This document shows positions 1 to 64,000 of a DNA stretch of 64,000 bases, one piece after another. The notes beneath the pieces were generated by a model, which was not told the origin of the DNA, did not search any database, and saw nothing but the letters and a program-made list of their open reading frames with translations. The DNA is from Selaginella moellendorffii (lineage: Eukaryota; Plantae; Lycopodiophyta): the NCBI RefSeq assembly GCF_000143415.4, contig NW_003314285.1, forward strand, positions 1,019,370 through 1,083,369, written 5' to 3'. The first letter of the stretch is position 1; each line of letters begins with the position of its first letter. The translations under genes were made by a program, and so were the position numbers.

Positions 1-534
1 CTTGTAGTGTCCAAGTTCGCCGCAATGATGACAACCTTGTCTATAATTCTTCACAAAGAACTTCTGCTTCTTGGACCCCTTTGCATCTGAAGTAGTCACC
101 ACCGACCTCAACTTGTGATGCTTGTTCCCATCCTTGTGTCCACGGCGATCATCACGACGATTCTCGACAGAAGGACTTCGCGAACGCTTACGAGACTTGT
201 GCTTGTCATTGTCAAGTCGACGAGCCGCATCAAAGAGCTCCTCCAAACTCTTTGTAGGCTAAGAATGACGCAAGTGCTGCCATATGCTCTCACTATGTAG
301 GCCATCAATGAAGTAGGATTTGTTCTGATCTGGATCCTTCGTTGGAACACGACTAATCAAGCGAGTAAGCTTCTCAATATAATCCCCGAGCGTCATTTTC
401 CCTTGCTGGAAATGGCGAAGTTTTATACGAGCATTCTCCACGTTGTAATGAGGGGCAAAACATAAACGGAAAGCAACCTCAAACTCATCCATGGTAGACA
501 CTGGTGGTTTCTTATCTGCAACACGGGACTCCTC

Positions 535-895
535 TGTCAGGAATCCCCCAATTCTTGCCACATTCCTGACTCTCGCCGGATTCCTGACCTGCAGACCACA
601 TTCCTGACTCTCGAGACACTTCCCTATTCCTGACTCTCGAGACACTTCCCGATTCCTGAGTCTCAAGCCACATTCCTGATGATGATGTGGCGCCTCCTCA
701 ACCTCAGCTGTATTTAGGCCGTCCTCGATCCAAGAGTGGTGGAGCTTCATCAACCTATAGTATATATAGGTTAGCCTTGTTCCATTTCTTCACAATCTGA
801 ATCAACACCAGTCTAAGGCTTCTTCTTTGTTTTCACTAGCTTTTTCTCTTTGTCTTTAGCATTTTCCAGTCTTGATCTTGTTGGGGGTCTTGACA
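535..895 (+). repeat. 5' LTR of element A
   Basis: Direct repeat of 5722-6082. TATA (tatatata ~761-768) and six ATTCCTGA repeats. Confidence 0.95.
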
Positions 896-992
896 GTTTG
901 ATTCAGATTGTTTTTTTTGCTTTTCTTTTAGCTCGTTTTGATTATTTGATTGCCTTTGTCTTTTTCCCCCTTTCTTTTCTTTCTTCTTGCCA

Positions 993-1964
993 ATGGAGTC
1001 TCCAAGCCATCCTGATTTCTTTGCCGAAGTCCTTGCAAAAATCCAGTCTGAGAATACCGAGCTGAAGGCGACCCTTCTTCGCATGCAGCAGGAGCTTGCT
1101 TCACTTTCGGCTCAAGGATCCAGCAAAGTTCCTGAACCGAAGGTGAGTTTCCCGGCGAAATTTTCAAGCAAGCGTTCGGAGCTTCGTGGATTTTTGAACC
1201 AAATGGAGCTGATCTTTGCACTTCAACATCGGCGGTACCCCACTCCCGAGTCTCAAATCGGCGCGATTGGAACGTTGCTCGAGGGTGCAGCTTTGTCATG
1301 GTTTTCTCCTCTTCTGGAGAAGAGCATGAAAGGGGTTGTGGTTCCGGAGCTGATGGATCTTCAATTATTTAAAGAGAAGCTCAAAGCATGTTTTGGCGAG
1401 ACGGATCGGGTTCGGGCTGCTACCACAAAGATGAGACGTCTCTCTCAGGGGTCTCGTCCTGCCTCGATCTACGCTGCAGAGTTCCAACTCCTTGCCTTGG
1501 ACACTTAGTGGGATAAGCGGGCCCTGATTGACCAATTTCGTTTCGGCCTCAACAATGGTGTCAAGGATTTGTTGCTCACCATGGAGGATCCCAAGGACCT
1601 GTCGGACGCCATCAACAAAGCTGTTCGATGTGACAATCGTCTTTTTGAACGTCGTCAGAAAAGTCGCCGCGCCGCTGTTTTTCCGTCCCAGACTCAAGAA
1701 TCCCAGCTTGAGTCTTCGGGGCATAGTCCTGAACCTACTGCTCCGGTCCCGATGGATATTTCTGGTACTCCCCGACTCATTAGAGGGAAGTTGAGTCCTG
1801 CTGAGAAGCAACGTCGAATATCTCATAATCTTTGCCTCTACTGTGCTGATCCTAATCACAAAGCAGCTGTGTGTCCCAGGAAGCCTCCCCGATTGCTTGA
1901 GTTCACTCTGCCTCAAAGTCCACCTCTGTTGTAGTCGGGAAACGACCCTGTCCAAACAGAGTAG
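993..1964 (+). pseudogene. gag: gag of element A (in-frame TAG stops at 1506 and 1932; natural stop likely 1962-1964)
   Basis: PAKFSSKRSELRGFL...LLEGAALSWF, PVPMDI motif, zinc knuckle CLYCADPNHKAAVC. ORFs 987 and 1569 share one frame. Confidence 0.85.
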
Positions 1965-4900
1965 GAGCTGTCCGTTTGGACTCCCCAAATAAAAATCACT
2001 TTTCTTCCTTATCAAGCTCCTCACCACCTTTCATCAAAGCCACCACCAATTCCCGCAACTTCCGCGTCCCATGTCTCCTTTCTTTCACCGGACAATCAGG
2101 ACTCAAGGCTTTGGCGCTACTGGACTCGGGTGCAACTTCCTGCTTCATGGACACGGACTTTGCTGCCCGACATCACGTTCCTCTTTCTCCTACCATACGG
2201 GATCTGAGGGTTGAAGGCATCGGCGGGCATTTTGTGTCTCCATCTTCTGGACTTAGGGAAACGTTGCCCGTTCGAATACACATCGGGTCCACCGTCACCG
2301 ATATCGCCTTCAACATCATCAACAGCAAGTCCTCCTCTGTGGTGCTCGGTCTTCCTTGGTTCCAACTACATCAGCCTCAGATTTGTTGGAAGGACTTACA
2401 GCTCAGCTCTCCCACATCACCATCTCCCACGGCTTCCCCTGGTGTTCATCGAGTCCGAATCAAGAAAAGTTCCCTAAACTCAAGTCGGGGTTCTGTTCTT
2501 GACTCTACGAAGTTTTCATCCTCTTCTTTTTCCTCTCTTCCATCTTACACTAGACAGTATCCTCGTCTCATCATTCCATTTAGTCGTACCCCTCCTCCTA
2601 TCTCCACAATCACTATGAAAGAACTCCTTCATGAAGAACCTCTTTTTCTTTTTGCTTTGCATGTTTCTCCTGTCAGTCTTCCTGAGAAGTATCATGATTT
2701 TGGGGATGTGTTTGACAAGAAAAAAGCTAGTGTACTGCCTGTTCATCGGCCTTATGATTGTCCCATTGATTTACAGGAAGGAGCGTCACCTCCGTGGGGG
2801 CCTATCTACGGGTTATCCCCATCCGAGCTTAAGGCCCTCAAAGAGTACGTGGATGAGAACCTTGCCTCGGGCTACATTCAGCATTCGCAGTCCCCGGCTG
2901 GAGCGCCTGTCTTCTTTGTCAAGAAGAAGGATGGGAGCTTGCGGCTAGTCATCGACTACCGAGGTTTGAACAAGGTGACTGTTCGGAACCGTTATCCGCT
3001 GCCCCTGATCTCGGACCTGTTGGAACGCCTCGGCGGTGCCCGCTTCTTCACCAAGATCGACCTCCGTGGAGCATACAACCTGATCCGGATCCGGCCTGGT
3101 GATGAATGAAAGACTGCGTTCCGAACCCGCTATGGCCACTTCGAGTACACTGTCATGCCATTTGGCTTGACAAATGCTCCAGCAGTTTTCCAACACATGG
3201 CGAATGACGTTTTTCGGGAGTTTCTTGATCAGATGGTGATCGTCTACCTCGATGACATCCTCATCTACTCAAAAACTCAGGAGGAGCATGACGAACATGT
3301 TTGCAAGGTGCTAGCGAAGCTGCGAGAACACGGCCTATACGCGAAGCTTGAGAAATGTTCCTTTGATCAGCAGTCTGTGGAGTTCCTTGGGTACATTGTC
3401 ACTCCTAAGGGTATCACGATGGATCCTGCTAAAGTCAAGACTATTCTTGAATGGGAGCCTCCACAATCAATGTCGGACGTTCAGGTTTTCCTTGGTTTCG
3501 CCAACTTCTACCGCAAATTCATTGATCACTACTCTGGCATTGTCCTTCCTCTCACACATCTCACTCGCAAGGATGTTCCCTTCTCTTGGTCTGCTGCTGC
3601 CCAACAGGCCTTCGACACACTCAAGGCGCCCTTCAGTTCTGCTCCTATCTTGATCCATGTTGATTCCTCATAACCTTTCTTCATCGAGGCTGACGCCTCC
3701 GACTTTGCCATTGGTGCTGTGCTGTCTCAACTCGGAGCGGATCACAAACTTCATCCGGTCGCTTTCCATTCTCGGAAATTCCAGCCTGCAGAGATCAATT
3801 ACGAAATCCACGACAAGGAGCTCCTTGCCATCGTGGATTCCTTTGGAGAGTGGCGCCATTTCTTGGAGGGGGCGAGCCATCAAACAACAGTCTAGACGGA
3901 TCACAAAAATCTCGAGTACTTTGCCACTTCCCGAGTTTTAAGCCATCGTCAAGCAAGGTGGGCACAATTCCTAAGTCGGTTTGACTTTGTTATCAAGTAC
4001 AGACCTGGAAAGTTTCAAGGCCTTCCTGATGCTCTTTCAAGGCGCTCCTATCTCAGTCTCAGGCCTGGTAATCCTGCCTTCGATCAACAGGATCAAGTTA
4101 TCCTCGGTCCTGATCGGCTTCAAGTTATGGCAATTTCCCTGGCCCCTCAGGACTCCTCCTTGATGGATGCAATCAGAAATGATCTTCAATCCGATGATCT
4201 CGCTAGCGACATTTTCCCCCATCTTCAGGCTGGACACCCAGTGACTCCCGACTGCCGGCGATTTGACGAGTTCGAGTTCTTAGATGGCTTATTGTACCGT
4301 GGGGAGCAGCTTTACGTTCCTGAAGGTGATGCTCGAAGGTTGGTCCTAATGGCGTGCCACGATAGCCCGACTACTGGTCACTTCGGCATTGCAAAAACCT
4401 ATGAGCTAGTTGCACGGGACTTTTGGTGGCCTCACATGGACGACTACATCAAAGCTTTTGTTACCTCCTGTGACACTTGTGCCCGGAATAAGGTACCTCA
4501 CCACCTTCCTTCAGGTTTGCTTCGTTCCCTTCCGGTCCCTTCAGGTCCTTGGGAATCCATCTCCATGGATTTCTTGAGTGATCTTCCGAGTTCTGGAGGC
4601 TTCAACAGCATTTTAGTCGTGGTGGATCGCTTCACAAAGATGGCACACTTCTTGCCATGTACCAAGGAGTTTTCGGGCGAGGACATGGCAAAACTGGTAT
4701 TCAGGGAAATTTTCCGACTTCATGGGATTCCTACAGATGTGGTTTCGGATCGGGGGCCTCAGTTCATCTCTCATTTCTGCCAACGGTTTTTGCAGCTGCT
4801 TGGAGTGAAGGCCAACCTCTCTTCGGCATATCATCCTCAAACTGATGGGCAGTCCGAGCGAACGATTCAGATGTTGGAACAATTCTTGAGGTGCTTCATC

Positions 4901-5710
4901 AACTATCATCAGGATAACTGGTTCGATATCCTTCTCCTTGCTGAGTTCTCCTATAACAACTCTGTTCACTCCTCTCTTCGAGTTTCCCCCTTCTTTGCGA
5001 ACTCTGGCCGAAATCCCCGATTCAATCTCTCACTTCCTTCTCCATCTGAATCCTCTCGTTCAAATCCCCGCTCTGAGGCATTTATCTCCAACCTCCAGGA
5101 AATCCACAACTCCATCTCCTTCCACCTCCATCGTGCTCAGGAATCTCATAAAACATTTGCCAATGTCCATCGTCAGGATTGTCCCCCTTACAATATCGGG
5201 GATAAAGTCTGGCTCCTCAGGTGAAATATCTCCACCACCAGGCCCTGTCCAAAACTCGATTTCAAACGCCTTGGTCCTTTCCCTATCACTGCCATCATTA
5301 ATCCTGTCACTTATCGCCTTGCACTTCCCTCCTCATATCAAATTCATCCCGTTTTTCACTCCTCTCTCCTTGAGCTTTATATTCCCAATCCTATTCCAAA
5401 TCGGGTCATTCCTCCGCCTCCACCAGTGCAGCTCAAGGATGGGTCTGAGTACGAGGTTCAGGACATCCTTGATTCCAAGATTTCACGGTCTAAACTCTAC
5501 TATCTGGTGGACTGGAAGGGTTATGGACCTGAGGAACGCACTTGGGAACCTGCGGACAACCTGATTCATTCTCCTGACCTTGTTCAGGACTTCCATCGCC
5601 ACTATCCTTCTCGTCCTAGTCCTCATTCTTTTTCTCCATCTCCCATCCCTCGCCGCTCATCTCATCCTCCTCTTCGTTCTCGTTCACATCCTCGTTCCAC
5701 TCGTTCTTGA
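1937..5710 (+). pseudogene. pol: pol of element A (PR, RT, RNase H, integrase, chromodomain), -1 frame to gag, four in-frame stops
   Basis: LLDSGA protease, YLDD RT, HHCC and DDE integrase, YEVQDILD...YLVDWKGYGPEERTWEP chromodomain. ORFs 1976, 3155, 4127 and 5426 share one frame, with stops at 3107, 3671, 3893 and 5222. Confidence 0.92.
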
Positions 5711-5721
5711 GGAGGGGGTGC

Positions 5722-6082
5722 TGTCAGGAATCCCCCAATTCTTGCCACATTCCTGACTCTCGCCGGATTCCTGACCTGCAGACCACATTCCTGACTCTCG
5801 AGACACTTCCCTATTCCTGACTCTCGAGACACTTCCCGATTCCTGAGTCTCGAGCCACATTCCTGATGATGATGTGGCGCCTCCTCGATCTCAGCTGTAT
5901 TTAGGCCGTCCTCGATCCAAGAGTGGTGGAGCTTCATCAACCTATAGTATATATAGGTTAGCCTTGTTCCATTTCTCCACAATCTGAATCAACACTAGTC
6001 TAAGGCTTCTTCTTTGTTTTCACTAGCTTTTTCTCTTTGTCTTTAGCATTTTCCAGTCTTGATCTTGTTGGGGGTCTTGACA
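5722..6082 (+). repeat. 3' LTR of element A
   Basis: Direct repeat of 535-895, preceded by PPT and followed by TSD TCCTC. Confidence 0.95.
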
Positions 6083-9000
6083 TCCTCAAGCCAATTCCAC
6101 CATCGAAGACCCGCATCACGCAAAACCATTGGAATAGCCACTAAAGCCTCTGCATCTGGAGTTCCTCTAGCAGCCAAGAACTTCTTCACATTGGCTAGCC
6201 AAGCGAGACACTCGTCCACACCACCATCACCGGAAAAGGTTGGAATCTTGAGTCGATCTACCAAAGAAGGCTTACTTGGAGTGCTACCCCGTCTAGCCTC
6301 GAGTGCCTCAACACGCCCACGCATGGTATCCATCATGCCATGCATCTCGTCTTGCATCTCTTGCTGATTTCGATTAAGGGCTCACAACTCATGAGCCACA
6401 TCTTGAATGGTCCAAATCTCTGCAGCTTCGTCGGCACCATCGGCGGCACCACCATCGACAATAGGATTCCACGTTCAGCTTGGTCGGCCAATCCTCTGAT
6501 ACTAATGTTATGATCCGGCGCAAAAAGGCAAAGATCTAGTTGCCTTAGACTATGCTACGCCACCTCTTGAGGTTCCTCACCACCCAACCACCCCCGAGCT
6601 ACCTCAAAAGCTCCACTGCGCCGCCGCTCCACTGTGAGCCCTAGGGTAGGTTAAGTCCCTTACCCTAACATGCCTTAATATACCCTTGAGCCTCCCTTTG
6701 ACCAATGTTGACCACGTAGTCAAAGCTGGCGCCTAACAAATAGCACGTAGGAATTCTGTCCTTATGCTCGTCCGATCTAAGTACACTCGAAATGCCCAAT
6801 TGACTCCACTAGCATAAGAGGGGCTACTAACTGTAACGATTTCCTGCCGTCATGGCAGTAAGGAAAGAGTGTCCATAAGGATTGGCTGATAAGTATTTTT
6901 CGATACCCGAAGTCACATTCACAACACTCTCCCCCCCTTGGGGAAGATTGACGTCCTTGTTGATGCATACCCGAGTCTAGGAAACTATCAAGGAAACAAC
7001 TCCAAAAGTTAATGGAAAGCACACTATGTGGGAAACACACCAACTTAAATGAGTTATGGAACGACCTCTCCTCTACGTCCAAACGTTAAGACTCAGACAC
7101 CTTCTGGCCGTCACCGACAAGGAAATGACTAACAGAGTTAATTACCCTTGTTGCTCCAAATACCACTCAGCTTACAAAAGAATGATACATCCCTACCCGC
7201 AGGGATATAGGGAGAAGGCTAAAGGCCCAACTTCCCCTGAGCAAGAAATCAACCCCATCGGGAAGATTTAGACAACCATTATAAACTGGTAGATTAAGTT
7301 GTTTACACGACCACGCCCCTTTTGCAAAAGTGAGTCATCAAGAGAGAGGTGGGGACTTGTGATCAGTCTATAATAGTTATCCCCATGGTTATGGATTGGA
7401 CCCATGCACCGAAGTGCCGAAGTCAGCCTGTCAAATTGACCCAAATACTAATGAACGAGAGAAAAAACACTTTGATTTATAGAAAGATATTACTTTATTA
7501 ATTTGCAAGATTTATTACAAGATTTACAAAAACTAATCTTTATTACGATTCTCATACTCAGTGACAAGCTCACGAGCATGTGTAAGATTCCTAAGAGGTT
7601 CCCAAGTTGATTCACAAGACAAGTAACCTTGCCACTTAACTAAATATTCTTTCGCACGAGCCTGTCTTTGGGACCGAGCATCCAAAATAGCTTCAACTTC
7701 ATATTTTGGTCTACCGTCCACAACATTGATACCTATCCTAAGCTTTGCCCATCACCTTAGTTGCTCTAGACCAACCTTGACGTAGCTGCTCCGCATAAGT
7801 CTCAACCGCCAGGACCACCACTTTGGTCATTGGTCTCAGTACAACAATCTGTTGAGGCACTTCGCGAGCATTTTCTTGCAACATCTCCTATGGAGAATAG
7901 CCAATAGTGCTGTGAAATGTGTTGTTATAACAAATTTCTACTGTATCCAAATGCTCAACCCAGTCGCATTGGTCCGCCGCGACATAGTACCGCAGATAAT
8001 CTTCAACTTGAGCATTCACACGTTCAGTCTGCCCATTAGTTTGAGGATGATAAGCTGTACTAAATTTCAGCTTGGTACCAAACAGCTGGAACAGTGTGCC
8101 CCAAAACTTCCCCGTACACCTCAAATCCCTATCCAAGATCATCTCTTCGGGAAGACCATGAACCCGCACTACTTCATGGAAAAATATCTTTGCTGCTTGT
8201 TTCGCATTCACTATTCCCACAGTTGGAATGAAGTGTGCAATCTTCAACAACTGATCCACAACCACCATCAAAGTATCATAACCCTTAGACTTCGGCAAGC
8301 AAGTGACAAAATCAAATGTCACATTCTGAAATGGCCATATCAGTGCTGGAATGCACTGCAACTTTCTAGCCTGCTTCTTAGCTCTGCACTTACATTGCTG
8401 GCATATAAGTAGGAATGGACATAATCCGCTACATCACTTTCCATACCAGACCAGAAAAATCCCTTTTTCAATGAAGCCAGAGTCTTTCACTTCCCACCAT
8501 GTCCCGCTATCGGAACATCATGATGTTCCCGTAAAAACAACTACTGCAAGTCCTTAGAGGGAAGATATAATCTTTCTTGCTTATAGAATATAAGCCTATC
8601 CCGAACTGAGAAGTGAAGCTTCGCATTGGTGCGGTTAGCAACTTTCGCTACCTCGCTACTAAAGTTTTGCTTCGACAACTCCGCACAGCGTAAGATTGCC
8701 TTTGCCAATGGATCACTTTCATAAAAAACCCAAATGTCCTCCAACCAGTCCGAACTGATTGCCGATATTGCTTGGAATTGAGCCTGACAACTCAACACAT
8801 CCAAAACAATATTGTCTTTACCATATGATTTCAATATCATATCTAGCAAGCTTCTCTTGCCAACAAGCCTGCTTTGGCGTAAGCTTAGGCTACATAGCAA
8901 AGTAGCTCAATGTGTTACCATCCATATAAACCTTGGTATAGTGTCTTCAGTGTTCCAGGGCCGACACTATAGCAAACATCTCTTTCTCATGCGTTGGCCA

Positions 9001-10854
9001 TCTTCGTTGAGTTTCATCCAATTTCTTGGAATAGAACACAATGGGACAACCATGTTGCCTTAACGTAACACCAACCGCTTTGTCAAAATCTTGTTACAAC
9101 ATGGCACCGATAGCATAGCCAGATGCATCACAATGCACTTCAAAGGGTTTATCAAGATCTGGGATCCTGAGAATAGGAACTGTAGTCAAGATCTCCTTCA
9201 ACCGTACAAAAGCATGTTGACAAGCTGGTGTCCAATGAAACGGAATATTACTCTTTGTCAACTCAGTCAACGGAAGAGCAATTCTTGCAAAATTGCAGAC
9301 AAACTTGCGATAGTATCCCACCAAACCGAGAAAGGAACGAACATCTAATACAATAGTCGGGAATTCCCAGGACTTCACCACTTCCACCTTCTTTGGATCG
9401 ACCTCAATCACGCCACCACCAACTATATATCTGAAAAAGTTTATACACAATTGACCAAAAGTGCATTTACTTTCCTTAGCATACAGTTTGTGTTCGTGCA
9501 ACTTCTAAAACACCAGCTCCAAGTGTTTCAAATGATCCTCCAACATTTCACTGAAGACTATAACATTGTCAATATATAGGACAACAAATGCATCCAAATA
9601 ATCTCCGAATATCCTATCCATCATAGTGCTGAAAGTTACCAGAGCATTGCATAACCCAAATGGCATGACAAGGAATTCATAAAATCCGTACCGAGTCTTA
9701 AAGGATGTCTTCTCCACATCCTAATCTACCACCCGTATCTAATGATACCCGGACCGCAAATTAAGTCACATATAATACTTAGCTTTTAAGAGTTGGTCAA
9801 ACAAGTTATCAATGCGAGGCAAAGGATAACTGTTTTTAACCGTGATCTTGTTGAGTAATAGATAGTCAATACACATTCTCATGGTTCCATCCTTTTTCAT
9901 AACAAAAAGGACCGATGCTTTATAAGGTGATTTACTTGGTCGGATATGACCTTTGTCAAAAAGCTCCGTTAGTTGCTTCTTGAGTTCAGCCATCTCCTTG
10001 ATGTTCAAATGATATGGAACTTTTATAGGTGGTTTAGAACCCGGAATAACTTCAATCTGATGATCAACCTTACAGCTAGGAGATAGCCCTGACGGCAAAT
10101 CCTTTAGAAAGATATCTTGATTTCGTGTCAACAACTCCAATATCTTCTTTGGTACAGGATCAACTCGTCACCAATTCGAACTGAGTCACCAACACCCTCA
10201 GCTTCCATCACTTGAACCCAAAAAGTCCAACATCCCTTCTTAGCTGCTTTTTGAGTGACTTTTGCAGTTAGAAACTTTGCATCCCAATCCTTTGAGGAGT
10301 GCTTTTGCAACTGGAAGGACACATCATGACATCTTTCGGACTTCAATGTGATACGACTTTGTCTAGCACCATAAATCCCTTTTATATATTTGTTGAAGAA
10401 GTCCATACCAAACACCATCTGAAAATCTGATATCTTCAACACTACCAAGTCCACTCTTTCTTTCCACTTGATATCTTTATTGGAATATCACTCACAAACT
10501 TTCTAGCTACTTGCCCACCTTCCACAAACCAAAAGTGCATAGGCGACATTTTCTCAGCATTCAATTCTAACAATTTAACTAAGTCTTTGGATATCACGCT
10601 GTGCGTAGCTCCCATGTCAACCATCACTTGGATTCGGTGTCCGCGGACAAAACCTACTAAATACATCAATAGATCAGTGTTTGCATTGATTGTGAGAAAA
10701 GCTTAAGGAAAGCAACGAAAGTAACTCACTTCCTCTTCCTCATAGTCTGCATTGACTAACTTGTCAACCTCTTCAGCTTCACCACCACCATCTTCCCTTA
10801 TAACATTAACACGAAACTTTGTCTTATGTTTGTTGGGACATTTCAAGGACCTAT

Positions 10855-11773
10855 TGTCGCGAATGTGACTTCGGGTATCGAAAGATACTTGTCGACCAGT
10901 CCTTACGGGCACTCTTTCCTTACTGCCATGACGGTAGGAGGTCGGTACTGCTGGTTCCCTTTATTGGCCCCTCTTGTCCAAGTGTTAGTAAACTGGACTT
11001 AGCATCTGTACTTGGCCGGATGAGCATAAGGAAGGAATTCCTAAGTGTCTATTTAGCCAAGCATACTTGGCCCGGCTTGTTAGTTCTCTTTTGCTCTGTC
11101 TTGCACTGGCTTGGCAAGAACCCTCGCGTATTGAGACTAGTCCCTCAATATCGCCGGATGATAGCTTACCGTGTCTGCCAAACACCCTCGCTATCACGCC
11201 CTTTGTGTTGGTCTCATTTCAGTCCCGAATGCTATTTATGGAAGGTGTCTAGATTAGCTCATTTGGCATATCTACGGAATGTAGAGATCGGTCTGAACAC
11301 AATGGTGTTCATCCCATGTCCAAATTCGCAATCTAAGGACATTCCATATTTAGTAAGTTTCGGACTTGTCCCAGAGACTAACTCCTGGTACTAAGGGAGG
11401 CTTGGGGTGAAAGCCCAAAGCGTGTGTCCCTCAAGGGGGGGGGGCTGTGGGGGGTTCCAAATGTATAGTAGGGATAGTGGTTGGAATGCATGTCCGACCA
11501 CCTGAGACATTAGTTTGGCTCCCGCTGGGCTGTGTCGCTCCTTGTTCTGCGTCCGGCTTGGGTCTAAGCCCAAGCTCCACGCTGCTCTAGTCGGTGGAGT
11601 ACCCTCCTTCTCGCGTTAGGCCACCGGTATGCCAAAATTGTGCCAGACTCCGTCTGACACCATTTTGCGTGCAGGTGCTGGATACGGGGAGCTGGTGCTC
11701 GTGGGATTGTACCGGACCCTCGTTTCGTAGCGCAACGGGCTTGGAGTTCGGCTCCAAATTCAGGTGCGCTACA
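10855..11773 (+). repeat. 5' LTR of element D
   Basis: TGTCGC...GCTACA, direct repeat of 17289-18207. Confidence 0.96.
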
Positions 11774-11946
11774 TTTGGTATCAGAGAAATTGTCTTAGCG
11801 ATTTCTATCCAACTTTTGTCGGATTTTCTGACTCAAGTTGCATACGCAGAGACTTTTCTAGTAGATCCGAAGCGACCTGTGTAGGATTAGTTGGATTGCA
11901 CCATTCGGTAAGAACGTTGTATGCATGTTCAGTTACTGATAGAGGC

Positions 11947-14900
11947 ATGCATGCAGCTAGCAGGATGGTGAAGAGGAACCGTGCTGATGACGCTGAAACC
12001 TCTAGACAGGCGAATCGAGAGGAGGAAACTCCTATTAGAGATGCTGCGGAAGGGGCTGAGGCCGAGTCGGAGGAGGAAGAGCCAGATGCTGCGGCATTGC
12101 AGCGTACGGCTCAGGAAGTTGAAATCGAGAATTTGCGAAGGGAGATTCGCAAATTGAAGAAGGAGAACAAGAAGAGGAAGAAAGAAGCTGAGGCAGCTAA
12201 ACCAGCTAAGCCTAAGCAACCGGACTCCTCTTCGAGTTCTGAGGACGATGAAGTTCTGCAGCCGCCCCCAGTTGCACGAGTTTCAAAGTTCAAGCCTCCG
12301 AAACCGCCTAATTTCAGAGGCATGCGGGACTATCAGGTTTTGGAAGACTGGGTCTACGATATGGAGAACTACTTCATAGCGGCAGACGTAGATGATCGTA
12401 CGAAAGTTGCGTGCGCGCAATCCTTTCTCACCGATCATGCCAAAACTTGGTGGCGCCAGGTGTGTGCTGAAAAAGGGCAGACTAGAAGTTGGACCAAGAT
12501 GCGGTCTCGTATCCGTAAGGAATACTTGCCGGATGATCTTGGTCTGAGACTTCGCGCAGAGCTGCGGCGGTTAAAGCAGCGAGGGGACCTTATGCATTAC
12601 GTTAATGCGTTTGCTCAGAAGCGCATTATGATTGCAAATATGAGTGACGAAGATGCTCGGAGTTATTTCCTGGAGGGTTTAAGTTCACTTTCTCGAAATG
12701 AGATTTTGAAGTTTAAGCCGAAGACGTACCTGGAGTGTAAGGAGGCAGCACAGCAAGTTGCCTTTAGTCACTCGCTCATAGAACAATATCAGCAATCGTA
12801 TGCTGGTAATTCGGACAAGAATAAAAATTCTGGGAATAAGCTAGGTGATCGGAAACAAAGGGTGGAAAGTAGATACCGCCCTGGGGGCTCACAAGCTACG
12901 GTGAATAAAGGTGGTGGTGGTTGGAGACCACCAGCAGCTTCTTCTGGTCCTAGGCCCTCTGTTCCTCCTCCTGGTGGGTACAAGCAGCAGCAACCTACAA
13001 AACCTGCTCCTAGCGGAACGGGTAGTGTGGGCCATTGCTTCCATTGTGGAGAGTCGGGACATAGGTCCTCGGAATGTCCCAACAAGCATAAGACAAGGTC
13101 TCGGGTTAATGTCATGCGGGAAGACGGTGGTGGCGAAGCCGAAGGGGTTGACGAGTTGGTCAATGCAGACTATGAGGAAGAGGAGGTGAGTAACTTTCGT
13201 TGCTTTCCTCAAGCTTTTCTTGCAGTCAATGCAAACACTGATCCGTTGATGTATCTGGTAGGCTTTGTCCGTGGACACCGAATCCGAGTGATGATTGACA
13301 CGGGAGCTACGCACAGTGTGATATCCGAAGACTTAGTTAAGTTGTTAGGATTGAATGCTGAGCAAATGTCGCCTATGCACTTCCGGTTTGCGGAAGGTGG
13401 GCAAGTAGCCAGAAAGTTTGTGAGTGATGTTCCAATAAAGATATCCAAGTGGAAAGAAAGAGTGGACTTGGTAGTGTTGAAGATACCAGATTTTCAGATG
13501 GTGTTTGGTATGGATTTCTTCAACAAGTATATAAAAGGGATTTATGGTGCTGGACAAAGTCGTATCACGTTGAAGTCAGAAGGACATCCTGATGTATCCT
13601 TTCAGTTGCAAAAGCGTTCCTCAAAAGATTGGGATGCAAAGTTCCTGACTGCGAGGGCCGCTCAAAAAGCAGCTAAAAGGGGATGTCAGACATTTTGGGT
13701 TCAAGTGATAGAAGCTGAGGGTATTGGTGACTCAGTACGAATCGGCGACGGGGTTGATCCTGTACCAAAAAGGATATTGGAGTTGTTGGCGAGGAATCAG
13801 GATATCTTTCCGAAGGATTTGCCGCCAGGGCTACCACCTAGCCGTGAGGTTGATCATCGGATTGAGATTATTCCGGGTTCTAAACCACCTACGAAAGCTC
13901 CATATCGGTTGAACATCAAGGAGATGGCTGAACTCAAGAAGCAACTCATGGAGCTTCTTGACAAAGGTCATATCCGACCAAGCAAGTCACCTTATGGAGC
14001 GCCAGTCCTTTTTGTTATGAAAAAGGATGGAACCATGAGGATGTGTATTGACTATCGGGCACTCAACAAGATCACGGTTAAAAACAGTTATCCTTTGCCT
14101 CGCATTGATGACTTGTTTGACCAACTCTTAAAGGCTAAGTATTTTACGCGACTTGATTTGCGGTCCGGGTATCATCAGATACGGGTGGCAGATCAGGATG
14201 TAGAGAAGACAGCCTTTAAGACTCGGTACGGATCTTATGAGTTCCTTGTCATGCCATTTGGATTATGCAATGCTCCGGCAACGTTCAGCACTATGATGGA
14301 TAGAATATTCGGAGATTACTTGGATGCATTTGTTGTCCTGTATATTGACGATGTTCTAGTCTTTAGTGAAACGTTGGAGGATCATTTGAAACACTTGGAG
14401 CTGGTGTTTCAGAAGTTGCGCGAACACAAACTGTATGCTAAGGAAAGTAAATGCGCTTTTGGACAATTGCGCGTAAACTTTCTCGGACATATAGTTGGTG
14501 GTGGCGTGATTGAGGTCGATCCAAAGAAGGTGGAAGCAGTGAAGTCCTGGGAAGTTCCGACCACTGTATCAGATGTTCGATCCTTTCTCGGTTTGGCGGG
14601 ATACTATCGTAAGTTTGTCCGCAATTTTGCAAGGATTGCTCTTCCGTTGACTGAGTTGACGAAGAGTAGTATTCCGTTTCATTGGACACCAGTTTGCCAG
14701 CGTGCTTTTGCACGGTTGAAGGAGATCTTGACTACAGTTCCTGTTCTCAGGATCCCAGATCTTGATAAACCCTTCGAAGTGCATTGTGATGCATCTGGCT
14801 ATGCTATTGGTGCCGTGTTGCAGCAAGATTGTGACAAAGCGGTTGGTGTTACGCTAAGGCGACATGGTTGTCCCGTTGCGTTCTATTCCAAGAAATTGGA

Positions 14901-16680
14901 TGAGACCCAACGAAGATGGCCAACGCATGAGAAAGAGATGTTTGCTATAGTGTCGGCCCTGGAACACTGGAGACACTACTTGGGTGGACATACCAAGGTT
15001 TATACAGATAGTAACACACTAAGCTACTTTGCTACGCAGCCTAAGCTTACGCCGAAGCAGGCTCGTTGGCAAGAGAAGCTTGCTAGATATGATATTGAAA
15101 TCATATATAAACCTGGTAAAGACAATATTGTTCCGGATGCGTTGAGTCGTCAAGCTCAATTCCGGGCAATATCGGCAATCAGTTCGGACTGGTTGGAGGA
15201 CGTTCGGGCTTGGTATGGAAGAGATCCATTGGCGAAGACAATCTTACGCCGTGCGGAGTTGTCGAAGCAGAGCCCTGGTAGCGAAGCAGCAAAAGTTGCT
15301 AGTCGCACTAATGCGAAACTTCACTTCTCAGTTCGGGATGGGCTTATATTCTATAAGCAAGAAAGATTGTATCTTCCCTCTAAGGATCTTCAGCAGTTAT
15401 TTCTGCGGGAACATCACGATGTTCCAGCAGCAGGACATGGTGGACAACGAAAGACTCTGGCTTCATTGAAAAAGGGATTTTTCTGGTCTGGTATGGAAGA
15501 TGATGTAGCGGACTATGTCCGTTCCTGTCCTGTATGCCAGCAATGTAAGCGCAGAACTGAGAAGCAGGCTGGAAAGTTGCAGTGCATTCCAGCACCGGCA
15601 TGGCCATTTCAAAGTGTGACACTTGATTTCGTCACTTGCTTGCCGAAGTCTAAGGGTTATGATACTTTGATGGTGGTTGTGGATCGGTTGTCAAAGATTG
15701 CACACTTCGTTCCAACTGTGGGAACAGTAAATGCGAAACAAGCAGCAAAGCTCTTTTTCCATGAAGTAGTGCGGGTTCGTGGTCTTCCTGAAGAAATGAT
15801 CTCAGATAGAGATTCGAGGTTTACGGGGAAGTTTTGGGGAACCCTGTTCCAGTTGTTTGGTACCAAGTTGAAGTTTAGTACGGCTTATCATCCTCAAACT
15901 GATGGGCAGACCGAACACGTGAATGCTCAAATTGAGGATTATCTGCGGTACTATGTCGCGGCGGACCAACGCGACTGGGTTGAGCATTTGGATACAGCAG
16001 AAATTTGTTATAACAACACATTTCACAGCGCTATAGGCTGTTCTCCATGGGAGATGTTGCAAGGAAATGCTCGTGGGGTTCCTCAACAGATCGTTGTCCC
16101 GAAACCAATGACCGAAGTGTTGGTCCCAGCCGTGGAAACTTATGCAGAGCAGCTACGCCAAGGTTGGTCTAAAGCTACCGAGGCGATGGGCAAAGCTCAG
16201 GATAGGTATCGACGTGATAAAGATCAGCATCGTCGGGATGTATCCTATCAAGTGGGAGATCAGGTGTGGCTATCTTCCCGAAACTTGAACATTAAGGGTT
16301 CTCTGTCTCGGAAGCTCTTGCCGAGATATGTTGGACCCTATCGGGTGTTGCGGCGCATTGGTAATGTATCCTATCAGTTGGATCTTCCTGTGGAGATGTC
16401 CAATATTCATAATGTATTTCATGCCAATCTCTTGGCTCCATACACCATGGATGATGCACATCAAGCGGAGATTCGTCCACCACCAGAAGTTGTGGATGGT
16501 GAACCTGAATATGAAGTGGAAGCTATTTTGGGTACACGCTGGCTTAAGCGTGCCAAACGTCGGGAGTATCTCGTTAAGTGGAAAGGTTACCCATCTTGTG
16601 AATCAACTTGGGAGCCTCTTAGTAATCTTACACATGCTCGTGAGCTTGTCACGACATATGAGAATCGTAATAAAGATTAG
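11947..16680 (+). CDS. gag-pol: Gag-Pol polyprotein of D (start ATG 11947 or 11965)
   Basis: KPPNFRG gag, [14 protein letters not shown] knuckle, MIDTGA protease, YIDD RT, DAS RNase H, HHCC/DDE integrase, GPY and chromodomain (YEVEAIL...[17 protein letters not shown]). Confidence 0.96.
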
Positions 16681-16781
16681 CTTTTGTAAATCTTGTAATC
16701 AATCTTGCAAATCAATAAAGTAATATATTTCTATAAATCAAAATGTCGTTTCTCTTGTTCGTTCATACTTGGGTCAGTTTT

Positions 16782-17275
16782 GGCAGGCTGACTTCGGCAC
16801 TTCGGTGCATGGGTCCAATCCATAACCATGGGGATAACTATTATAGACTGATCACAAGTCCCCGCCTCTCTCTCGATGGCTCATTTTCGAAAAGGGGCGT
16901 GGTCGTGTAAACAACTTAATCTGCCAGTTTATAGTAGTTATCTAAATCTTCCCGACGGGGTTGATTTCTTGCTCAGGGGAAGTTGGGCCTCTGGCCTTCT
17001 CCCTATATCCCTGCGGGCAGGGATGTATCATTCCTTTGTAAGCCGAGTGGTCCTCGGAGCAGCAAGGGTGGTTAACTCTGTTAGTCATTTCCTTGTCGGT
17101 GACGGCCGGAGGGTGTCTGAGTCTTAACGTCTTTGGACGTAGAGGAGAGGTAGTTCCCTAACTCATTTAAGTCGGTGTGTTTCCCACATAGTGTGCTTTC
17201 CGTTAACTTTCGGAGTTGTTTCCTTGACGGTTTGCTAGACTCGGGTACACATCGACGAGGACGTCGATCTTCCCT
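16782..17275 (+). other. Conserved, covarying structured RNA region in the 3' UTR of D-family elements (also 40501-41000 + and ~6941-7430 -)
   Basis: Multiple hairpins (GCAC-UUCG-GUGC; 12-bp stem 16837-16848/16927-16938; CCGAG/CTCGG; ATCGACG/CGTCGAT) with compensatory substitutions between D, F and C. Confidence 0.7.
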
Positions 17276-17288
17276 AAGGGGGGGAGAG

Positions 17289-18207
17289 TGTCGCGAATGT
17301 GACTTCGGGTATCGAAAGATACTTGTCGACCAGTCCTTACGGGCACTCTTTCCTTACTGCCATGACGGTAGGAGGTCGGTACTGCTGGTTCCCTTTATTG
17401 GCCCCTCTTGTCCAAGTGTTAGTAAACTGGACTTAGCATCTGTACTTGGCCGGATGAGCATAAGGAAGGAATTCCTAAGTGTCTATTTAGCCAAGCATAC
17501 TTGGCCCGGCTTGTTAGTTCTCTTTTGCTCTGTCTTGCACTGGCTTGGCAAGAACCCTCACGTATTGAGACTAGTCCCTCAATATCGCCGGATGATAGCT
17601 TACCGTGTCTGCCAAACACCCTCGCTATCACGCCCTTTGTGTTGGTCTCATTTCAGTCCCGAATGCTATTTATGGAAGGTGTCTAGATTAGCTCATTTGG
17701 CATATCTACGGAATGTAGAGATCGGTCTGAACACAATGGTGTTCATCCCATGTCCAAATTCGCAATCTAAGGACATTCCATATTTAGTAAGTTTCGGACT
17801 TGTCCCAGAGACTAACTCCTGGTACTAAGGGAGGCTTGGGGTGAAAGCCCAAAGCGTGTGTCCCTCAAGGGGGGGGGGCTGTGGGGGGTTCCAAATGTAT
17901 AGTAGGGATAGTGGTTGGAATGCATGTCTGACCACCTGAGACATTAGTTTGGCTCCCGCTGGGCTGTGTCGCTCCTTGTTCTGCGTCCGGCTTGGGTCTA
18001 AGCCCAAGCTCCACGCTGCTCTAGTCGGTGGAGTACCCTCCTTCTCGCGTTAGGCCACCGGTATGCCAAAATTGTGCCAGACTCCGTCTGACACCATTTT
18101 GCGTGCAGGTGCTGGATACGGGGAGCTGGTGCTCGTGGGATTGTACCGGACCCTCATTTCGTAGCGCAACGGGCTTGGAGTTCGGCTCCAAATTCAGGTG
18201 CGCTACA
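17289..18207 (+). repeat. 3' LTR of element D
   Basis: Direct repeat of 10855-11773, preceded by PPT. Confidence 0.96.
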
Positions 18208-21200
18208 CCTATGTCCCAACTCTCCACAATGGAAGCAATGACCCACACTACCCATTCCACTAGGAGCAGGTTTTGCAAGTTGCTGCTGCTTATACCCACC
18301 AAGAGGAGGAACAGAGGGCCTAGACCAAAAGAAGCTATTGGTGGTCTCCAACCATCACCACCACCTTTGTTAACCGTTGTTTGTGAGCCTCCAGGGCAAA
18401 ACCTGCCTTCCACCCTCTGTTTCCGATCACCTTGTTTATTCCTAGAATTCCTATTCTTATCCGAGTTACCAGCATATGGTTGCTGATATTGTTCCATGAG
18501 CGAGTGACTAAAGGCAACTTGCAGCACTGCCTCTTTACACTTCAGGTACGTCTTCGGCTTAAACTTTAAAATCTCATTGCGAGAAAATGAACTTAAACCC
18601 TCCAGAAAATAACTCTGAGCATCTTTGTCACTCATATTTGCAATCATAATGCGCTTCTGAGCAAACACATTAATGTAATGCATGAGATCCCCTCGCTACT
18701 TTAACCGTTGCAGCTCCGCATGAAGTCTCAAACCAAGATCATCCAACAAGTATTCCTTACGGATACAAGACCACATCTTGGTCCAACTTCTAATCTGCCC
18801 CTTTTCAGCACACACTTGGCGCCACCAAGTTTTGGCATGATCGGTGAGAAAGGATTGCACACACGCAACTTTCGTACAATCATTTACGTCTGCCGCTATG
18901 AAATAGTTTTCTATATCATAGACCCAGTCCTCCAAAACTTGATAGTTCTGCATGCCTCTGAAGTTGGGTGGTTTTGGAGGCTTGAACTTTGAAACTCGTG
19001 CAACCGGGGGCAGCTGCAGAACTTCATTATCCTCAGAACTTGAAAAGGAGTTCAGTTGCTTAGGCTTAGCTGGTTTAGCTGCCTCAGCTTCTTTCTTCCT
19101 CTTCTTGTTCTCCTTCTTCAATTTGTGAATCTCCCTTCGCAAATTCTCGATCTCAACTTCCTGAGCCGTACGCTACAACGCCGCAGCATCTGGCTCTTCC
19201 TCTTCTGACTCGGCCTTAGCCTCTTCCGCAGCATCTCTAGCAGGAGTTTCCTCCTCTCAATTTTCCCGTCTAGAGGTTTCAGCGTCATCAGCACAATCCA
19301 ACTAAGCATACACAAGTTGCTTCAGATCTACTAGAAAAGTCTTTACGTATGCAACTTAAGTCAAAAAATCTGACAAAATTTGGATAGAAATCGCTAAAAC
19401 AATTTCTCTAATACCAAATGTAGCGCACCTAAATTTGGAGCCAAACTCCAAGCCCTTTGCGCTACGAAATGAGGGTCTGGTACAATTCCACGAGCACCAG
19501 CTCCCCATATCCAACACTTGCACGCAAAATGGTGTCAGACGGAGTCTGACACAACTTTAGCATACCGGTGGCCTAACGCGAGGAAAAGGGTACCCAACCA
19601 ACTACAGTAGTGTGGAGCTTGGGGTTAGACCCAAGCCAGACATAGAACAAGGAATGACACAGCCCAACAGGAGCCAAACTAATGTCTCAGGTGGTTGAAC
19701 ATGCATTCCAACCACTATCCCTACTATACATTTAGAACCCCCCATAGCTCCCACCCCCCCCCCCCCCCCCCCCTTAAGGAACACACGCTTTGGGCTTTCA
19801 CCCCAAGCCTCCCTTAGTACCAAGAGTTAGTCTCTGAGACAAACTTGAAACTTACTAAATATGGAATGGTGCTAGATTGCGAATTTGGACACAAGACGAA
19901 CACCATTCTGTTTGGGCCGATCTCTACATTCCATAGATATGCCAAATGAGCTAATCTAAACACTTTCCATAAATAGTATTTGGGACCGAAATAAGACCAA
20001 CACAAAAGGCGTGATAGCGAAGGTGTTTAGTAGACACGATAAGGTATCATCCAGTGATATTGAGGGACTAGTCTCAATACGCAAGGGTTCTTGTCACTAA
20101 CAAGTGCAAGACAAAATGAGACAAGAACTCTTTACCGAGTTAAGCATGCTTAAGTAATAGCACATAGGAATTCCATCCTTATGCTCATCCGGTCTAAGTA
20201 CACTTGAAATGCCCAGTTAACTCCATTAGCATAAGAGGGGATACTAAAGGGATCCAATTGTACCGATCTCCTGCCGTCATGGCAGTAAGAAAAGAATGTC
20301 CATAAGGACTGGCCGACAAATATTTTTCGATACCCGAAGTCACATTTGCGACAAGCTACTTAGTGAATAATGCAATATCATACTCTTGAAAGATCTCATT
20401 TATAGCATATGTGGTTTTCACCCTTTACCTTATAATAATTTATCATAGGATAATTATAGAGTAGAACTTAACTTTTAAGACACATGTGCCAAGGGCAACA
20501 AAGTGGGACCTAAGTTTCGAAGTTTTGAACTACTAAATAAAAAGATAGTGCCAAACTCCCAAACATGCAACTAAGGAGCAAAAGAACAAAAGTGTGGAGT
20601 AATTTCCAAGCATACAACCAAGGAATGAAAGAATAAGAGTATAAAGCAACATTAAAATAATTCTAGAGTATTTAACATTTTTTAACATGAAGTCTAATAT
20701 GCAAAATGGAGCCAAACAAAGTTTCACACTATATTAGCATATTAATGGCCTAATGTGAAGAAATGAGTACTTCACCAACTAGTATGATATAGAAATTAAG
20801 TTTAGACTCAAAACAGACACAAAAAAAGAATAAACACATCTAAACAATATTTTAAGTTTGTTGGCCATACCTTACCTATCCATTATCTCTATTATACATT
20901 TGGAACCCCCTAAAACACAATATTAACTTCTAACTATACTGGTAATTGAAATATATTATTCAAACTTTTAAGCAATATTTTTTATGTTTTATTTTCCATC
21001 AATAGGATAATTAGGTTGAGTTTTTTTTCTTTTACCGAGTTTTCTTATAATAACTTTATCATTCTTTAACACATCACTTTTCATTCTTCATACACTATTG
21101 TTATCATCCTTATTGGTTAATTATTCAACTAAGTTTGCTGTATTGATGAGCATTTTTCCACTTGTCTAAAGTAACTTCATCTATAAAGCATTTATGCCAC

Positions 21201-21360
21201 AATGTGGGACACACTATAAAGTGGGTTGTATAATATTAATTTAATATTAAATTATTTATACTTATATTAAATTTACTATAAAATTTCCAAATGTCTATTT
21301 TAATAAGATTTAAAACCTTACAGAAGTTTAAAATTTACTCTTATAATTGTTTTATAAGTA

Positions 21361-22236
21361 ATGTTTTACTTCTTGATAAGTACAATAATATTTTTAGATA
21401 TGGGTTTTGTTCCAAAGGTAAATTGGGGAATTAATCATACATTACTTCAACATGAAGTTCGCACTATTATTGATGGAATTCAAACCATTGAATCTCGAGT
21501 TAATAAATCTCGTCGTGATTATTTATCTAATTATGATGATTGGGAATCAGTAGATTTTGGGCGTGGAGCTGCTTTAATATTGTTTGAGCGCTTAGATGGA
21601 GATCCTCCAAATTGTATAGTGGGTAATGTTTTAAATACTGAAATTACAGGTACTGCAATTAGAACTGGTATTAATCTTTTAAAGAATAACTATAAATTAG
21701 AAATGATAAATGCATGCTCTAGCATGTGTGATATTACAAATAAAAATTATAGACTTAGATATATTGTTGACAAATGGTGGAATTATAGCTCTTCTATGAA
21801 ACCTTTACAAATACCTTTCCCAAATTCTGTGGATTATATAAATTGTGATAACTCTAAAAGCACATTATATGCTAGATTTCCTAAGTATCATTTACTAACT
21901 AATGAATTTTTAATATCACCAAATGGTAAAAATATACTATATATATTATCAAATTGTACAATTGCATTATATTCTGGAAAAAAGCTCTTATGGATTTCTG
22001 ATAATAAAAATGTTTATTGGGAATTATGCAAACTTGTATTACAAGAAAATGGTAATGTTTTATTGAAAACGAATAAAGAAAAACAAATGTGGTCCATAAA
22101 TAAATATTGTAATTGTAAAATTATTACATTTATTACGGTTCAAAATGACTGTAATCTTGTAGTTTATTTATTTAGGCCATTAAAAAAAGTTTGGTGGGCT
22201 ACAAATACTCATACTCATCAAGATTGTATCAAATAA
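21361..22236 (+). CDS. Secreted protein: signal peptide, unrecognised ~130-aa domain, C-terminal bulb-type (GNA/B-) lectin domain; intronless, very AT-rich
   Basis: Hydrophobic N-terminus. LISPNG...LYSGKKLLW, CKLVLQENGNVLL...MWS and canonical QxDxNxVxY (QNDCNLVVY)...WWATNT. Paralog at 29079. Confidence 0.8.
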   Translation: MFYFLISTIIFLDMGFVPKVNWGINHTLLQHEVRTIIDGIQTIESRVNKSRRDYLSNYDDWESVDFGRGAALILFERLDGDPPNCIVGNVLNTEITGTAIRTGINLLKNNYKLEMINACSSMCDITNKNYRLRYIVDKWWNYSSSMKPLQIPFPNSVDYINCDNSKSTLYARFPKYHLLTNEFLISPNGKNILYILSNCTIALYSGKKLLWISDNKNVYWELCKLVLQENGNVLLKTNKEKQMWSINKYCNCKIITFITVQNDCNLVVYLFRPLKKVWWATNTHTHQDCIK

Positions 22237-22462
22237 ATCTATAGTATACTAATTATTGAATCAATATAAATTGAGATTTATTTGATTAAGTTCGATGTTT
22301 TATAATTAATTTAACCAATATATGATTAAACTCATCTTGAAGTTTCTTTAACTTAGTCACTTTTGATTCTTCAAGACAAATGCGCAACTAGCAAATTCTT
22401 AAATGGATTTAATGTTTTGCCCTAGAGCTTTTGAAGCTATTAAAACAAGAAACGTTTATTCA

Positions 22463-23497
22463 TCAGTCTATTTCCACGTCCAGTATATCATCCAGCTCCT
22501 CAACCACGGTGTGAGTGTGAGTCTCACCACCATCGCCTCTCATCCTCAGCTCCGCGATTTCCATGTCCAGCGTTGCATCCCGGACAAGATTTTGGAGCGA
22601 AATGTTCTTCGGACATCCTGGAACGACATACAGATGTCTTCAAGAGATTTGGAAGAAGCAAACCTGCAACGGCACAGCGCTTGCTCTGCAACCGGCTGCC
22701 GATGTAGCCTCTGGCAGCAGGAAGATCATATATATGCCGGCACTCGGAGCTGCGAAGCAAAAAACATGAATAAAAAAGGTGTGAGATGTTATTTCCTGCA
22801 TACCATCGAACCGGATTCTCAAGCTCCGTGACGTGTTTTCCAGAGATCGGGCATGTTCGGTTCAAGATCCCGGCTTGAGTGGTGCACAGAATCTCCGCTT
22901 GCTCTTGTCCAGGCATTGGAACACCCGAGTTGTGAACGTTCTGATGAGATAAAACGTTTTATTGTAAAGAATGAAGAAGTTTCATACCCAAATGGCTTCC
23001 TCGAAGTGCTTGTAAATCGGGTGGTCCTTTGGATTCGTAGCTGGAAAAGCTTGCATCTCAGCCTCGCAAGATTTGCTAAAGTCTGTAGGCTATGACAAAA
23101 CTCTCTTTTTAGTAGTTGAGAGAGTAGTATCCTACCTGATTTGCTGTAAACTGATAGCTCGCTTTGAGAGCCTGCATTGCCTTTCGGTGGCGCTCAAGCT
23201 CATCCGTAGCGGTCAAGAGCTCAAGAACTGCCTCATCCAGTTTTTTCACCTTGAAGGAAAAAAACAAGAGAACAGAGTGAGATTCATAGAAACTCTTGGC
23301 GAGAAAAAACCAAACCTCATCGCAGCCACGGGCTGCACGCTCCACATCCTCGGCGATGAGCTTAATCAACACTAGATTCGATTGCATATCCTGCCAATCG
23401 CCTCCTCATTCCCCCCGCCAGACGAAGAATAGAAAGAATCGCTCACCGAGACCAGCGATCGGGTGGAATCGTCGACACTGTCGAAAGCTCTGTCCAT
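22463..23497 (-). CDS. MMS21: E3 SUMO ligase MMS21/NSE2 (HPY2), multi-exon
   Basis: SP-RING CPISGKHVTELENPVR-SSECRHIYD...CAVAGC, preceded by VHNSGVPMPGQEQAEI. GT-AG introns; ATG 23497, TGA 22463-22465. Confidence 0.88.
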
Positions 23498-23715
23498 AGC
23501 GATTGCTGGCGCAGCGCCCACAAACCCTAGAATATTTCCACTAAATATCCCACGCAAAACGAGGCTTCCATTCAGGAGCTTTCTTCTTTCTCTCATTTAA
23601 CCAAACCCTAATCTCATAACCGCCATTGTTGGGCGGAGAAGAGCGATCGAGAAGGAGCGATCGAGTTGGGGCTTTGCGGGGCGGCGGCGGCGCGGCGATC
23701 TTTCTCTCCCCGTCC
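23498..23715. promoter_or_regulatory. ~220-bp bidirectional promoter with telo-box motifs
   Basis: Divergent ATGs at 23497 and 23716. AAACCCTAG ~23522 and AAACCCTAA ~23603. Confidence 0.55.
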
Positions 23716-25471
23716 ATGGCAGGCGTCGCGACTCCCAACCACGCCCTCCTCTTCATTGCTGGCGGCGCCTACCTCTCGAGTAAGCAATCCTCCACAGATC
23801 TCTTTCCCCGGCGCATCGATCAGAATTTCGCGGAGCCGAGAGGTTTTAGCAGGGTTTATGTGACAAGGAATCCACGCCGGCCGCTGGCGCTGTCGGCATC
23901 GATCCAGCGCGCCCCCATTCGCGGGCCGAGCTTGAGCGTGGCGGTCAAGAAGCGGCGAGAATTGGGCCAAGCCCGAGCTTTCTGGAGCGATGCTTTTGAG
24001 GGCTACTTGGGCGAGGAGAACGAGCTCCCCCAGGACCCTTGGAACCGGCTCACGAGGTTCTTGCGGAGGAGCGTCTCGGGTGTTGGAAAGGGGCGGTCCG
24101 GGACTTTCTTGGAGCAAGTTTTTCTTTACGCTGTCTATGCCGCGGTGAGCTGCTTGGTCCAGCTTATAGGCCTGCGGTACATGGATCCACACAGGATCGA
24201 CACGAAGAAGGCCACCGCCTGTAAGAAGGAGTTGTCCAAGCGCTTGGGACGTGATCTCAAGCAAACCAACATGTACGAGGTGCGTTACTTTGTGTTTGAT
24301 CTTTTTTTTTTTCTTTCTTTGAGCTGGTTGACTGACGCATTTGTTTTCATTTGTTCTTCTTGCTGAAACAGGATATTATTGCTGGGAACGTCGTGAATCC
24401 GCAGGGGATTGACGTGACTTTTTCGTCCATCGGTGGATTGGAAGATGTGAAAGACTCTTTGTATGAGCTCGCGATTCTTCCTCTGCAACGCCCGGAGCTC
24501 TTCTCGCAGGGAAAGCTGCTGAGACCCCAGAAAGGAGTGCTTCTTTATGGACCACCGGGGACTGGGAAGACTCTTCTTGCGAAAGCACTCGCCAAGGAGG
24601 CGCGAGCGGTGTTTATAAACGTCCAGATCGCGAGTCTGATGAGCAAATGGTTGGGCGATGCACAGAAGCTCGGTATGTTTTGCTCTTTCATTGGTAGCTG
24701 ATCGAATTTCTTTTCTTCGTACAGTGACTGCTGTATTTACCTTGGCTCACAAGCTCCAGCCTTCTATCATCTTCATCGATGAAGTGGACAGCTTCTTGGG
24801 ACGTCGAGGAGTTACCAGTCACGAAGTCATGACTCAAATGAAGACTGAGTTTATGGCTCTATGGGATGGCTTGACCACTGATCGTAAGTTCACTTCAAAA
24901 TCCTTTTTTCTCGATGTTTTGGCTTTTTGCTGACCACGAGCTTAATCCAGAGAATGCAAGGGTGCTTGTCTTGGCTGCCACGAACAGGCCATGGGAGCTG
25001 GACGAAGCCATCCTCCGCCGTCTTCCTCGAGCTTTCGAGATTGGTATGCCGGACGTGAAGCAGCGAGCGAGCATTCTCCAAGTTTTGCTCAAGGAAGAGC
25101 GAGTGGAGGACGACCTCGACATCGACTACTTGGCGAGCTTGTGTGACGGCTGCAGTGGATCCGACTTGACCGAGCTTTGCAAGCAGGCTGCCTATCTTCC
25201 TATCCGGGATCTCCTCGAGCAGGAAAAGCACGGGTTGTCATCTGGAAAGGTAAGGGAGTCCGATACATCTTTGCTTTGTTTTGACGATCGATCGATCTCT
25301 CTTCAGGTTGCAAGAAAGCTCAAGCAGAGTGACTTCGAGTCCGTTCTCATGAACAATCGCTCGTCCAAAGCGGCGGCATTCGAGTACCAAAGCAAGAAGC
25401 ATTACGATAAGAACAATCGAGACAACATCCCAGTCTTCACCACCAGCGATTTTCCGTTCGCTTGCAACTAA
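23716..25471 (+). CDS. MSP1/ATAD1-like AAA ATPase with long N-terminal extension, multi-exon
   Basis: TM segment [28 protein letters not shown], Walker A GPPGTGKT, Walker [18 protein letters not shown]...DEAILRR. Introns near 24280, 24673, 24884 and 25250-25306. Confidence 0.9.
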
Positions 25472-26141
25472 GAAAAAGAAAACGAGGAAGGTACTCTCGA
25501 TTACGAAGGATTCTTTGCGTGTAATAGATGGTTGCTAGACAAGAACTATGGCTCCACAGGATTATTTCTTCACAGGGAAACTTTAATAGATGCTTGAGTT
25601 TTAATCGGAAAGCTCTATTTTCTAGATGTAGTTAGTTACTATGGCCCGTTTATTTCGATTAGGGTTTCCATGGCACAGGGGAGCCATGGAAGAGGAAGCG
25701 CCTTCGCTGGAGCTCGGGCGCCTCGCGACAGGTAAGCGATGGATCGCGGCCTTGCTTTTCTTTCCGCTCCATAGATTGTGGCTGCCTGCATTGCATTCTC
25801 GCGTCGATCCAGCTCTTGCCGGTGGATTTCGTAGAGCTGCGTCGATTCTCTAGCTTCTGGATGGATTTCCTGCGTCCTTTTGCTCTTTTGTTGCGGATCG
25901 ATCGCTTTCTTGGTCAAAATATCCGTTTTGAGCTGCTCTGGCTGTGGATTCTAAGCAAGGTTTTCGTGTTTTTGCTCTCTGGCAGGAATGCGGTACCGTG
26001 TTCATGTGTTATCCAACGAGAAAGGTCCGTTTTTTCCGTCTTTCAGTTTTTATAACGTCCCAGAACGCCCAGAACGGTGGCCGAGAGAAGGAACCAACTA
26101 TCTTTGCCTACACCGCAGCGTTACCTAGAGGTTAGCAAGGG

Positions 26142-27080
26142 ATGGAGCAGCAGCGCTCGAGGCAGCACGTCGAAAAGCCGAGGCTGGAGATTCCAGACTC
26201 GAAGCTCTCGCCAGGAAATGCATCGTCTTCGTCCCCACGAAGCATGCATGGATTTCCAACGAGTCCCGAGTATGTCTCCTCGTCTGGCAGAGACGTCAAG
26301 AGCTTCGAGGATTGGTCTTCCCAGTCCGCGGCTTCTCTCGTCCCGGCTATCAGCTCCCAGGATGATGCCGCTGGTGTTGTTGAGGTGGTGGGAAGGAAGA
26401 GGCTACACTTCTACGTTGGGGAGTTCGTGCTGGTTAGATGCAACCATACCAAATGGCTGCTGGGACAAGTTCGTCGCTCGTCGAGGAATGGAGTCATAGT
26501 TTGGGTTGGAGCTGCGCAGACACTCGTCAATGTTCCCTATGATTTACTGGTTTCGCATTTCGTGAAGCTTGACAGCCCGTCGCTGCCGGCGTCTCCACCA
26601 TCAAGTTTGCCTCCGGAGACTTTGGTCGAGGTTGGCCGGGATGGACAGATCTTGGCACCGTTCCAGTGTGTTCGTCCGGCACATCTATCGCACAGGAAGC
26701 TCTTTCAGCCACTCAAGTTTTTCTCGACGGACGGGAACCAGGGAAACAGTGCTTTTGCTGCGGCTAGTTCGATGCAACACAACGAAGTCAGGGAAGGGGG
26801 CAGCGATGGAGTCCGGAGGGAGATGCTCTTTCTTGCAGACCGTGGCTCGGCTTCACTTCCGGCTTATACTCCCGGGAAATTGGAGACTCTTGAAGTGTTC
26901 AAAGGCTTGAAAGACACACAAGAAGCCGGGCAGAGGACTTCGCAGCCTTCGTACTCGCTTTGCAGATTTAGATTCTCGGAAGACGATACGTCGTCCATTG
27001 CGAGTAGAGCTAGCGAATCTGTTTCGACAGGAAACAATCGTTTGATCAAGAAATGGGCAAGTTCGAGTGGATCACGGTGA
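26142..27080 (+). CDS. Hypothetical Ser-rich protein (312 aa); may have upstream exons from 25686
   Basis: Long GC-rich ORF with a short SH3/Tudor-like stretch (FYVGEFVLVRCNHTKWLLGQV...VIVWV). No family recognised with confidence. Confidence 0.55.
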   Translation: MEQQRSRQHVEKPRLEIPDSKLSPGNASSSSPRSMHGFPTSPEYVSSSGRDVKSFEDWSSQSAASLVPAISSQDDAAGVVEVVGRKRLHFYVGEFVLVRCNHTKWLLGQVRRSSRNGVIVWVGAAQTLVNVPYDLLVSHFVKLDSPSLPASPPSSLPPETLVEVGRDGQILAPFQCVRPAHLSHRKLFQPLKFFSTDGNQGNSAFAAASSMQHNEVREGGSDGVRREMLFLADRGSASLPAYTPGKLETLEVFKGLKDTQEAGQRTSQPSYSLCRFRFSEDDTSSIASRASESVSTGNNRLIKKWASSSGSR

Positions 27081-27385
27081 TAAAAAACGGCTTGGACATC
27101 AGAAAGACGCAGTGTAATTACTAGGAGGTGAGCTCTCAAAAGTTTTCTTCTTCTTTGTTTTTTTTTTTTTTTCCTCTGCGGCTTAGCTAACGCTTCTCTT
27201 TCTTTCTTGACAGGTTGTTTAAAAGTTTGTACTTTTGACTCACAGAGAAATAAAATTCTGGTGGTTGAATCACCTCAAAGGTAGGGTTTTCTTTAATTCA
27301 CGTGCTGCTTAGGTCGAAGGCGGAGCTTCGTCTTCGTCGCACGTAACTTCCAGAAAGTTCTTGATAGATTCTGAGGCGTGAGTAT

Positions 27386-28156
27386 ATGCAGGTTTTCAAT
27401 GGCCTATCCTCCAGATTTACCAGGTTGAAGGAGCAGCATTTTTATTCTTCTTTCTTTTGTTTCTCTTGTCCTGATGAAAAACTGTTTGCAGCCAAGGAAG
27501 ATCTGGCGAGTGCACACAGCACAGACTTATCGCCTTCAGCAACAACGATTGCATTTGAGCCGGTCCTTCCAGTGTTACGAGTACCAGTTCCTGCCGGAAG
27601 TGATGATGATCCTTCGAAAGGTCCATTCGTTTTGGCATTCAAGGACGAGGCAAGCTGGAGCCGTGCATGGCAGAACTGCGAAAAACAAATTACTTCACAG
27701 TGCGAGGTACGTAAGCCTTAGAAATTGAATGGGAGCACCTACTCACTTCGTTTTTCCTAGGCTGCTACTATGAAGGGTTGTTCGATCACTGCCTCAAAGG
27801 CTTGCCGCTCCCCCTGGTGGAAAGCGTTCGTCCCAAATTTTAATACCAGCACGGAAGGCCGAGAAGCTTGCGAGGAGAAGGCCATGATGGCTTGTCTTGC
27901 TGCGTCTAGACGAGACGGGATTAAGTTCGCGAGGGGAGTTTGCGAAGAGGTGTTCGGTGATGCAAGGATAGCGAACAAGCTCCAGTTTGCTAATCCACAA
28001 GGACACACAAACAGATCGACAGAGAACGCATCGACAAGCAACCACAACCAAGTCTTGATCGAGAATCCAGGCTCCACAAACTTTAGAGGGAGGTCTCTTA
28101 CGGATGGAGCAGACGACAAGCATTACCAAAGCTCTCTGGGGAAGCGAATGCTCTAG
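27386..28156 (+). CDS. Conserved plant protein of unknown function (Cys-rich); start uncertain
   Basis: PVLPVLRVPVPAG.DDDPSKGPFVLAF...QCE|AATMKGCSITASKACRSPWW joined across a GT-AG intron at 27707-27760. Confidence 0.7.
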
Positions 28157-29078
28157 AATGGATGGGAAGGTGGTCTGGTCTCTCCGAAAGAGAAGAGCGA
28201 TGCAATAGCAGCAGGAGTAATGGACCAACCGAAACTGTGGCTCGAGTTTGTGAGCGAAGCTGTGACAAAGCTAAGGAAATCTTTCAAGGACTAAAGGAAA
28301 GAGGAAGAGAAATAATTATGGGTTCGAACTCTCAGCAGATTCAGTATTCCAAGTTCATCGAGCTCCCTGGCAAAAGTGAAGGTCAGGTACGTGTGGAACG
28401 CAGCCATGCTTGGACCCAGTGCCAGTGAGTTTGTGCAGCTAGGAGTGTTAAGACTGCATGGCTTCTCATGGTTTACAAGGGCTTCTCATGGTTTACAAGT
28501 GACCAGACTACACGAAGAATTTGCTGCAAAAGCATTGGAAGTTGAATTCCTGGTGAGTTGTCTTGGCAATCTTGCAACATGCGAGAGGAGTACAGTGAAA
28601 TTTTCCACTTGGCACCGCAGCTGAATAGACCAGTCTTGCAAAACACCTGCAGCCAACTCAAATCTGAAGCAATCAATTGTTTTCGCTTTTGAAGATGAGT
28701 GTGCAGCAATAAAGAGTTTATCAAGAAGCTTTCTGGAGAATTTGGCTGAGACCTATTAAGGTGGAGATTGTTACACCTTTTTTTCTTTAGTAAAGGTCAA
28801 AAGGTAAGGGAATATTCACAGTAGAGTCTAGTACTTGGCATGATCAGGTATCTTGAGATATTCAGTAGATCTGTGTGTCATGCATGACCTGGGAGGAGTC
28901 TTGGTTACTGTTGCTTGCATAAAAAATAGTCAATATTAAATTTAACATAGTACATACAATGTGTCTACAAATGTATACACAACTTTAAACAGAAGATAAT
29001 ATTTTTAGAAGAGTGATACTATTACTAATCTAAATAATTAAAACCACTATAAAATTATTTTATTTATAAATCTAAAAT

Positions 29079-30077
29079 ATGTTATTTTTAGCATTTATAA
29101 TCCTATTTTTTGTAGATATAGTTTCAAATGCAATAGTTTGGGGAGATAATTACACATTAATTCAAGATGAAGTTGCTATAATTATTGAACATGGATTTAG
29201 AGTACTTGAAGCACAAATTAATAATTCATTTCCTGATTATTCTTCTACTTATGACAATTGGATGTCTGTAAATTTTGGTAGAGGAGCTACTCTTTTAATG
29301 ATAAATCGTATGGAAGCAAATCCTCCAAATTGTTTATTTGGTAAGGATAAATTTGAATATACAGTTAATGGTCATGCACTTAGAAGTGGATTTGTGCGTT
29401 TTTCTGTTCATGATGCAAAAGATCATTGACTCCAAGAACAACAAAGCCTCCAACAAGTGCAGCTGCACTTGCGTGCCTCGCAATGATTCCAGCAGCGCTA
29501 AGTCATTAAGAAAAATTTATACTGATGCAATGCTAAAAGCACACTCTAATATGTGTGATATTAAATCTTTAAACTATAGAATTGCATATGCTACATATTA
29601 ATGGTGGAATATTACTGATGATATTTACAGTTTAAAATCTTTACATACCATTTCTTATAAAGATCCTAAAACTTGTGATACTAAAAAAAGTACATTATTT
29701 TCAGGTTTTTATAAACATAACTTAAGAACTTATGAATATTTAATATCTCCAAATGGAAAAAATATACTTTTTATATCCACAAACTGTAAACTTATATTAT
29801 ATTCTGGTAGAAAACTTGTGCGGATGTCTAGAGTTATAGAAACATATATTGGATTTTGTGAACTTACCTTAAAAAATGATGGTAATCTTGTATTAAAGAC
29901 AAAATTAAAAAAATTAATTTGGTCTATTGATAAATATTGCATTAGTCAACCTTACTGTTTATTTCTTACATTCATGCAATACAAAATGATTGTAATCTTG
30001 TAGTTTATTCACTAAAATCGCCAAATCATATTTGGTGGTCTACAGGAACACAAAATCATCCCAATTGTATAAAATGA
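29079..30077 (+). pseudogene. Paralog of the 21361 B-lectin-domain gene with a ~106-bp insertion, an in-frame TAA (29599-29601) and a frameshift near 29960
   Basis: Colinear motifs WG.NYTL.Q.EV, YD.W.SV.FGRGA, PPNC, MCDI, WWNY, LISPNGKNIL, QNDCNLVVY and terminal C-I-K-stop. Confidence 0.8.
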
Positions 30078-31861
30078 TATATATTTCATTAATTTAACAA
30101 GTTTACATTAATAATAGCTAATGATAAATATTTTAAAATAAATTATGCCAAATATAGTTTATATATTTAAGATATTTCACTACAGACTTTCATTTCAACT
30201 TTATTATATATTTTTTAATTAATTTGCTAATATTTCTTGTTATGAGCAGTTAAATACTATACTACAAAACATTAGTGCCATATACATATATGTATTGAAA
30301 GACCTTACACTATCCTTCCCTCTGGAAAATGAAAAGGTGATAATGATAAGTCAGGTGGAATCAATATTTTTTGAATTCAAATTAAAATTTTTGTTTTGTT
30401 TTAATTAATTTGAATTCAAATTAAAACTGTTCAATTAGCATCACAAAAAGTTAAAGAAATCAATAGATTTTAACTCCTTATGTCATCATAATAAATTTTA
30501 TTAGCTTCTTTTTAGATAAAAAATCAGAATAAACTTGATTAGAGAGCAATTGATAAAAATAAAAATTAAGATTTGCTTTAAGAGAGGTAGTTCAAAAACA
30601 TTTCTAGTGATATTATTAATCTTGGTTAATATTTTTAATAAACATGATTTTTGACTAGGCTTGAGTGCAAAGCCTCATCTAACTCTCCCCTCTCTCCTGT
30701 TCTCTCCTCTCTTTCTAACTCTCCTCTCTTCTCTTCTCCTTTTCCTCTCCTTCTCACTCTTGATAGCAGCTCTATCATGTGCAAAGGGAATTGGGTGATA
30801 TTTTTCTATACACAAGCTTGGCCTTGGCCATCTACAGCCTTATTGCTGCCATGGCCAAGTCTGGCAGGATGTATGGGCACCCAGCTCCTTAAGAGCCAAT
30901 AGGGTGGTTACTCTAGGCATCCTTGACAAGGAAGACAATGAGAGATCTTTTTACCTTTTGTGATTGCCACACATACATGAATGTGACATAAGGAAGGCAA
31001 TATAAGAGTAGTGCACCATGACAGATTTGATTGGCCCAAAGAAATCTCTACTGTTGAGAGGGAAGCCATTCAATGGTGGGGAGAACACTCTATTACACTC
31101 TAAAATCCTACTTAAATATATTTATTGTGTGAAGTCCTAGAAAATAGGGAAGAAAGGGAATATACCCTTATGCCCAGAATATTTCTACAGTAGAATATTC
31201 TAGGGAATTTCACTCAAGTTTAAACCATCTCCTAACAGGTGATCATGAGGGAATGCATTAGCTCTATCACACAAGGACCCACAGCAAAAGTGCTAGAGTA
31301 GAATTTAAAGTGATACCCTATGTTGACAACTACTGCAAGGAGAAAATACTAAAGAAAAAACAAAAAGAAGAAAGAAGAAAGAGAGAAGAGAATGTAGAGT
31401 TCTAAAGTCAAGGGGAAAACCACATGGCAAACTGGACAAAAGAATTAGACACTACAGCAAGAAGAGATAGTGGAGAAAAGAAAAGTGAAAATGAAATAAA
31501 TAAAAGAGAAGAAAAAAGGAAAAAACAAAGGAAGAATAAAAAAGAAGAAGATGAAAACATGAAATCAAGTAGGAGAACAACATACCTAGACTCCAATTTA
31601 AGGCATTTTCACCTCTGGAAAGTGCCTTAAACATAGCTTAACTACGTTCAAAGTTCCAATAGAATGAATGAATAAATGTGGGATTGGGTAAAACATCTAC
31701 CCAAAGTAATATTTGGGCTCACGGTGATAATATATCTAAATCTCATCCCATAATCACATGCATTACAAAGGTGAATATAATAATTATATTTTTCTCAAGT
31801 TTTAGAGAAGATAAGAATGTTAAAAAAAAGATGATAATAAAGAGATTAATAAAATCATAAA

Positions 31862-32102
31862 AGATGCCATTCATCATATTTTGGAAAACTAGAAGAATAT
31901 TAGTTAAACCAAAAGGCATCACAATATATTTAAATTGGCTATAACAAATATAAAAAAGTGCTTTTCACTCATCACCTTTCTGAATATGGGTGAATTTATA
32001 AATGCCAGACAAGTTAATGTTATTAAACAACTATGTCTTGGAGAGCCATTCCAACATCTCAAAGATCAAAAGAAATGGATATTAATTGGGAACTGTGATT
32101 TT
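31862..32102 (-). pseudogene. Highly degenerate gypsy RT fragment (related to element A)
   Basis: Minus strand reads KITVPN*YPFLLI.EMLE...GDE*KA...YSQFKYIVMPFGLTN...FQNMMNGI. Confidence 0.7.
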
Positions 32103-34867
32103 GTGATTCAAAGTTTGGTTCTAAAACAAGAAACTATTGTTTATGTTAAATATTTTATTGGAAGTTGCAATTTATTGGAGTTGCAAGTGAAATACTATTA
32201 AATTGATTTAATATATTTTATATAACTTTTGCAAATTATTAAGAGCTTACTGAAGCTCTAAGGAAGCCATTGATATCAAAGTGTTTAAACTATCACAGGC
32301 TTGTCATCAGAAGGAGGGGAGAGTATAAAACTACTAAAATACTAAAATAATAGAGAATAAAAGATGGATTTATGTTTGATCAAGTGTAAAACCTGTAAAT
32401 TATAGAGGTTTTAGAAACTAATTTAAATTTTAATCTGGATAAATTCCATGCTAATTCTAGATGCCCTTCCATATGCATAGCAAGTCTTTAAGTTTAAATC
32501 CCATGAGCAAAAGTTTTGGGTTCAATTCCTACAATGGCCAATAATAATGAATATACTCCTTAGTAAATACAGAGAGAAGGCAAATATATGATATTAAGAG
32601 CATCAAAAGGTAAATGAATGTATTCATAATTACAAGGAAAAATCATAAAATAAATATTTTTTAGTTCTAAACTTTGAATTTAAAATTTACTTTATTTAGA
32701 AGATAAAATTCATCAAAATAAGCACATAAAATGTAGTAGATAATTTATAAATGAATAATTTTAGTTAAATAAAGTGTGATTTCTCATATTAGACAATTAC
32801 TATTTTTCGTTAGATTAAGTTAAACTACATTAGTGTAGTTAAAAGATAAAAATCATATTTTATAATTATTAATAATTATCTTCTATGACTAGTATTAGTA
32901 ATTAATACACTCACATTAATGAAGTTGAGGGGTAGCTTTGATTGTTTTTAAGAAGTGTTAGGATTTAGGATTTTGGTTTAGATCTATCTTTTGCATATAA
33001 TTGTTCTTAACTTCTTCTCTTTTATTCTTTTCTTTTTGTTCATCTTTATGGTAGAGTAATAGACTCCTCCTCCTTTGACTCTAGAATAACGGTTGGTGCA
33101 ATTGCTTGATGCTATGTAATTGCAATTGAACAATCAGATTTAGTTGATGGTAGCATTCATAGTACGTGGTATAGCTCCTCCTACTCTTGCTGCTAATTCT
33201 CACGTCTGGCTTGAGTTCTTCCATGAGAATCTTAGGGATGATATATACTATTGGTTTTATCAATTTAGGGTGATTGTCATATATCATTTTTCAGATGATG
33301 CTTGGCATTTGCATGAGTTTCCCACATGTCTTCAAGGGATGGCATTACAATGGTACAATGGTTTAAATGTAACCACTTATAAGGATTGGAACAATCTCTC
33401 TGATGTCTTCAATTGTGCATTTAGACATGTTGATAATTGTAAAGGCTCAAGTTTATCTTCTATTACTTTGCCTGTTACCACATGTTACCATTTACATTTG
33501 TGTTATGTGAAAGAGTCAATTTTCATTTTTTATGGCAACAACCATACACACATATGTCCACGAGATGAGGCAGACTTTGGTGTGCATATAGGTAATTTCA
33601 AGCTTGAGTTATAATCATTGCAAATGGTGCCAAGTTAAGTTTTTGACCTCATCCTTATTATGGATTGGTTGCAATGCAATCATGCTAAATGTGGCTTTGA
33701 GGCTTCTCCCCTTTATCTCATACTTTTTTATATTTTTTCCATTCCTTTCACTTTTATTCTTTTTTGTCCTTTTACTTCTACCTTTGCTTCTATCATTTTT
33801 ATCTCCTCATTACTTCTTATTGTATTTCCATTTTATTCCTTTCTTCTTTTTTCCAATCCCTCTAACGGTCTTTGTATTGTAGCAGTTGACTGCTTTATGA
33901 AGGAGTATGCCAATCTCTTTGAATTTGACTTGTCATTTGAAGGCAAGATTGCAACATGTCATCTTATTCTAACTAGGGATGCTTATCTAATCAAGGTTCT
34001 TGTTCGTTATTAGTCACCTAAAAAGGTTAAGATTTTATTTGCAAATGTCAAAGAGATGTTGAAAAGGGGTGTTATTCGAAAGTCATAGAGTCCTTGAGCG
34101 TGTGAACCTCATCTTGTGACAAAGTCTAATGGGTGTATTCATTTTTGCATCAATTATCATCCGTTAAATAAAGTAATGATCTCAACTATATACCCTCTTC
34201 CTCACACTGCTGATCTTTTGAATCATTTGGGGAGAAGTTGTTGGTTGACCAAGTTAAATCTTACTTTTGGTTATTAGTAAGTATCAGTGGCTAAAGATGA
34301 TATTCCTAATATTAATTTTCATATATTATTTTATTTGTACAAGTTCTTGATGATGCTATTTGGTTTGTAGTATGCTTTAGCAACTTTTCAGCAAATGATG
34401 GGTGAGGTTCTTTGTGATATGCTAAAAATGACTATTGACTTTATCAATAATGTTTTAATCCACTCGAAGGGGACATGGGAGGAATACATTTCTGATGTTT
34501 GTAAAGTGTTGGATTGGCATCAGGAAGTTAGTTTAAAGCTGAAGTAGTTGAAGTGGATGTTTAGGTTCAAGGACACTACTTATCTTGGGTACTATATTTC
34601 TCATAAGGGTTTGCAAATTAATCTTGACAAACTTGTAACTATTCTAAAGTTCTTTACTCCAAAGTCTATGAATGATATGTAGCACTTCCTGGGCAACATG
34701 TAGTATCTCAGTCATTTTGTTAATCATCTTTCTAATCACATTATATCATTGCGAGCATTGTTGAAGTCATCAATCTCATCTTTTATTTGGTCTGCAAACT
34801 GTGAGCAAGCGTTTACGGATCTCAAAGCTATTGATAGCTCTGTAAGCTCCTGAGTTTGGACTTCCTG

Positions 34868-37800
34868 TGTCGCGCATGTGACTTCGGGTATCGAAAGTTA
34901 CCTGTCGGCTAGTCCTTACGGACACTCTTACCTTACTGCCACGATGGCAGGAGGTCGGTATTGCTGGACCCGTTATCAGTTTCCACCTAAGCTAGTTGAG
35001 AAACTGATCATCACATGTGCACTTAGACCGGAAGGGCACTAAGGAAGGAAATCCTAAGTTGTCATTTAGTCAAGCAGACTTGACACGGTGATGAGAAACT
35101 CATGATGTTGGCTTGCACTTGCTAGTGTTAGGAACCCCCGCGATATTGAGATTGGTCCCTCAATATCGCTACATGATAGCTTACCGTGTCTGCCAAACAC
35201 CCTCGCTATCATGCCCTTAGCGTTAGTCTCAATTCGGTCCCAAATGCTATTTATGGAAAGTGTCCAGATTTGCTCATTTAGCATATCTACGGAATGTAGA
35301 GATCGGCCTGAACACAATGGTGTTCGTCCCGTGTCCAAATTCGCAATCTAAGGACATTCCATATTTAGTAAGTTTCGAGCTTGTCCCAGAGACTAACTCC
35401 TGGTACTAAGGGAGGCTTGGGGTGAAAGCCCAAAGCGTGTGTTCCTCAAGGGGGGGGGGGGGCTGTGGGGGGTTCCAAATGTATAGTAGGGATAGTGGGT
35501 AGGTTGGGCATGGCCGACCAACCTGAGGCATAGTCTAGTTCCCGCTTGCGTGCCTGTCCTTGTTCTGCGTCCGGCTTGGGTCTAAGCCCAAGTTCCATTC
35601 CATGCTAGCTGGTGGAGTACCCATATCCTCACGTTAAGCCACCGGTATGCCGAAATAGCGCCAGACTCCGTTTGGCTCCGTTTTGCGTGCTGGTCCTGGC
35701 GTTGGTATGCTGGTTGCTCCAGGACTGTTCCAAGTCGCTCTGGGCTCCTGTCCCTTCGCTCCTTGGGCTATATGCTCGGGAGTTGCTCTGTGGTCCGGTT
35801 CCATCACTCCTTGGCGTCACGCTTGGGAGTTTGGCACCGTTCCTTCGTTCAGTGGCCCAAGGCCCTGAACCTTGGGTTCCTATGGACACGTGGCACGGAC
35901 ACGTGGTATGTGACACGTGGCATCTGTCACATGGCACAAAGAGGGTTTAGGTTCCGCTTCGTGGTGTTATCCTATGGTAAATCACCATAGGATAAAGGGT
36001 CAAAACCACGTGCGCTACATTTGGTATCAGAGGATGAGTCTCAGCGAGTACTATTCAATGAGATTGGGCAACTAGTCTTGTTGCATACGCAGAGATGAAA
36101 ACGATGATCCGAGTGGGTACACGTTTGGGTGCAAAGGCTTTGCAATTGGTTCCTTGGGTATGGATATTGTTACCTTATTGTACCTTATGATGTGAGCTTG
36201 CGCTTGGGCTCATAGGACGGATTTGAGTTGTTCTGGTAGCACGAGTTTAAGCTTGAGCTCGTGAGTGAGGCACATTAGCAACTCGAGGTTACACTTTGAG
36301 TTGGCAGGATTAATGTTAGCCTATCGGTGGTTCCATGAGTTGTTCCATGTACCGTGGGTGAAAGTAAACTTTCCCTGAGTTTGCTATGAATGGCAAATAG
36401 GCTGGTCCGTAGCTGTTTAGCACGGCACTAGTGGATCCTTCCTAGGTATGATTATAAGTGGATCAATCAAGACTATATGGATTAGTCTATTGGTTCAAAT
36501 AATCATGGCCGTGCTCTCTCATAAACTTTTCTTGGATTGAATTGAAGGCAGTGCGAAAGCAAGCTTGAGGTTTGGTCAAAGATGAGACCGGAAAGAGAGT
36601 CGTCAGGGACGAAGGATCAAATACGTAAATCATTTTCTCTTCTTGGAGAGATGATTTGCAACGAGGTGTTAACTCATTGCTTGTGTTCACATTATGCAAT
36701 CAAGAGTCCCTACCTTGATGCATGTTGGAAGTGATGGTCTTACAAGTGGTGAATTGTGGGATGGATAGCGGTGAAACGTTAAACCATTTTGTCTAAAGCT
36801 TGCTATTGGAAGACTTGGGTTGCAATGCTCAATTCTTTTCTGGGGAACCTTGCTATTGCTCCTTGAGTAGCTTGGTGTTGAAATAGTTTTGAGATTGGTC
36901 GGAAAGAGAGTGGCATAAGCTTGTCTGTGTTGTGAACAAAAGTTAGTGGTGTTGGGTGTCGTAAATCTCTATTGGTGGAGTGTGGTATTTATGTTGCATT
37001 TTGTCGAATCGAGTTGGCATTTGATACTCACATAAACATTTGAAGTAATGACATAAGCTTTGCTCATTGCGTTACTCAATTGATGATCAAGTCATTGTGA
37101 TTTATATCATATCCATGTGATAATGAGCAATGTGTTTACGAAGTTGCTTGGTTAAATGATGATCAACCCCAAAGTGGTTGATGGAGAAGCTAGTCTACTT
37201 GCACGTAGTAGCATTGTAGTAGCCTTGACTAGATTCTCAATGGTGGTCCATTATGCTAAGCTTATGTTGGTACCTTGTTTCCTTGAGGGTTTGCCCATAA
37301 GGTGTTGGGAATGGGTTGTAGCATTCATTTGCTATAGCTCATTTATTGATCCGTTAGCACTTGGAGTAGATTATTGGATGGAGAAGGTGTGAGGTTGATG
37401 CATTGACATCGCTAGCACTTATGTTATGGAAGTGACATTGTTGATTCGAGTGATGAGGAATTTTCCTTAGAGCTTGATTTTCCATGTCATTTTTCTTGTT
37501 AGTGTTTTGGCTTCACATTGGATCTTGAAGGTAGTTGAAGAAGAGTGTTAGTGCAATGTGGATATCCGATGATGTGGTCTTTGTGATCAAGCCTTGGATG
37601 CTCATTTTGCACTTTGCGGATGTCGGTGTTGGATGTCGGTTATATGGGCAAAGATGTTCGATGCTTAAGCATGTTGTTCGATCATGAGAATTTGTGTTGA
37701 GGTGAGCCTATGTGAAGTTGTTGGTAGGAGGAAGTTGGTTGAGTCTTGAAAGTTTGCAATCCTGGACTGAGAGTCATTCTTTCTCTAGGATGGGAAATTT

Positions 37801-40800
37801 TCCACAAATTTTCTTAGACTTTTCCAATGGCTGGTCTAATGATCATTTTGTCCGAAAACCATTCCGTTTTCGAAAGCCAGTACAAACTAGTGAAGGGGTT
37901 GGAGTTGACTTCGGTTAACTTAGATCTTGGTAGGTAGTTTGTATGATGCAACCCGAAAGGGATGCTGACTTTTGGGGCTAAGGCAATTGAGTTGGATAGA
38001 GTCTAGAGTTGATGTAGAAAAGTGGCCGTTGCGCTTTTCTAAGAAAGGTGACCCTTGTGCCTGTCTTCTATAGTGTTCTGCTTGGTGGTAGGTTGCACCT
38101 TGCATTTCATTAGACTCTATGAGAGTAGTGAGCTCTCACTGATCTTGACTTGGTCTTGGTGGCCTTGCGCCTTGGCTGAGGATGGTGATGTCCAACTTAG
38201 TTGTTTGAGTTTGAGATGTTGGTACCCATACTATAGCTTTGTCTATGAGGAGGTTGTGTACCAATATAGATCCATCTCATGGTCTTCACTTTAGTTTCAG
38301 CTGAGTGTTGATCATGCATAGCTAGCCTCTTCAAAGCATGCTCAGAGCTATTGGCTAAATGCATTGGTGAGCTTATTGCAGTTGAGTTGGATTCGAGTGG
38401 TCATTTAGTTTGTGCTTGTCAATGAACTTTTATCTCATACCCAAGGTATCACGTTCATGTTGGACAAGTGTATGACTCGATGACGTGAGTTTAGTGTTTG
38501 GGTCTTGTAAAGACAAGTTGAAAGAGTGATTGTTAGTTGCTTTGCGACTAATGATTGCTTGTAGACTTTGTCAAAAGACTGTTGACACTTGCTTCACTCG
38601 ATGATGATTTAGCAATGATAGGTTTGCTTTACCGGATGGTGTTGCGGAGGATTGTGTCGTTAAACTTACATGGTTTTTCCATGTTGACATGTCGATTCTA
38701 TCTCTGTCGATATCATTTGGTTGCATTTAGTTCGTGGTGTTGGATTTCATTGAGTCTTGGATGTGGTGACTCACTCCTTGAGGAAGTGTTATCTGTAACT
38801 GAGTTTTGCTGAAGGATTGGTCTCGGATACTAAATATAGTATCTTCGACTTTGGTTAGCTTGGTTGCTAGAAAGCTCTGAGTGGTGATTCACTCTTGCTT
38901 TCTTCTAGCTTTGTCCTGGTGTTGTTGGCATTGAAGTGATGCCTTGTCATTGATATTGTTGATATTGAAATCTGAGTGAAATGAGATGTCTCTCTCTGTA
39001 GGGTTGATATTAAGTTTCATTAGTCTTGATGAATATAGTGTTGATGATTTGGCTATAGTTTTGTGTTGTTGGCATTCATGCATTTGCTAGTTAGCAAGTG
39101 TGTTGACGTTCAAACGAACTGAGTGGCAAGTTGAGTTAGTTGTGTTCTAGACGAGATTATTTAGTAAAGGTTGAGCTTTGGCTTTTCCTTGAAAAGTGAT
39201 TCAGTCATGGACGATGCTAACTCTACAAGCAGAAGAGTTAGTGATTGATATTAGAATGTTGAGTCCTTGCTGGATTTGAGTTCGGAATATAGCAATCATT
39301 AATGATTCTTTTTGAGCTTGTTATGAAGTGAGTTACGTCTTGCTATAGATGGATTCATGGAGGATCGTTTGATGATCACTTGTTAAACATAGCTTCGTTA
39401 TGCTTAGCTTTTGGATTGATGCAGAAATGCTCTTCATTAGCTTTGGCATTATGAAGTTTGGCTTATGGATGTGTTGAGGAAGATATTGTGGGTTGCACCA
39501 TGATTTCTTCTTTAGCATTGAAGTTAGCTTTTATGAGACTCGTGATCATTATTAGGCAAGACTTAGTTATAGGCTTCTTCGAGCTTTTGGTTCTTGAGTT
39601 TTGTGCTCATTGTTCCATTTGTTAGAAGTTGTTGGGGAAGGCATTTTGGCTCATTAGCTTCGATGTTGAAGTTGGTTTTTGCATCTGGCAATCATTGGTG
39701 ATGATTGACTATCATCTAGGGTAGTTGATTGTCCTTATCACAAGTTTTGCTTGATTATTGTTGGTTTGGAATTATTTGCCATTCTTTGGGATGGTAGATT
39801 CTTTCTTCAACGATGATTATACATCACTACATTGATGGGCTGATTGACGATCTTTCATGATAGTTAGTTGTTCTCTTTGATGGCTTTTGGCTTTTGGCAA
39901 TACCACATGTTCTTTGTGGTTTGCTCTGGATTGGTCTCTTGGGTTTGAGACGTCAGTAGGATGTTGCTGACACTTGCTTAGGCAACTTGAGTTCCTTGGT
40001 ATTGTTGGCTGGGATCTATTCAGATTGGCTTTTGTGATAGTTGGCAGGAATGAGTGTTTGTTGGTCTTACCACATTCATTTTCTTCTGTTGATTGTTGCT
40101 CGAGTTAGTTTTGATAGATTTGGATATTATTTCCTTTGGGTGATACATTCGCGAGCATTGTGCTTGTTAGTCAATGATACTTTGTGTTCTTTGAGTTCTC
40201 TCTAGTAAGTTGTTGGCTTACTATCTACTATCTTCGATAGTTAAGTTTCATCATTGAGTTTCCTTGATGATATACTAGCTATTGAATTTTGTTGGATGGT
40301 CATTCCTGTGTTTGCCAAATTATGATGATCTGTTGGTGGTTCCTATCTACAATACTACTGGTTTATCGGATGATAACTTGCTTAGAATACTTTTGTGTTC
40401 TACTCTAAGATATAATCACTAGTAATTAAGCTTCTCAGATATCATTGTCTCTGACTTTGATATTGTCCATCCATTGATCTTTGAGTTTGGGCCAATAATG
40501 GGCAGACTGGCTTCGGCACTTCGTGTGCATGGTGAAATCTCTAGTCATGGGGTAGCTACTGTCGACTGGTCACATAACCTGCCCCTTTGTTGATGGTCCT
40601 TATTCCGTTGAAAGGGCGTGACCGTGTAAACAACTCTAACTGCCTGTTTACAGTAGTCTATCTAAACCTTACCGACGGGTTTGGTTTCTTTGCTTAGGAG
40701 GGTAGGGGCCTCTGGCTTCTCTCTCTATGTTCCTGCGGGCAGGGCATATCACACTTTTGTAAGCTGGGTGACTCCCAGAGCAGCAGGTGTGGCTGACTCC

Positions 40801-42162
40801 GTTGGTCATTTCCTTGTCGGCGACGGCCGGAAGGTGTCTGAGCTGGTAGCGCATCCGCGTTAGACAAAGAGGTTACCCCCTAACTCATTTAAGTTGGTGC
40901 ATTTCTCACATAGTGTGAGTACCATGAACTTTTTATGGAGTTGTTTCCTTGGCGGTATTCTAGACTGGAGTATGCATCGACGAGGACGTCGATCTTCCCA
41001 AGGGGGGGAGAGTGTCGCGCATGTGACTTCGGGTATCGAAAGTTACCTGTCGGCTAGTCCTTACGGACACTCTTACCTTACTGCCACGATGGCAGGAGGT
41101 CGGTATTGCTGGACCCGTTATCAGTTTCCACCTAAGCTAGTTGAGAAACTGGTCATCACATGTGCACTTAGACCGGAAGGGCACTAAGGAAGGAAATCCT
41201 AAGTTGTCATTTAGTCAAGCAGACTTGACACGGTGATGAGAAACTCATGATGTTGGCTTGCACTTGCTAGTGTTAGGAACCCCCGCGATATTGAGATTGG
41301 TCCCTCAATATCGCTACATGATAGCTTACCGTGTCTGCCAAACACCCTCGCTATCATGCCCTTAGCGTTAGTCTCAATTCGGTCCCAAATGCTATTTATG
41401 GAAAGTGTCCAGATTTGCTCATTTAGCATATCTACGGAATGTAGAGATCGGCCTGAACACAATGGTGTTCGTCCCGTGTCCAAATTTGCAATCTAAGGAC
41501 ATTCCATATTTAGTAAGTTTCGAGCTTGTCCCAGAGACTAACTCCTGGTACTAAGGGAGGCTTGGGGTGAAAGCCCAAAGCGTGTGTTCCTCAAGGGGGG
41601 GGGGGGCTGTGGGGGGTTCCAAATGTATAGTAGGGATAGTGGGTAGGTTGGGCATGGCCGACCAACCTGAGGCATAGTCTAGCTCCCGCTTGCGTGCCTG
41701 TCCTTGTTCTGCGTCCGGCTTGGGTCTAAGCCCAAGTTCCATTCCATGCTAGCTGGTGGAGTACCCATATCCTCACGTTAAGCCACCGGTATGCCGAAAT
41801 AGCGCCAGACTCCGTTTGGCTCCGTTTTGCGTGCTGGTCCTGGCGTTGGTATGCTGGTTGCTCCAGGACTGTTCCAAGTCGCTCTAGGCTCTTGTCCCTT
41901 CGCTCCTTGGGCTATATGCTCGGGAGTTGCTCCGTGGTCCGGTTCCATCACTCCTTGGCGTCACGCTTGGGAGTTTGGCACCGTTCCTTCGTTCAGTGGC
42001 CCAAGGCCCTGAACCTTGGTTCCTATGGACACGTGGCACGGACACGTGGTATGTGACACGTGGCATCTGTCACGTGGCACAAAGAGGGTTTAGGTTCCGC
42101 TTCGTGGTGTTATCCTATGGTAAATCACCATAGGATAAAGGGTCAAAACCACGTGCGCTACA
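34868..42162 (+). mobile_element. Non-autonomous large retrotransposon derivative (LARD) F related to D
   Basis: ~1150-bp LTRs at 34868-36019 and 41013-42162 (~99% identical); PBS 36022-36032; PPT ~41000-41012. U3 and 3' UTR homologous to D; 4.4-kb interior has no ORF. Confidence 0.88.
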
Positions 42163-42638
42163 TTTGGTGACTAACAACCCCTACTGAGCCAAGGGGAACC
42201 AGCACCTCCATTTCCGCACTCAATCTACCAATCCTTCCATTGTGTAGACCAGCTATTCCATGTGAGGCAACTAGTCATCCACCCGTACCGCAGTCCCACG
42301 GTGGATACCTTCGTCCGTGGATACTCCACACAAGAGGAAGGACATACGCATGGATGCCCAATACGTACGATTTCAAATTTAGGGGTAGGAATATACCTTG
42401 CTCAAGGGTATATTATACTTTTAAGTAGCCACTAATCAATGGGAATCGAACCCGTGCCATTTGCTCCGATACCAACTGTAGCGCACCTTATCTCTCTCCC
42501 CTTAAGCCAACTGGAAAAGGGGCAATTGCTTGATGAGAGAGCCTTTAGTGGCTATTTTATCCCCATTTATCTCCCAAGGTTCCAAGGATCCACGGTGACA
42601 GTATATCCAAATCTCATCCCATGATCACATGCGCTACA
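42163..42638 (-). mobile_element. Partial TRIM-like element K (one 162-bp LTR 42477-42638, PBS, ~300-bp internal) fused to the end of F
   Basis: LTR termini TGTAGCGCA...TGCGCTACA. PBS TGGTATCGGAGC (minus, 42463-42474). TSD TCCTG follows at 42639-42643, matching 34863-34867. Confidence 0.75.
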
Positions 42639-43032
42639 TCCTGGGAGGTCACCCAGCCCAGTACTATTCAAACCCAAGGACGCTTAACCCCAAATATCTC
42701 AAGACCCTTAACCGATTGGAAAAGGGGGTGCACTCTTGTTCATGGGCCCTTTCCCTCTATATTTGAACCCCATGGATCGTCTCTCAAGTTGTTCCCTTTG
42801 GTTGCTTACAATCCACCACGCTTCCCTACAAGTTCACGCCCTCGTGAACGAAAGCTGAGAGCCGCAACTCTCCCGAGAGCCCCGCTCTCTTGACACCCTA
42901 CCCCTCGGGTCGAGCCCAGCGAGAGCAAACTGGACCAGCCAGATGTCAATCAACATGTGGTGTGATTCCCTTAGCCAACCAACAGAGTCGGACTCGAGAC
43001 CGCTCTGATACCAAATGTAAGCTCCTGAGTTT

Positions 43033-43087
43033 GGACTTCCTGGGAAGTCACCCAGCCCAGTACTATTCAAACCCAAGGACGCTTAAC
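43033..43087 (-). promoter_or_regulatory. 5S rRNA-derived Pol III internal control region (A-box to C-box) inside the Cassandra LTR
   Basis: Matches plant 5S GTTAAGCGTGCTTGGGCGAGAGTAGTACTAGGATGGGTGACCTCCCGGGAAGTCC at most positions. The 5' third of 5S is absent, so this is not a 5S gene. Confidence 0.85.
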
Positions 43088-43865
43088 CCCAAATATCCCA
43101 AGACCCTTAACCGATTGGAAAAGGGGGTGCACTCTTGTTCATGGGCCCTTTCCCTCTATATTTGAACCCCATGGATCGTCTCTCAAGTTGTTCCCTTTGG
43201 TTGCTTACAAGCTCCTCCAGTTTTGGCGTATCCTAACTACACTCAACTTTTTATTTTTAGCGTTAATGCTTTTGATATTGGTCTTAAAAATATGTTGATA
43301 CAAGAGAGTCTAAATGTGCCTAGTCAGTGCCATCCCATTGTATATATCAGATATATATTACAACCAGCAGAGGTGAACTACTCCATGATAGAAAAAAAGT
43401 GTTTAGCAATAGTTTGGGGTTTCTAGAAATTTCATGTATATTTATATAATTCTCGGATGTTACTAAAAGGTAATCAAACTGCAGTTATTTCATGATTGAA
43501 GTGGAAAAACTTAGTTGGTCATATTGTTCAGTGGGTTTTGAAGCTTTAAATATATAATTTTGATATTGTTCATCACTTGGGAAGTTCTATGGATGATACT
43601 AATGTCCTTTCTTGAGTTCTTTTTCCTTTTTCACTCTTTTTTTATGTTTTTGAAGAGCTTGTTATTTTCATATCTATGGATTTTTTGGACGAGGATTCTA
43701 TGCCATTGATAGCTATTGTACTTAATGTTTAGTGTCCATAAGGTCCAAAGTAAGATTTACCTTCTCTTGACAAGGTTTATGAGGCTCAAAAGATTGAGTC
43801 AGGCTTCACGATGGATTTGAGAATCTTGTATCATTTGTTAATGACTTGTTATTTCAGCGTTTACA

Positions 43866-44518
43866 TGTGAGACACAAAATCCCTAGGCCCCAAAGTGGAG
43901 CCGGAAGGGTGCCACGTGGTAGTGGCCGAAGCGAAAGCCAAACGAGTGTAACACGTTTGGACCAAAAGCTCCGACTTGAAAAGTTGAGAGCGGGAGTGGA
44001 ACTCCCAACAAAATGCTCAAGGAATGAGCATGAAGCAAGCAATAAGCGAGGCTCCAAAAAAAGGACCCAAAAGGACCAACACATGATACGTGGAAGTGTC
44101 CGAGATGGAGTCTGAGATGGACCCGAGTTGGAGTCTGAGGTGGAGTTTGAGATGGACCCGAGTTGGAGTCCAAGATGGAGTCTGAGATGGACCCGAGTTG
44201 GAGTCCAAGATGGACCCAAGATGGAGTCTGAGATGGAGTCCAAGATGGAGTCTGAGATGGAGTCCAAGATGGAGTCTGAGATGGAGTCCGAGATGGACTG
44301 AGACGGAGTCCGAGATGGAGTTCAACAGGGATGTGAGATGGAGTCCGAGATGGACCCGAGATGGAATCCGAGATGGAGTCCGAGAAGGACTTGAGATGGA
44401 GTCCGAGGTCGAGACCAAGACCGAGACCGAGACTGGGACCAAGACCAAGACCAAGACCGAGATCAGGATCGAGACCGAGACTGAGGCCAAGACCAAGCCC
44501 GAGCCCTAGCCCGAGCTT

Positions 44519-44551
<33 letters not shown>

Positions 44552-47226
44552 TCCGAGTCTGAGTCCCAGTCCCAGTCCCAGTCCGTGAAAGCCCAAAGCA
44601 TTCGTCTCTCAGACCCTAGGGGGTTTGGTGAGCTCCAAAAGTATAGTAAGGGGGAGGACTCCAGTGGAGCCAATTTGGCCAGGAAAGGCCAGTTTGGCCC
44701 AGGAAGGCTAGACCCAGTGTTGGGTGATGATTTGACCACTAGGAAGTCCAAGACTAAAGTGAATACAGACCGACAAGCGGGGTAATTTGGTGAAGTGTTC
44801 AAGAGCCGGCTCTAGTTCTCCTGGGAGATCGACTGGCCAATGCTCCCAGTCCAAATGTGGGTGGCACTACCTACTTGGATACCTGGCATGGCTCAACGGA
44901 ACCTCGCTCTAAGCCCATGGCTAGAGCACCTAAAGGCAAAAGGTGGGGAGAGTACCCATGGGGCTCGTGTAGGGCCACGGTGTTCCGAAATGTTGTCCCA
45001 AAGTCCCAAACTGGGGAAAGGAGGAGGAGCAGTCCTCTAGTGTAGTGACTAAGGATACAGTCATATGGTGAGGAAGTCCCAGAGGACAATGGGACTTAGT
45101 GGCCGGGCCTGCGGGCCTTAATCTAGTGGCAATGTTGGCAAACATGGCCATGGACAAAAAAGGGACTTGGTAGGAATTGACAAAGGGATATTGGGAAGTC
45201 TATTCCCCATGTTTGTGGGCATCCTAAAGATGCTAAGGAGTGGATCTGGGAAGACCACTCGTGGACGGATGGCCCAATCTTGGAGAGATGGGACTGTGAT
45301 GCAAGTGGTATTGGACCATCAGTGCAGCAAAGGTGAATGGGCATGGCTTTAGCGTAATAGGCTGAATTGTCAGTGGTACCTTTAGGTGTCGGTCATGGGA
45401 CTAGACACGTGGAGCACTTGCACCAAGTGCAATAGTTGAGTGGCATGGATGCCATTCTTGGGGCTAGCAAGCCCCCAAGTCTGGAATAGGACTTATGGAG
45501 GTTGTGAGTGAGACTTCTCCAAGTGGTCAGAGGTGTGGTTAAATGACTAAAGTAGAATGGAAAATTTAGTCGCTTACAACCTAGTATCGGAGCTATTCCT
45601 TAGTCTGACTTTTATTAGTGCTCAAGTATATCACCATTGATATTGGCATCAGAAGGTCCTAGGAGTGGGCCTATCCTTGAGGAGTAGCATGTCGAAAGGA
45701 CATGGCTCTCCACTCAAGTTCATGCGCGAACTTGGGCGCGATATGGTGGATAGGAAAGGGGCCAGTAAGGGAATGACTTTGGGATCTTGAGAACAGTATA
45801 AAGGTTTCCTTAGAGAGTTGAGGATGTGATCCAGATGAGTGTTTGACGTAGCCAATTGGCTAATGTAGTTGTGGTAAACAACTATAGTTGGGATCACATG
45901 AAAGATAGAGACTCCAAAACAATAAAGGAGTCACAAGATTATCCTCATATAGTTGAGGTTGATGCTCATGAATGTGAGATCAGAAGTAATGACCGCGGGA
46001 GGTCAAATACGGAAAAGGACATGAGTCCTTGAAATGGTAGCTGTAGCTACCTTTGATAAATGCTTGAACAACCCAATAAGTTGGGGGTGTACTAAGAGGA
46101 TGAGTTGGTATTCTCATCACATGGACAAGTGGTCCTAAGAGGCAAAAGGTTGCCCCAAGAGAACAAATCAAGTGTCTGAGTAACACTTGTAAAGATAGTT
46201 CTGGTGAGTAGGACTTGAATATAAGAAGTTGTATTCCAGTGAGTTGGCACCTCAAAGGTAGGACCTCATGGGTTGTCGGATGAAGCTAAATGACTCAAAT
46301 AGAGTCAAAGAATAATCCTAAAGGATTGATGGAAGCATTTGGACTGAGGTGTGTTATAACCCACGAAGGATGGGGGGGATCATAAGATCCAACGATGAGA
46401 ACAGAGGGTATCTCATCGATGGCAGAATAGGCTATGCTAAAGTCATGAGAAAGGTGTTCCCCAAAAAAGAAAGCGAGTTGTGTGTGAACACTATGGTACA
46501 ATACTAACTGATAGTTGGCATGAAAAATGACTGCTTTGGTCTTGGCAAAGACCTAGACACAAGTAGGGAACCTCACTCTAAGCCCATGGCTAGAGCACCT
46601 AAAGGCAGAAGGTGGGGAGAGTACCCACGGGGCTCATATAGAGCCACGGTGTTCCGAAATGTTATCCCAAAGTCCCAAACTGGGGAAAGGAGGAGGAGCA
46701 GTCCTCTAGTGTAGTGATTAAGGATACGGTCACATGGTGAGGAAGTCCCAGAGGACAATGGAACTTAATGGCCCCTTTGTCAATTCCTAACAAGTCCCTT
46801 TTCTGTCCATGGCCATGTTTGCCAATACTGCCACTAGATCAAGGCCCACAGGCCCTATATTTGTAAGCATCCTAAGGATGCTAAGGAGTGGATCTGGGAA
46901 GACCACTTGTGGACGGATGGCTTAGTCTTGGAGAGACGGGACTGTGATGCAAGTGGTATTGGACCACTAGTGCAGCAAAGGTGAATGAGCATGGCCTTAG
47001 CGTAACGGGCTGAACTGTCAATGGTACCTTTGGGTGTCAGTCATGGGACCAGACACGTGGAGCACTTGGACCAAGTGCAACGGTTGAGTGGCACGGATGC
47101 CATTCTTGGGGTTAGCAAGTCCCCAAGTCCGGAATAAGACTTATGGAGGTTATGAGTGAGACTCCTCCAAGTGGTCGGAGGTGTGGTTAAGTGGCTAAAG
47201 TAGAATGGAAAATTTAGTCGCTTACA
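43866..47226 (+). mobile_element. Internally deleted LTR element H (5' LTR 43866-45578, non-coding interior, partial 3' LTR 46567-47226)
   Basis: Direct repeat 44898-45578 vs 46567-47226, both ending GCTTACA. PBS variant TAGTATCGGAGC at 45582-45593. Imperfect TSD TTACA/ATACA; E integrase resumes after 47226. Confidence 0.8.
44095..44586 (+). repeat. Compound tandem repeat (GAGATGGAGTCC-type 12-mers grading into GAGACC/GAGCCC/GAGTCC 6-mers) in the H LTR
   Basis: Directly visible periodic sequence. Confidence 0.9.
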
Positions 47227-48950
47227 ATACATTTTTAAAATTACCTTAAGGATGGTCTTCTTTATTTTGTGGGGATAGATCTTGATGATCATTTATAGTT
47301 GGTGCTACCTTCGATCTTTATTCCACTCTTTTTGCATGCTTATTATGATTCTCCTATTTTAAATAGGCATATGGGATATTGTCGTGGACCGATAAGCTGC
47401 ACTAAGTTTTTCTATTAGCCAGATATGCGACGTGATGTTATCTAGTATGTGTGTAGCTACATTTAGTGCTAAGCTCGTAATACTTTCTTTCATAATTTGG
47501 AAGGACAATTGGAGTCAATTGCAATTTCTTGTTGTTTGAGTTGGTGGCATTTAATCTAATGGGGCATTTTTCCATGGTTAGCTATTGGCAATGAGTATGT
47601 CATTATTGTTTTTTACTATTTGACTTGTTGGGTGAAAGTTGGTGCTTTTACTAGTGCATTTGCCACTGCTATTGGTTACTTCCTCCTTAATCGAGTGGTG
47701 TTTTAGTATTCTTGTTCGGAATGAATTTTTTCGGATAATGGTCCTATATTTATGGCTAAGGCATTTCATGTTTTAATGTCTTGGTTGGGGATATGCCACA
47801 CTTTTACGAGTGTTTATCATCCACAGTCAGATGGTTTGGTGGAATGACTTGTTCAAACTTTCAAAGGGAGAATAGCAAAGTATATGAATTTTCAACATTC
47901 GAATTGGGATATTATTTGCTATCTCTTTGGTATGCATATGTCACAAGGGTGCAAAATTTTGTTGGTGCTTCACCATATAAACTCCTATATAATTATGATC
48001 CAATACTACCAATAGAGTTGAGTTTACCTTCGCGATTGCTATAAGCTGTTGATGTTATGTCTTGGAATTAGTATTTGATAAGCATTCTTCTACTTATCCA
48101 AGTAGAGTTTGTTGAACATTTGGGTTGCATACAAGTGGGACAACAACAATGTTATAACTCCCATCGTCATCCACTTTCGAAATATAAAGTGAATGATTTG
48201 GTGTTAATTACATGGTTTGTCTAAGAGGCTTTTTACTCAATGGAAGGGACTGTATCATATGTTACAGCAAGTTGGATTACAAGTTTATAAGGTTTAGCAT
48301 AATGTCTAACAAGTTAATCCTCTAGAAATTATGCATGTGCAACGGTTAAAACATTTTATATAAAAGGATCAAGAACAACTGACACCACTTATAAATCCAC
48401 TAATGCCACCTCCCGATATTCCTCTAAATCTTATTCATAAGAGAACTCTAACTATCTTTCACCATTCTGAAGAAGGGGATAATGTGAGTTTTAAGTCTAT
48501 GGTTACAATATTATATACAAATATTAACATAATGGGATTTTGGTAATTGTCAGATTGATTTAAATTTGACTTTTATATATAAGCTAAGGTTTTTAAGCTA
48601 ATTTTTCTATATTCTCTTTCCATATTCCATGCCCTCACATGTTTATAATATAAACTTTCATTTGATGAATTGGATTAATAAATAGGAATAACATTACTAA
48701 TAAACAAACTAAGCAACACATAGCAAATTATTTTCTTTTGTTATAAAAGATTAATAAAGCTAAATAAAAAATTAATTAATTTCAAGAATTCACTAAAAGT
48801 GTAAATGCAGGCTTGCTTAGAGGTAACAAACTCCGCAGGCTAAGATAATGGTCTGATCAATCAGGAAGAGGAGAAATCATGCCTGAGAGATTCGAACTCC
48901 CCCAGTAACCACTCTGAACCGTGCCGTAAGTTTTAGGGTTTCAAGCTCAA

Positions 48951-49888
48951 ATGGCTGGGTATGGAGGAGGGCGGGATTATGGCTACTACGGCTACACTGC
49001 CCATGCCACATCGAGCTGGTCGGGATTGAGCGCCGCATTCTTCTCCTCAATCTCGGCATTCACTGGAATCTTTCTCATCCTCTCCTTCTTGTCACTCGGA
49101 ATAGGTGAGGAGTCGCTCTCGCAGCTCACTTTTCTTTCTCACGAAGCTATTCAGCCGCCGGATTGTTCTATCTTGCGGAGGTTGCGGAAGAACACACGCA
49201 GCTAACAAGAAAGATCATCGGCATCTCGATTAAGGTGAGACGAATTCGAGCTAGAGAAACACTGAAGATTGTTGTTTGTTTCAGGGAATTCTAGCTATCT
49301 ACGTTCTACTCTTTGTTGTGGATGGCCTCCCGTTTTTTTGCGTTCTTTCTGGAATTGGAGCTCACGTACTATACTATCAGCTTCTAAAGACGTATCCGAT
49401 TGTTGATCCAACTTCAAATATTTTTCTCGGGAGCTCGGGTGAGCCGCGTCATGCTCAGAGCTCGTTGCTCAAACAACTTTGTTTTCGTGTATGTTTTGCA
49501 GGTGCTGGCGCTCTAAGTGTAATAATGTGGAGTCGATTTTTCCTACAGCATCCACGATGTGCATATGTTACTCTCGGCTGGGCGATCGGTTTCATGGCCG
49601 TCACCGTCTTTTTTGTGCCGTTTCTCTTTCTCATCTCCCTGACGACTTCTTCGCAATCGTTGCCTCACGTATCAAGCTCCAGTCGTGCGTATCCTTACTT
49701 CTCTTAGCTTGCACGGTGCAAGGTTAATGTTTTCTTTCTTTCTTTTTTTTTCTCCAGATCCTCAAGCGTCCTCATCAGGCTTCCTTGGAAAGAAAAGAAC
49801 CACCGCTGTTTCGTCGTTATTTAGATTTCTGACTGATAGACGAGATCAGGTGCTACCAACAGCCTTACCTCGGCCGAGACAGGCTTAA
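48951..49888 (+). CDS. Erv26/SVP26/TEX261-like transmembrane ER-Golgi adaptor, multi-exon
   Basis: LSLGI|AAGLFYLAEVAEEHTQLTRKII...LLFVVDGLPF...AHVLYYQLLKTYP...FFVPFLFLISL; GT-AG introns. Confidence 0.85.
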
Positions 49889-50382
49889 GCAACAAAAGAC
49901 TGCAGTGTACAGATACTGTAACTCTCTCGTTTTTTTCCTTTCACAGATCATTTGTGTTTTTGTGCGTTCTTTTCGAGGAAGACAAAGGTTGCAAGTTCTA
50001 TTCTTAATTCGAAAGCGACTGTTGGAAGCTCGGTATTTGCCATGGTTTCGGCGAGCATTCATTGTCCCGTATAGCGGTGACCACTAGTCTACTAACTTTT
50101 TTTTTCTTTCAGCTCAGCTAGCTATCAGCTGAGAAACAGCTGGTTGGTCTAAGAGGTCTTTCAATCCAGGGTCCCAGAACACATTGATTCTCAGTTTGAA
50201 GTTTTCAGCTAAGCAGCCTCACACGCGGTGTTTGGCTTGGAGAGTTATGACTCTGAAGACTTCGTGCTGTAAGTCTTTAAATTCAATGCTGCTGCGCTAC
50301 TAATATCTCTGTAGGTTCATGGCTTTCTCGACGACACCAGAGATATGTTTGTGCTCTCCTCCAAGCTAAACAGGCAGCAGCG

Positions 50383-51606
50383 ATGGTGGCGGTAAGCTCT
50401 TTCTTTTTCGGGGTTCTTACGTGTAGTATCGGAGCCGCAGAAGCTCAGCAGCAGGCTAGAAAGCACGGGCCTGGTAGTAACTCTACGCAAGTTCCCAATG
50501 GTGACAAGGATGGCCTCCCGGCAGCCAGCATTGCTGCCGGAGTGCTGTCCCTGATCGTTGTGGGAGGTCTCTTACTGGTGGCAGCTCTAATCTTCATAAA
50601 GCAGCGCTTTCTCGATCCAAGAGCCAAGGCTTCGACGACAGCAGCTTCGATCATCTCTGCACCAGGATCACCTCAGCTTGTCCAGTTTTCCTTCAAAGCC
50701 ATCGTTGCCACCACCCGGAACTTCAGCGACAAGATCGGAGCTGGAATTCTCGGCTCCGTCTACAAAGGAGTTTTTCCGGACAGCGAGACGGTGGTCGCCG
50801 TGAAGAAGCTCGAGATAAACACAAGCGACAGGGACTTCCGCAACTGCGTCTCCGAGATCGGTTTCTTGTCTCACGACAGCCTCGTCCAGCTCCACGGCTT
50901 CTGTGCGGACTGTGGCCCCGACAACAAAATGCTCGTCTACGAGTTTCTTTCAAATGGTTCGCTGGACAAGTTGCTCTTCGAAGACTCGGAGGACAACCGG
51001 CTCGACTGGAAGTTCCGGTTTGACACAGCCCTCTCGATCGCTCGGGGCGTCGCACATCTCCACCAGCAGCAGGTTCCAGTGATCCACGGCAATCTCAAAA
51101 CAGAAAACATCCTTCTGGACAAGAACTTCCAGCCGAAAATCTCCGACACCGGCCTGGGCTTGCTCGTCGACAGGAGAAAAATCAAGACGGCTCTGAGCAG
51201 CGGCCGAGTTCACGGATACTTCTCCCCAGAGTGGATTGCCGACTCGCCTCTCACGACCAAGACCGACGTCTACGGCTTTGGGATGATCCTTCTCGAGATA
51301 ATTGGTGGCCGGAGGATCCTCGACTTGAGCCAGAAGTCGGAGCAGTGGAACTTCGTGGACTGGGTTTCCAAGCAGGTGAAAGCCGGCAACTACGTCGGGG
51401 TCGCGGATCCCCGGTTGAGTAGCATCGATCTCGAGCAGCTCCGGAGAGGGATCGACGTTGCGGTGTGGTGCATCCAAGACGACGCAAAGTCGAGGCCGTC
51501 CATTGCTAAAGTTGTCGAGGAGCTGGAGAAAGTTTTGGTGATTGAGGCTACTCCTGCGAGAAAGAAGAGGTCCTACGGGCAGCTGCAAGAGATAGAAGCA
51601 TCGTGA
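50383..51606 (+). CDS. Receptor-like kinase (SD-2-like kinase domain, tiny ectodomain), probable pseudokinase; 5' structure uncertain
   Basis: TM segment, VAVKKL, HGNLKTENILL (no catalytic Asp), DTG instead of DFG, GYFSPEW, KTDVYGFGMILLEII. Confidence 0.88.
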   Translation: MVAVSSFFFGVLTCSIGAAEAQQQARKHGPGSNSTQVPNGDKDGLPAASIAAGVLSLIVVGGLLLVAALIFIKQRFLDPRAKASTTAASIISAPGSPQLVQFSFKAIVATTRNFSDKIGAGILGSVYKGVFPDSETVVAVKKLEINTSDRDFRNCVSEIGFLSHDSLVQLHGFCADCGPDNKMLVYEFLSNGSLDKLLFEDSEDNRLDWKFRFDTALSIARGVAHLHQQQVPVIHGNLKTENILLDKNFQPKISDTGLGLLVDRRKIKTALSSGRVHGYFSPEWIADSPLTTKTDVYGFGMILLEIIGGRRILDLSQKSEQWNFVDWVSKQVKAGNYVGVADPRLSSIDLEQLRRGIDVAVWCIQDDAKSRPSIAKVVEELEKVLVIEATPARKKRSYGQLQEIEAS

Positions 51607-51766
51607 ACAGAAGAAAAAAGACGATGCGAAGAGAAAGAATGTTTCTTTGCTTTCCTTTGTGGTGTTTCTTTCTACACGAAGATATAAATCAGCCATCTTC
51701 GTTTTTCTTGCTCTTGTCCATGAAAGTGTAAATGAATGAATGGAGAGAGACTCGTCTTTGTTCTTG

Positions 51767-53138
51767 TCAGTCTTTGTGTAACGCCTCCAGGAAAGCGTCC
51801 TGGAGGTGTGAATTCGTGGCCGCGATTCTCTGGGACATGAGCTCCAATGGCCCTCCCGACCTGCATTAAAACCAATCACGTTAGCGAAAAAAAAAAAAAA
51901 ACCGAAAGCTTTTCTCTTTTCTTTTTCCACTTACGGATCAAACACACGCCCTCCGGCTTCTTGCAAAATCACAACTCCTGCCGTGATATCCCTGCAAGGA
52001 AAAACGATCGTATCAAGCAAGTGATCGAGAAAAAGTTGTCTTTGCACTCACCAAGGGCCTCCGAATCCCAGCTCGTAGAAGATATCCAGCCTTCCACAAG
52101 CGACACCGCACAGGTTGAGCGCACAAGATCCGGTCATGCGCAGGGAGCGAATCTGCGAGACACGAGAACTCATCCTTTAAGACCAGTGGAAAGAAAACGA
52201 GGAAAAGACGTAAACTTCGCAGTCACCTTATAAAGAAGGTTGTTGATCCTGTCAGTGGTTTCGTCCACAGTCGCTTTGTCTCGCTTCGTTCCAACCTGCA
52301 AAAGCAAGGCAAAGATTAGAAAAAAAAAAAGTAAGAAGGAGCAAATCAAACCTCTGTGGCAAGCAAAGCCTTATAAATCTCGTCCTGAGATGATGCAGTG
52401 ATTTTGCTGCCATTGAGAAAGGCACCTCTTCCTTTGACAGCGGTGAAAAGCTACGGAAAAAACCAAATAGGAAATGAGAGAGATTACTTTGTAGTTTCTG
52501 TGCGTACCTCGTTCAGTATGGGATTGTAAACAACTCCGACCGAAGGTACCTTCCCAATCGTGAGGCCGATCGAAACGCAGACAAAAGGAAATCCGTGCAC
52601 AAAGTTTGTGGTGCCATCCAGCGGATCAACAATCCACGTTGGCTCGTCGGTTAGCTCCGCGGTTCCATTCAAAGCCGAGGTTTCTTCGCCGATAAACTAT
52701 GAAGAACTCGTGAGAATTTTTTTCATGGAACAAAGGGAAGTTGTAAAGTCGAGAGGGCTTGCCTTGTGATCCGGGAAATGCTTTTGCAAGAGCTCAAAAA
52801 TAAGCTTCTCGCAAGCTTTATCCGTCTCTGTTACCAGATCCACCTTTCCTTTATGCTCTACATTCTTGTGGCTGTGAAAGCTACCAGCGATTATCTGCAG
52901 AAAAAAACTTTTCAGTGAGAAAAAGAGGAACTTTACAAAGGATGAATCGACCTGGCCGGCTTGCTTTGCGGCATCCACAGCGATCTCCAAGAAACCATCC
53001 AATTCATCTAGAAAGACCACAAAATCAAAGCACTATTCGATCAGCCAAGAAGGAGAAGCGATCTAAAAGTCATCTAGAATCGAAGGAAACGAAGAAATGA
53101 TCTAGAGAAACGAGCAAACCTTCACGAATAACGCCCAT
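51767..53138 (-). CDS. VTC4: Inositol monophosphatase / L-galactose-1-phosphate phosphatase, many short introns
   Basis: [57 protein letters not shown]...EAGG, QRIAATN. Confidence 0.9.
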
Positions 53139-53369
53139 TGCGCCTTTCGTCCCAGTTACAAATGAAAAACCTGTGAATAAACCCTAATATATGTATTAAA
53201 CCCCCTTTTCAAAATAACCTTTATGTGGTGGAGGCATATCCAAGGATCTGGTTATTCGGGATACCTTTCCCAAATAGCGATTCGAACCAACGACCGGCTA
53301 CTTTTTGGCGGTTTTTTTGAAAAACCCTAAAAGCTTTTTGGGGGAGAAGCAAATTTAGATCCCGAGGCC

Positions 53370-53806
53370 ATGGCGGACGAATCGTGCCGCGATTGGGAAG
53401 TTCTCACCATGTCCACCGCCTCGATCGATCCCAAGAGCTCGGCCGCTCCAACTAATTCCAGTGATTCTAAACAGCAGCTGGGAGAATCGGAGGACAAGAG
53501 CAAGGCGAGCAAGGAAAAGGAGGAGCTTACAGTGGGTATGGCTGCCTGGTTGCAGCGGCAATCCTCAGAGATTGTCTTGCGCGCTCGCCAATCCAATCCG
53601 CTACTGTCTCTAGCAGTCGCGGCCGCCGCAGTGGTGGGTCTCGTGATTTTGGGGCGGGGATGGCATCGCGAGCGCTGTGAGAATCGGCTGCTAAGATCAC
53701 AGCTCGGCACGGTAAGGATTCTTTGCAAAAGCCTTTTTTTTGGTTTCTCAGTCTCTTTTCCCTCCATTTGCAGAGAGTTATAACCATTGAACTCTCGGAC
53801 TTCTAG
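53370..53806 (+). CDS. Small ATG8-interacting protein (ATI1/2)-like membrane protein
   Basis: N-terminal WEVL AIM-type motif; AWLQRQ...NPLLSLAVAAAAVVGLVILGRGWHRER resembles the ATI TM region. Intron 53712-53773. Confidence 0.65.
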
Positions 53807-53870
53807 GAGCTTTTCTTCTCTTTTCTCTCCGAGCATGAATCAGGAAAGTTTCTCAAAGTTTTCTCGATTC

Positions 53871-55188
53871 TCACCAAAACCACTGCAAGTTTGCGCCCAC
53901 GGCTTTGACATTGCTTGACACGAGCGGCATGTAGCCGTAGCGAGCTGCTAGAAAATTCACGCACACCGTGCGATGGACATCGTGGCCTTTCAAGCTGCTG
54001 ATCCCGCTCGATCCAATCTCGTAGAGTTTTCCTGGAAAGAAAGAGAGAGAAAAAAACAGTTTTTCTCACAGCTGAATTTGCGAGAAGCAAAACCTTACCT
54101 TTCACCCAGATCGGAGGAGCGTTTGTCAAGTTCGCGACCATGAAAGACATGGCAATGTCCTCGCAGTTCCTGGAAGTGAAGAACATCAAGTAAAAGAGCG
54201 TTTCTTTTCGTTCGCTTACCTCTGGTTTGCGACATACTCCCGTATGGAAGCGGGCATTTGGAGCGTGTAGTACTCGAGATACTTGTGATGGAGAAATGCC
54301 GCTTTCGTAAGAACCATGCTGTAGGTCCCCATCCACCAAACGGACCACCAGCCTCCATACGTAAAAGTCGGCTGCTCCGGCCGGAAAGTTGGCGAGATTT
54401 GCTTCCAGTTGTTCTGCAAGATCAAGGAGCACGCAAAGTGAAACTTCCATCAGAAGCGCCAAAGAAAAATCACATCTTTACCTTCAATCGTGCCCAGTGC
54501 ATCCGTGGCACGAAACCGACCATGCTATCAGGAGCGCTCAGCCACACCCGGAAAGATAACTCCAGAGTCGTGCAAGGGACCAGAACGTCGTCGTCGATGG
54601 AGAAGATCCCGTCGGTGGTGACGCCGTCGAGCGGCTTGAATCTGTTGTTGAGGTTGTCCTCGTCGTTGATGTCAATCCGGAGCTCCAGCTCGGGGTTGTT
54701 CTTGGCGGCGCGGATGGATTTTTCCAGCGCCGCTAGCAGCGACTCCGAGGGCGGCTCGCTCTCGCTCCACACCACCCGGATCGCATCCACGCCGCGGCAC
54801 GATGCGTAGTGGGCCACGGATTTTCGCAGGAGATCGTAGCGCTTCCATGTGTTGATGAGAACCGTGTAGCGATGGTGCCTGGAAATCAAAAGTGAGTCAT
54901 AGGCAACAGTGAAGAACCAAAGTTTGAAAAGGAAAAGACGAGCTTTTTTTCGTACCTCGAGACGAGAAGAAAATTCGCCTCGTCTTGGTCCCAACTCACA
55001 ATCGCTATCGACCGGCTGATAACCAAGAAGATCAAAATCAGCATCGAGATCCCGAGAAGAAGCCTGGATCTCCAAGAGGAAATGCTGTAGAACCAGGCGA
55101 GAGGGGATCTCCAGTAACGAGAAGAGGAGGAAGCTGGTCTTCCAGCTTTCACCAGCACCTTGTGATCTCTCGCCACCAAGGAACTCAT
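53871..55188 (-). CDS. EPC1: Glycosyltransferase family 64 (EPC1-like), multi-exon
   Basis: Type II TM, YTVLINTWKRYDLL, LNNRFKP, FSIDDD, MVGFVPRMHW, YSMVLTKAAFLH, RNCEDIAMSF, C-terminal QWFW. Confidence 0.85.
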
Positions 55189-56017
55189 CCTGCTGCCACT
55201 GGCGGCAATGGCAGAGGTGGCGGCGATGGTGGTGGCGACGGTGGTGGTGGAGCAAAACAAAAACTCCGTCCCATACAGACTGGCCAGAGGAGTGTGCCAC
55301 TGAGCCAGCCAGTGGCGACAAGTCACATTAGACTTTCTTGTACGAAAGAGCAGTGGATCAAAAACTTCGGTCCATGCACGGACGCCAAGAACACACAAGA
55401 CACCAGCAAAGAAAAGAAAGATTAGAAGCGAGAAAGGCACAGAGAAGGAAGAAGAACTATTCGCTCAAACTCCCTCGCTCGCTACAGTCGGGGAATCACT
55501 CATTGGAACACTAGACAGCACTAAAAGGGAAAAACCCTCCCCCGCCTCCTCTAGATTCTTTGTGGGATGGATCGATTAGATCGATTAGATCGATTAGAAA
55601 CACATAAAGAAATCAAGGTCTACCTCAATGACCTCACCGCGGTCGCATTCATCGCGAAAGAGAGGAAAAGAAAGCACTGATCCCCGGGAAACTGACAAAC
55701 AGCAGCTCCTCCACTGGGACTCTCCAATTTGTCAGACGCACAATCGAGCAGCCGATGGCGATCTGGCGATGGCGACACAAAATCGCGAGAAAAATCCACC
55801 TGGGGTTTGTGCTTATCGGCCAAATAGCCCTAAAAACTGCCTTAGGGTTTATAGAAGAATTGCGGATTTAGGCGCTGTAACGGATGGACGCCTGCGCTTC
55901 CCGCTTCTTTCCATTTTCAAATTCCAGCCCGCATTTTAGGGTTCTTATGGTCACTGGTTTCTAGCGTTTTCCTTTCTTTCTTTTGCCTATTAAGATCCGG
56001 GCGCTCGCGAAAGATCA

Positions 56018-57507
56018 ATGATCAACGTAAGGCGGAGAGATCATCAGCAGCAGCACCATGTTTCTGGCGTAAGCTATCACTTAACGTTTCTATTGGAAGA
56101 TTGTATGTTGGATCCTTTTTATGCAGCGAGCGGTGCTCAATGCAGTAGCCCTCCAAGATCACTTCACGAGGTCCTTAAGCTTTGGCATGGCAAGTTTCCT
56201 CTCGATCATCTCTTTCTCTCTTTTTTATTCTCATTCTTTCGTTTGCACAGATTCGCTATCATCAAGGACTACAGCAGCAGCAACAGCAAATCTTGTCTCA
56301 TCTAAGTCTTGGTTTGTAGAAACTCTTTGTTTTCTCGCATGATTTTCACGAGCTTTCCTTGCTTTGCTTTTCTTTTCTTTTTTGTGTATAGCGCAACAAT
56401 GTGGACTTGTTAACAAGCCCAGAGGGGAGTTGACGGAAGAAGAGTGGCGAATCGCTCGCGAGCAGTCGATGGCGAGGAGGGACGCACTGCATGGCTGTCC
56501 AATTTGTCACGAAATTTTTATTCGTGGAGACCAGGTAAATAAGTGGTCTCTTGCAAAATGGCCACAATCTTAGTTTTTTTTTTTTTTTTTTCTTTCTGTC
56601 TTTGCAGCTTTTACTCAGCTGCTCTCATGTCTTTCACAAGGTTTGGAGCTCTTCACGGATGGTCTTTTAGTGCCACGGAAATCACATCAGGGTGCCAATA
56701 TTTGCAGCAATGCTTGAAACGTTTTGAGAAGTTCTCAAGGCAACGCTGCTGCCCGGTGTGCCGGACCGAGCACTATCAAACCATGGCCGTGAGGATACCA
56801 TCGACTTTGTACAAGAACTTCTTTGCAACAAGGCATGGAAATTCCAAGCTTTTATCATCAAAGCGAAGTGTTTTTCTTTCCATTGCTTTCGTGAAGGATA
56901 CAGACGGCGTACAGGGCTTACAAGTGTCGGAGAGATTACGCTGAGTACAAATGGAGACATCCACCTGAAGATCCAGGCAAACGAAAGGAATGGTTTGCAA
57001 AAAAGGTTGGTTCTTTTCTTTTTGCATATTTCTCTTCTCTCTAAACCTGTGTGAGCATCAGCTTGAATCGGCTTCAAACCGACTGCTGGATCAAATGGCT
57101 GTAGACGAAGACAATGTGAAGCTCCTCTTGGCCAGCATCGACAATACTCTGGCCAGCAGTAAGCAGATTTACGATGTTCTTGGCAGCAGAGATCAAACGA
57201 AGGAGGTGGACAATTTAAATCTTAATGAAGAAAGCGATCTTAATTGGCACCAGGTGATCGAAAAGGTACGTTCTTTCTTGCATCTATCTCAAGCTTATCA
57301 TTATTTTTCCAGGCTATTGAGAGATATGACATTGATTGTTCCATTTGCATAATGCCGCTGCAAAAGGATGGAGGATCCAACCTTAGCCTGCTCAGCTGCA
57401 GCCACTTATTCCATAGCCATTGCATCTCGGAGTTTGAGGCGTTCCATGCATCGGCAGAGCTCTTATGCCCGATTTGTAGAACCATGTACAAGAGGTTCGA
57501 CTTGTAG
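56018..57507 (+). CDS. RNF32: RING finger protein 32-like (RING-IQ-RING), multi-exon
   Basis: AVALQDH, LSLAQQCGL, CPIC...LLSCSHVFH..C...CPVCR, IQ motif RIQTAYRAYKCR, second RING CSIC...SCSHLFHSHC...CPICR. Confidence 0.85.
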
Positions 57508-57640
57508 CATTGCTGTAGGATTCGATACTCAGAAAGAAAACACTTCTTTGACATTTAAGAATGAGAAATCACATGACTTAACAGGAACTTCAAACTTGGC
57601 TGATAACCAAATTTAATTCAGGATTGGTTGACAACCAGAT

Positions 57641-58135
57641 TTAACTCTGGCTTGGAACGTGAAAAGGTGGTCCTGGGATGTGAAATGGTGGAAAACTGGA
57701 AGGAGGGAAATGGAAACCAGGGTGAAATGGTGGAAGATGGCCACCAGGTGGTCCTGGAATGAAAGGGGGAAAATTGATTGGTGGGAACTGGCCACCAGGA
57801 GCAGAAGGTGGTCTTGGAATAGAAGGGGGAAAATGAAATGGGGGGAAATGACCAGAAGGGGGAATCTGAAATGGTGGTGAAGTAGCAAAAGGTGAAGGTG
57901 GCCTGGGAATAAAAGGAGGAGCTTGATGGAATGGTGGAATGTGGCTTGAGGGTGGCCAAGCATATCCTGGAAGGTGAGGAGATGCAGCATGAGGAACCTG
58001 AGTTTGTAAGCTTTTTCCTGCTGAATCAAGTAGAAGAGCATGCTCCTTCAGCAACGTTCGTCTGCCGCTCACTTGCAATGCATTGAGAAAGATAAACACT
58101 TCAAAGATAAGCATTGAAATGATTTGAAAAGCCAT
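57641..58135 (-). CDS. Secreted Pro/Phe/His-rich repeat protein (cell-wall PRP-like)
   Basis: Signal peptide, GRRTLL processing-like motif, repeated PPFH(F/I)PP(F/S)IP(R/G)PP units. Confidence 0.75.
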   Translation of the reverse strand: MAFQIISMLIFEVFIFLNALQVSGRRTLLKEHALLLDSAGKSLQTQVPHAASPHLPGYAWPPSSHIPPFHQAPPFIPRPPSPFATSPPFQIPPSGHFPPFHFPPSIPRPPSAPGGQFPPINFPPFIPGPPGGHLPPFHPGFHFPPSSFPPFHIPGPPFHVPSQS

Positions 58136-59529
58136 CACAACTCAAATGCTTTCATTTAATCACTGAATTTATATTGGAGTCCAATGACCTTAGACCACTA
58201 ACTTATTTTGGCTATTTGGTTGTTCCAAATGTTAAGTTCTTTTCTTTTTACTCTTTATTGATCCTGTTTTACTGCTGGTGGGTGTTAGTGGCAGCATGGA
58301 TCCATTGGGCTTCACTGGATTGACACCACATGATTAGTCTATATTTATAGAGACAACTCTGATGCCAATACAAATCTCTCCAAACATCGGGGAAGTGATA
58401 AATACACAAATGGACAACACTAGGATAACAATGGATGCTGAAGTTGTGGAAGAAATTCCACAATTTAGGTTATAGAGTTCTACAAATGTTGCAAAACCAT
58501 TAATTGAAGATATAACCAATGAGGCGAGTTTAGGCCAAGAAAATTAAGGTCAAGAAACTGAATAGGATAAAGAGGACAAGGCTACAAAAGAAAATCTAAG
58601 TGAACCAAAGGAGTATGGGCTATATATTTGACAGCAACACACCATTGGTCAATCAGTTTAGTGAGATGAGGTAACCATAGCAGTAGTAAACACCATAGCA
58701 GCACTACAAGATCAAGGCTAGTCACGCCTTCGCTCACAAAACCACAAGTTAGTCAAGTGAGCTAGCAATTTGAAGTTTTATGGAGGAACTTGCTCAACAC
58801 ATCAAGGGAGTAAGCAAGTAGCCAATTGACAAGCTGATGCAGCCAATAAAAGATGAAGAAACAACAAAATACTGTGTGCAGGTCTTAAGGTACCTCAAGA
58901 CAATCACCAAGAAAGTAGATGGTGTCATGGGCAAGCAGAATCATCAATGCCACATAATTCAATAACTCAAGAGTGTAATTCTAACTTCCACATCCACCGA
59001 TGCAGAGCACATCAACCACCAAGACTAGCATATCACAATGCTCGACTAGAAAAATCAAATCAATCTGTATCCATCATCATTTGTAATGCATTCACTTGAA
59101 TCTATAAAAATCACCTTTCTATCAGACTTTGCCGCTATCTTCTAGGTGGGCTTAACAAACTTAAAATTGGAGCATTTCTCCAGTCCATCACATCCCTGTA
59201 AAACTTTTGTTACCACTGCATTAAATAGTGAAGTGAGAACCATATGTGAAGTTCCATGGCAGTGAAGCTGTAGAGTAGCAGAAAAGTTACAAAGAGTATA
59301 AACATTTTTCCTAGGCCACAACAAAGAAACTTAGGAATGATCAGGTAAGTCACAAGGTTATAAGCATTACCATCTAGGCAAATTTGCAATAGTTTGATAC
59401 ATGTTATAAAATTAATTGTCATAAGAAATAGTAACTCTTAATAGTTATTTCAATGGAGAAGCATATATTGAAGAGCCAATTTACATTACTTTAAGAGTGA
59501 AACAAAAATCTGGAACTCCAAATAATGGC

Positions 59530-59850
59530 TGAAGAAAATTAATTCTGGCCTGGAATATGAAAAGGTGGTAGACAAAAGAATGGTGGAATATAGCTAGGTC
59601 CTGGGATGTGAAATGGAGCACCATAACATAAAAGGAGCGAGAAATGGTGGGAACTGCCATGAGGTGGTAATAGAATAACAGAGGGAAAATGGAATAGTAG
59701 AAAATGGCTACCAGGAATGTGAAATGGTACAAATGAGAGATTGGGTAGAATGGTGGAATATGGTTTGAATATGGCATGGGAAAAAATAGCGGAATGGTGG
59801 AATGTGGCTTGAGAGAGGTCAATTATATCTTGTAGTGTGAGGAAATAGTG
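59530..59850 (-). pseudogene. Degenerate paralog of the Pro-rich gene at 57641
   Basis: Shares aatggtggaatgtggcttgag, ggtcctgggatgtgaaatgg and gaaaaggtgg blocks with 57650-57960; A/T-shifted with stops. Confidence 0.65.
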
Positions 59851-60591
59851 TGTAACTTGAGCTTCCTATACACCTTGATGATGGTCTATCAACTTTTTTC
59901 TTAAATTTAATGCTTTTATTCTTTCGTGGGTATAGAGTCAATATTACTTGATATGAATCTCACTTTTTCTTTCTCTTTACCACAATTTTAATTATCATAG
60001 ATGGTTTGGAAAAGGAAAAACCATTACAAAGGCTAAGAAAAATCGGAAAGATGTTATGAAATGTCTTTATTTTAAATCCACTTCTGCTCTCATTTCCACC
60101 CATGAACCCAAAAATATGTAATAATAAGTAACTTTTATTCCCAATTGCACTCAACTCTTAGGGACATTTATAATTGAATTAGAAGTAACACTTATATGAT
60201 ATATTGATAGTTATTTTAATTTACAAAGATGCTTTATTCTAAATTTGAGATGGACATCCCATAACTTTTTCTCTATATTTAAATTTATATACTTGGAGTG
60301 AAGATCATTAAAATTTATGGCCAAGCCATTGAATTGCTAGATTTTTCTTAGATACTTCAAGATCTCCATTTAAACAATTTTCTGAATTAAGATTAATTAA
60401 GAACCACCTTTTATTTTTCCAAAATTTTAATTTTACCCTAGACAAGCCTCCCTAGCTAAATCCCTTAGGCCATAAAATATTTTTGAAATATTCTAATAGT
60501 TCATGTCATTGGGCCCAAATAATTCTATCATAAACTAGTTCTGAGACCTCTAAACCCTCACTAAATTGCCTTTTTTTTTTCTAGTTATTTA

Positions 60592-63500
60592 TGTAGTGCA
60601 CTTGAATTTGGAACTGAACTCCAAGCTTGTTGTGCTACGAAACAAGGGTCTACCCAAGTACTAACGAATGAGAGAAATGAAAGTTTGATTTATAGAAATA
60701 TATTTCTTTATTGATTTGCAAGATTTATTACAAAATTTACAAAAGCTATTCTTTCTTACGATTCTCATACTACATGACAAGCTCATGAGCATATGTAAAA
60801 TTCTTAAGAGGCTCCCAAGTTAATTCACAAGTTGGGTAACTTTTCCACTTAATTAGATACTCTTGATGTTTGGCATGTTTAAGCCAGCGTATACCCAAAA
60901 TAGCTTCCACTTCATATTCAAGTTCACTATCTACAACTTTTGGTGGTGGATGAATCTCCCCTTGATATGCAACATCTATAGTGTAAAGAGCCAATAAATT
61001 GGTATAAAATACCATTTCCACAGGCCGATAAAATATATCACCAATTTGTTTTAAAACCTAATAGGGTCCAACATATCTTGGTAATAGCTTCCAAAATAAA
61101 GATCCCTTTACATTCAAGTTTCGAGAAGATAGCCACACTTGATCTCCCACTTAATAGAATACATCTTGATGATGTTGATCCTTATTATGTCAATACCTAT
61201 TTTGAGCTTTGCTTATCGCCTCAGTATCTTTAGACTAACTTTGGCATAGTTGCTTCATATAAGTCTCAACAATTGGGATTAACACTTTGGATATTGGTTT
61301 TGGTACAACAATTTGTTGAGGAACCCCATGAGCATTCCTTTGCAGCATCTCCCATAGAAAATAGCTAATAGCATTGTGAAATGTGTTGTTATAACAAATT
61401 TCTACTTTATCCAAATGAATCACGTTGGTCCACCACAACATAGTACCACAAATAATCCTCAACTTGAGCATTCACATATTCAGTCTGCCCATCAATTTGA
61501 GGATGATAAGTTGTACTAAACTTCAACTTGGTACTGAAAAACTAGAACAATGTGCCCCAAAACTTCCTTGTAAATCTCAAATCTCTATCTGAGATCATCT
61601 CTTCGAAAAGACCATGAACTCACATTACTTCATGGAAAAAGAGCTTTGCTGCTTGCTTTGCATTTACTATTTTCACAGTTGAAATGAAGTGTGCAATCTT
61701 CAACAACTGATCCACAACCACCATCAAAGTATCATAATCCTTAGACTTTAGCAAGCAAGTGACAAAATCAAGTATCACACTCTGAAATGGCCATACCAGT
61801 GCTAGAATGCACTATAATTTCCCAGCTTGCTTCTCAGTTCTACGCTTACATTGTTGGCATACCGGGTAGGAACAGATATACTCCACTACATCACCTTCCA
61901 TACCAAATCAGAAAAATCCTTTTTTCAATGAAGAGTCTTTCATTTTCTACCGTGTCCTGCTGCCGAAACATTATAATGTTCCCGCAGAAACAACTACTAC
62001 AGTTCCTAAGATACAATCTTTCTTGCTTATAGAATATAAGCCTATCCCAAACTGAGAAGTGAAGTTTCATATTGGTTTGACTAGCAATATTTGCCACTTC
62101 ACTATTAGGGTTCTGCTTTGACAACTCCATACAGTGCAAGATTGTCTTAGCCAATGGATCACTACTATACGAAGCCCAAATGTCTTCCAACTAGTCTGAA
62201 CTAATTGCTGACTTTGCTCAAAATTGAGTTTGACAACTTAACGCATCCGAAACAATATTGTCTTTACCAAGTTTATAGATAATTTCAATATCAAATTTAG
62301 CGAGCTTCTCTTGCCAACGAGCTTGCTTCGGCATCGTAAGCTTAGGCTGCATAGCAAGTAGCTCAGTGTGTTACTATCCATATAAACCTTGGTATATCTA
62401 CCCAAATAATATTTCCAGTGTTCTAATGCCAACACTATAGCAAACATCTTTTTTTCGTGTGTTGGCCATCTTCATTGGGTTTCATCCAATTTCTTGGAGT
62501 AGAACGCAATGGGATAACTATGTCACCTTAGCATCACAATTTTGCTGCAACACGGCATCAATAGCATAGCTAGATGCATCACAATGCACTTTGAAAGGTT
62601 TATCAAGATCTGGGATCTTGAGAACATGAACTGTAGTCAAGATTTCTTTCAACCGTACAAAAGCACATTGACAAGCCGGTGTCTAGTGAAATGGTATACT
62701 ACTCTTCATTAACTCAATCAACAAAAGAGCAATTCTAGCAAAATTGCAAACAAACTTGTGATAATATCTTGCCAAACTGATAAAGGAATGAATATTTGAT
62801 ACAATGGTCGGGACTTCCTAAGACTTTACCACTTCTACCTTCTTCGAATCCACCTTAATTATGACTATATGTCCAAGAAAGTTCACGCAAAAGCATATTT
62901 ACTTTCATTAGCATACAATTTATGTTCATGCAACTTCTGAAACACTAGCTCTAAGTGTTTTAAATAATCCTCCAACGTTTCACTAAAGACTAGAACATCA
63001 TTGATATATAAAATAACAAATATGTCCAAATAATCTCTAAATATTCTTCTATCATAGTACTGAACAAGCATCCCAATCCTTTATGGAGCGCTTTTGCAAT
63101 TGAAAGGACACATCAGGACGTCCTTTTGACCTCAACATAATGTGACTTTGTCCAACATCATAAATCCCTTTAATATATTTGTTGAAGAAATCCATACCAA
63201 ACACCATCTAAAAATTTGGTATTTTCAACATTACCAAGTCCACTCTTTCTTTCCACTTGGATATTTTTAATGAAACATCACTCACAACTTTTTCGGCTAC
63301 TTACCCACCTTCCACAAACTGGAAGTGTATGGGTGATATCTGCTCAGCTTTCAATTCTTACAACTTAACTAAGTCTTCGGATATGATGCTGTGTGTAGCT
63401 CTCGTGTCAGTCATCACTCAAATTCAGTGTCCATGAACAAAGCCTACCAAATACATCAACGGATTAGTGTTTGCATTGATTGCAAAAAAAACTTGAGGAA

Positions 63501-63849
63501 AGTAATGAAAGTAACTCACCTTCTCTTCCTCATAGTCTACATTGACCAACTCGTTAACCCCTTCAACTTCACCACCACCGTCTTCCCTCATGACATTAAC
63601 ACAAGATCTTGTCTTATGCTTGTTGGAACATTCCGAGGACCTATATTCTGTCTCTCCATAATGGAAGTAATGCCCACACTACTTGTTTTACTAGGAGCAG
63701 ATTTTGTAGGTTGCTGCTGCTTATAACCACCAAAAGGAGGAATAGAGGGCCTAGGACCAAAAAAAGCTATTGGTGGTTGCTAATCACCACTTTTGTTAAC
63801 TATTGCTTGTGAGCCTCCAAGGCGGAACCTTCCTTCCACCCTTTGTTTC
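60592..63849 (-). mobile_element. Heavily decayed, internally deleted D-family chromovirus copy J
   Basis: LTR U5 tip at 60592-~60650 joined directly to the 3' UTR start. Chromodomain, IN, RH, RT, PR and knuckle fragments are homologous to D with many stops. Confidence 0.88.
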
Positions 63850-64000
63850 TGTAGCGCACGTGGTTTTTACCCTTTATCCTATGGTGATTTACCATAGGAT
63901 AACACCACGAAGCGGAACCTAAACCCTCTTTGTGCCACGTGATAGATGCCACATGTCACATGCCACGTGTCCAAAGGATAGTGGTGTGGAACCTGAGTTT
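63850..64000 (-). mobile_element. U5 end of an F-type LTR inserted into gag of J (runs off window)
   Basis: Reverse complement of 35905-36019 (tgtagcgcacgtgg...tatcctatggtgatttaccataggata...). Confidence 0.85.

Follow-up and report, generated by a model that had tools for sequence, protein, structure and literature searches.

What does a retrotransposon that encodes nothing still need to keep? The 64,000-nt stretch of Selaginella moellendorffii DNA analysed here (the window; positions are counted from its first letter) carries an intact Ty3/gypsy chromovirus, element D, and a non-coding element, F, which shares with D about 500 nt before the polypurine tract (PPT). An original prediction, made from the letters of this DNA, held that these 500 nt belong to a large covarying RNA structure at the 3′ end of the family, retained by its non-coding satellite and acting in cis. 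Is that structure real, how far does it reach, and what might it do?

The elements and what they share

Element D is the published S. moellendorffii chromovirus SM2-Galahad, of the Galadriel clade. Its protein has a group I chromodomain and a CCHC knuckle, and in a FastTree integrase tree it is sister to P0201, P0207, P0232 and P0235, which we take to be angiosperm Galadriel-type proteins. The 919-bp LTRs are 99.7% alike, with the TSD CCTAT and a tRNA-Met PBS; the length, LTR size and identity, TSD, PBS, PPT and 1577-aa ORF are those published for SM2-Galahad (PMC3350952; this and the other papers cited here are drawn on in their accessible parts). Element F is a recently inserted non-coding partner of D. 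Two LTRs, a PBS and a PPT enclose a long non-coding internal region, as in LARDs, with a 4.5-kb filler that has a longest open frame of 95 codons and no pol homology. Homology between the two elements is limited to the LTRs, about 75 nt of leader after the LTR and the approximately 500 nt before the PPT, where it begins abruptly (16782 in D, 40501 in F). As predicted, this stretch is common to D, F and a third copy, C: D 16782-18115 and F 40501-41843 agree at 81%, and C covers the same stretch on the minus strand. The family is also represented by C, E and G, all of them decayed or incomplete copies. The features are collected in Table 1.

Table 1. Positions of the elements and of their structural features in the window
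Feature	Position	Strand	Remarks
Element D, intact Ty3/gypsy chromovirus (SM2-Galahad match)	10855..18207	+	7353 bp
Single ORF of D, gag-PR-RT-RH-IN-chromodomain	11947..16680	+	1577 aa from first ATG
Structured pre-PPT domain common to D, F and C	16782..17275	+	
Long 5′ stem (stems 1 and 2 of the original prediction)	16832..16943	+	Invariant single-stranded 16909-16917
Hairpin with GACG tetraloop (16954-16957)	16944..16967	+	Two double changes in F
Second possible GACG-loop hairpin	17096..17109	+	Low probability in the global ensemble
3′ rod	17171..17256	+	Base helix 17171-80/17247-56
G-(N)GGA-C hairpin adjoining the PPT	17251..17268	+	Structure kept across chromoviruses
Polypurine tract of D	17276..17288	+	Also PMC3350952
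Structured 5′ part of LTR, presumed U3	17289..17866, also 10855-11432	+	
PPT-like G tract, then TGTG, inside LTR	17867..17883	+	
Decayed copy C of the pre-PPT domain	6925..7432	-	
Element F, non-coding LARD-like partner	34868..42162	+	LTRs 34868-36020 and 41013-42162, 99.2% alike
Long G-U-rich rods, in F only, upstream of the shared domain	39860..40500	+	z -9.3
F copy of pre-PPT domain, hairpin (40976-40993) and PPT	40501..41012	+	
AGGG-loop form of the hairpin, preceding the PPT in an unrelated TRIM	42832..42849	-	Hairpin-model match

In contigs of three DNA runs from one sample, D-type and F-type ends both abound, and C>T and G>A account for most of the differences. Genomic contigs often show F-type sequence at the shared 3′ end, seen there as loose ends. 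In three RNA runs, which had no positive control, 5 of about 27.6 million reads map to 15300-18300, and none of the listed sequence records holding the region is recorded as RNA.

Several further observations concern the neighbourhood. A kinase encoded in the window is 97% identical to an S. moellendorffii protein. A second chromovirus, A (534-6082), has 362-bp LTRs and 39% protein identity to D; it shows no excess folding, and a scan of the window with the hairpin model described below found no hairpin at its end. An unrelated TRIM (43209-42639 on the minus strand, and 34867-34841) has 193-bp LTRs, the TSD AGCTC, a tRNA-Met PBS and a 205-nt internal part, and F is inserted into its 3′ LTR (TSD TCCTG). 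At the end of the F insertion lie 476 extra nt (42163-42638), whose minus strand resembles the LTR and PBS of another small element; the terminus of that element resembles that of F, and its composite with F carries one TSD. Inside the D LTR, a GAAA-tetraloop hairpin stands ahead of the G tract with TGTG, and the start of an old LTR fragment (20910-20400, minus) falls at the place matching this internal tract. The D-family LTR may have grown by a move to an upstream PPT. Poly-G tracts have also been noted for SM1-Galahad (PMC3350952).

Compensatory change in the large 3′ fold

Pairs were predicted from one sequence only (probability >0.7), and the substitutions of the partner were permuted within base and methylation context. 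On this test the pre-PPT domain shows, from D to F, 11 double compensatory changes among 104 pairs against a null expectation of 2.8 (0 of 2000 permutations) and, from F to D, 9 against 3.3 (p = 0.003), figures that come from two lineages and from adjacent pairs that are not independent; the analysis as a whole drew on three to four copies per segment. The claim that the pattern continues into U3 stands for 17289-17866 from D to F (7 doubles against 1.7, p = 0.0015; 11 broken pairs against 28 expected), the reverse direction giving just 3 doubles against 1.5 (p = 0.17). The U3 hairpins originally put forward are, however, almost invariant and so add little covariation, the hand-picked pairs amounting to 1 double change, 7 one-sided changes and 2 broken pairs. 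The leader start yields 5 doubles against 1.8 (p = 0.02). No excess is found in the 3′ part of the LTR, at 17880-18115, compared between the same two elements at similar divergence (1 double against 1.0 from D to F, 0 against 0.6 from F to D), or in the ORF of D versus G, a weak control given the decay of G.

Within the pre-PPT domain, 19 of the 41 pairs changed from D to F are broken (null 24.5, p = 0.09), paired sites change no less often than unpaired ones (0.30 versus 0.21 changes per site), and the antisense strand gives a weak signal too (6 doubles against 2.0, p = 0.016). Among the 40 best-supported genomic variants, beyond which lie 465 others, are 29 differences between D and the majority in 16782-17866; all 9 that fall in modelled helices keep the pair, a check that is not fully independent, as the helices were partly chosen with C, E and F in view. 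G-U pairs make up 11 (D) and 12 (F) of the 95 pairs in these helices, or about 12%, which favours action as plus-strand RNA. Taken together, these comparisons lead us to regard the structure modelled in 16782-17866 as real and selected, in a known element and its satellite.

The four stems singled out in the original prediction are present as written. Between D and F, stem 1 differs by a double change, two one-sided changes and a single mismatch; in C it pairs throughout. One double and one one-sided change mark stem 2, stem 3 shows two doubles, with G-U intermediates in C, and stem 4 shows three one-sided changes. The UUCG hairpin at 16797-16808 fails as a shared tetraloop, since F has a 5-nt loop there. 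The domain also holds several short covarying hairpins. Its best-supported helix, at the base of the 3′ rod, shows two double changes for which C holds G-U intermediates; it occupies the 5′ arm of the AGGA hairpin beside the PPT, so that the two forms are mutually exclusive, and they are predicted to lie about 3 kcal/mol apart, D preferring the helix and F the hairpin. Over 9 bp, and with just one one-sided change, the tip of the rod (17213-21) could pair with 16909-17 in each of D, F and C, a candidate loop-loop contact which, being nearly invariant, draws no support from covariation. GACG loops, spotted after the fact, number three in D (0 of 2000 shuffles) and two in F (p = 0.0045). The two GACG hairpins lie 140 nt apart, with predicted pair probabilities of 0.83 (D) and 0.11 (F) for the first, and 0.03 (D) and 0 (F) for the second. 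In the loop of a conserved U3 hairpin, 17570-17577 contains a hexamer that is self-complementary in D and E, and in F solely via G-U, which might be a weak candidate for dimer initiation.

Thermodynamic stability does not single the region out. The domain does fold below its shuffles (z -4.5 in D, -2.2 in F and -1.9 in C; -3.4 for the U3 part), as had been expected, but the rest of the element does so equally, with z from -2.0 to -5.2 in all five windows of the D ORF and from -2.2 to -6.9 in all four windows of the F filler; 17 windows in host genes, in elements A, C and G and in other DNA range from -1.8 to +2.1. Because the D ORF and the F filler fold as well or better, we rejected the z-score as a sign that the region is special: the large 3′ fold shares in a tendency to fold that runs through the whole element, and is set apart by its retention in F, not by its stability. 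The antisense strands of the D ORF and F filler (11947-16680, 36021-40500) often have a low z as well.

Two doubts concern the large fold itself. It may be part of an ordered RNA structure spanning the whole element, serving compaction, stability or escape from silencing, with no dedicated binding site or role, and kept by F through descent beside the PPT. That the D ORF and F filler are strongly negative, as host genes and A, C and G are not, and that paired sites vary as fast as unpaired ones agree with this reading, and the D/F pair does suggest element-wide folding as a trait of active copies. We nevertheless find it rather improbable as an account of the 3′ end, given that F retained these 500 nt, single-stranded invariant motifs included, when the rest of its internal sequence was replaced, and that D and F are 96% identical in the last 165 nt of the U3 fold while 17401-17560 is at 64%. 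The other doubt, that the covariation is a product of chance, arising from two sequences, G-U-tolerant deamination and freedom of alignment, can point to the two lineages, to the genome-wide prevalence of C>T and G>A changes and to the 19 broken pairs. It seems very improbable to us, because the null kept both the substitution spectrum and the methylation context, the neighbouring part of the LTR has no excess, and G-U intermediates are seen in C.

The fold was not recovered outside its family. Rfam returned no match at gathering score for D or F, a toga_FSE match (29.5 bits, under the gathering score of 40) being rejected as chance, and blastn did not find the large domain in the chromovirus loci. 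In a search of other elements with a covariance model of 16828-17115, the only match in 91 loci was antisense, in a tandem repeat of locus L185, and was rejected; in these searches the large domain was seen only in the D/F family. An origin of the pre-PPT domain and U3 as old duplicates found no support (local alignment p = 0.3, 0.8, 0.015 and 0.5, and no model match).

The hairpin beside the polypurine tract

The original prediction described one family-specific domain that included an invariant AGGA hairpin next to the PPT. A family-restricted fold of about 1.1 kb stands, and the hairpin is invariant between D and F, but three of its seven pairs are broken in C, and it is a separate structure, far older and more widespread than the large fold. 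This hairpin constitutes the new result.

Ty3/gypsy loci were gathered from metagenome, genome and viral collections, 101 of 112 aligning into the integrase end or the chromodomain, and sites were picked on letters only: NGGAC and, 5-22 nt after it, a purine run with TG. This gave 24 distinct sites among the 101 diverse chromovirus loci, plus D. Stem positions 2-6 are paired in 110 of 125 cells, compared with a mean of 56 and a maximum of 75 in 5000 shuffles of the 3′ side, and 362 other GGAC sites pair at 27-40%. Each stem position shows three to five pair types, that is, the stem sequence is free, and at sites where the register is shifted, G-C closes a 3-nt GGA loop. Of the 24 sites, 18 have a stem of at least 4, and in all 18 the loop lies 21-27 nt and the stem base 13-21 nt before the LTR start, a spacing partly constrained by the 5-22 nt selection window and counted to the first TG after the purine run, the presumed LTR start (repeat-confirmed in 2 of the 24 sites). 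At the listed sites the hairpin ends before the PPT, with no PPT in the loop and no right arm inside the LTR.

Pairing was among the grounds for choosing the 18 sites that went into a model, which returned 50 matches at E<=1 in the 73 loci outside the model, all on the sense strand, which is partly expected because the model contains PPT letters; 21 matches fall below an E of 0.05, 19 of them in the 1 kb that follows pol. In the model-fitted alignment, which is biased towards the model, 94% of cells are paired and 85 double changes occur. The 286 pairs of 42 distinct sites comprise 266 Watson-Crick, 5 G-U, 5 A-C and 10 other mismatches, and 5 of the 42 sites fold poorly. Carriers are spread over many branches of the integrase tree, some of them being close relatives (L001/L005; L210-L230). 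The hairpin is not universal: letter selection gave no site in most of the 101 loci, some contigs of which end early. Five hairpin-bearing loci had no Rfam match. Among other scans, exact patterns of the LTR motif found nothing in viral or metagenome contigs, a single-protein scan of viral contigs found no relative, and a degenerate pattern of hairpin plus PPT hit 120 loci in viral contigs, none with pol homology, and was dropped.

Two side observations concern the same collections. Seventy-nine loci with Ty3/gypsy pol (L130-L208) lie on contigs that are filed under bacterial and archaeal genomes; they most likely stem from eukaryotic contamination. The proteins P0124, P0125, P0140, P0196, P0201, P0207, P0232 and P0235 carry C-terminal xRT(T/S/N) and RGR before G-rich ends; from the proteins alone, these motifs fit the hairpin loop read in different frames, and the hairpin would probably explain, at the nucleic-acid level, why some C-terminal motifs of integrases look 'conserved'.

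Possible functions and known systems

As F has no proteins, whatever it keeps must presumably act on its RNA or cDNA in the particle of its helper. A cis-acting RNA, as originally proposed, is in keeping with a selected structure that F retains through compensatory changes; of the roles then listed, the ribozyme finds no support in Rfam or in a core-motif scan, and translation enhancement is improbable, given that F has no coding capacity. The reading that we prefer, at about even chances, is a cis-acting replication signal with two layers, in which a family fold would serve Gag packaging and dimer linkage, and a chromovirus-wide hairpin would position RT/RNase H for the plus-strand primer cut. 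The large fold would act as plus-strand RNA, packaging by Gag and dimer linkage of the genomic RNA being favoured because F retains it and because of its GACG loops, which might kiss as in gammaretroviral packaging cores. The D/F pair would thereby mark a candidate packaging domain. GACG loops have a role in retroviral packaging and dimers (PMC5874298, PMC516450); against the packaging view, the GACG pairs of retroviruses belong to the 5′ leader and not to the 3′ end.

The hairpin is separated by roughly one RT footprint from the PPT/U3 junction downstream of it, so that it would mark the upstream edge of the primer duplex, and its fixed spacing to this junction points to primer formation. In HIV RT, the polymerase-RNase H spacing is about 18. 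The corresponding spacing in Ty3 is about 13 bp (PMC5371799), and a PPT stem-loop has been proposed as an RNase H signal in Copia (PMC2829016). The hairpin could work at the RNA level, as a pause site while the minus strand is being made, or at the DNA level, folded in the newly made minus strand; a DNA form would explain both the near absence of G-U from the stems and the freedom of the 5′ arm to join the covarying helix 17171-80/17247-56 in RNA. The hairpin is also kept by the TRIM, whose internal part has only 205 nt. More tentatively, and on balance doubtfully, the hairpin may, in many Ty3/gypsy chromoviruses of plant, algal and fungal-type branches, be required for plus-strand priming, dictate integrase C-termini (xRT, ED or RGR, according to frame) and, in SM2-Galahad, be switched by the competing helix of the larger domain.

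Other functions have been weighed against this two-layer signal. With the hairpin as a separate matter, the large domain may be an export or stability element of the unspliced genomic RNA, bound by a host factor like the CTE, RTE or MTE. The MTE and CTE are similar in size and lie between pol and the 3′ LTR, as the large domain does. A non-coding partner needs export as well, and the candidate contact between 16909-17 and 17213-21 is kept in D, F and C, as would suit an element like the MTE, which relies on a kissing loop together with a pseudoknot (PMC3362945, PMC12786077). We still consider export unlikely, since the domain resembles the MTE or CTE neither in sequence nor in Rfam, the contact is nearly invariant and lacks covariation support, and the export of plant LTR RNA has, according to PMC12786077, not been studied directly. 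A captured or novel ribozyme, either a retrozyme-like self-cleaving RNA or an intron remnant, would be consistent with a large multi-helix fold with invariant joining strands and with the existence of plant non-autonomous Ty3/gypsy retrozymes (PMC4918200), but is extremely improbable: D and F have no Rfam match at gathering score, a scan with core patterns revealed neither a hammerhead, hairpin or pistol core nor one of a group I or group II intron, and only chance matches of 6-8 letters to loose HDV and twister patterns, and a cut before the PPT would presumably remove the 3′ R needed for strand transfer. Ribozyme and group I/II intron identities were rejected on these scans. For the small hairpin, a pure spacing role leaves the conserved loop sequence unexplained; the loop suggests protein contact, which makes Gag binding a live rival, with the exposed GG loop as a Gag/nucleocapsid site and a minimal packaging signal across chromoviruses, not a priming aid. 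Loops rich in G are bound by zinc knuckles, of which D has one (CCHC); the loop is conserved while the stems are free, and the hairpin occurs in two non-coding elements (F and the TRIM). A packaging signal, however, need not hold a distance of 21-27 nt to the LTR start, and G-U pairs are almost absent (5 of 286), so we regard this alternative, too, as unlikely.

How new are these structures? The original prediction knew of no description, and a full-text literature search found none of the fold or of the (N)GGA hairpin, subscription papers being mostly outside its scope, so that a mention elsewhere is possible. The element itself is published (PMC3350952), and LARDs and the MusD MTE are known kinds. 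In its accessible part, the description of SM2- and SM1-Galahad contains no RNA structure, PPT hairpin or non-coding partner (PMC3350952); the 1.15-kb LTR of F, with its poly-G tract, resembles that of SM1-Galahad. Like F, LARDs (Sukkula) and TRIMs are non-coding, have a conserved predicted RNA structure and need an autonomous helper (summarized in PMC7215508), but the D/F structure is common to the helper, with compensatory change between both. The MusD transport element and the IAP RTE (PMC3362945, PMC12786077) are likewise structured cis elements of several hundred nt with long-range loop contacts; they are mammalian and NXF1-linked, whereas the D domain shows no sequence or Rfam likeness to them and its loop contact is a candidate only. 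Two GACG hairpins, as in the gammaretroviral packaging core (PMC5874298, PMC516450), are possible in D and F, but lie 3′ of pol, the second being weak, with no Rfam match and no palindromic DIS shown.

For the hairpin, one comparison is with the T/U-box or TCTT that lies upstream of the PPT in Ty1, in retroviruses and in the Tf elements of fission yeast and helps to define the plus-strand primer (PMC10085805); many hairpin sites have a pyrimidine-rich spacer, but the T/U-box is linear, with no hairpin in the accessible account. The hairpin of PMC5445492 sits at the PBS position. The choice of plus-strand primer by retrotransposon RT and the signals that let satellites exploit a helper are open questions, plant cis signals being almost unstudied, and an 18-nt hairpin with a fixed loop and spacing offers a handle on primer selection and a marker for 3′ LTR boundaries; it is the part most worth following. 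Its closest known relative is the inverted repeat around the Copia PPT, which Sireviruses share with roughly half of the classic Ty1/copia elements (Bousios et al. 2010, PMC2829016). Both are stem-loops placed precisely at the PPT, and the Copia repeat, too, has been proposed as an RNase H aid and may overlap coding sequence. The Copia arms, however, are 19-28 bp long, with the PPT in the loop and the right arm in the LTR (PMC2829016), whereas the Ty3/gypsy hairpin has a 5-8-bp stem wholly upstream of the PPT and a conserved 3-4-nt (N)GGA loop.
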